Source of the DNA: a virus
Taxonomy: Duplodnaviria > Caudoviricetes
Length of the DNA: 37,402 bases
IMG/VR virus record: IMGVR_UViG_3300019872_000009
Location: 1-37,402 of that record
Strand: one strand, 5' to 3'
Below the pieces are notes generated by a model, which did not search any database, was not told the DNA's origin, and worked only from the letters and a program-made list of their open reading frames with translations. This document shows positions 1-37,402 of this stretch, in pieces (positions within the stretch are counted from its first letter, which is position 1; every line of letters starts with the position of its first letter). The translations under genes and the position numbers were made by a program.

Positions 1-14
1 TCAGCAGGGGAAAT

Positions 15-599
15 GTGATCGTTGGTACTGATGGGCTTGTGGATACCGAGAACCCGGTAAATATCCTGTTCGTACAGAAGAGGGCCGCGAAGAAGAATAA
101 TGGGCATGAGGAGCCACCCGTTACGGTTGAATCGTTAGTTGCTGAGGTGGCAAGCAATCAGGTGGCTACTGCTGCGCCAAAAGTCAAGGCTCGTGCAGCC
201 AGGCAGAACAGATCGGTTCATCATGAGATCAGTGAGGGCGTCAAGGAGAAAATGAACCTTGACAAACGGATGAAGGAGATCGACATCGAGAAAAAGCAGC
301 GCGAGAGTCAACTCCTGAAGAACAAACAGGATCGTGCAGCCGGGAAGTTGATACCTACGGCTCTCGTGAAGGGGCTGTTCCAAAACCAATTCAAGTCGAT
401 TGTGATGGGCTTCAAGCAGGGCCTTGATCAAATGATCATGGAGATTGCGAAGAAAAAAGCAATGAACATCAACGAACGGGCTGAGTTGAAGAAAGAGATG
501 GTTAAAATCCTCAACAGTTGCATTGACGAAACAATCAAGATCAGCAAGAGAGATATTTCCAGTTTAGTTGCTGAGTATTCACAAACGAGCGAAGAATGA
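15..599 (+). CDS. terS: Terminase small subunit (Nu1-like), probably 5'-truncated by the window edge
   Basis: Directly upstream of the gpA-type terminase with an ATGA overlap. C-terminal charged coiled coil followed by GKLIP, typical of Nu1-like proteins. The frame has no stop back to base 3. Confidence 0.7.
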   Translation: MIVGTDGLVDTENPVNILFVQKRAAKKNNGHEEPPVTVESLVAEVASNQVATAAPKVKARAARQNRSVHHEISEGVKEKMNLDKRMKEIDIEKKQRESQLLKNKQDRAAGKLIPTALVKGLFQNQFKSIVMGFKQGLDQMIMEIAKKKAMNINERAELKKEMVKILNSCIDETIKISKRDISSLVAEYSQTSEE

Positions 600-2620
600 A
601 TTACGAACGGCAGATCGAAGAGATAATCGACTACGCTCGATTCCAGTTGTCAGACATCAAGCCTTCAGAGTGGGCCGAGAAGAATCGGGTGCTCATTGAA
701 GATACTCCGTTCCCTGGCCCCTTCAGTTTCAAACACACTCCGTATTGCAGAGAAATAGTTGACTGCTTCATGCCGGATCATCCAGCTCAGGTCGTGGCTG
801 TTATGAAGGGTGCACAGATCGGTATCTCTACAAATGTTTTGGAGAATGCAATCGGCTGGATAATTTCTGAAGAGCCAGGTAATATCATGTTCCTCAGTGG
901 TCACATCGACCTTACTGAAGAAGCCATGAACACCAAGATTGATAAAATGATCGATAGTTGTGGCTTACGTCACCTCATCAAGCCAAATGTGCGCAAAGTC
1001 CGTAACCAAAGAACAGGTGACACATCGAGAGGTAAAGAGTTTCCCGGTGGATCACTGGTGGCCGGGGCAGCATCAAACCATAAACTCTTACGTCAGAGAT
1101 CAATACGTTACGCTCTCATCGATGACTTTGATGCAGCGAAGAAGAGTTCGAAGGCCGCTGGATCAACAATTAAACTTATCAAGCAGAGATTAGCTGCTTA
1201 CGGAGAAAAAAGAAAGGAGTTTTACTTCTCATCACCTGAAGAAGAAGAAAATTCTAACATCGAGCCTGCATACATGGCTGGTGATCAGAGAAAATATTTT
1301 GTCCCATGTCCATGCTGCGGTGTAATGATTCCTCTCGAATGGGAGGTTGAAATGAAAAACACCGACAATAAAGAAAAAAAAGGAGGCATCACATGGCAAC
1401 TGGATGACAGCGGTAAGTTAATTACAGATAGTGTTGGTTACAACTGCCAGGAGTGCGGAGACTTTTTCACTGACGCTCACAAATACGAAATGAATTTACA
1501 GGGAGAGTGGAGGCCAACAGCAGAACCTTCACGACCCGGTTACTACTCTTACCACATTTCCTGCCTTTACGCTCCAATGGGGATGTACGATTGGGAATAT
1601 TACGTGCGTGAATGGATCGAGGCGAATCCTGTTGGACAGCCAGTGAAAGAAATTGAAGTTCAGTCGTTCATGAATTTGAATTTGGGTCTGACTTACAAAA
1701 AAACAGGAAAGTCGATTGAAGCAAACTCTATCCAGAAAAAAGTTCGTGATTATGAAATCGGAAGAGTGCCTGATTTGATGAGTCAGAAAGATGGCTGTGG
1801 TCAGATCGTAATGCTTACGTGCGCATGTGACTTAAATGGCAAGGAACATGACGCGAGATTGGATTTCGAGATCGTTGCGTGGGCTGAAAATGCTTCAAGT
1901 TACTCAGTGAGACACGGATCGATTGGCACGTTCATTCCGCATGAGAGGACTGAAGAGAAAGTTGATAGAGCAAAATGGAGTTATGAGTATGGTCAGCCGA
2001 ATTGTGTGTGGCCTGAGCTCGATAAAATTCTTTCAGAGAATTATTTAACCGACACAAACAGACCGATGGGTGTTCTTCTTACGGGAATAGATTGTGGCTA
2101 CTACACAAATCACGCATACGGATATATCGATAGAACAAATGTGAGAAATGTTGTTGGTGTTCGTGGTGATAAGGAAGAGGAGCTGAGGAAAGTTGGAGCT
2201 GATTTGCCTGATTTTAAGCCAGCGCGAGAGAGAAGGCATCTATATATGCTCGATGTAAACAACATTAAGGATAAAATTGCAAGAAATATTGAATTGAGAT
2301 GGCAACCTGGCACTCCTGAAGCTCAACCAACTGGATTTATGAATTTCCCTACTCCATCAGGAGGGCTTTACACATTCAACAACTACTTTTCTCATTTTGA
2401 ATCAGAACACCGAATAGTTGAGGTAAAAGACAGTGGAATGGCAGGATCAAGGTGGGTTAAGAAAAAAAGCGGGGGCCAGAATCACCATTGGGACTGTTAC
2501 GTGTATAATTATGCGCTGAAGGAGATATGGGCTCATCTTACTTTGCAAGCAGCTACACCGAAATTAAAGGGGAATTGGTTCGATTTTGTGAGTTATATGA
2601 AGATTCGGAAACTTATTTAA
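596..2620 (+). CDS. terL: Terminase large subunit, lambda gpA family
   Basis: PSEWAE...PGPF...TPY N-terminus, Walker A-like VMKGAQIG, Walker B-like YALIDD, GDQRKYFVPCPCCG...CQECG zinc motif, nuclease CACD/GIDCG motifs and C-terminal NHHWDC. Confidence 0.95.
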   Translation: MNYERQIEEIIDYARFQLSDIKPSEWAEKNRVLIEDTPFPGPFSFKHTPYCREIVDCFMPDHPAQVVAVMKGAQIGISTNVLENAIGWIISEEPGNIMFLSGHIDLTEEAMNTKIDKMIDSCGLRHLIKPNVRKVRNQRTGDTSRGKEFPGGSLVAGAASNHKLLRQRSIRYALIDDFDAAKKSSKAAGSTIKLIKQRLAAYGEKRKEFYFSSPEEEENSNIEPAYMAGDQRKYFVPCPCCGVMIPLEWEVEMKNTDNKEKKGGITWQLDDSGKLITDSVGYNCQECGDFFTDAHKYEMNLQGEWRPTAEPSRPGYYSYHISCLYAPMGMYDWEYYVREWIEANPVGQPVKEIEVQSFMNLNLGLTYKKTGKSIEANSIQKKVRDYEIGRVPDLMSQKDGCGQIVMLTCACDLNGKEHDARLDFEIVAWAENASSYSVRHGSIGTFIPHERTEEKVDRAKWSYEYGQPNCVWPELDKILSENYLTDTNRPMGVLLTGIDCGYYTNHAYGYIDRTNVRNVVGVRGDKEEELRKVGADLPDFKPARERRHLYMLDVNNIKDKIARNIELRWQPGTPEAQPTGFMNFPTPSGGLYTFNNYFSHFESEHRIVEVKDSGMAGSRWVKKKSGGQNHHWDCYVYNYALKEIWAHLTLQAATPKLKGNWFDFVSYMKIRKLI

Positions 2621-2682
2621 GAAAACTATAGGATATTTAAAACACCTAAAGTAATATTGATCCATCATCAACATCAAACAAA

Positions 2683-3123
2683 ATGAAAATCTCTGAGCTT
2701 AAAAATGCCCCTGAGTGGCTGGTGTTAGCCGATACACAGAACGCAGATGTAGAAATGCACCCTTGGATTCCCGGATGGATAGTTTGGAAAGGCGGTGACT
2801 TCCTTGGCGGTAACTTCCTTGGCGGTGACTTCCTTGGCGGTAACTTCCTTGGCGGTAACTTCCTTGGCGGTAACTTCCGTGGCGGTAACTTCCGTGGCGG
2901 TGACTTCCGTGGCGGTTTAATGATGCCGCACTGCAAGTGGATTTACGGCCAGGATCATGAAGGGAATATTATAATCGGTTGTAAGCGAATGAAGATTGAG
3001 GATTGGGATAAGTGGTTTGCTGGAACAGGGGAATTTACAACAAAGAGAGGAACTGATGAATTTAAAAAGATACAAGCCTGTTTTGAAGCAACGAAAGCAT
3101 TTGTGAGTTTTCTTAAAAAATAA
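2683..3123 (+). CDS. Pentapeptide-repeat (GG[D/N]F[L/R]) protein
   Basis: Eight GGxFx repeats followed by an IIIGCK...IEDWDKWF C-terminal domain like those of other phage repeat proteins. A-rich leader before the ATG. Confidence 0.75.
   Translation: MKISELKNAPEWLVLADTQNADVEMHPWIPGWIVWKGGDFLGGNFLGGDFLGGNFLGGNFLGGNFRGGNFRGGDFRGGLMMPHCKWIYGQDHEGNIIIGCKRMKIEDWDKWFAGTGEFTTKRGTDEFKKIQACFEATKAFVSFLKK
2791..2916 (+). repeat. 15-bp tandem repeat GGCGGT(G/A)ACTTCC(T/G)T, 8 full copies plus 6 bp
   Basis: Read directly from the sequence. Only two positions per unit vary. Confidence 0.97.
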
Positions 3124-3125
3124 AA

Positions 3126-3323
3126 ATGGAAACACCGGGATTTGAAAAGCCATCAGGTTTGACTTTAGATTTATCCGACATGCCTTCACTCCAAAGGCTC
3201 TACAAAAAAGCTCTCGAAGAGAAAAAAGAATCCTTCATGTTCAAGGGAACTGAGATGTTGACTGATTACGCTAAATGTGTTTTGGAGTACGCATCATCTT
3301 TCAGAAAACCGAGACACTCATGA
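3126..3323 (+). CDS. Small hypothetical phage protein
   Basis: 65-aa ORF tightly packed between neighbours, with an ATGA overlap downstream. Confidence 0.65.
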   Translation: METPGFEKPSGLTLDLSDMPSLQRLYKKALEEKKESFMFKGTEMLTDYAKCVLEYASSFRKPRHS

Positions 3324-3787
3324 AAAAAACAAAAATCATTTTTGCAATTGCGGCAATTGTTCTGTTTGGTTGTGAGGAATCTACTGAGTACAGGGTTGAC
3401 CATCGTGTGAGTCCGTATGTGGAAAACTTCTTCTCAGAAGGTGAAAAGCGGGGTTATGTTTTCAAACGGGATAATTTAATCATCGTAGTTCAGAAGGGTG
3501 TTGGTGATGTGAATAAATATGACGGGTTGCGGCATCAGGCATATTGTCATAAAGACCCGGAAACAGGCCAGGTAACAATTCGGATTGATGAAGATTATGT
3601 TGAATCCGAAAGTGTCACGATTGAATGCACGATCTTCCATGAATTAGGACACGGATTGTTAAACAGAACTCACGGTGTCGGAGTACTGGTTCCCTCGATC
3701 ATGAAGGGTCATTATTGGACTAATTATTTTTATCGCGACATGAAGGATGAGTTGATTAATGAGTTGTTTGAAAACAAAGGGAAATAA
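3320..3787 (+). CDS. Lipoprotein zinc metallopeptidase (metzincin-like)
   Basis: Start reassigned to the ATG at 3320. MKKTKIIFAIAAIVLFG-C lipobox, HELGHGLLNRTH zinc motif and PSIM Met-turn. Confidence 0.75.
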   Translation: MKKTKIIFAIAAIVLFGCEESTEYRVDHRVSPYVENFFSEGEKRGYVFKRDNLIIVVQKGVGDVNKYDGLRHQAYCHKDPETGQVTIRIDEDYVESESVTIECTIFHELGHGLLNRTHGVGVLVPSIMKGHYWTNYFYRDMKDELINELFENKGK

Positions 3788-4482
3788 TGACGCCATTGAG
3801 TGAATTAAGAGTAGGTGTTTTGGTTCCCACAAGAGGAGATCGGTTGATGCTTCTTGAAAATGCTCTCCGGTTAATCGGCAGGCAGACAATAAAACCTCAT
3901 CGTGTTGAAGTAGTTGGCGATTCCCCAAAAAGTGAAGCGTGTGACATCACGTATCGTTACCGCACTGGTTACGAAAAGATGACTGACGTTGATGTTATTC
4001 TGTTTTGGGAGGACGATGATTGGTACGTTGAGGATTACATCGAAACGATGTTGGTTGAGTGGGATAAAGCTGGTCGTCCTGATTTATTTGGATCGCGATA
4101 CACTCTTTATTACCATTTGAAGCTGAAAAGATATTTTAAAATGTCCCATGAGAGTCGTGCGAGTGCAATGAACACTTTGATCAGGGCTAACATTAAGGGT
4201 ATAGATTGGGGTAAGGATGACAATGCCTACACCGATACGTTGTTATGGATGGGTGCTAGTCCATTGCGGAATAGAAGTCTCTTCACTCCATGTAAGATAA
4301 TTGCAATCGGAATGAAGCATGGAATTGGAAAAACAGGAGGTCGTGGTCACACCGATGAGTTTCGTAGGTATGTAAATGAAGATGAGCACTGTAATTTTCT
4401 GCGGAGCGTGATTGATGAAGAGAGTTTTCAGTTTTATTTAAAGGTTCACGAACAATTAAGGGATAATGGAATCGCTGACTAA
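3787..4482 (+). CDS. Glycosyltransferase, GT-A fold (GT2-like)
   Basis: VGVLVPTRGDR N-terminal strand, QT motif and ILFWEDDDWY DxD-type motif. Confidence 0.8.
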   Translation: MTPLSELRVGVLVPTRGDRLMLLENALRLIGRQTIKPHRVEVVGDSPKSEACDITYRYRTGYEKMTDVDVILFWEDDDWYVEDYIETMLVEWDKAGRPDLFGSRYTLYYHLKLKRYFKMSHESRASAMNTLIRANIKGIDWGKDDNAYTDTLLWMGASPLRNRSLFTPCKIIAIGMKHGIGKTGGRGHTDEFRRYVNEDEHCNFLRSVIDEESFQFYLKVHEQLRDNGIAD

Positions 4483-4801
4483 AGAAAATTTCTGGAACGC
4501 CCTCATGGCGAAGTATCCTGAACAAATGAAGGTGTTCTGTGCTTGGGTGGATGAATACAAAGCCAGAAATGAGTGGGGAAGCATTTTCAAAAACGGTGAA
4601 GATAAATTTGTTCGAGATACAGGAAAGCCATTAAAATACCATGAACTGCCAATTGCAATGCAGTTCGGAATTTTTTATCAGTTCACGGTGGAGAGTGAAG
4701 AGTACGATTTGTTTTATCAGGATGTGGCTGTGCCGAAAACAATGGATGATATTAAGGATTGTATTGAGGGTTTTTTCTTCTTACAAAAAATGAAAGCATG
4801 A
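4466..4801 (+). CDS. Hypothetical protein
   Basis: 111-aa ORF overlapping both neighbours in the operon. Confidence 0.6.
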   Translation: MESLTKENFWNALMAKYPEQMKVFCAWVDEYKARNEWGSIFKNGEDKFVRDTGKPLKYHELPIAMQFGIFYQFTVESEEYDLFYQDVAVPKTMDDIKDCIEGFFFLQKMKA

Positions 4802-5448
4802 TTCATCAAGTCTATTTCAAACCAGAGCAGCGAGGAATCCTTGAGCCTCAATTCAAGCCATACAGCAACGAAGGTATGCTGACGAATTATTATGAGAATG
4901 AAATAATCGCTAGGTTGATAAAAGAAGAAAGCGACCCCGATGAATATTTTGGTGTGTTGAGTTGGAGTTTGCGAGGTAAGATTGAAAGAATGAAACAGTA
5001 CCCGCATCCATTCAAGAATATCTCCACAGAATCATACTCTTTCAATTGGCTGCTGTCAGAGATCGAAAAAAACGAGGATGTTATTTTCTTAATGGAGCAT
5101 GAGAAGCACGATCCTGTTGTAGCGGCAGCTCGTATTCATCCGAATTTTTTGGATAATTGGTATGCTTTGCTTAGAAGGTTGAAGTTGCCATCACCGCCAA
5201 TGGATATTATTTTAACTTGGGAGAAAGTCATCTATTGCAACTTTTTTATCGCAAAACACAAGGTGTATAAAGCCTACGTTGACGAGCTCCTTGATCCAGC
5301 GATGAAAATAATGGAAACTATGCCTGAGCTGAACGAGGATGCACGATACCCGATGGGGCCTGGTTATACTTATCACTCATTCCTGTGTGAGAGATTATTT
5401 AGTTATTGGTACAACTTTATTTACAAGAAAAATGGAATTAAGATTTAG
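4798..5448 (+). CDS. DUF4422-like putative glycosyltransferase
   Basis: YCNFFIAK...Y..YVDELL and FLCERLFSYW segments resemble DUF4422 proteins of polysaccharide loci. Confidence 0.55.
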   Translation: MIHQVYFKPEQRGILEPQFKPYSNEGMLTNYYENEIIARLIKEESDPDEYFGVLSWSLRGKIERMKQYPHPFKNISTESYSFNWLLSEIEKNEDVIFLMEHEKHDPVVAAARIHPNFLDNWYALLRRLKLPSPPMDIILTWEKVIYCNFFIAKHKVYKAYVDELLDPAMKIMETMPELNEDARYPMGPGYTYHSFLCERLFSYWYNFIYKKNGIKI

Positions 5449-5917
5449 AGCGTTCGTTGACCTTAAAAAGTTTAAGGTAATGATAGAGGGTGTTCAACTT
5501 GGCACAGACGCAAATAGCTGTGGTTGTTCGTTAGAGGCTCTTATTGAAGAGGTTGAAAAAGTTGGGTGGAAAATTAATGATGATGAGGATTTCGAGAACG
5601 TAACTACCGGAGAAAAAATAAACATGTATGAAGCTGGTGCGAACGAAACTGGCGAGGATTTCGTGTGGTTTGATAATTCTGAGGTTATGCAATTCGTTGG
5701 TCTTGAGGATGAAAAAGAAAAAGATTTCTACATTGGCGACATCGGTAAATTTGATAATGGCGACAAATTTCAGTTATTACTTGAGGATCATCTTGAGGTT
5801 TCTGTGGTATGGATTGGTGATCCTAAATGTGAAGATCAAGCGAGAGACCTATATCGGATTAGTAGGGCTGTTATTGTTGGAAACATTTACGAAAACCCTG
5901 AACTTTTAGAATTATAA
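5432..5917 (+). CDS. YopX family protein
   Basis: Start reassigned to the ATG at 5432. MELRFRAF, MQFVGLED...FYIGDI and terminal IVGNIYENPELL are YopX signatures. Confidence 0.85.
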   Translation: MELRFRAFVDLKKFKVMIEGVQLGTDANSCGCSLEALIEEVEKVGWKINDDEDFENVTTGEKINMYEAGANETGEDFVWFDNSEVMQFVGLEDEKEKDFYIGDIGKFDNGDKFQLLLEDHLEVSVVWIGDPKCEDQARDLYRISRAVIVGNIYENPELLEL

Positions 5918-5941
5918 AACAGTAATCTCAATCGATAATTT

Positions 5942-6892
5942 ATGACTATACTTTTCCTTGGCAACTTCGATGCTCCATTCAGCTCGGAGAATTATTATCT
6001 AAAAACGCTTCTAAAGATGGGGCACAAGGTCGTGACGCTTCAGGAGAACCAGACCTTACACAACCACATCATCACTGCCTTGCAGGATCACGAGATTGAT
6101 TTATTCTTTTGGGTTCACACTCCCGGCTTCACTCGCTTCCAGGGAATGGATCAGCTCTTGAGTGTTATGAGGCACAAGGGGATAAAAACATTCGCATACC
6201 ATCTTGACCTTTATATGGGCATCGAGCGAGAGAGGATGCTCCAAACTAATCCGTATTTCTTAATCGATAATTTTTTCACTGTCGATAAAGTCATGGCTGA
6301 GTGGATGAATGAGAATCACAACTTTAAATTAGCCAAGGGGTACTTCCTGCCAGCGGGTGTTTACGAGGAAGAGTGTTTCCTTGGTACGCCTGATCGTGAT
6401 AAATACCCACACGATATTATATTCACTGGATCGTATGGCTACCACCACGAGTATCCGTACCGCCAGCAGTTAATCAACTGGCTGAAGCAAACCTACGGGG
6501 ACAGGTTCGGTCATTACGGTGGCGGTGGGCTTCCTACGGTGCGTGGCCCTGAGTTGAATAATCTGTATGCCAGCGCGAAGATTGTTATTGGGGATACGCT
6601 CTGCAAGAACTTCGATTATCCGTATTATTTTTCAGATCGTGCATTTGAGGTTCCTGGTCGTGGTGGTTTTATGATCTTCCCCTACATAAAAGGGCTTGAG
6701 GATCATTATGAAATAGGTAGAGAAATTGTTCAGTATAAGTTCAATGATTTTTTGGGTTTAAAGAGTTTGATTGACTATTATCTTGAGAATGAATCTGAAA
6801 GAGAGGTGATTAGAATAGCTGGATTTGAAAGAGCTAAAAAAGACCATACTTATCGAGCAAGGCTAGATAGGATTTTGGAGATTCTTTCTTAG
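5942..6892 (+). CDS. GT-B glycosyltransferase, CgeB/Glyco_trans_1_2-like
   Basis: DIIFTGS...YRQQLI, LNNLYASAKIVIG, SDRAFEVPGRGGF and terminal HTYRARL motifs. Confidence 0.85.
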   Translation: MTILFLGNFDAPFSSENYYLKTLLKMGHKVVTLQENQTLHNHIITALQDHEIDLFFWVHTPGFTRFQGMDQLLSVMRHKGIKTFAYHLDLYMGIERERMLQTNPYFLIDNFFTVDKVMAEWMNENHNFKLAKGYFLPAGVYEEECFLGTPDRDKYPHDIIFTGSYGYHHEYPYRQQLINWLKQTYGDRFGHYGGGGLPTVRGPELNNLYASAKIVIGDTLCKNFDYPYYFSDRAFEVPGRGGFMIFPYIKGLEDHYEIGREIVQYKFNDFLGLKSLIDYYLENESEREVIRIAGFERAKKDHTYRARLDRILEILS

Positions 6893-6900
6893 ATTGCGTC

Positions 6901-7443
6901 ATGGGTGGTGATACGGTAAGGAAGAGGGGTGTTTGTATTATTTGCGGTATTGATTTCGAATACTATGAGTCAAATCGCGCAACGGGTAAATACTGTTCAT
7001 TAAAATGCGCCCATAAGTCACCGGAAAGGATTGAGAAGATAAGAATAGCAAATACTGGAAAGAAGGCGTCAGAACAAGCGAGGCGGAACATGAGTCTGGC
7101 TCATATTGGTAAAAACATTGGGCCTGAAAGTCATTCATGGAAAGGTGATAATATAAAGTATCAATCACTTCATGCTTGGGTGAGGGCTAATTTCGATAAG
7201 CCAGGTAAGTGTGAAAAATGTGGGACAAAGAAAGGTAAGGCTTACGAGTGGGCAAATAAATCTGGAAAATATAAAAGAAGAAGAAGCGATTGGTTTTGGC
7301 TTTGTAAAAAATGCCATCATAAATATGATGGTGTTGGTGAAAAAGCATCAAAAACATTTTTAGATAGAAAGGATAAGGGGGAGTATGAATTAAGAGCAGG
7401 GGATAGCGGTAGATTAAGGTGGTTTAAAAAGAAAAAGATATGA
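6901..7443 (+). CDS. HNH-type endonuclease with NUMOD3 DNA-binding motif (putative free-standing homing endonuclease)
   Basis: CIICG...KYCSLKC zinc motif, NUMOD3-like KKASEQARRNMSLAHIG, SWKGD..Y..LH.WV and CEKCG...EWAN...LCKKCH. Confidence 0.75.
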   Translation: MGGDTVRKRGVCIICGIDFEYYESNRATGKYCSLKCAHKSPERIEKIRIANTGKKASEQARRNMSLAHIGKNIGPESHSWKGDNIKYQSLHAWVRANFDKPGKCEKCGTKKGKAYEWANKSGKYKRRRSDWFWLCKKCHHKYDGVGEKASKTFLDRKDKGEYELRAGDSGRLRWFKKKKI

Positions 7444-8303
7444 ACGTAGTTTGGTATAATCAGTCTCGCGGGAATTGGGATTCTGGATTGTTGAGGGCAA
7501 TCTTCGATAAACATCCTGATCTTTTCATCCAGCACAACTTTAAAGGATGGGCTCACTTTGATCGGGCCATCGTGATTGTTGTTGGTAAGCCTGAAGTTGC
7601 TCCTTTGCGAGAATGTCTCGACACGTTAAAATCTGGAATAGTAATTCTTACAAGTGATGAGGATGCTTACTTCGATTACAAAGCAGCGATTCCTCCGCAC
7701 TTGGAAATTTGGAGTCAGTACTGGACGCAAGATCGTCCTGAAATAAAGGAGCGGTTGTTAATTGGCCCATCATCAAGATTATTTTATGGTGAAGGTGGCG
7801 TTGAATACAAAAACAACAGCGGCTTCTTGCGGAGAGAGTTTCTTTGGTCGTTCGTGGGCCAAGTGCAAAATCCATCTCGTCAGGAGTGTATAAAAACTCT
7901 CTTAACTCTTGAAGGTGGACTCCTTCAGGTGGTTCAGATGTTTGGTGGCAATGGAGAGAATGGAATGGACTACCAGGCGTATCTCGACATTATGTGTCGT
8001 AGCAAATACGTGATCTGTCCTTCCGGCTCAATGTCGGTCGATTCATTCCGTTTGTATGAAGCGATTGAGTGTGGTGCAATCCCGATCACCGACATGCACT
8101 GCCCAAGAGAGAAAGATGGTTTCAATTGGTGGAGGCAAGTTGTTCCTGACGCAGACATCATGATGGTCAGCTCGTGGAGTGATTTGAATCAGGATTGGTT
8201 TAAGGAACCATTTTACGAAGAGCGACTGAAAAAGAATTCTTGGTGGAATAAATACAAAGAACAACTTGAATCAAAACTAGTCCATGCAGCTTACGAGAAT
8301 TAA
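7440..8303 (+). CDS. Exostosin-like (GT47) glycosyltransferase
   Basis: WSFVG...R, then YLDIMCRSKYVICPSG...SFRLYEAIECGAIPI, the exostosin C-terminal signature. Confidence 0.8.
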   Translation: MNVVWYNQSRGNWDSGLLRAIFDKHPDLFIQHNFKGWAHFDRAIVIVVGKPEVAPLRECLDTLKSGIVILTSDEDAYFDYKAAIPPHLEIWSQYWTQDRPEIKERLLIGPSSRLFYGEGGVEYKNNSGFLRREFLWSFVGQVQNPSRQECIKTLLTLEGGLLQVVQMFGGNGENGMDYQAYLDIMCRSKYVICPSGSMSVDSFRLYEAIECGAIPITDMHCPREKDGFNWWRQVVPDADIMMVSSWSDLNQDWFKEPFYEERLKKNSWWNKYKEQLESKLVHAAYEN

Positions 8304-9027
8304 CGGAAAATACGAACTCTGGCTTCCAGAACATCGCGCAGCTCGTGAGCAGTGGAGCCTCGCCAACGGTGGATGGGAGGTTGGGCGTATTGAAGAGATG
8401 TTAGATGTGTTAAAACCTACTGACATTCTCTTCGATTTGGGGACAGAGGAGGGTGACATCAGCGCATTACTCGTTAAGGAGTCGGGGTGTAAAATTGTGA
8501 TGTTCGAACCAAATGATCGTGTGTGGCCGTGTATAAAAGAAATATGGAAGGCTAATAATTTACCATTGCCGATGGGGCTATATCCGGGATTCTTGGGTAG
8601 TGATGATTTTTTAAATCTCAGTGGGCTTAATCAAAATTGGGATGTGATTGGGTGTAATATGATTCCTGATCATGGGTTCAAGCAGCTTTATGAAAATTAT
8701 CCAGACGTTCCGAGAATTACGCTTGACTCATACTGTGAAAGAACGGGCTGGTATCCCACTGTGATCACGATGGATTGTGAGGGCGCTGAGTTTGAGATTA
8801 TAAGGGGAGCAGAAAAAACTCTTCGTGAGAAAAAACCGATTATCTTTATGTCGGTGCATCCGGTTTTCATGTATGAAAGTTATCGCAACGAAGGTAAGTG
8901 GAGGGAAATGTATGGAGAGCGACAGGATGTTGTCCACATGCTTCGTTTTATTGATGAGTTGGGTTACACCCATCGCTGCATAGAGTACGATTACCATGAA
9001 TTACACATGAGGTTCGATCCAAAATGA
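8284..9027 (+). CDS. FkbM family SAM-dependent methyltransferase
   Basis: LFDLGTEEG motif I, VMFEPN, ITLDSY and ITMDCEGAEFEIIRGAEKTL. Confidence 0.9.
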   Translation: MQLTRINGKYELWLPEHRAAREQWSLANGGWEVGRIEEMLDVLKPTDILFDLGTEEGDISALLVKESGCKIVMFEPNDRVWPCIKEIWKANNLPLPMGLYPGFLGSDDFLNLSGLNQNWDVIGCNMIPDHGFKQLYENYPDVPRITLDSYCERTGWYPTVITMDCEGAEFEIIRGAEKTLREKKPIIFMSVHPVFMYESYRNEGKWREMYGERQDVVHMLRFIDELGYTHRCIEYDYHELHMRFDPK

Positions 9028-9218
9028 AAAAGGCGCTGCTTTACATAATTCCAATTGTAGGGGCTATTTTGCTCACTGATTACATGAATAGGGAATCAGC
9101 TAAAGATGGATATATTCCGAAGTGGTGGGTTATGATTTTATGCTTGCTAGGCACTGGTTATCATATAATGGCCTTGGTTTATCCTTTTGTGCTTGTGATG
9201 TCTTATATGGAAAAATGA
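9024..9218 (+). CDS. Small two-TM membrane protein
   Basis: Two hydrophobic stretches, with ATGA overlaps on both sides. Confidence 0.6.
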   Translation: MKKALLYIIPIVGAILLTDYMNRESAKDGYIPKWWVMILCLLGTGYHIMALVYPFVLVMSYMEK

Positions 9219-9307
9219 TGATTGACCGAATAAAAGATTGGAGGTATTGGGTGCTGCTGTTAATAGTGGGCTCTGTTTTGTTTCTGCTAACGATTCCGTT
9301 TTTATGA
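9215..9307 (+). CDS. 30-aa single-TM peptide (MMIDRIKDWRYWVLLLIVGSVLFLLTIPFL)
   Basis: Fills the gap exactly, with ATGA overlaps at both ends. Confidence 0.5.
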   Translation: MMIDRIKDWRYWVLLLIVGSVLFLLTIPFL

Positions 9308-10044
9308 ATTACACTCCTACTTCCGGAAAGGCTGAGCTTCATGTAACCTACCGCTGCAATCTTCAGTGTGTTAATTGCAATCGCGCATCCATGCTGAGAG
9401 ATGAGCACACACCAGACATGACGCTCGAAGATGTCGCTGAATTCTTTCGTCAAGCTGAAGCGTTAAACTGGAAACCGGACATTCTGTTGATTGGTGGTGA
9501 GCCGACAATGCACCCACAATTTGAGGATATTTTAAGAATGAGTCGTCAGTTTGTTAAAGACGGATTAGTCCAAGTTTGGACAAACGGAAGAGATCGTGAT
9601 CTTGTAGAATACATTCGTGCTGTCTATCACGCATCAGTGCCAGAAGAAACCTTTAAAGCAAAAAGCAGAACAGATTTTCCTTGGGATGATTACTACGTGT
9701 CTCCTGCTGACTACGGGATGGTTCGTGAAAAGTGCTGGCAGCATGGAAGTGGAATTTGCGGAATCTCAGTTGATAGCCAAGGCTACATGCCGTGTGCTGT
9801 AGGTGGAATGTTGGATGGTATGCTGAAGATGGGCCTGCGCACAAAAGTCCTCGCGGATTTATTTGATAATGAAAAGAACGCTGAGATTACAAAGAGAATG
9901 TGTCAGCATTGCGGAGCCTGCCTGAGTCAATTGTTATTAGGCGAGGAGCTGGTGAATTGGAGAAAGTATGTGGAGATGCAACCTAAGAAGTTCGGTGCAA
10001 GGATGTCTCCTAAATGGATGGAAGCGACAATTGGAATGAAATGA
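9304..10044 (+). CDS. Radical SAM protein with Cys-rich SPASM/twitch-like C-terminus
   Basis: Start reassigned to the ATG at 9304. CNLQCVNC (CxxxCxxC), GGEPTMHP, VWTNG, and C-terminal C...ICG...GYMPC...CQHC. Confidence 0.9.
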   Translation: MNYTPTSGKAELHVTYRCNLQCVNCNRASMLRDEHTPDMTLEDVAEFFRQAEALNWKPDILLIGGEPTMHPQFEDILRMSRQFVKDGLVQVWTNGRDRDLVEYIRAVYHASVPEETFKAKSRTDFPWDDYYVSPADYGMVREKCWQHGSGICGISVDSQGYMPCAVGGMLDGMLKMGLRTKVLADLFDNEKNAEITKRMCQHCGACLSQLLLGEELVNWRKYVEMQPKKFGARMSPKWMEATIGMK

Positions 10045-10388
10045 AAATAAGCACACAAGAAGTTGGGTCGTTTTGGGAGTTTGTCTTCCATTGTCCGGGG
10101 TGTGGAAACTCACATGGATTTAAGACTTCATCGTGGCCGATGCCTGAAGGTTTGAATGAGCACATGCAGGGAAGGTTTAGGGGTAATAACTGGACTTGGA
10201 ATGGTGATTTTGAAAAGCCGACAGTAGCTCCATCTCTTAATGTTCAAAGGGAGATTGGGAAAAACGAGAAAGGGGAGCCTTTGTATGAAACGAAATGTCA
10301 CTCATTTGTCGAAGATGGGAATATCAGGTTCCTTGGTGACTGTAAACATGAATTAGTAAATCAAACAATACCACTCGAAGTTTTTTAA
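10041..10388 (+). CDS. DUF6527-like Cys/His-rich protein
   Basis: Start at ATG 10041. FHCPGCG..H, WTWNGD.EKPT..PS and CHSFV.DG.I.FL.DC.H.L motifs. Confidence 0.7.
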   Translation: MKISTQEVGSFWEFVFHCPGCGNSHGFKTSSWPMPEGLNEHMQGRFRGNNWTWNGDFEKPTVAPSLNVQREIGKNEKGEPLYETKCHSFVEDGNIRFLGDCKHELVNQTIPLEVF

Positions 10389-10390
10389 TT

Positions 10391-11143
10391 ATGAAAAGTA
10401 ACCTTACGATTTTAATACCAACATCTCCGATACCTTCACACCCATCAACAGCCATTCTTGATGAGACAATCGCCAACATTCGTCAGTACACCGATGCTGA
10501 AATTATAATAATGTTCGATGGTGTTCATTCATCTCTCGCTCACCGGGCTGAAGATTACAATGAATACAAAGAAGCTGTCCGTAGAAAGAAGCACGAATAC
10601 GGATGGTGCAACATGGCTGAATTTCCTGACCATCAGCACCAGGCGAATATGACTAGGAGAACTTTGGATTTTGTAAAGACTCCGCTGGTTATGTTTTGTG
10701 AGCACGATACAAGTCCTATTGGTGAAATACCTTGGGATGACTTGTGTTTTTTGGTTCAGCATAGTCCGTTAGTTGATTCTCTTAGGTTTAATATTTTCGA
10801 TAGAATTCTTGATGAACATAAACACCTAATGCTGAATGACCCAACTAAGGCTTGGGTGAATTTTGATGACAGGTTGGTATCAGCCGTGACCGTTAGGACA
10901 ATTCAATACTCTCAACGGCCAGCGATTTCAAAAACGGATTGGTATCGTTCGATGCTGGCTAAATATTTTAAGGGTAATCAGAAGGTAATGATTGAGGATG
11001 TTATGCACTCCGTTGTTCAAGAGTCCTACAAGCATAAACGTGAAGATTTTTTTAATATTCATATCTACACACCAGAAGGAAATCAACTCAGGAGCTACCA
11101 CTCAGACGGTCGTGGGGCAGACACTAAAATTATTGACGGATGA
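10391..11143 (+). CDS. Putative GT-A fold glycosyltransferase
   Basis: LTILIPT N-terminal strand, IIIMFDG, VKTPLVMFCEHD (DxD-like) and C-terminal YHSDGR. Confidence 0.7.
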   Translation: MKSNLTILIPTSPIPSHPSTAILDETIANIRQYTDAEIIIMFDGVHSSLAHRAEDYNEYKEAVRRKKHEYGWCNMAEFPDHQHQANMTRRTLDFVKTPLVMFCEHDTSPIGEIPWDDLCFLVQHSPLVDSLRFNIFDRILDEHKHLMLNDPTKAWVNFDDRLVSAVTVRTIQYSQRPAISKTDWYRSMLAKYFKGNQKVMIEDVMHSVVQESYKHKREDFFNIHIYTPEGNQLRSYHSDGRGADTKIIDG

Positions 11144-11436
11144 AAAAGTATGATAAGGTATTAGTTGGTGGTGATCAATGTGGTTACGTCATCAGATCAT
11201 TTAAAGCGTGGGGTAGGTGTTTGGTGAGGCTCCATAATGGAGGGTATAAAATGTATCTTGTTGATAATGTCATGCCTGTTGCTCAATTTATTGAGGGAAC
11301 AGATAGGGTTCTTGATGGATGTGGGTATTCAAATTCCGCGAGGCGATTGGTCGAAATTAGGATTATGGTAAGAGGTTTTATTGCTATGCCTGATGCGTGG
11401 GAACAGCGGGAGGGTAAAATGATATTTAACTTATGA
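11140..11436 (+). CDS. Hypothetical protein
   Basis: 98-aa ORF with ATGA overlaps on both sides. Confidence 0.55.
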   Translation: MKKYDKVLVGGDQCGYVIRSFKAWGRCLVRLHNGGYKMYLVDNVMPVAQFIEGTDRVLDGCGYSNSARRLVEIRIMVRGFIAMPDAWEQREGKMIFNL

Positions 11437-12473
11437 GAATAGGATTAATAGCAAGAGCTGACTCAACTGGTTTGGGTGTTCAGTCAAAAGAATTCTTCGA
11501 TCATGTTCCCAACTGTAAGGCTCTGGTTATTGATTCAAGTCGCCTGCCTGGCGCAATCCCACACGGAATACATTTCTCAGATTACAGTAAGTATCCTAAT
11601 CAGCAGCAACACTCCATGCGCCCCGGACATGGCATGAGGGGTGCTATCCCTTACTCTGTGATAGAGGAGTTCATCAGCGATGTGGATATTGTATTTGCAA
11701 TGGAAACGCCTTATGATTTTAATATTTTTGATTTATGTCAGCAGCGTGGTGTCAAAACCATTCTCCAATACAATTATGAATTTCTTGATTACCCTTCGAC
11801 TCTACCTTACCCTGATTTATTTGCAGCCCCTAGCATGTGGAACTATGATCATGTACCGGGTAATAAGGTATTCTTACCTGTTCCTGTAAACACCGATAAG
11901 TTCAAACCCGGAAAGGAAAAGAATTTTTTCATTCACAACGTTGGCAGGCCAGCGATCCATGACCGTAACGGAACGATGACGGTTTTGAATTCACTCAGGT
12001 TTGTGGAGAATAAAATCACGGTGGCCTTACATAGCCAGCAGCCAATACCGATTCCTGTAGCTCCTCCCGAAAACGTTAATCTGTTGCCTGATTTTGGAAA
12101 CACTCCGAATTACTATGATAACTACTCCGGTGGTGTGTTAATCTTGCCGAGGAAGTATGGTGGTCTGTCATTACCGATGAATGAAGCTCTCGCTGCTGAG
12201 ATGCCGATAATAGCAAGCAACATCTCTCCAAACAATTTATGGCTTCCTAAAGAATGGCTTGTTGACACATTCCATTGCGGGGTTCTCCGAAGTAAAAAGA
12301 CTCTTGATTATTTTGAGTGCTACCACGAACAGTTGGCAGCTAAGATCGATCAGTTCTGCGATCCTGTATTTTACGAGATCGCTGTTGAAAAAGCAAAACA
12401 ATTAAAAGAAACAATATCATGGAAAACTCTTCTCCCGAAGTACATGGAGACATTCGAAAATCTCCTGAAGTAA
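11433..12473 (+). CDS. GT-B glycosyltransferase (GT4-like)
   Basis: MRIGLI...TGLG, PVPVNTDKF and LILPRKYGGLSLPMNEALAAEMPIIASN, with terminal SWK. Confidence 0.85.
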   Translation: MRIGLIARADSTGLGVQSKEFFDHVPNCKALVIDSSRLPGAIPHGIHFSDYSKYPNQQQHSMRPGHGMRGAIPYSVIEEFISDVDIVFAMETPYDFNIFDLCQQRGVKTILQYNYEFLDYPSTLPYPDLFAAPSMWNYDHVPGNKVFLPVPVNTDKFKPGKEKNFFIHNVGRPAIHDRNGTMTVLNSLRFVENKITVALHSQQPIPIPVAPPENVNLLPDFGNTPNYYDNYSGGVLILPRKYGGLSLPMNEALAAEMPIIASNISPNNLWLPKEWLVDTFHCGVLRSKKTLDYFECYHEQLAAKIDQFCDPVFYEIAVEKAKQLKETISWKTLLPKYMETFENLLK

Positions 12474-13228
12474 AACTTGCTGCGATTTACAACGTGTGGG
12501 ACGGGGTTGAGCTGCTAGTTGGCTCAATGAGGTCTGTAAAAGACAATGTTGATTTATTCATCATTGTTTATCAGGATGTTTCAAACTTCGGTGAGCAATT
12601 CAATCCAATGGCGAACCTTCCGTTGGAGCAGATGGACGAAGAGTTTAAAATAATCTGGATCAAGTACGAACCTGCCATGATGGGAATGCTTGATGAAAAG
12701 CAAAAAAGAAATTTTGGAATCAACGCTGCAAGAGAACATGGATGCACGTACTTCATTGCAATGGACTGTGATGAGTATTATCTGGCTGGCGATTTTGAAA
12801 GAGGAAAGAAGTTATTTTTAGAATCAGGTTGCGAGGGGTCTGTTGTTACTCTTTACAGTTACTTTGGTGAGGCTACGCTTCGCCAGGAAAACAGGGATAG
12901 TTACTACGTGCCATTTATTCACAAGCTGGATGCGCACACGGTTACTGGCGCTCCGGTGTATCCGTATTATGTTGATCCTACACGTAAAATAAACTGTGCT
13001 TCAGTTAAGCTGTTACCTATAGATATGCACCATTACACATGGGTTCGGAAGGACATCGAGCTGAAGGCCCGTAACTCATCAGCAAAACGAAACATCGAAA
13101 GAGCGGGGCTTTTAAAGGACTACTACACCGCAAAAGAGGGTGCTGTTGTGAATGGAGGCAATCGGTTAATAAAAGTTCCTGACTACTTTGGAATTACCGA
13201 AATGATTGATACATTCGAGTCCGTTTAA
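12419..13228 (+). CDS. GT-A glycosyltransferase (Glyco_tranf_2_4-like); start uncertain
   Basis: KLAAIYNVWDG.ELL..S, EKQKRNFG, YFIAMDCDEYY (DxD) and MHHYTWVR. Confidence 0.75.
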   Translation: MENSSPEVHGDIRKSPEVKLAAIYNVWDGVELLVGSMRSVKDNVDLFIIVYQDVSNFGEQFNPMANLPLEQMDEEFKIIWIKYEPAMMGMLDEKQKRNFGINAAREHGCTYFIAMDCDEYYLAGDFERGKKLFLESGCEGSVVTLYSYFGEATLRQENRDSYYVPFIHKLDAHTVTGAPVYPYYVDPTRKINCASVKLLPIDMHHYTWVRKDIELKARNSSAKRNIERAGLLKDYYTAKEGAVVNGGNRLIKVPDYFGITEMIDTFESV

Positions 13229-13250
13229 AGATTTTGGTTAAGGAAAGGGG

Positions 13251-13287
13251 AAGAACCTCACTGACTTGCTCGGTGGGGTTTCTTTTT
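13251..13287 (+). terminator. Rho-independent terminator ending the glycosyltransferase operon
   Basis: AAGAACCTCACTGA-cttgc-TCGGTGGGGTTTCTT hairpin with G:U pairs, followed by a T tract. Confidence 0.7.
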
Positions 13288-13300
13288 GTAATTTAGTTTT

Positions 13301-13591
13301 ATGAAACGCCAATATTTATTCTCTATCGGATTGATCGTAGCGATTTTTGCGATGGCTATCGTTCCTGAAGAAACGATGGGTAAAGAACTGAATGTTAAGG
13401 CGGCTTACTCTGTCGTTGTTGATAATAACGTGCAGGCTGTTACTTTGGATGAGGGCGCTCTTGTAGCGTTTCCATCGTTCGATTACATTATGGAAATTTC
13501 CGGGGAGGAAGTTCCTGAGTGGTCAGACACTCTTGTGATCGGTGATGAAGTCCGGGTAGTGGTTAGAGTTTATAGGCCACCGAAAGAATAA
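13301..13591 (+). CDS. Stand-alone exported or membrane-anchored hypothetical protein
   Basis: N-terminal MKRQYLFSIGLIVAIFAMA signal/TM segment, with terminators on both sides. Confidence 0.65.
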   Translation: MKRQYLFSIGLIVAIFAMAIVPEETMGKELNVKAAYSVVVDNNVQAVTLDEGALVAFPSFDYIMEISGEEVPEWSDTLVIGDEVRVVVRVYRPPKE

Positions 13592-13604
13592 TTTCAGAAT
13601 CTTC

Positions 13605-13638
13605 AGAAAGACCCGATATGAACTATCGGGTTTTTTTT
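13605..13638 (+). terminator. Rho-independent terminator
   Basis: ACCCGATA-tgaac-TATCGGGT stem-loop followed by a T run. Confidence 0.8.
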
Positions 13639-13684
13639 ATAGCATCGTTTGTCGACAAACAGGCATAAAAATGTCGACAAAATT
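13639..13684. promoter_or_regulatory. 46-bp operator, copy 1 (two TGTCGACA palindromes), upstream of the tail operon
   Basis: ATAGCATCGTTTGTCGACAAACAGGCATAAAAATGTCGACAAAATT, identical to 27698..27743. Confidence 0.8.
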
Positions 13685-13745
13685 GTAAAACCGAGCTAGT
13701 TCATGCAATATTCGCTTCAGATAAGAAAAACTCAAAAATCAAGCG

Positions 13746-15269
13746 ATGAATACAGCAGCAGCAGTAAGCCTCGACCGGGTATCAAGAGTAGTTGGTTACT
13801 CGGTTAAGAAGGGGGATTTCGCGGCACAGAGCCCAAACCTGCCACAAAGAATTGCAATTTTCGCTGAAGTTAATCACGCAAACCAATCTGGTTTAGATAC
13901 TGATCCAACCGAAATCACTTCACTGCGTCAAGCAGGTCAGTTGTATGGTTACGGATCACCAATTTATAACATCATGCGCATTCTTCGTCCTCGCACAAGC
14001 GATGGCGTTGGTGCGATTCCTACAATTGTATTTCCTCAAGCAGCAGCCGTTGGCGCAGCAGCAAAAATGCTTGCTATTGTTCCCACCGGAACAGCAAACG
14101 CAAACGGTACTCATAATGTAATCATCGCTGGTCGTGATAATGTTGATGGAGAGAGCTACGCAATTAACATTGCAAGTGGTGACTCTGCTGCAACTATCGT
14201 TGGGAAAATTGTTGACGCTATTAATAATGTTCTTGGTAGCCCGGTTGATGCGGCTAACTGGACATACGAAGCAGTTCTTACTTCTAAGTGGAGAGGGTTA
14301 ACTGCGAATGATATTACCGTTCGTATTGATACTAACGACAACGCTCTTGGTATTACTTACGTGATCAACGGAATCCAGAATGGTTCTGGAACTCCTGATC
14401 TTGGTGCTTCTCTTTTGAAGGTTGGTAACGTTTGGTACACAATCGTAATCAACGCATACGGACTTATCGCAAGTGCGATGAATGCGTTCCAGGATTTCAA
14501 TGGAATCCCTGATCCAGAAATTCCTACTGGAAGATATGCAGGTATTGTGTTCAAGCCGTTTGTAGCCCTGAGTGGCTACTGTGGTAATGATCCATCTGCG
14601 ATCACAGACGCTAGGCTGAACGATGTGACAATTGTAGCTTGCGTTGCTCCAAACAGTGAAGGATTGCCAATGGAAGCTGCCGCTAACTACGGTGTTCTGT
14701 TTGCTGTCGTTGCTCAGAATTTCCCTGAACTTGACATCGCTGGAAAGTCTCTGCCTGATATGCCGATCCCTGCCGATAGCGATATTGGTTCGATGGCTGA
14801 TTATAACAATCGTGACATTATTGTCAAGAAAGGAAGTTCTACCGTTGAGCTTGTCGCTGGTAAATACCAGGTTCAGGACTTCGTAGCAACTTATCATAAG
14901 CTCGGTGAAGAGCCGCCACAATTCCGTTATGTACGCAATCTGAATTTAGATTGGAATGTCCGTTATGGATATTTCCTGCTCGAACAGATCAACGTCCTTG
15001 ATCATGCAATCGCGGAAGATGATGATGTAGTGAATGTAACGAAGGTTGTGAAGCCTAAGATGTGGAAGAGCGTTCTTGACGACTATGCGACAAGTCTCGC
15101 AAGTAGAGCATTGATTGTTGAGCCTGTGTTTATGCAGCAAAGCATTCAGGTTGGTATTGGTACAACAAACCCTGATCGTTTCGAAACCACGTTCCGCTAC
15201 AAGCGTTCTGGATTCGTTCGTGTTGCAGCTACGGTTGCAGAGGCGGGGTTTAATTTTGGAAGCGTCTAA
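13746..15269 (+). CDS. Contractile tail sheath protein (Mu gpL-like)
   Basis: 507 aa. LPQRIAIF, AGQLYGYGSPI, LTSKWRGLTAN and IIVKKGSST...DFVATYH segments, followed by a small tube gene and the tape measure gene. Confidence 0.85.
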   Translation: MNTAAAVSLDRVSRVVGYSVKKGDFAAQSPNLPQRIAIFAEVNHANQSGLDTDPTEITSLRQAGQLYGYGSPIYNIMRILRPRTSDGVGAIPTIVFPQAAAVGAAAKMLAIVPTGTANANGTHNVIIAGRDNVDGESYAINIASGDSAATIVGKIVDAINNVLGSPVDAANWTYEAVLTSKWRGLTANDITVRIDTNDNALGITYVINGIQNGSGTPDLGASLLKVGNVWYTIVINAYGLIASAMNAFQDFNGIPDPEIPTGRYAGIVFKPFVALSGYCGNDPSAITDARLNDVTIVACVAPNSEGLPMEAAANYGVLFAVVAQNFPELDIAGKSLPDMPIPADSDIGSMADYNNRDIIVKKGSSTVELVAGKYQVQDFVATYHKLGEEPPQFRYVRNLNLDWNVRYGYFLLEQINVLDHAIAEDDDVVNVTKVVKPKMWKSVLDDYATSLASRALIVEPVFMQQSIQVGIGTTNPDRFETTFRYKRSGFVRVAATVAEAGFNFGSV

Positions 15270-15286
15270 CTTAAATTTGTAATATA

Positions 15287-15697
15287 ATGCCAGCAATAGG
15301 TGGTGATATTCTTGAGGTAAGCTGTAATCATGCAACACTTGGTTCAGTTATCTTCTATCCAAAAGCCGGAGAAGATTCTACCATTGATCCAGGCGGGTTT
15401 CGTTCAAGTGACGAGGCCAACATGATCGATGGTGGTGGGAATATGATCGACCAAATGAATCGTAATCGCTGGTCGGTAGAGACTGTGTTGTCCCATGACA
15501 CAGTTACGAAGCAAGACCTCGACAAACTTGATCAATTAGCTTCATCTCCTGTATTGGGAGTTTGGACTGTAACTCATATCAGTGGCACAGTGTATCGCGG
15601 AACCGGGAAGCCTGTTGGTGATGTGAAGTCTAATTTGAACGAAGCAACCATCCAGTTGAAGTTATCTGGTGGTGGGAAGCTCAAGAAAATAGTTTAG
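15287..15697 (+). CDS. Tail tube protein
   Basis: 136-aa beta-rich protein immediately after the sheath gene, containing VTHISGTVYRG. Confidence 0.75.
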   Translation: MPAIGGDILEVSCNHATLGSVIFYPKAGEDSTIDPGGFRSSDEANMIDGGGNMIDQMNRNRWSVETVLSHDTVTKQDLDKLDQLASSPVLGVWTVTHISGTVYRGTGKPVGDVKSNLNEATIQLKLSGGGKLKKIV

Positions 15698-15707
15698 TAT
15701 ATCATAT

Positions 15708-16109
15708 ATGTCAAACAAAGTTGAAAGGTCGGTAGCCGAACTGGAAGTCACAGATTGGCTCGACAAGAAGAAAGTATCAGCATCAGTTCGTGAATCAAAC
15801 AAGGATAGCGTTGAGTTGTTAATTGATTGTATCTGCGATGGTGAGTTGGTGAAGGATGATAAAAACAATCTTGATTACACACTCAAGCACTCATTTGGTG
15901 ATGAGGAGAAGGTAACCAAGCTCACGTTCAAGCCTAGGTTAAACGATAAAATGCTGAAGCCTTACCTGAACGGTGTAAAAACAAATGATGCTGAAGGAAG
16001 ATTGCTGGCTTACATCTCAGCGTTGACGACAGTGCCGAGGGCGATCTTAGAAAATATGGATTCTGTGGATAAAAAAGTGGCGATGGCTGTTGTAATTTTT
16101 TTTCTATAG
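15708..16109 (+). CDS. Tail assembly chaperone (gpG-like)
   Basis: Lies between the tube and tape measure genes. Ends LENMDSVD...IFFL over a T8 slippery run. Confidence 0.8.
   Translation: MSNKVERSVAELEVTDWLDKKKVSASVRESNKDSVELLIDCICDGELVKDDKNNLDYTLKHSFGDEEKVTKLTFKPRLNDKMLKPYLNGVKTNDAEGRLLAYISALTTVPRAILENMDSVDKKVAMAVVIFFL
16096..16103 (+). promoter_or_regulatory. Programmed -1 ribosomal frameshift site (T TTT TTT)
   Basis: T8 run just before the chaperone stop. The -1 frame stays open to TAA at 16277-16279. Confidence 0.8.
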
Positions 16110-16279
16110 ACGAAACAAGCATCCGCAACATGATGATAACTGTTGCAAGAGAATTCAAATGGTCACCGGGTATTCTTGGTGACCTTTTTTTTGATGAAGA
16201 GGATCAGGACGGGTTGATGTTTTGGTACAACGATGTTCTTGAGATGAAAAAGCAGATGGATAGCAAAAGGAAAATATAA
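16103..16279 (+). CDS. Frameshift extension of the tail chaperone (gpT/P2 gpE'-like), 58 aa; absent from the ORF track
   Basis: SIDETSIRNMMITVAREFKWSPGILGDLFFDEEDQDGLMFWYNDVLEMKKQMDSKRKI contains an A..F.WSP...W motif. Its stop abuts the tape measure ATG. Confidence 0.8.
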   Translation, partial: SIDETSIRNMMITVAREFKWSPGILGDLFFDEEDQDGLMFWYNDVLEMKKQMDSKRKI

Positions 16280-18226
16280 ATGCCAGCAACTTTCACCATA
16301 CCAAGTGCATTCACGGCCATTGACAAGTTCTCTGGCCCTATTTCACGTATGGGTAATGCTGTGAATAGTTTTGCTTTCAAGTCTGAAGCTGCGCTCAGTC
16401 GCGTTGACCGGGCCTTCAGGACGCTCATGACCCCAATGACTGCCTTCCGGCAGATGTTAAATTCAATCGGGCTATATGTTGGTATATATGTTTTCATCAG
16501 GGCCATTCGTGGTGCTCTTGATGTGATGATGGATTTTGAGCAGGCTCAGATAAACATATCCGCAGTAACAGGAAAGTCAATCTCGCAGAACCAAGCACTC
16601 GCAGATCAGGCCAGAGAGCTTGCTGTTCGCTATGGAGAGGCCGCTACAAAAGTTTCTGAGCTTCAGTACGAGTTAATCAAGATGGGATTTGCCAACAAGG
16701 GCATTAAGCCTGTTCTTGAAATGACCCCATCAATTGTTATTGGGGCCAGAGCGTTAGGAGCTGATCCTTCAGAGCTGGCGAAAATGTTGGGAGCTGACTT
16801 AACCGCATTTAATATACCGACATCTCAAGCGAACAATGTGATCGATATGTACGCGAAGATTGCGGACTTATCTGCATTGGATTTCTCTTCAATACAAACT
16901 ATGCTTGCTAACTCAAGAGCGGCATGGGCTCAAACAGGAAGGCCTCTAGAAGAGCTTCTCGTGTTAATGGCTGTGTTGCGTAATGCTCAGTTGCACGTTG
17001 CTACTTCCGGTACTGGTATTAAAAACATGACTATCGACAACGCTGTTGCGAATAAGGATTTGAATGAGCAGTTGATGAAGGTTATTGGCAGCGAGAATAA
17101 AATTCAGAAAGCGTACAAGATGTACGGCAGAAGAACTTTCCAATCCGTTCTTCCGTTAGCTGAAGCTCTTGAGTCTGGAAATATTAAAGGTTTGCAAGAT
17201 CAACTTGCTGCTGGTTCGGCTGGATATGCGCAAAGGTTAGCTGAAACGAAATTACAATCAACAAAGGGTCACTTATCTTTATTGAAGGCTGCGTATGAAG
17301 AATTAATTTTAACTATCGATGATGGTAATGGTGGGCCGTTATCAACTGCAATAAAAAGATATTCGCAGATTATCTCTGCAATGTTGTTATTGACCTCAGG
17401 ATCAGACGCAGCGAACGGGAAGTTGAAAACAATGGACTCTTCTATTGTTGAAATTGCGAAGTCTGCGTTGACATGGCTGAAGGTTATTGGAAATTTGATC
17501 AAGCTGTTAATTGCTTTCAGGTTGTTGCTGATCGCTAGTCGAATCGCGTTGTTCTTATACAATGTTCAGTTGGGTATCTCGACTGCCTTCTTAATAGGAA
17601 ACGTCATGGCATTGCGTGGCAATGTAGTGGCTTTGGCTGCGTATAGAATTGCGGCTATGGCTGCGACCGCACAACAGTGGATATTCAACGCAGCAATGGC
17701 AGCTAATCCAATCGGGCTGATAATAATCGGGATCGCTGCAATGGTTGGCCTTGTCTACACTTTAGCGAAGCATTGGGAATCATGGGGCGCTGCTGTGTCT
17801 TTAGCTTTTGGCCCTCTCGGTTTACTATTGAATCATGTGATGTCTTTCTTTAATAAGTGGGAAGGAATTAAGAAGTCGTTTAAGGATGGTAGTTTCTTAG
17901 AGGGCATTAAGTCGATTGGACTCGCGCTGTACGATGCTATACTGTATCCAATGATGCAGTTGCTTGAGATAATCGGTAGGGTAACTGGATTCGATTGGGC
18001 AACGAACGCAGCCGCAAGACTTCAGGCTCATCGTGAGAATATGGGCATTGAGAAACTCGACATGGCGGGAGAGAGATCGGTGAGTGAGAAAAACACTACA
18101 ACTAAAAACAATGTGAGGGTTGACATCAACGCTCCGCTTGGATATAATGTATTTGGCTCTGATCCTAACGTGAATATAAAACCAGTGTTGTCATCAACTC
18201 ATGGATGGCATGCTCCAATGCAGTAG
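16280..18226 (+). CDS. Tail tape measure protein
   Basis: FTAIDKFSGP N-terminus, DFEQA...ISAV core, AQQWIFNAAMAANPIGLII motif and Ala-rich helical composition. Confidence 0.92.
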   Translation: MPATFTIPSAFTAIDKFSGPISRMGNAVNSFAFKSEAALSRVDRAFRTLMTPMTAFRQMLNSIGLYVGIYVFIRAIRGALDVMMDFEQAQINISAVTGKSISQNQALADQARELAVRYGEAATKVSELQYELIKMGFANKGIKPVLEMTPSIVIGARALGADPSELAKMLGADLTAFNIPTSQANNVIDMYAKIADLSALDFSSIQTMLANSRAAWAQTGRPLEELLVLMAVLRNAQLHVATSGTGIKNMTIDNAVANKDLNEQLMKVIGSENKIQKAYKMYGRRTFQSVLPLAEALESGNIKGLQDQLAAGSAGYAQRLAETKLQSTKGHLSLLKAAYEELILTIDDGNGGPLSTAIKRYSQIISAMLLLTSGSDAANGKLKTMDSSIVEIAKSALTWLKVIGNLIKLLIAFRLLLIASRIALFLYNVQLGISTAFLIGNVMALRGNVVALAAYRIAAMAATAQQWIFNAAMAANPIGLIIIGIAAMVGLVYTLAKHWESWGAAVSLAFGPLGLLLNHVMSFFNKWEGIKKSFKDGSFLEGIKSIGLALYDAILYPMMQLLEIIGRVTGFDWATNAAARLQAHRENMGIEKLDMAGERSVSEKNTTTKNNVRVDINAPLGYNVFGSDPNVNIKPVLSSTHGWHAPMQ

Positions 18227-18230
18227 AAGT

Positions 18231-18746
18231 ATGGATTTAGAATTAGTAGAAACATTGAATGGTGGTGACTTGGTTAAGAACGCCAAGGACTTGAAGGTAA
18301 TCTACGGATTTGAAGCTATGCCATACATGGCTATGTTCGGTGGTAACACTGAGGAGTCTACACCGACAATCAGGCTGGCAAACAGGCAGTATAATGACTT
18401 TTGGGCAAATGATCTTCTATGGCCCAAGAGTCCATCGCTGCAAATTAATTCTGAGACTGAGCGTGTAATGAGCAGTGTCCCATTAACCAGCTTCGGTAGG
18501 CTGCAAATAGAGCAGGCTATCAAAAAAGACCTGAACTTCTTCAGGGACGTTGCTGAAATTAAGGTGGCTGTAACGGTTCTTAGTGATGACAGAATCGCAA
18601 TAGGTATTAAATTAATTCAGCAGGTTTTCGTGTATATTTGGGATGCAACCAATAAGGAGTTAACCGATGCTGAATTTATAGTAACAACGACAGGAACAGT
18701 AAGAGTTAAAATATTCGACTATACCTTCGACTTCACTTTTGAGTAA
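18231..18746 (+). CDS. Baseplate protein (Mu gp46-like)
   Basis: Start reassigned to the ATG at 18231. GGDL, MAMFGG, FWAN and IEQAIKKDL segments, directly before baseplate J. Confidence 0.65.
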   Translation: MDLELVETLNGGDLVKNAKDLKVIYGFEAMPYMAMFGGNTEESTPTIRLANRQYNDFWANDLLWPKSPSLQINSETERVMSSVPLTSFGRLQIEQAIKKDLNFFRDVAEIKVAVTVLSDDRIAIGIKLIQQVFVYIWDATNKELTDAEFIVTTTGTVRVKIFDYTFDFTFE

Positions 18747-19924
18747 TGATAACTATACCTACACTTTCTGAGCTTTACGATGCTGTAAAGACTGATTTGG
18801 AAACTAAGTTCGGTGACAGCATTCCAGCATTCGGTAAGAACTTTTTGCGTGTATTGTCTGCTGTCCAGGCTGCTAAGTTGAAAGTGTACTACTTGGCAAT
18901 CGGCCATCTTCAGAAAAATATTTTTGTGGATACCGCTGAACCTGAAGCTACAGGTGGAACTCTTGAAAGATTTGGTAGGATTAAGTTGGGGAGAAATCCT
19001 TTTGCTGCAACTCAGGGTCAGTATCAAATTGAAATCACCGGAACTGTTGGCTCTGTTATTGAGGTTGGCACCACATTCAAAAGCAACGATGACTCCACGC
19101 ATCCAGAAAAATTATTTATTCTTGATTCTGAGTTTGAACTTGCTGCATCACCAACGAGTATTGTTGTTAGGGCTCTTGAGGCCGGGTTGGATAGCGAGAT
19201 GGCTATTGGTGAGGGGATGACAGCAACGATTCCTATCGCTGGTGTTGATGGGGCCGCTGAGGTGCTTGCGGTTGAAGTTGCTCCGTTAGATGCTGAGACG
19301 CTGGAAGATTATCGTGAGAAAGCTCTTGTTGCATTCAGGACGGAGCCCAATGGTGGAGCTGCTTCTGATTACAGGTTGTGGGCTCAAGACGCACAGGGCG
19401 TTGAGAGGGTTTATCCTTATGCAAAGTCAGGATACACGGCAGAAATAAATTTATACATTGAAGCAACTCTGGTGGATTCTGTTGACGGAAAGGGAACTCC
19501 CACACCCGCGATAATTGATGCCGTTGAGGAGGTTGTTGAGTTTGATCCAGATACAACAAAGCCGTTGAACGAGAGAGGTCGCAGGCCGCTTGGTGTTTTC
19601 CAGATAAATTATTTGCCAGTAACGATTAAGGAGATCGATATATCTATTCCTGGTTATGTGAATGGCACAGCGGAGATTGAGTCTTTAATTACTGCTGCTT
19701 TGACTGAGGTTGTTAGTAGTATACGTCCGTTTGTTGCTGGCGCAGATATACTTGCTGATAAGAATGATATTTTAGATACGAACAGGGTCATTGCGGCAAT
19801 TCTTGAAGCAGTGCCGGGTAGTGTATTTGGTGCTGTTGTGTTGGAAGTGGATGGTTCTCCTTTGTCAACTTATACTTTTACTTTTGGTGATATTCCTTAT
19901 TTGAACACCGTTACATTCCCATGA
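18746..19924 (+). CDS. Baseplate J-like wedge protein (Mu gp47)
   Basis: IFVDTA...LERFG, ETLEDYREK and PNGGAASDYRLWA..AQGVERVY motifs. Confidence 0.92.
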   Translation: MITIPTLSELYDAVKTDLETKFGDSIPAFGKNFLRVLSAVQAAKLKVYYLAIGHLQKNIFVDTAEPEATGGTLERFGRIKLGRNPFAATQGQYQIEITGTVGSVIEVGTTFKSNDDSTHPEKLFILDSEFELAASPTSIVVRALEAGLDSEMAIGEGMTATIPIAGVDGAAEVLAVEVAPLDAETLEDYREKALVAFRTEPNGGAASDYRLWAQDAQGVERVYPYAKSGYTAEINLYIEATLVDSVDGKGTPTPAIIDAVEEVVEFDPDTTKPLNERGRRPLGVFQINYLPVTIKEIDISIPGYVNGTAEIESLITAALTEVVSSIRPFVAGADILADKNDILDTNRVIAAILEAVPGSVFGAVVLEVDGSPLSTYTFTFGDIPYLNTVTFP

Positions 19925-20631
19925 GTATTTTAACAAAAATACAATCACTATCAAAACAGTTGTTCCCAACTGGAAGGGCTTTTAAGATTCCGAACGATAG
20001 CTATTTCCAGAAGCTCATGGATGGTTTAGCTGAGAGTGAGAAGAGAGCTTACGATGATGCTTTGTCAATTCTCAATAGCGCGATACCGGATAATGATAAT
20101 TTCACTGCTGATGATGCTACTGATTGGGAAAGGCGCTTAGGGCTCATCACTGGTGATGGTGTTTCACTGGCTGATAGAAAATTAGCAATCCTGCGTAAAT
20201 ACAATCACCCTGGGGAAATAAAAGCAAGGCAGCATTACCTCTTCCTTCAGAAGCAATTACGTGATGCTGGTTTCGATGTGTACGTCCATGAGAATAGATT
20301 TCCTTATGGAGATGGTAGTTACTACACACTTACCCCGCTTGATATTGATCCTTCGTACCCGACACTAGCGAGTCAGTACAGCTCGTTTGTTCAGTACGGT
20401 CAGGTTCAATATGGTGGCTCGTTTGGTAATAAAATAGCGAATTTTATAAGCGAGAGTTTGGATAATGCTTTTTTGGTAGGATCGACCTACAGGGCTTCGT
20501 TTTTTATTGGCGGGCCGTATCTTGGTAACTACGCTAGTGTTCCGTTGAATAGGAAAGATGAGTTTCGTCAGTTAATTTTAAGGACTAAGCCAGTGCAGAC
20601 AGTTGGGTTCCTTTTTATCAATTATGTATAA
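19921..20631 (+). CDS. Baseplate protein, Mu gp48/YmfQ (DUF2313)-like
   Basis: LFPTGRAF, DWERRLGL...LADRK and C-terminal LRTKPVQT. Follows baseplate J. Confidence 0.8.
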   Translation: MSILTKIQSLSKQLFPTGRAFKIPNDSYFQKLMDGLAESEKRAYDDALSILNSAIPDNDNFTADDATDWERRLGLITGDGVSLADRKLAILRKYNHPGEIKARQHYLFLQKQLRDAGFDVYVHENRFPYGDGSYYTLTPLDIDPSYPTLASQYSSFVQYGQVQYGGSFGNKIANFISESLDNAFLVGSTYRASFFIGGPYLGNYASVPLNRKDEFRQLILRTKPVQTVGFLFINYV

Positions 20632-20634
20632 GTT

Positions 20635-21459
20635 ATGCGTAAATTAGAAGATCAAGTCAATGTAGTTGCCCCTGGTGGTGATTACCCTTATGGCCGCATT
20701 CGTGACGATGACGGTTCTAGTAATGGTACTCCTTTGAACGAGGCTGTTCATGGCGATTATCATCAGTTTTTCGCAAGGCTGTTTGCTCAATCTGGAATCT
20801 CTGCAAACGATTTGCCGGAGAATTCAGCTAACGGATTCCAGTACTTTGAAGCGTTGCTTAAAGTAATTTCATTAAGAGCAGGAAGGTATTCATCTGCTTC
20901 TGATGTTGGCGCTTCTGTCAGTACAAATTTTAATGACTACAGTGCTGCTGGAGTTTTTGAGTGTGGAACCACATTCACCAATAAGCCTGCTGGTCTTACG
21001 ATTGGGCAGTTAACGGTATTTGGAACCGGGGCTGATGTGACACAGAGGGTTGTCGATTTGAATTATGGTGCTGAGTGGCACAGGTTCTATACTGGCTCTT
21101 GGAGTGCTTGGGCTCTGACTAGATATGCAGAAAGAAAGATTGATCTTGGTGATTGGGATATGGATACAACAAACTCGCTCATCGTTGATCTTGGCGCTCT
21201 TGGTTTGGATGTCACTAATATTATTGATATACGTGCCATTGTAAGGGCTGATGATGACGCTTTCGTTCCTCTTGCTTTATACCATGCCCCATTCGGAACG
21301 GATGCTGGATTGACATTGTGGATGTCATCGATTTTTGGTGTGGCCCCTGCCTGTTCTGTTTCTGTTGTTAGATTGGCAGGTAGTGGTTTTGATGGAACTG
21401 ATTTTGATGATACTGGTTTTAATCGTGGTTGGGTAATCGTTAAGTACATCCCGCAATAA
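20635..21459 (+). CDS. Short tail fibre / baseplate-attached fibre
   Basis: Follows the gp48-like gene. N-terminal GTPLN..V anchor and knob-like FNDY...G.....N.P...G.L.V...VTQR...W.R....WSAW segment. Confidence 0.7.
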   Translation: MRKLEDQVNVVAPGGDYPYGRIRDDDGSSNGTPLNEAVHGDYHQFFARLFAQSGISANDLPENSANGFQYFEALLKVISLRAGRYSSASDVGASVSTNFNDYSAAGVFECGTTFTNKPAGLTIGQLTVFGTGADVTQRVVDLNYGAEWHRFYTGSWSAWALTRYAERKIDLGDWDMDTTNSLIVDLGALGLDVTNIIDIRAIVRADDDAFVPLALYHAPFGTDAGLTLWMSSIFGVAPACSVSVVRLAGSGFDGTDFDDTGFNRGWVIVKYIPQ

Positions 21460-22212
21460 ATGTCTCACAATTACTTTTTAAATGTTAACAGCACAAAAGT
21501 TGTCGCCTTTACTAATAAACTTGAAAAAATTGGTAAGGTTGAATTGCCTATTGCTATTCGTGGAGCGCTGAATAGAACTGCGTTTGATGTTAAGCAGCGG
21601 TCGATGATTAAATCTGCTGAGGCCCACTTCGTAAAAAGAAATCCAAACTTCTTCCGGGCTAACAGTCATGTTGATATGGCAAAGGGGTTGTTTGTTAACA
21701 CAATGAGGTCAACAGTCGGCTTCTTGGTATCAAAGGCTCAGTATAACAATAAGGCTGTTCAGGAACTTCAGCAGCAGGAATACGGTGGGGATATTAAAGA
21801 CAGAACATTCATCCCGACAGAAGGTGCGAGGGTTGGTAGCAGTGCGACACCTGTACGTCCAAAAAACAGGTTAAGAACAATTGGCCCACAGCTCTCAAGA
21901 GCAATCGATATTAAGAACATACCCGGCCCTAACCGGAGGTATAAGTTCATGAGAGCTGCACACAAAGCTGGCCGGGGTGGTTATGTGATTGCTGGATTGA
22001 GAAAACCGATGTTGTATCGAATCGAGAGCATCAGCAGGAAATATGGCAGAACATTCATTAAGCAGAAGCCGCTTTACTCTTTCGCCAAAGGTCGTTCGGT
22101 TAAGATCGAGAGAACTAGTTTTATGAGAGAAGCCTCATTGAATAGCGCGAATCGTTTAGAAAGATTTTATATTGAAGAGGCGAAAAGAAGGATAGCAAAA
22201 ATGGCAAAATGA
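21460..22212 (+). CDS. Basic tail completion protein (lambda gpZ-like)
   Basis: AIRGALNRTAFDVK motif, very Arg/Lys-rich, C-terminal FMREA. Confidence 0.5.
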   Translation: MSHNYFLNVNSTKVVAFTNKLEKIGKVELPIAIRGALNRTAFDVKQRSMIKSAEAHFVKRNPNFFRANSHVDMAKGLFVNTMRSTVGFLVSKAQYNNKAVQELQQQEYGGDIKDRTFIPTEGARVGSSATPVRPKNRLRTIGPQLSRAIDIKNIPGPNRRYKFMRAAHKAGRGGYVIAGLRKPMLYRIESISRKYGRTFIKQKPLYSFAKGRSVKIERTSFMREASLNSANRLERFYIEEAKRRIAKMAK

Positions 22213-23426
22213 GCTGGCTGGATAAGATAAATAACGAACTGCAAATCATCACTGGTGACGGGAAGGAATATAAGCCTAACTGGATGAATGCTGTCAAGGA
22301 GCGTGAGTACAACGTGTCTGAGTTTGAATTTATCAATGTGCCAGGTACTCTTGTGAAGCGTAAAACGCCAAGGGGTAATCGATACAATCTTGAGATTTAC
22401 TTTCAGGGGGATGATCATCTTGATATAGCGGAGGATTTTGGTAAGTCGGCTGATGATCCTCGGCCTTGGAATCTTCGTCATCCGTACTATGGAGTGATAC
22501 TGGTGCAGCCTATCAAACTTTCGCAAGACAACACTCAGCATAACGTCAGCAAGTTCAATATTCCAATCGTGGAAACTATAGATGAGGTGGCTCCGCGAAT
22601 CACGGTTGATCCTGTAAGTAAAGTCTATGACATTGCAAATCTGGCTCTCGATAAAATGGGAGTGTCTTTTGGCGTGTCTCTGCCTACGGTGTTTGATATA
22701 CCGGAAATGAAAACGGATTTAACCAGTGTGTACGAGGTTGGTAAGAAGCAAATCAAATTAACTTTTGACGCTAACAATTATTTCAACACGTACACAAGTG
22801 CTTTGTCTAAAATTAATGATGTAGTATCCGAGCCTCTTGCGGCTATCCGTGAGATACAGGCAATGATCAATGCTCCTTTTCAGTTTGTCGATACTGTGAA
22901 GAACAGGGTGACCATGCTGCAAAGCCAATTTGATACGCTTGTTGAATCAGTGGAGAATCTGGTGACGATATTTGATCGTAAAAGATACGAGCAGTACAAT
23001 GGGGCGGTCGTGGTTGCTATGTGCCAGGCTGGCGTTACAGATGTTGATTATCAGAACCGATCACAAGTGCTGGCCGTCATGACTCAGATTGTCGATAGTT
23101 TTAACCAGTACATCGAGGATTTGGATGCGCTTCAGAGTGACAATGGTGGAAATCCTGATCACTACATGCCTGATCAGTCCAGCGTGAATGAGATCAATAG
23201 ATTAGTGAATTTTACAATATCAAGCCTATTCCAGATAGCAATCTCATCAAAGCAGGAGAGGGTTGTTTATATGGAGAAGGACACGAATCTTATTCTAATT
23301 GCTCATAGATTTTATGGACTAGCGCCAGACGATTCGACTATACAGAGAATAATTGACGATAATAACATCGGCCTTAATGAATTGCTTTTGATTAAGAAAG
23401 GCAGGCCGATTACTTACACAGCATGA
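22209..23426 (+). CDS. DNA circularisation N-terminal domain protein (Mu gp43-like)
   Basis: EFEFINVPG, LRHPYYG and C-terminal LIAHRFYG...N.I...G. Confidence 0.8.
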   Translation: MSWLDKINNELQIITGDGKEYKPNWMNAVKEREYNVSEFEFINVPGTLVKRKTPRGNRYNLEIYFQGDDHLDIAEDFGKSADDPRPWNLRHPYYGVILVQPIKLSQDNTQHNVSKFNIPIVETIDEVAPRITVDPVSKVYDIANLALDKMGVSFGVSLPTVFDIPEMKTDLTSVYEVGKKQIKLTFDANNYFNTYTSALSKINDVVSEPLAAIREIQAMINAPFQFVDTVKNRVTMLQSQFDTLVESVENLVTIFDRKRYEQYNGAVVVAMCQAGVTDVDYQNRSQVLAVMTQIVDSFNQYIEDLDALQSDNGGNPDHYMPDQSSVNEINRLVNFTISSLFQIAISSKQERVVYMEKDTNLILIAHRFYGLAPDDSTIQRIIDDNNIGLNELLLIKKGRPITYTA

Positions 23427-24544
23427 TTTTACAAATCAATGACAGATTTACGAATAGGCGAGTATCCTATTTTACTAATGTCAGCATCGATCTGAAGTAC
23501 GATGCCTTTGCTTCTACATTCCAATTAGCATATTATTTCGATCCAGCGAATAAAGAACATGTTGAGTTTTCGTGCGTGAGTCATTATCACATCTGCACGT
23601 TGTTGGATGATAGCGGGAAGAGGATTTTGACCGGATACATCTTGTCTATCGATATGGATGACAGTAGTACAGTTACACTTGTGCGCATTAGTGGTTATTC
23701 TTTACCTGGTGTTCTTGAGGATTGCGACATTGCACCAACTGTGCCTGCGCAATTCACGAGAGGGTTGAAGAATCCATTACTGCCTTATGCCCTTCAGTTT
23801 TATAATTTGACCTTAAAACAGCTTGCGGAGAATCTTGTTGCTCCGTTTGGGATAAAGGTTGTTATTCATCCTAGTGTGGCTACTGAAATGAATACTAAGT
23901 ATGAGGAAACTGAAGCTAAGGAGAATCAAAACATCAAGTCATTTTTATCAGAACTTGCTTCGCAGAAAAACATCATCATCACACACAATGAGTTTGGTAA
24001 TCTTGTTTTTCAGAGGCCATCAGCGAGACAGAAGCCAGTATTCACATTTACGCCAGAGACAATATCGAATGTGAAGATGAGATTGTCTTTCAATGGTCAG
24101 GGTGTTCATTCTCAGATCACGGTAATGAAACAAAGTAGTATTGAGCAGGATGGAATTGAAGAACAAGAGACACTTTACAATCCGTATGTGACTACAGTGT
24201 TTCGTCCGAAGGTGCATAAGATTACGCAGAAGAGCACCGGGCCTAAAGATTCTAATGAGGCATCAGTAAATTTGAGAGCTAAGGAGCTTCAGAATTTAGG
24301 ATTGAATATTGAATTGGATCGGTGGATACTGAACGATCAGTTGTTGATGCCTGGTCAGATAATCACGGTAACGAATCCGAGGGTGTACTTATTCAAGCCA
24401 ACGAATTGGTTCATTCAGGCAATTACTTTGAATGAGGATAAGGATAAGAACACCGCTACAATGAAGTGCTGCATACCGGAAGCTATCACTGGCGAGGAGC
24501 CTAAGTATATTTTTGCAGGAATCAATCGTCACCCAATGGCTTAA
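23423..24544 (+). CDS. Baseplate hub (Mu gp44-like)
   Basis: GYS.PGVLEDC, TLKQLAENLVAPFGIKV, FLSELA...GNLVF and HSQITV motifs. Confidence 0.8.
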   Translation: MILQINDRFTNRRVSYFTNVSIDLKYDAFASTFQLAYYFDPANKEHVEFSCVSHYHICTLLDDSGKRILTGYILSIDMDDSSTVTLVRISGYSLPGVLEDCDIAPTVPAQFTRGLKNPLLPYALQFYNLTLKQLAENLVAPFGIKVVIHPSVATEMNTKYEETEAKENQNIKSFLSELASQKNIIITHNEFGNLVFQRPSARQKPVFTFTPETISNVKMRLSFNGQGVHSQITVMKQSSIEQDGIEEQETLYNPYVTTVFRPKVHKITQKSTGPKDSNEASVNLRAKELQNLGLNIELDRWILNDQLLMPGQIITVTNPRVYLFKPTNWFIQAITLNEDKDKNTATMKCCIPEAITGEEPKYIFAGINRHPMA

Positions 24545-25041
24545 TGAATTTAGTAAGAATCATATCGTCTGAATTTAAAGCAACCGTTAATGAGCTGATC
24601 GTTAAGTTCAGGCGTTACGGGAAGAGTGACATCAGGACTGCTACACAGGCGGCCCCGTTTGGTATTGACAGCAGACCGCCAAAAGGAATGGTTGCTGTAT
24701 TCTCACCAACTGATGAGAAGGGTAGATCGGTAGTGGTTGGTTATGTAAATAAGAATTTAGTTGCTGATGTAGGAGAGGTACGATTATTTTCAGTGAATGC
24801 CTCTGGTGTTCTTCAGACTTACGTGTGGCTTAAAAAAGATGGCGTTCTTTTGCTTGGTGGCAGCGCAAAGCATCTGGCTCGGTTCGAGGAGTTAAAGACA
24901 GGATTCGATCAATTGAAAACAGACTTCAACGCTTTCTTGACTCATGTGCATGGTGGTTCTGGAACTCCTCCGGCTCCTCCGGCTACCCCATCAACAGCGA
25001 GTATTGATGCTTCTAAAACTGACAATGTAAAAACAGCTTAA
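24544..25041 (+). CDS. Baseplate central spike (Mu gp45-like)
   Basis: PFGIDSRPP, GEVRLFS and THVH metal-binding HxH tip motif. Confidence 0.8.
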   Translation: MNLVRIISSEFKATVNELIVKFRRYGKSDIRTATQAAPFGIDSRPPKGMVAVFSPTDEKGRSVVVGYVNKNLVADVGEVRLFSVNASGVLQTYVWLKKDGVLLLGGSAKHLARFEELKTGFDQLKTDFNAFLTHVHGGSGTPPAPPATPSTASIDASKTDNVKTA

Positions 25042-25042
25042 T

Positions 25043-25519
25043 ATGAAACAAGAAATTAAACTCCTTGAATTCCTACGATCAAATAAATTCATTTTGTACG
25101 TAGCGTTATTTACTGTGCTGGCCCTCGCACCCACAACATATTTTGTTTTCTATTCATTCTCAATTTTCATTTCTCCTTTCCGTGAGGTAGCGAGTGGGGC
25201 TGTGGCTTGTATTGTTGCTTCCTCGATTATGATTTACACACTCAGGAAGAATTACAAAGTGGCTCTGTACTACAGTTTTTTTGAGGTGACAATTTCTGCC
25301 TACTACTATATCGCAATGGTGGTCGGTTGGGATTGGGCTTTGATCCCGGCTCTGAGTTTTACGATTATGCTACCGATCTCTGTTTACCACTACAGTAAGG
25401 AAATTGATGTCAACCTCCATTTGGAGAATGACTTCAAAGACCTTGAGGACTGGATGGAGAAAAACCCACAAGGGAAGCCAACTGAATATTTAAGAAAAAT
25501 CCGTAATTTACGCCCATGA
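25043..25519 (+). CDS. Four-TM membrane protein of unknown function
   Basis: Four hydrophobic segments. In-operon between the spike and gpW genes. Confidence 0.7.
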   Translation: MKQEIKLLEFLRSNKFILYVALFTVLALAPTTYFVFYSFSIFISPFREVASGAVACIVASSIMIYTLRKNYKVALYYSFFEVTISAYYYIAMVVGWDWALIPALSFTIMLPISVYHYSKEIDVNLHLENDFKDLEDWMEKNPQGKPTEYLRKIRNLRP

Positions 25520-25824
25520 TCGTTTATAAGTCCGAGCGAGAATTCGTTGAGTCCTGCACAACACTTGAGGCTAGAATAGCTGCCATTGACGCGATTATAG
25601 AATCCCTTTTGTTATCAGCGGCATCATCAACAGCCAATGAGGGTATTTCTGAGTACTGGCTTAATGATGGACAGACGCAGATAAAAACTGTTTACCGGAG
25701 TGGGATGATGATTCAAAACGCTGTCACTGCTTGGCAGAGGATGAGAAATTATTATGCTAATAGTAAAGCGGGAAGGGTAAGTAGATTCATGGACGCTAAA
25801 AATTTTCCAGGTGGCACTTGCTGA
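25516..25824 (+). CDS. Head-tail joining protein (lambda gpW-like)
   Basis: Helix, then an EYWLNDGQ...VYRS hairpin, then a helix. Directly upstream of the portal gene. Confidence 0.65.
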   Translation: MIVYKSEREFVESCTTLEARIAAIDAIIESLLLSAASSTANEGISEYWLNDGQTQIKTVYRSGMMIQNAVTAWQRMRNYYANSKAGRVSRFMDAKNFPGGTC

Positions 25825-27499
25825 TAAATTAAAACAATGGGCTCCTGCGTGGATGGGCTTTGGTGAAGTCAAGGCTGAAGTTGCGCGGCATGCTAATCCT
25901 CACGGAATCCCCCACGCTCCAAGAGCGAACGTGAGTGGATCAGGTCATTATGAAATCATTGGTGGTTATCACTACGATGGTCAGAAGGACGCTGGCGAAA
26001 TGCCAATCAAAAACTACGTTGTAAATTATCCTACACTACGTCAAAGAAGTTGGGACTTGCTCCTCGATAGTCCCCTTGCGCAAACTGTAATAAAAAAATA
26101 TGTATCGTGGTCGATTGGTAAGGGTTTGAAACTGCAAGCTGAACCATCAATTAGTGTTCTTGCTGAAGAAGGTATCACGATAAAAAAAGAAGAATGGTCA
26201 AAGCGTGTTGAATCGAGATTTGAGTTGTTCAAGAGATCGAAGGGTACGGACTATTCAGGTATGCAGTCGTTGAATAAGTTGGAGTCTGAAGCGTTCAAGA
26301 ATGCGAAGATCGGTGGAGATGTGCTTGTTCTTCTGTACTACAAGAAAGGTAGAATCAAGGTTCAGCTTGTTGATGGGGCCAGGGTTGCTACTCCGTTAAA
26401 CAGAGTTGCGTTGTTCCCGATGAAAGAGGCAAATGGAAATCGGATTAAGGAGGGAATAGAAATTGATGACTCAGGAGAACATCAGGCATACCACATCAAA
26501 CGGCCTGGGGCTTCAATTGAAACTGATAGAATAGCGGCCAGAGATGCACAGGGAAGAATTCGTGCGTACATGGTTTACGGATGGAAATATCGGATCGATT
26601 CAGTTCGTGGGATGCCGCTTCTTTCAGTTGTGATGGAGATGTCACAGCAGTTGCAGCAATACCAAGCCGCTGCTGTAGCAAGTGCTGAGGATCGTGCAAA
26701 AATATCTGTTGCTATTGAGCACCAACCTAATGCAATGTCGACAGGGGATAATCCTTTTGCTACTTCAACAGTGAGGGCTCTTAATGTATCAGGGGAATTT
26801 GCGCCTGACTTCCCTGAAGATTCATTTGGTCAACCACTCGCGGATAAAGTAACAGCTACAACAAAAAGACAAGCTGTTAATCTTCCACTTGGAGCTGCGT
26901 TAAAAACAATAGAAAGCAAAGCTGAACTTTACTTCAAGGATTTCTTCACTGTGAATATCGATCAGGTTTGTGCTGCGTGTGAAATTCCTCCAAACGTTGC
27001 TATGTCGAAGTATGATAGCAACTTCTCTGCAAGTAGAGCTGCGTTGAAAGAATGGGACAATACATTGAATGTTCAGCGTGAAGATTTCGCAGAGCAATTC
27101 CTCGCTCCTATCTATGCTTTCTTTTTAGAAATGGAAACAAGGACAGGTAAAATAAAATCACCTGGTTACGTGGAGGCCTTTGATTCAGAAGATTGGATGC
27201 TACTGGAAGCGTATCATAAATCAAGATTCGTTGGTGTCCCTGTCCCTCACATTGATCCAGTAAAAGAGGTGGACGCTGAGCGTAAGAAGCTCGGTAAGGC
27301 TGCTGATGCAATTCCGTTGACTACTATTGAAAGAGCTACTGAGATTCTTGGTGGTGGTGATTCTGACGGGAACATTGAACAATTCTCTGAAGAGTTAAAG
27401 CTGAGTAGAACGTTGGGGATAAAGTTGGAAGATACTCTTCCTAAGCCTGCTGCTGGCGCTGCTCCTGCTCCTGCGAAGAAAAAAATAAAGAAAAAGTAA
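25811..27499 (+). CDS. Portal protein, lambda gpB family
   Basis: LRQRSWDL, IGKGLKLQ, IKEGIEID..G...AYHI, VRGMPLL, NFSASRAALKE and IDPVKEV motifs. Confidence 0.93.
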   Translation: MALADKLKQWAPAWMGFGEVKAEVARHANPHGIPHAPRANVSGSGHYEIIGGYHYDGQKDAGEMPIKNYVVNYPTLRQRSWDLLLDSPLAQTVIKKYVSWSIGKGLKLQAEPSISVLAEEGITIKKEEWSKRVESRFELFKRSKGTDYSGMQSLNKLESEAFKNAKIGGDVLVLLYYKKGRIKVQLVDGARVATPLNRVALFPMKEANGNRIKEGIEIDDSGEHQAYHIKRPGASIETDRIAARDAQGRIRAYMVYGWKYRIDSVRGMPLLSVVMEMSQQLQQYQAAAVASAEDRAKISVAIEHQPNAMSTGDNPFATSTVRALNVSGEFAPDFPEDSFGQPLADKVTATTKRQAVNLPLGAALKTIESKAELYFKDFFTVNIDQVCAACEIPPNVAMSKYDSNFSASRAALKEWDNTLNVQREDFAEQFLAPIYAFFLEMETRTGKIKSPGYVEAFDSEDWMLLEAYHKSRFVGVPVPHIDPVKEVDAERKKLGKAADAIPLTTIERATEILGGGDSDGNIEQFSEELKLSRTLGIKLEDTLPKPAAGAAPAPAKKKIKKK

Positions 27500-27501
27500 A
27501 A

Positions 27502-27663
27502 TCAATCTCTAAATTCGCGCATGTCCTTAGGATACGAATCTCTGATCGTTCGTAGATGTGGCTTGATTAAAGTTGACAGTGACACTCCTTCATTTTTCGC
27601 TATGTTCTTCAAGTCTGTGGATACGTCCTTTGGAACATTTGTGATAGTGACTTTCTTTGCCAT
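27502..27663 (-). CDS. Ribbon-helix-helix (Arc/FitA-like) DNA-binding protein, 53 aa; below the ORF-track cutoff
   Basis: MAKKVTITNVPKDVSTDLKNIAKNEGVSLSTLIKPHLRTIRDSYPKDMREFRD. Alternating beta strand, helix, G-x-S turn, helix. Fills the portal-protease gap. Confidence 0.75.
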   Translation of the reverse strand: MAKKVTITNVPKDVSTDLKNIAKNEGVSLSTLIKPHLRTIRDSYPKDMREFRD

Positions 27664-27697
27664 AGTTCTTTATTTGAATGCCCCAATTTAAAAAATA

Positions 27698-27743
27698 ATA
27701 GCATCGTTTGTCGACAAACAGGCATAAAAATGTCGACAAAATT
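27698..27743. promoter_or_regulatory. 46-bp operator, copy 2, between the divergent RHH gene and the head operon
   Basis: Identical to 13639..13684. Confidence 0.8.
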
Positions 27744-27781
27744 AACGGTGTGGCAGATTTAGTAGCAAATTCGCTACTGTT

Positions 27782-28912
27782 ATGCCAAAAGATGTAGTTT
27801 TATTCGGTGGGATTCATGAAGGAACAGCGATGTTCTTCTATGAGCAGCTTAACGAAGCCCTGGAAAAGGACGAGTCTGCTGAGATAGTTCTCAGGGTTAA
27901 CACATCAGGCGGTGGCCCTGACTATGCAATGTCTGTCATAGAAAAAGTTCAAGAATTAAAAGACCAGATTTTATTGAAAGGTGGAATGTCGATGCACTCT
28001 GCCGGGTTCTTCATGATGGTAGCTGTTGATGCTGATCGTGTTGAGTGCATGGATTTGACTACTTCTGTTCTTCATCGCGCTGCTTATCCAGATTGGATTG
28101 AAAGCGCAGCTTGGTACAAGGGTAGCGTCAACGAGCAGTTGGTTGCTGATCAAAACAAGAAATTGGAAAAGATGTTGAGGAACCGTGTGAACGTAGAAGT
28201 TCTGGAATCACTCCCTCAATTCAAGGATAAAAACATTACCCTCAAAGATATTTTCGCTCTGGATAACAGAGTAGAAGTTTTGCTTACAGCTAACGATTTG
28301 AAAAAGATCGGTGTGGTTGGTAAGATTAATAAAATCACTCCTGCTAAAAAATCAGAACTTGTAGCAATGGTAAACACTTTTGATAAGTGTCATTCGCTTG
28401 ATGAGTACAGAATAGCAGCGAGTTCAATTGAAGAGAAAAAATCAAAACCAAATTCAGGCAATATGGAACTCACATTAGAAAGTTTGAAAGCAGATTTTCC
28501 GTCAATCTACGAAGCTGTTGTTGCTTCTGCGAAGAAGGAAGGTAAGGAAGCTGAGGTAGCTCGTGTAAAAGCGTGGGCAGCTTGGGCTAAGGTTGATCCT
28601 GATCGTGTAACAAAAGCAATTGCTGATGGAACCGAGATGTCAATCGAAGTGATTTCTGAATTGTCTGCAAAGGCGGCTAGTGCTGCTGGAATTGCTGCTG
28701 CTGCTGCTGGTAACCCTGGCGCAGATGCGGGTAAGGGAAAGGGTAAAGAAGGTGCTGCTGCTCCTGCCGCTGAAGCTGGCGAAGGAACAAAAGAAAAAGT
28801 TACTGGTGATCAGGAGTTAGAAGTTCTTTCTGCTGACATCGACAAGTACCTTGGAAAGAAGCCTGCTAACGTTGCTTCAAAAGAGCACGTTGAGTCAGAC
28901 GACCAGGACTAG
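27782..28912 (+). CDS. ClpP-like prohead protease with C-terminal scaffold domain
   Basis: LRVNTSGG, HSAG (Ser), VLHRA (His) and LLTANDLKKIGVV motifs, followed by an Ala/Glu/Lys-rich tail. Confidence 0.8.
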   Translation: MPKDVVLFGGIHEGTAMFFYEQLNEALEKDESAEIVLRVNTSGGGPDYAMSVIEKVQELKDQILLKGGMSMHSAGFFMMVAVDADRVECMDLTTSVLHRAAYPDWIESAAWYKGSVNEQLVADQNKKLEKMLRNRVNVEVLESLPQFKDKNITLKDIFALDNRVEVLLTANDLKKIGVVGKINKITPAKKSELVAMVNTFDKCHSLDEYRIAASSIEEKKSKPNSGNMELTLESLKADFPSIYEAVVASAKKEGKEAEVARVKAWAAWAKVDPDRVTKAIADGTEMSIEVISELSAKAASAAGIAAAAAGNPGADAGKGKGKEGAAAPAAEAGEGTKEKVTGDQELEVLSADIDKYLGKKPANVASKEHVESDDQD

Positions 28913-28972
28913 GATTAATTCTGGAATATTTTGTTTGTAAAATTGATTTGTAAACTTTAAAAATATAATCGC

Positions 28973-29440
28973 ATGACACCATCACAGTCAGAAGCCTTGA
29001 GAACCAATCAACAGGTGATCGCAAACACCAACAAAGAAAAACTCTTTATTGGTGACAACACTTTCCAGAAGGGTAATCTCTTGAATAACTCAAGTTACAA
29101 CGACTTGGTTATTCCGATGGGGACAGTGGTGGGTCGTATCGGTTCAACCGGAACGCTTGTGCCATTATCTCACAACTCGAACGATGGCAGTCAGCATCCG
29201 GTGGGTGTACTGGCTCATGATGTGGAGTTGGATGCGGCAGGTACACAGAGCAACGTGACTATCTGCGATGGTGGTGAAGTTGCTGAGGAGCTTTTAACAT
29301 TCAACTCTGGAACAGCTACAACATTAGAATCTGTTGTAACTAATCCAAGCGGTCAGAACCGCAGAGTGAGAGATTTGTTACAGGATCAGGGAATTAAATT
29401 GAGAATCAGAACTCACATGACCAACTACGACAATCAGTAG
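28973..29440 (+). CDS. Head decoration protein (lambda gpD-like)
   Basis: GTVVGRI...G...DGSQHPVGVL motif. Lies between the protease and capsid genes. Confidence 0.85.
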   Translation: MTPSQSEALRTNQQVIANTNKEKLFIGDNTFQKGNLLNNSSYNDLVIPMGTVVGRIGSTGTLVPLSHNSNDGSQHPVGVLAHDVELDAAGTQSNVTICDGGEVAEELLTFNSGTATTLESVVTNPSGQNRRVRDLLQDQGIKLRIRTHMTNYDNQ

Positions 29441-29496
29441 TCGGTAAGTGAATCAGGATAAAGGAAAAATTTGTAAAACTTAAAATTTAAAATACA

Positions 29497-30552
29497 ATGG
29501 CTATTCCAGCATCACAAGTAAGAGCCCTCTTCACACAGAAGTTGATTGATGTGTATCAGGAGCGCATTCGCCCAACGGCATTCTTGCGTGGGTTCTTCCC
29601 TGCCGTAACTGAGCCTACTCGTTACGTGGAAATTGAAGTGGAGAGAATGGGCGAGAAGATAGCCGTTGATGTTGTTCGCGGAACGGAAGGAAATCGCAAC
29701 GTGTTCGCAAGGAGCACACAGAAAATATTTGAGCCGCCAATGTATCGTGAGTATTTCGATGCAACCCATCTCGATCTTTATGATCGCGTGTTGGGGTCGC
29801 AGGATGGTGCGAATGGTCGCTTGTTCGCTCGTCTGTTGAACACAATCGCAGACAAGTTGGGATCGCTTCAGGATAAGATCGAAAGATCAATCGAGCTTCA
29901 GTGTGCTCAGGTTCTTTTGGATGGTATTGTTCAAACCTCGCTTGGTAATATTGATTACAAGCGTAAGGCTGGATCGCTGGTTGATGGTAATGCGAATTAC
30001 TTTGAGACAGCTAGTATGAATCCGTTCCCTGTGTTTGAAGCTGCGGGAGTGTTCTTGCGTACATACGGCAAATCAGTAGATGGTCACTTCAATGTGATCC
30101 TGGGCGCTACGGCATTTTCGCAATTGCTCTTGAATAGTAAGTTCCAAACTCGTCAGAACTTATTCCACATGAAGTTGGATGATGTCACTGGCCCGGCAAG
30201 AAACGGAACTGGCGCTGTGTTTCATGGCCGCATATCGAGTGATAATTACACTTTCGATCTGTGGACATATCCACAGGTTTATGAGGATGCGAACGGTGTA
30301 TATCAGCCATACATCCATAATCAAAAAATGGTTGTTATCCCATCCAGTCCGAGATTTAAGACTGCCTTCGCGGCAGTCCCACAACTGATCGGTGAGGAAG
30401 GTCAGGTTCCAGTTCAGGCTCCATTTGTTCTTGGAAACTTCCGTGATAAGCGTAATGCTACTCATGAGTTCGATATTCAGTCTGCTCCTCTTGCAATTCC
30501 GGTTGCGGTGGATCAAATCTATACCGTAAAAGCTACTGGTATAGGTGGATAA
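29497..30552 (+). CDS. Major capsid protein (lambda gpE family)
   Basis: FLRGFFP, FEPPMYRE, IERSIELQCAQVL.DG and IQSAPLAIP motifs. Confidence 0.92.
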   Translation: MAIPASQVRALFTQKLIDVYQERIRPTAFLRGFFPAVTEPTRYVEIEVERMGEKIAVDVVRGTEGNRNVFARSTQKIFEPPMYREYFDATHLDLYDRVLGSQDGANGRLFARLLNTIADKLGSLQDKIERSIELQCAQVLLDGIVQTSLGNIDYKRKAGSLVDGNANYFETASMNPFPVFEAAGVFLRTYGKSVDGHFNVILGATAFSQLLLNSKFQTRQNLFHMKLDDVTGPARNGTGAVFHGRISSDNYTFDLWTYPQVYEDANGVYQPYIHNQKMVVIPSSPRFKTAFAAVPQLIGEEGQVPVQAPFVLGNFRDKRNATHEFDIQSAPLAIPVAVDQIYTVKATGIGG

Positions 30553-30562
30553 TAGCTGAGCG

Positions 30563-30886
30563 ATGAATCACTATAAGGTTTTGGTTCTTGCCGTCAATGG
30601 CAAGAGGGGTATATTCAGATCAGGTGATGAGGTTAATGAAGATAATTTTCCTCCTGGTCACGCTGAGAAGTTGGTAGAGCAGGGATACCTTGAACGGATT
30701 GGTGAAGATGAGCAAAAGCCAGTGGATCAGAATGGTCAGCCGGAGTTTGTGGTGCCAGAGGTTCTTAGTCTTGATAAGGTAACATTGAATCAGATGAAAG
30801 CGGATTTGAATGCTCTGAAAATTGAATACCCAAAGAATGGAAGCAAGGCTGAGTTATTTGAAATCTGGAAGGATATTAAGAAATAA
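30563..30886 (+). CDS. Capsid-adjacent small protein with HeH/LEM-like C-terminus (gpFI position)
   Basis: C-terminal TLNQMKADLNALKIEYPKNGSKAELF and N-terminal GDEV...AEKLVEQGYLE. Confidence 0.6.
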   Translation: MNHYKVLVLAVNGKRGIFRSGDEVNEDNFPPGHAEKLVEQGYLERIGEDEQKPVDQNGQPEFVVPEVLSLDKVTLNQMKADLNALKIEYPKNGSKAELFEIWKDIKK

Positions 30887-30906
30887 GAACTTTGTTTGAT
30901 GATGAT

Positions 30907-30947
30907 AAGAACCGCCCTTTCGGATCACTCTGAAGGGGCTTTCTTTT
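30907..30947 (+). terminator. Rho-independent terminator after the capsid genes
   Basis: GCCCTTTCGGA-tcac-TCTGAAGGGGC hairpin followed by TTTCTTTT. Confidence 0.75.
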
Positions 30948-30958
30948 GAATACAGAAT

Positions 30959-31345
30959 ATGAGTTTACTGGAAAGAGCCAAGGCTGACATCGAGAGGATC
31001 ACATCGAACCTGAATGAGTTTGCCAGGGCCGCTGTATTTTACGCACCAACAGGGGAAACGGCTTCAGTAAATATCCTTCACACCAAGCATCATTTAGGTG
31101 TGGATGCTGAGTTGCAGAAGTGGGTTAATACGAAGAATGCGCACATCTCAGTTGCGGAGAAATTTTTGATTGACGCTGGATACCCGGTAAGAAACAGCGG
31201 TGGAGATGTGAGTTTGTTGAGACATAAGGTCAAGGTAGCTGACTCAACTGGAACGGAAGTTACTTATATGATTGACCGGTGGTTCCCAAATGAGACGATA
31301 GGTCTTATCACTTGCATTCTTGGAACTTATGAACCAGCACCGTAA
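30959..31345 (+). CDS. Head-tail adaptor / head closure protein (gpFII-like)
   Basis: Position after the capsid genes, 128 aa, beta-rich C-terminus. Confidence 0.55.
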   Translation: MSLLERAKADIERITSNLNEFARAAVFYAPTGETASVNILHTKHHLGVDAELQKWVNTKNAHISVAEKFLIDAGYPVRNSGGDVSLLRHKVKVADSTGTEVTYMIDRWFPNETIGLITCILGTYEPAP

Positions 31346-31947
31346 TGGCAGAGATACCCCTCATACCGCAGCAGGTTTTTGAAGCGATCCACAATCGAAT
31401 TGGTGAGATATTGACTGAGGAGTTAGAGAAGCAGTCGATACTAGCGAGTGATCCAACGTTGATTTTCCCAGTATTCAAGGAGCGGGACATTCCATTTAAT
31501 GACAGTGAGCTTCCTGCCATGAATGTAATGTTTGATGAGTCTGAGTACGACATGCAGACGCAAGTGCAGCACACGGGGGATTATCAGTATGTAATTGAAC
31601 TTGCTGCAAATGGCAAGAGCAACGATGAGAAGTTTGGTGATACACTTACGATGAACCAAGTGCAAAGGGTATTGGGGATTTGTCGGGAGATTATAATGAA
31701 TCCTAAATTCACAACACTTGGTTTTCCAAAGCCGTTGATTGAAAATCGTAAGGTTATTGGAATGAGGTTTGGAAAGCCTGTGCGTCAGGATTCGTCACAT
31801 ACGATACTTGGTAGAATGATGATTCGTGTCAAGGCGGTGGAGTCAGCGCAATTAAACACGGCTCATTTAATTCAAGGAATTGACACTACGGTTTTCCTGT
31901 ACGAAACGGAGAATGGATACCAGTGGAAGTCTTATTTTATGCAATAA
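31345..31947 (+). CDS. Tail terminator / neck protein (gpU-like)
   Basis: VFKER..P....ELPAMNV motif and gene position. Confidence 0.6.
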   Translation: MAEIPLIPQQVFEAIHNRIGEILTEELEKQSILASDPTLIFPVFKERDIPFNDSELPAMNVMFDESEYDMQTQVQHTGDYQYVIELAANGKSNDEKFGDTLTMNQVQRVLGICREIIMNPKFTTLGFPKPLIENRKVIGMRFGKPVRQDSSHTILGRMMIRVKAVESAQLNTAHLIQGIDTTVFLYETENGYQWKSYFMQ

Positions 31948-31996
31948 AAATATTATCTTTATATAATCTAACGTTGAGCAATCTAAATTTAAAATT

Positions 31997-32431
31997 ATGT
32001 TGAATCTCATGATTAGCATACTTGGTTGGTTCCTTTGGAATTGGGCTGAGTTCAGTATCGTAAAACAAGAAGGTGATGGTGGTGAATACACTGAGCGGAT
32101 ACTAAGGGTTCTTAGCGAGACACCGAATCTTACTATAGAGCAAAAAAGCTTCCTTACTATAGGGATCAAGGGTGTGCTGAGAAGTCCAATAAACCTCAGG
32201 GCATACGTGAGGACTCATTGGGAAACTTGGGTTGGATCGGTTGCTTGTATAGCGTTGTTACTTTGGGTTGGGTATCGCCAGGTGAGCCTCGATCCATTCG
32301 AGGCTGTGGTGGGAACGAAACTTAGTTGGAGTGATCTTTATTTACTTGGCTCAGGATTCGCTTGGGATGCTATCATCTTTGCTTTTAAAAAAGGCAGGAA
32401 TTTTTTCAAGAAAAAAGAACAGGAACTTTAA
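31997..32431 (+). CDS. Membrane protein, holin candidate
   Basis: About three hydrophobic segments and a basic C-terminal tail (KKGRNFFKKK). Confidence 0.45.
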   Translation: MLNLMISILGWFLWNWAEFSIVKQEGDGGEYTERILRVLSETPNLTIEQKSFLTIGIKGVLRSPINLRAYVRTHWETWVGSVACIALLLWVGYRQVSLDPFEAVVGTKLSWSDLYLLGSGFAWDAIIFAFKKGRNFFKKKEQEL

Positions 32432-32433
32432 AT

Positions 32434-32769
32434 ATGTCATCTAAAACAGACGCGGAGCTAACAGCCGCAGCAGATGTAATCGCTGCTGAAACAGCAGCCG
32501 GGGCAAACACTCGTGGAAGAGTGGCTGGTCTTTTAAAGGATATAATTGACTCGAAACCAAACAATCCTGTACGTGGGAACTACGATGCCTCTACAAATCT
32601 TTTCCCGGAGATTGGCGGCACTGGTGGCAGCGGTGTTGTTCTGAGGGGCAACCAGTTTCCGGTCACGGTTGGTGGAACCTTGAATGGTGAACATGTACCA
32701 GCCGGGAGTATTTTATTTGCGCTTGATGATCAGCCAGATCAGGATGCTTTGAAATGGAGAGTGATTTAG
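32434..32769 (+). CDS. Small fibre-associated structural protein
   Basis: ETAAGANTRGRV N-terminus and RGNYDASTN.P...G...VTVGG...W domain resembling phage fibre N-terminal modules. No signal peptide. Confidence 0.5.
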   Translation: MSSKTDAELTAAADVIAAETAAGANTRGRVAGLLKDIIDSKPNNPVRGNYDASTNLFPEIGGTGGSGVVLRGNQFPVTVGGTLNGEHVPAGSILFALDDQPDQDALKWRVI

Positions 32770-32780
32770 AATTTACAGTT

Positions 32781-35492
32781 ATGAAAAAAATAATCATTTT
32801 AATCCTAACACTATCCAGCCTAACGGCATTCGGTCAAAGCGAGGCTCTTAATGATTTAGTGAGGCTTAATCCTCCATCGAGTGCTAAGACTGCGAATGCC
32901 TTGGATGCTTCTGCGTCATACGGAACTTCTGGAACAAACACTTACGCTATTTCTCCGGCCCTTGGTCAATACGCTGGCGGGTTGACGTACGCCTCTGGTG
33001 ATATGTTCACGATCACAATCGGTATTGCAAACTCATCTTCAACTGTAAGTTTAAATGTTGATGCTGAAGGTGCTGTTGCACTTAAAAACAATGATGGAAC
33101 TGATCCTGAAATTGGAAGCCTTTGTGCGGGATGTACTTTCAAATTCAGACACAACGCTACGAATTTTAGGATGGTTGGTTCTTCCGGTGGAGGCATTGAT
33201 GGTCATATAATTGAAAACTCAGGTACACCACTAACACAAAGAGCAAATCTTAATTTCACCAGTGGATTAACAGCAAATGATAACTCTCCTAATACGGATG
33301 CTTCAGTTGATTTAACTTATGGTTTTAATTGGTCAGGAACTCATACATTCTCCCAAAAACTTATAACGTTAAATAAAGGAGGGGCCGCTGCGAGTGGAAA
33401 TGGAGTTGGCTTTGAGATTGAGGAAAATGGTGGTATTACTGGATATTTTAAAACAAATTCCGCCAGAACAGGATTTGAATTTCGTTCACCGGCATCCATT
33501 AATGGGTCTTCTGCTGGAACTCTTATATTTCCCGATGATAATAATAATAACGCCTATACATTTATAGGCTCAAGTTCGGAAGTCTTAACTACTAATTCAT
33601 CTCACTCAGGGGGGATAGGTGGTATTAAAACATTCACGACTCAAACGCTACGAGTATTCAATCCCGCATTAACTTTTAGTTACAGGTTTGTTTCCTCTGC
33701 TATCGTTGCTAATAGAAATATGACAATTCCGCTTTTAACTGGGAATGATATTTTTGTTTTTCAGGACTTTAGCCAAACACTTGCTAATAAGGCAATCAGT
33801 GGGGCAAACAATACAATAACAAACGTATCCCTAACAACAGGTGTAACAGGAATTTTACCTGTTGCAAACGGAGGTACTAACTTCTCATCTTATACAATAG
33901 GAGATTTAATTCAAGCTAGTGCTTCCGGTGTTCTCTCTAAATTGAATTCTGTAGCTACAGGGAATGTATTAATTACCGGTGGCGTAGCAACAGTATCTTC
34001 TTGGGGCAAGGTAACATCCTCACATATTGACGCAACCGTTCAAACATCCGGATTGTCGTGGCTATTGACTGGAACATCAACACTGACCGGGGCGGTTACA
34101 ATCGCTCATGGTGGAAATAATGTTAGCTTTTCGGGAACAGGTAAGGTTACGTTTTCACCAACGAATGGAGGTGGTTCTATTGCTGGGTTTAATCCAGGAT
34201 CAGTTACTAATAATCCAGCCACACTTGCTAATGGTGATTTGTTTTATAGAACAGTGGATCACAACCTTGTCACTTATAAAAATAGCTCAGTTCAGGCAAT
34301 CGTAACAACGCCCTCCGCTACAACTGGTCGTGTACTATATTGGGGTAATGGTGCGGAGGCCGGGGCGGTTGATAACGGTAGTTTTGCTTTCACTACTACA
34401 GGCGGTCTTGCTTTAACACCAGCGACCACTATACAAATCAGTTTTTTTCGCTTCAACGAAACATCTACACTGTTAAATCATGCCATAGGAACAGATGGTC
34501 TTATAGATGTTCTTTCAACTGGGGCCAATTCAACCGCATCAAAAATAGTCATTGGTGTTAGTTCAATCGTGCAAAAAACTGGCACGACCAATATAAATAT
34601 TGGAAATTATAGTGAAGCCACAGGAGCATCTACTGATAACATTGCATATCTAGGAGTTGGTAAGATACAGACAAAGGGGTCTACAACCACAGCAACTTAT
34701 AGTATAGCACTATCCAAGTGGCCGGAAAATACAACACAGTCAATTGCTTTAGTTGGGAATAATTTATTTATAGATGGTTCCGGTAATATTCTAAGGGAGA
34801 ATACGTCTGTCAGTAGAGGGCAAGCATGGGTTTATTATACTGGTTACTCAGGAGTTACCGGAAATGCTTTGGGTTATTCAACCTTTAATACAGGCTCGTC
34901 AACCCTTACGCACCCAAAAACAATATTTCAAACCGGGGATACTCAACTTATTGCAGGCGGGCGATTTGGATGGGTAACATCAACAACCGATTCAAGGGGA
35001 TCAATAGCCTCTAACATTGGTCATTCATCTGGAAGTATTTTGGTTACTCCAACAGCGGGGATATTACTTGCAAGGTCAGGAACAATTACTGCGTCCACTT
35101 TGGTTGATATTCGTGGGGCTGGAACAACATCATCAACTATAAATACAAGATGGGCTAATAGCAGCAATGGGGTGTTGGCAAACATAACTGATGACGGTAA
35201 TTGGTTATTTAATGGAAAGCATGTATTTGATGTAACCATTACAACTCCCGGAACAACTGGAAATCAAACAATAAATAAACCCGGTGGTACGGTTAATATT
35301 GCCGCAGCCGGCACTACGGTGACGGTCACGAATAGTTTTTGCACAACATCTAGTAACGTGACTGCAATTATAAGAACAAATGATGGTACGGCATTTATAA
35401 AAAACGTGGTACCCGGTGCAGGCTCTTTCGTAATTAATCTTGGTGCGGCAGCCACAGCAGAGATTGCTATATTTTGGAAAGTAGAAAATTAA
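32781..35492 (+). CDS. Long Gly/Ser/Thr-rich fibre-like protein with Sec signal peptide
   Basis: Start at ATG 32781, MKKIIILILTLSSLTAFG|Q. Fibre-type motifs QTLANKAI, GILPVANGGT and YTIGDLI.A...LSKL. Confidence 0.75.
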   Translation: MKKIIILILTLSSLTAFGQSEALNDLVRLNPPSSAKTANALDASASYGTSGTNTYAISPALGQYAGGLTYASGDMFTITIGIANSSSTVSLNVDAEGAVALKNNDGTDPEIGSLCAGCTFKFRHNATNFRMVGSSGGGIDGHIIENSGTPLTQRANLNFTSGLTANDNSPNTDASVDLTYGFNWSGTHTFSQKLITLNKGGAAASGNGVGFEIEENGGITGYFKTNSARTGFEFRSPASINGSSAGTLIFPDDNNNNAYTFIGSSSEVLTTNSSHSGGIGGIKTFTTQTLRVFNPALTFSYRFVSSAIVANRNMTIPLLTGNDIFVFQDFSQTLANKAISGANNTITNVSLTTGVTGILPVANGGTNFSSYTIGDLIQASASGVLSKLNSVATGNVLITGGVATVSSWGKVTSSHIDATVQTSGLSWLLTGTSTLTGAVTIAHGGNNVSFSGTGKVTFSPTNGGGSIAGFNPGSVTNNPATLANGDLFYRTVDHNLVTYKNSSVQAIVTTPSATTGRVLYWGNGAEAGAVDNGSFAFTTTGGLALTPATTIQISFFRFNETSTLLNHAIGTDGLIDVLSTGANSTASKIVIGVSSIVQKTGTTNINIGNYSEATGASTDNIAYLGVGKIQTKGSTTTATYSIALSKWPENTTQSIALVGNNLFIDGSGNILRENTSVSRGQAWVYYTGYSGVTGNALGYSTFNTGSSTLTHPKTIFQTGDTQLIAGGRFGWVTSTTDSRGSIASNIGHSSGSILVTPTAGILLARSGTITASTLVDIRGAGTTSSTINTRWANSSNGVLANITDDGNWLFNGKHVFDVTITTPGTTGNQTINKPGGTVNIAAAGTTVTVTNSFCTTSSNVTAIIRTNDGTAFIKNVVPGAGSFVINLGAAATAEIAIFWKVEN

Positions 35493-35497
35493 AAGAT

Positions 35498-36334
35498 ATG
35501 AAACTTACACTGACGTTTTTTTTATCAATAATTCTCTCATTATGCAACGGGCAAGATTCGATTGTCTTTAATCTTGGGGGGTCATTTGTTACTATCTATA
35601 AGGATGGGCACTCAAAAAGAATACCATCACTAGGGAGTAATACGAATGGAAAATACCTAACCAATAATGGGACTTCTTTTCAATGGCAGACAATAGCAGG
35701 AGGAGGGGATATGTTAAAGACAGATAATCTTTCAGGACTATCTAATTACACTACGGCACGATCCAATTTAGGGTTGATAATCGGCACAAACGTCCTTGCT
35801 CCAAATGGTAGCGCATCAAGTTTAACATCATTTCCAACTTTGAATCAGAATACAACTGGTAGTGCAGCTATTCTTACAACGCCAAGGAATATTAATGGGG
35901 TTGCTTTTGATGGGAGTGCTAATATAACGGCTTATACATTTTCTGTTAATGTTCAAGCCCTGACAAGTTCTCCGGCAGATGGAGCTACAATTTTTATAGG
36001 CCAGCTACCAAAAGCACCTGTAACTACTTCAGGTCAAGGCGGTAAGATATTTGTACGCCAATCTTGCACAATAAGGATAGCAGAAATTTATACTTATTCA
36101 GGAACATCAGGAACTAATGAGGCATGGGTGTTTTCAATCCGTAAAAACAACACCACTGATACCCAAATAGCATCGGTTTCACTTGCAACGAATGAAAGAA
36201 TATTTTCAAATACAGGACTTAGTATAAGTATGAGTGCTGGTGATTATTTCGAAGTAAAGGCAGTAAACCCCACATGGGGTACAAACCCATTAACAACTAT
36301 TATTGGGGGATATGTAATGATCTCAATACCTTAA
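35498..36334 (+). CDS. Fibre-like protein with Sec signal peptide
   Basis: Start at ATG 35498, MKLTLTFFLSIILSLCNG|Q. Fibre repeats NLSGL....ARSNLGL and LTTPRNINGVAFDGSANIT. Confidence 0.75.
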   Translation: MKLTLTFFLSIILSLCNGQDSIVFNLGGSFVTIYKDGHSKRIPSLGSNTNGKYLTNNGTSFQWQTIAGGGDMLKTDNLSGLSNYTTARSNLGLIIGTNVLAPNGSASSLTSFPTLNQNTTGSAAILTTPRNINGVAFDGSANITAYTFSVNVQALTSSPADGATIFIGQLPKAPVTTSGQGGKIFVRQSCTIRIAEIYTYSGTSGTNEAWVFSIRKNNTTDTQIASVSLATNERIFSNTGLSISMSAGDYFEVKAVNPTWGTNPLTTIIGGYVMISIP

Positions 36335-36350
36335 ACTTTAAACTTAAAAA

Positions 36351-36668
36351 ATGAAAAATTTAATTACCGCACTATTCATCCTATCGTCAACAGTTGTCTT
36401 TGCTCAGGCTAATTCCAAGGCTGACACTATTGTAATCAAACTGACTCCGTTCCAACTGACTCAGATTGAATCAATTGATTTAAAGAAAAAAGAAATATCT
36501 GATGCTCTTGAAAAACAGAAGAAAGAATTGTTTGCTCAGTTGGACGAGAAAGCTAACTTGATCATTCTGATGGTACTCGATAATAATAAGATCATTCAAT
36601 CTGACGTTGAGTCATTACAATTTAAAAAGGATTCATTTTTTATAACTAAAAAGAAAAAACAACCATGA
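36351..36668 (+). CDS. Exported coiled-coil protein
   Basis: MKNLITALFILSSTVVFA|Q signal peptide and central heptad-rich helix. Confidence 0.7.
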   Translation: MKNLITALFILSSTVVFAQANSKADTIVIKLTPFQLTQIESIDLKKKEISDALEKQKKELFAQLDEKANLIILMVLDNNKIIQSDVESLQFKKDSFFITKKKKQP

Positions 36669-37108
36669 AAACAATCAAAAAATTTTTAATCGTTTCCCTA
36701 TTCCTATGTGCAATCTCGTCATACGGCCAGCGGGTTTTAACCCCTGATGAACGTCAATCGCTAATAGGTAGCAGTTTGTTCATTCAGAAATGCGAAATGT
36801 CCGCCCGTGACTATGCTTCATTTTGGTCTGTTAATGATGGAAGTGCAGCTAACACAGAAGCGTTGAAAATCAAATGGGCAAAAGACAGACAGCTTTCTGT
36901 AGATATATTATTGAAGGATGTATCAGATGGACGTATTTCTATACGATTTATAAATCTAGCTAAAGGTAAGCAGTTTAATATTGGGCCAGCCCCTCAACCT
37001 GTAGAGGTATTAATTGCTGCTTGGGTTACTGAAAATTCCTTTGATGAATTTGTCGGAGGGTATTTTACATTGCTGGGGGATAATATTAATATGTCCATCG
37101 GGAATTAG
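36665..37108 (+). CDS. Exported hypothetical protein
   Basis: MKTIKKFLIVSLFLCAISSYG|Q signal peptide, ATGA overlap with the upstream gene. Confidence 0.7.
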   Translation: MKTIKKFLIVSLFLCAISSYGQRVLTPDERQSLIGSSLFIQKCEMSARDYASFWSVNDGSAANTEALKIKWAKDRQLSVDILLKDVSDGRISIRFINLAKGKQFNIGPAPQPVEVLIAAWVTENSFDEFVGGYFTLLGDNINMSIGN

Positions 37109-37143
37109 TAAAGGGTAATGAGTATATAGTTACATAAGGTATA

Positions 37144-37389
37144 ATGAGCAGCGAAAAACGAGCACAAATTAATGATTATTTAAAGTGGTTCTTTTGGGCC
37201 TCTATCTCAGTAAGCTCTTTCCTGTTGTCAAGTGCGTACAATAGGGTTGAGTCGCGGTTTGATGAGACGGATAAGAAAATTGAAATGCAGATGGATAAGG
37301 CTGAACGTAAGATTGATAAAACCTACGAGAAAGTTCAGGCTATCGAGTCGCGCATGATTCGTGTTGAATATGAACTGAAGTTGAAATAA
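37144..37389 (+). CDS. Single-TM plus coiled-coil protein, possible holin or lysis-cassette protein
   Basis: One hydrophobic segment followed by a charged coiled coil, an architecture common at the start of phage lysis modules. Confidence 0.45.
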   Translation: MSSEKRAQINDYLKWFFWASISVSSFLLSSAYNRVESRFDETDKKIEMQMDKAERKIDKTYEKVQAIESRMIRVEYELKLK

Positions 37390-37402
37390 AAAAAAAGAGG
37401 AG

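Follow-up and report, generated by a model that had tools for sequence, protein, structure and literature searches.

Probable periplasmic folding and lysis-time docking of accessory fibres in a myophage likely of Bacteroidota

Two accessory fibres encoded by a tailed phage, presumably of Bacteroidota, probably fold in the host periplasm and dock on phage particles at lysis. We base this reading on a viral stretch of 37,402 nucleotides (the window), in which four consecutive late genes encode two fibres and two small partner proteins with a Sec/SPI-type leader that ends before Gln (4 of the 49 window ORFs and no others, by a home-made rule). The leaders are of the Bacteroidota type, and comparative sequence evidence makes Sec export of the four proteins to the periplasm likely; their attachment to finished particles probably waits until the host cell bursts. 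To our knowledge tailed-phage particles are assumed to be completed in the cytoplasm, and we know of no tailed-phage build route that uses exported, late-docking fibres.

Results

Four consecutive late genes carry predicted leaders

The rule asks for a basic n-region followed by an uncharged h-region, with small residues at positions -3 and -1 and Gln at +1. All four proteins have the small residues and the Gln of this rule-based Q-rule signature, which upholds the layout of n-region, h-region, small residue and Gln first proposed for them, and the coordinates and residues of the four N-termini were verified (Table 1). On shuffled N-termini of the four proteins the rule fires in 0.35-0.8% of shuffles, and among 772 context ORFs taken from other viral loci it selected three. 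A looser class accepting any +1 residue is unreliable, 30 of its 32 calls in the 772 context ORFs falling on one Ala-rich N-terminus. Two of the ORFs open at upstream in-frame codons (32754 and 35474), but the downstream Met given in the original prediction is preferred because homologues of both start there. No lipobox Cys is present in the four leaders and no transmembrane stretch was found in the four mature parts (best 19-residue hydropathy 0.8-1.5). The proteins also had no NCBIfam or Pfam match to a C-terminal sorting domain of T9SS cargo, a comparison that a divergent signal could escape. An assembly artefact or frameshift splitting the upstream adaptor from the first fibre was ruled out: the leader sits between them, and homologues start at the leader.

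Table 1 Features of the window discussed in the text
Feature	Position	Strand	Remarks
FDYTFDFTFE C-terminal peptide of baseplate wedge protein (18201-18746)	18714..18743	+	putative docking site for anchor
Leaderless fibre-type gene	20635..21459	+	baseplate block, after gp48-like wedge; by position probably an ordinary cytoplasmic fibre
Head closure gene and next gene	30959..31947	+	directly upstream of cassette; next gene a putative tail terminator by position
144-aa hydrophobic protein	31997..32431	+	putatively holin-like, by position
Leaderless adaptor candidate, 111 aa	32434..32769	+	carries the N-terminal anchor module at residues 3-45 (32440-32568)
903-aa fibre-like protein	32781..35492	+	residues 1-18 a predicted SPI leader; +1 residue Gln
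Predicted signal peptide 1	32781..32834	+	from leader rule and homologues
278-aa short fibre	35498..36334	+	leader 1-18; D-S-I motif at residues 20-22
105-aa small partner	36351..36668	+	leader 1-18; D-T-I motif at 25-27
147-aa predicted helical partner	36665..37108	+	leader 1-21
81-aa protein, hydrophobic N-terminal stretch	37144..37389	+	likely start of lysis block, judging from relatives

Genome context

The phage is a phiSM/FCL-2-like myophage, presumably of Bacteroidota. Its nearest cultured relatives by capsid protein infect Cellulophaga and Flavobacterium. The cassette belongs to the late gene block, where neck genes precede it and lysis genes follow, and the window ends 13 bases after the 81-aa gene. 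Among loci found through the capsid protein alone, all that reach past the terminator-like gene (6/6 distinct loci) have a leader+Gln ORF there, and loci found through the anchor module described below add two more. Of 73 upstream ORFs none has such a leader. Across loci, fibres and their partner genes agree in whether they carry a leader, which speaks for real export.

The two fibres

The 903-aa protein is a mosaic of modules common to leaderless phage fibres and matches annotated phage fibres in tblastn searches. The fibre motifs originally reported were all recovered, GILPVANGGT in the 903-aa protein and ARSNLGL and PRNINGVAFDGSANIT in the 278-aa protein. The latter has PHROG tail-fibre matches and a predicted C-terminal jelly-roll tip domain that also occurs in leaderless phage fibres; the tip model is a confident beta-sandwich, with Foldseek matches that include C1q, CBM6 and the CBD of the A-1(L) short fibre, at low whole-model TM. 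Two marks of a phage fibre, fibre-homologous modules and a C-terminal fibre-type tip fold, were found. Conservation of the signal, a check proposed with the original prediction, came out in its favour: in all six homologues that share the N-terminal domain of the 903-aa protein (6/6) the leader is diverged yet present and Gln19 is invariant. A PDB sequence search with the 903-aa protein gave no match, an IMG/VR search with its N-terminal alignment confirmed no locus, and a profile comparison of its mature N-terminus with the anchor module, using 3 rows, was not significant (E 0.2-0.35). Some homologues resemble secreted proteins of unknown context. The baseplate block contains a leaderless fibre-type gene of its own, which makes the cassette fibres accessory.

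The small partner proteins

The chaperone or partner role first suggested for the two small proteins is putative and comes from gene neighbourhood. As with chaperones, a small gene directly follows a fibre gene in the cassette. Leader-bearing genes resembling the 105-aa partner come after fibres in three loci (L009, L100 and L111), and the 147-aa family follows fibre-like genes with the leader present or absent. Ten of 12 homologues of the 147-aa protein have a leader, and the other two begin where the mature protein would. In this family's loci L109-L114, presence or absence of the leader agrees with the neighbouring genes where these are visible. In the comparison with known chaperones neither small protein had a family match, searches of the ESM Atlas with both gave nothing above 0.77, and the low-confidence fold predicted for the 147-aa protein (pLDDT 58) had generic helical matches only (best Z 5.5).

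An anchor module and a co-occurring peptide

Loci with a 44-residue N-terminal anchor module tend also to encode a neck or baseplate protein bearing an FDxTFDxTF peptide, and this holds also for modules behind a leader. In the window the module is found in the 111-aa adaptor candidate, which matches phrog_38537, a tail fibre N-terminus. When loci were collected by the peptide only, 59 of the 79 larger than 2 kb carried an anchor ORF, spanning 11 of 12 carrier families, and 20 had no anchor within 6 kb. The controls, reversed ORFs, shuffled ORFs and 18 peptide-free loci, gave no matches. Anchor positions were counted in the best 150 of 585 matches: in 65 there is no leader and the module begins no later than residue 6, in 85 it begins at residue 15 or beyond, and none falls between. 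Among these 85, 81 were called leader+Gln, and their module begins 0-3 residues past +1. Leader-type anchors adjoin peptide-bearing neck genes in four loci (L006, L009, L099 and L100); a fifth, L008, has a leader-type anchor but no peptide within the 8 kb covered. The docking route of the four exported window proteins is a guess, because none of them has a significant anchor match. The anchor alignment had no match among PDB sequences, and a complex predicted from three anchors and three wedge C-termini scored 0.01, which speaks neither for nor against binding. We estimate that about 1200 IMG/VR stretches contain the strict peptide pattern.

Glycosylation motifs track the leader state

The O-glycosylation motif was defined as D-S/T-A/I/L/V/M/T in an exported protein. 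In the best 150 of 585 anchor matches, the region behind the anchor holds 35 motifs against 252 expected in the 85 leader-type proteins and 72 against 74 in the 65 leaderless ones, and 51 of 71 long leader-type proteins have no motif versus 3 of 16 leaderless; these counts are not independent, since a single clade holds 35 of 51 leader-type tip domains. A reduction is also seen for D-S/T ahead of other residues (171 versus 300 expected) and for the motif in leaderless homologues of the 903-aa protein (209 versus 359). Homologues of the 278-aa protein are enriched in the motif at the mature N-terminus (38/43 versus 19/69). In the window, the 278-aa and 105-aa proteins have one motif each, and the 147-aa protein and the mature part of the 903-aa protein have none. 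The 278-aa and 105-aa proteins thus carry the motif of Bacteroidota O-glycosylation, glycosylation itself being predicted. Leader-bearing fibres appear to have largely lost this periplasmic motif, which supports real export.

Leader+Gln proteins of cultured phages

GenBank annotation notes on three Cellulophaga phages provide the MS/MS evidence: eight leader+Gln proteins (phiSM gp08, phi10:1 gp091-094 and phi18:3 gp085-087) are labelled 'structural protein, MS/MS'. The displayed text of these notes makes no remark on leaders. The leader+Gln pectate lyases phiSM gp09 and phi10:1 gp095 have no MS/MS note, so the particle records do not cover all exported cassette proteins. As in the window, the three phages have runs of leader+Gln genes preceded by a leaderless gene of 110-120 aa and followed by membrane or lysis genes, and phiSM shares the core architecture of the window phage (capsid 32% identical). 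They differ in lacking the anchor module and in having mature proteins unrelated in sequence; by BLAST the eight MS/MS proteins showed no relation to the mature window proteins. No leader+Gln structural gene was seen in phi18:1 (20 ORFs), phi40:1 (24 ORFs) or FCL-2 (13 ORFs, by eye), so the trait is patchy.

Discussion

Together, the MS/MS-annotated leader+Gln proteins and the co-occurrence of anchor and peptide point to the virion. The original prediction had left two fates open after export; comparative evidence favours export, and joining virions at lysis is favoured over display on the host.

In Bacteroidota, the Gln laid bare by SPI cleavage is cyclised on the periplasmic side (PMC5837995), and proteins outside the cytoplasm receive O-glycans at D-S/T-hydrophobic motifs (PMC12871550). 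In the route we propose, Sec would export the two fibres and two partners, with the leader cleaved before Gln. The fibres would trimerise in the periplasm, perhaps aided by the two small proteins, while the 278-aa and 105-aa proteins would be glycosylated at the one motif that each has near its N-terminus and the long shaft would avoid glycans. With no further sorting signal the proteins would remain periplasmic until lysis mixes the compartments and lets them dock on finished particles. The weakest steps concern the dock: in the window phage the leaderless adaptor might bind the wedge peptide in the cytoplasm and offer a socket to an exported fibre, and in relatives the anchor on the exported fibre itself might bind the neck peptide. 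The full two-compartment scheme, with fibres folded, pyroglutamylated and selectively glycosylated in the periplasm and then latching after lysis onto an FDxTFDxTF peptide that Bacteroidota phages would shift freely among neck, baseplate and other virion proteins, is tentative, and somewhat against the odds.

Alternatively, the exported proteins could work unattached once the cell has lysed, serving as soluble adhesins, as decoys or as helpers that bind and cut matrix for the progeny, and never become a fixed part of the particle. The pectate lyases without an MS/MS note fit this, as do the separate leaderless baseplate fibre gene and the lack of a recognised anchor in the exported window proteins, and a published free-virion sample that lists phi18:1 gp52 also contained non-structural proteins (PMC13288928 Table 3). 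We nevertheless consider it unlikely, given the structural note on eight leader+Gln proteins from three genera and the leader-type anchors beside peptide-bearing neck genes, which free proteins would not need.

Quite improbable is a host-conversion cassette, made in infected or lysogenic cells to supply envelope or surface adhesins or superinfection blockers. For P. gingivalis phages, Matrishin et al. proposed that five Q-rule genes modify the membrane (PMC10367356), and the secreted-like homologues noted above would suit it. Display on the host finds no support in the window, where the four proteins have no lipobox, membrane segment or NCBIfam sorting-domain match, genes of the late block are spaced by -4 to 49 bases and no promoter signal above chance precedes the cassette; the anchor was found at one genome locus, and in 1 of 401 sampled Bacteroidota genomes.

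Least probable of all, the leaders might be uncleaved membrane anchors or leftovers of shuffling with host secreted proteins, the fibres assembling in the cytoplasm as usual: cleavage is predicted from sequence and the same modules function without leaders in other phages, but Gln after a small residue is invariant while the leader diverges, the module boundary falls at +1, motif skews track leader state and all four genes carry leaders at once.

If periplasmic folding and docking at lysis are right, export would open the host's periplasmic glycosylation and N-terminal protection to the fibres and would separate sticky adhesins from assembly intermediates. Were the two-compartment route true, particles would complete their maturation outside the cell, and co-infecting phages could even exchange fibres. 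The anchor and peptide, if they bind, would form a brief, transferable docking code, and many genes left unannotated in Bacteroidota phages of gut and freshwater would be explained by it. The idea can be tested in the three cultured Cellulophaga phages whose records already call such proteins structural.

Our literature search, mostly at listing level and outside subscription papers, found no description of Sec-exported tailed-phage fibres or of the FDxTFDxTF peptide. Virion proteins with cleavable Sec leaders exist in filamentous phages, whose coat proteins pIII and pVIII are membrane-anchored and added on extrusion of a non-lytic ssDNA phage, whereas the window proteins are predicted to be soluble and belong to a tailed dsDNA phage. 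Porphyromonas gingivalis phages have five genes, their function unknown, with SPI leaders before Gln, like the cassette; they were read as envelope modifiers, and in the available part of that report no link to fibres or virions is drawn (PMC10367356). The long tail fibres of T4 are built apart with the chaperones gp57A and gp38 (PMC3004832), and the A-1(L) neck fibre gp82-gp81-gp80 is hooked on late via an N-terminal domain (PMC10966104); both resemble our proposal in their separate assembly, and the accessible parts of these two accounts describe no export step. Two queries did not find the anchor in cultured phages, and a copy in Cellulophaga phage phi18:1 was recognised by translation and HMM. 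There the fibre gp52 opens with the anchor module (E 7e-9) and gp51 ends in the peptide, like the window pair; gp52 differs from the leader-type anchored fibres in having no leader.

Leader peptides before glutamine

The original prediction held that four consecutive fibre-region genes carry Sec signal peptides cleaved before Gln, as in the Q-rule (PMC5837995, accessible part), and all four leaders were found at these genes. Leaders followed by Gln at +1 (leader-Gln) were called with a home-made sequence rule, not SignalP; it selected 4 of the 49 window ORFs, exactly the four predicted, against a background of 0.35-0.8% in shuffled N-termini and 3 of 772 context ORFs of other loci. A capsid-protein search gave 11 loci, six of them usable because four stop too early and one is a duplicate, and all six have at least one leader-Gln ORF 3' of the terminator-like gene. 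Two further loci do likewise, although their selection by anchor alignment makes them a biased addition, and none of the 73 ORFs upstream in these eight loci was called.

The proteins and their homologues

The 903-aa and 278-aa proteins are mosaics of modules that also occur in leaderless phage fibres. AlphaFold2 confidently modelled a C-terminal beta-sandwich in the mature 278-aa protein, for which Foldseek returned C1q domains, CBM6, spore ExsF, the A-1(L) short-fibre binding domain and numerous viral fibre or collagen proteins, all at low whole-model TM. Family and fold searches with the 105-aa and 147-aa proteins gave no match.

Among the best 119 of the 463 homologues of the 903-aa protein, all six with its N-terminal domain have a diverged leader and an invariant Gln19; 100 match internal modules only and all of these are without a leader. 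For the 278-aa protein, the best 119 of 615 homologues comprised 43 leader-Gln, 7 uncertain and 69 uncalled sequences, three of the last being leader-like by eye. Five proteins with fibre modules (P0070, P0072, P0075, P0119 and P0123) have longer leaders of another style, with Gln after them, and possibly come from phages of another host group. In the 147-aa family (n=12) ten members have a leader and two start at the mature end, and in six loci (L109-L114) the leader state is that of the visible neighbours: leaderless 3' of leaderless 803-aa and 1128-aa genes (L109, L114), leaderless 5' of leaderless small genes (L112, L113) and leader-bearing among leader-bearing genes (L110, L111). This match fits a partner that would go with its client to the same compartment.

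Coordinates of features in the window and in two compared viral loci
Locus	Position	Feature	Observation
Window	2683-3123	146-aa ORF	GGNFL/GGDF pentapeptide-like repeats
Window	3275-3787	Leader of lipoprotein type, starting at an internal Met	HELGH metallopeptidase-like motif after the leader (by eye)
Window	3787-13228	Glycosyltransferase cluster	Between terminase and sheath; at least five glycosyltransferase-like genes, FkbM methyltransferase, radical SAM gene
Window	13301-13591	96-aa gene, possible leader	Directly 5' of sheath gene; L100 and L103 have small genes like it (by eye)
Window	18714-18743	FDxTFDxTF peptide	C-terminus of baseplate wedge protein
Window	20635-21459	Leaderless fibre-type gene	In baseplate block
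Window	32434-32769 (+)	111-aa adaptor candidate	Leaderless; anchor module
Window	32781-35492 (+)	903-aa protein	
Window	35498-36334 (+)	278-aa protein	
Window	36351-36668 (+)	105-aa protein	
Window	36665-37108 (+)	147-aa protein	
L001	4289-5271	Variant pair: terminator-like gene ending in DFNRDFNNDY, and next gene	Next gene leaderless, 111 aa, with another N-terminal module; possibly a second docking code
L099	7029-9743	Terminator-like gene with a fused 700-residue extension	Immediately 5' of leader-type anchor fibre

An anchor module and its putative docking peptide

The N-terminal part of the window 111-aa product is a 44-residue module, the anchor. Among the best 150 of 585 matches it stands at the extreme N-terminus in 65 and directly after a leader in 85, a ratio that reflects a query of four leader types and one leaderless sequence and is not a population figure. 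Fibre gp52 of the cultured Cellulophaga phage phi18:1 starts with it and is listed, in the accessible part of PMC13288928, among the proteins of free-virion samples that also contained non-structural proteins.

In anchor-bearing loci a virion-type protein has a peptide resembling FDxTFDxTF; this protein is the wedge (window, L016), the head-tail joining protein (phi18:1), the terminator-like protein (L006, L009) or head closure, there in a loop (L099, L100). In one ORF set, mostly from a single freshwater lineage, the peptide terminates the gene 5' of the anchor ORF in 79/79 cases. The reverse test started from 120 loci picked by the peptide alone, of which 119 were analysed; 59 of the 79 longer than 2 kb contained an anchor ORF, covering 11 of 12 carrier families, and no anchor match came from reversed ORFs, shuffled ORFs or 18 loci lacking the peptide. 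Across L117-L235 at least 12 carrier families, unrelated to one another, end in this peptide; the largest is a 350-360-aa protein present in many contigs, where the anchor gene follows some 4 kb downstream.

From this co-occurrence we infer that the anchor may bind the peptide. In loci where a predicted exported fibre bears the anchor and the cytoplasmic neck the peptide, an encounter at lysis is the simplest reading. We consider it reasonably probable that the fibres mature in the periplasm and attach to particles at lysis. In the window the anchor was found on the leaderless 111-aa gene and in none of the four putatively exported proteins, so an adaptor step between the two has to be assumed.

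Virion evidence and genome setting

GenBank records of cultured Cellulophaga phages annotate eight leader-Gln proteins as structural by MS/MS (phiSM gp08, phi10:1 gp091-094, phi18:3 gp085-087), which are analogues of the window's four, not homologues. Each run is preceded by a leaderless 110-120-aa gene, comparable to the window 111-aa gene and annotated structural in phiSM and phi10:1. Two leader-Gln pectate lyases in such records are without the MS/MS structural mark. That the proteins of the cassette act free after release by lysis seems to us rather unlikely.

Host conversion by the cassette is improbable in our estimate. The window, a whole contig of 37,402 bases, carries the late genes of a phage with a contractile tail (terminase, glycosyltransferase and methyltransferase cluster, sheath, tube, tape measure, baseplate, portal, protease, decoration, capsid and head closure), whose capsid protein has its nearest cultured relatives, at 31-32% identity, in Cellulophaga phiSM-like and Flavobacterium FCL-2-like phages. 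The four genes follow the neck genes with intergenic spacing of -4 to 49 bases and no promoter signal exceeding chance; in relatives, lysis-type genes lie 3' of the corresponding block (by eye). Because the baseplate block already has a leaderless fibre-type gene, the four would be additional fibres. The glycosyltransferase cluster could modify the virion or the surface glycans of the host. The longest contig in both the 278-aa and the 147-aa protein cluster has 53,599 bases, which means that this genome, or a near-identical one, also exists in a longer version.

O-glycosylation motifs

The Bacteroidota O-glycosylation motif D-S/T-A/I/L/V/M/T is modified solely in non-cytoplasmic proteins (PMC12871550, accessible part). 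Leader-type 278-aa homologues have 64 copies of it within their first 60 mature residues, where 12 are expected and permuted control motifs are at expectation, and it lies near the mature N-terminus in 38/43 leader-type versus 19/69 other homologues. Behind the anchor of long fibres it is purged from the 85 leader-type proteins (35 observed, 252 expected) and stands at 72 against 74 in the 65 leaderless ones, although D-S/T followed by other residues is likewise depleted (171 versus 300 expected). One conserved tip position keeps the motif in 49/66 leaderless versus 7/51 leader-type proteins, 35 of these 51 forming a single clade in a quick tree. Depletion is milder in leaderless 903-aa homologues (209 versus 359), and the window 903-aa fibre lacks the motif where 3.3 copies are expected, a result that is weak on its own. 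That the leaders are non-functional or uncleaved is, in our view, very improbable.

Comparison with known systems

Phage Q-rule genes have been published with function unknown (PMC10367356), and PMC3338817 and PMC5723332 add nothing on fibres, each in its accessible part; in the open-access literature we found no description of exported tailed-phage fibres or of the FDxTFDxTF peptide. Late docking of exported fibres, as proposed here, would resemble T4 and A-1(L), where separately built fibres attach late (PMC3004832 and PMC10966104, accessible parts). Late attachment is thus already known; docking of exported fibres, if confirmed, would be a new assembly route.
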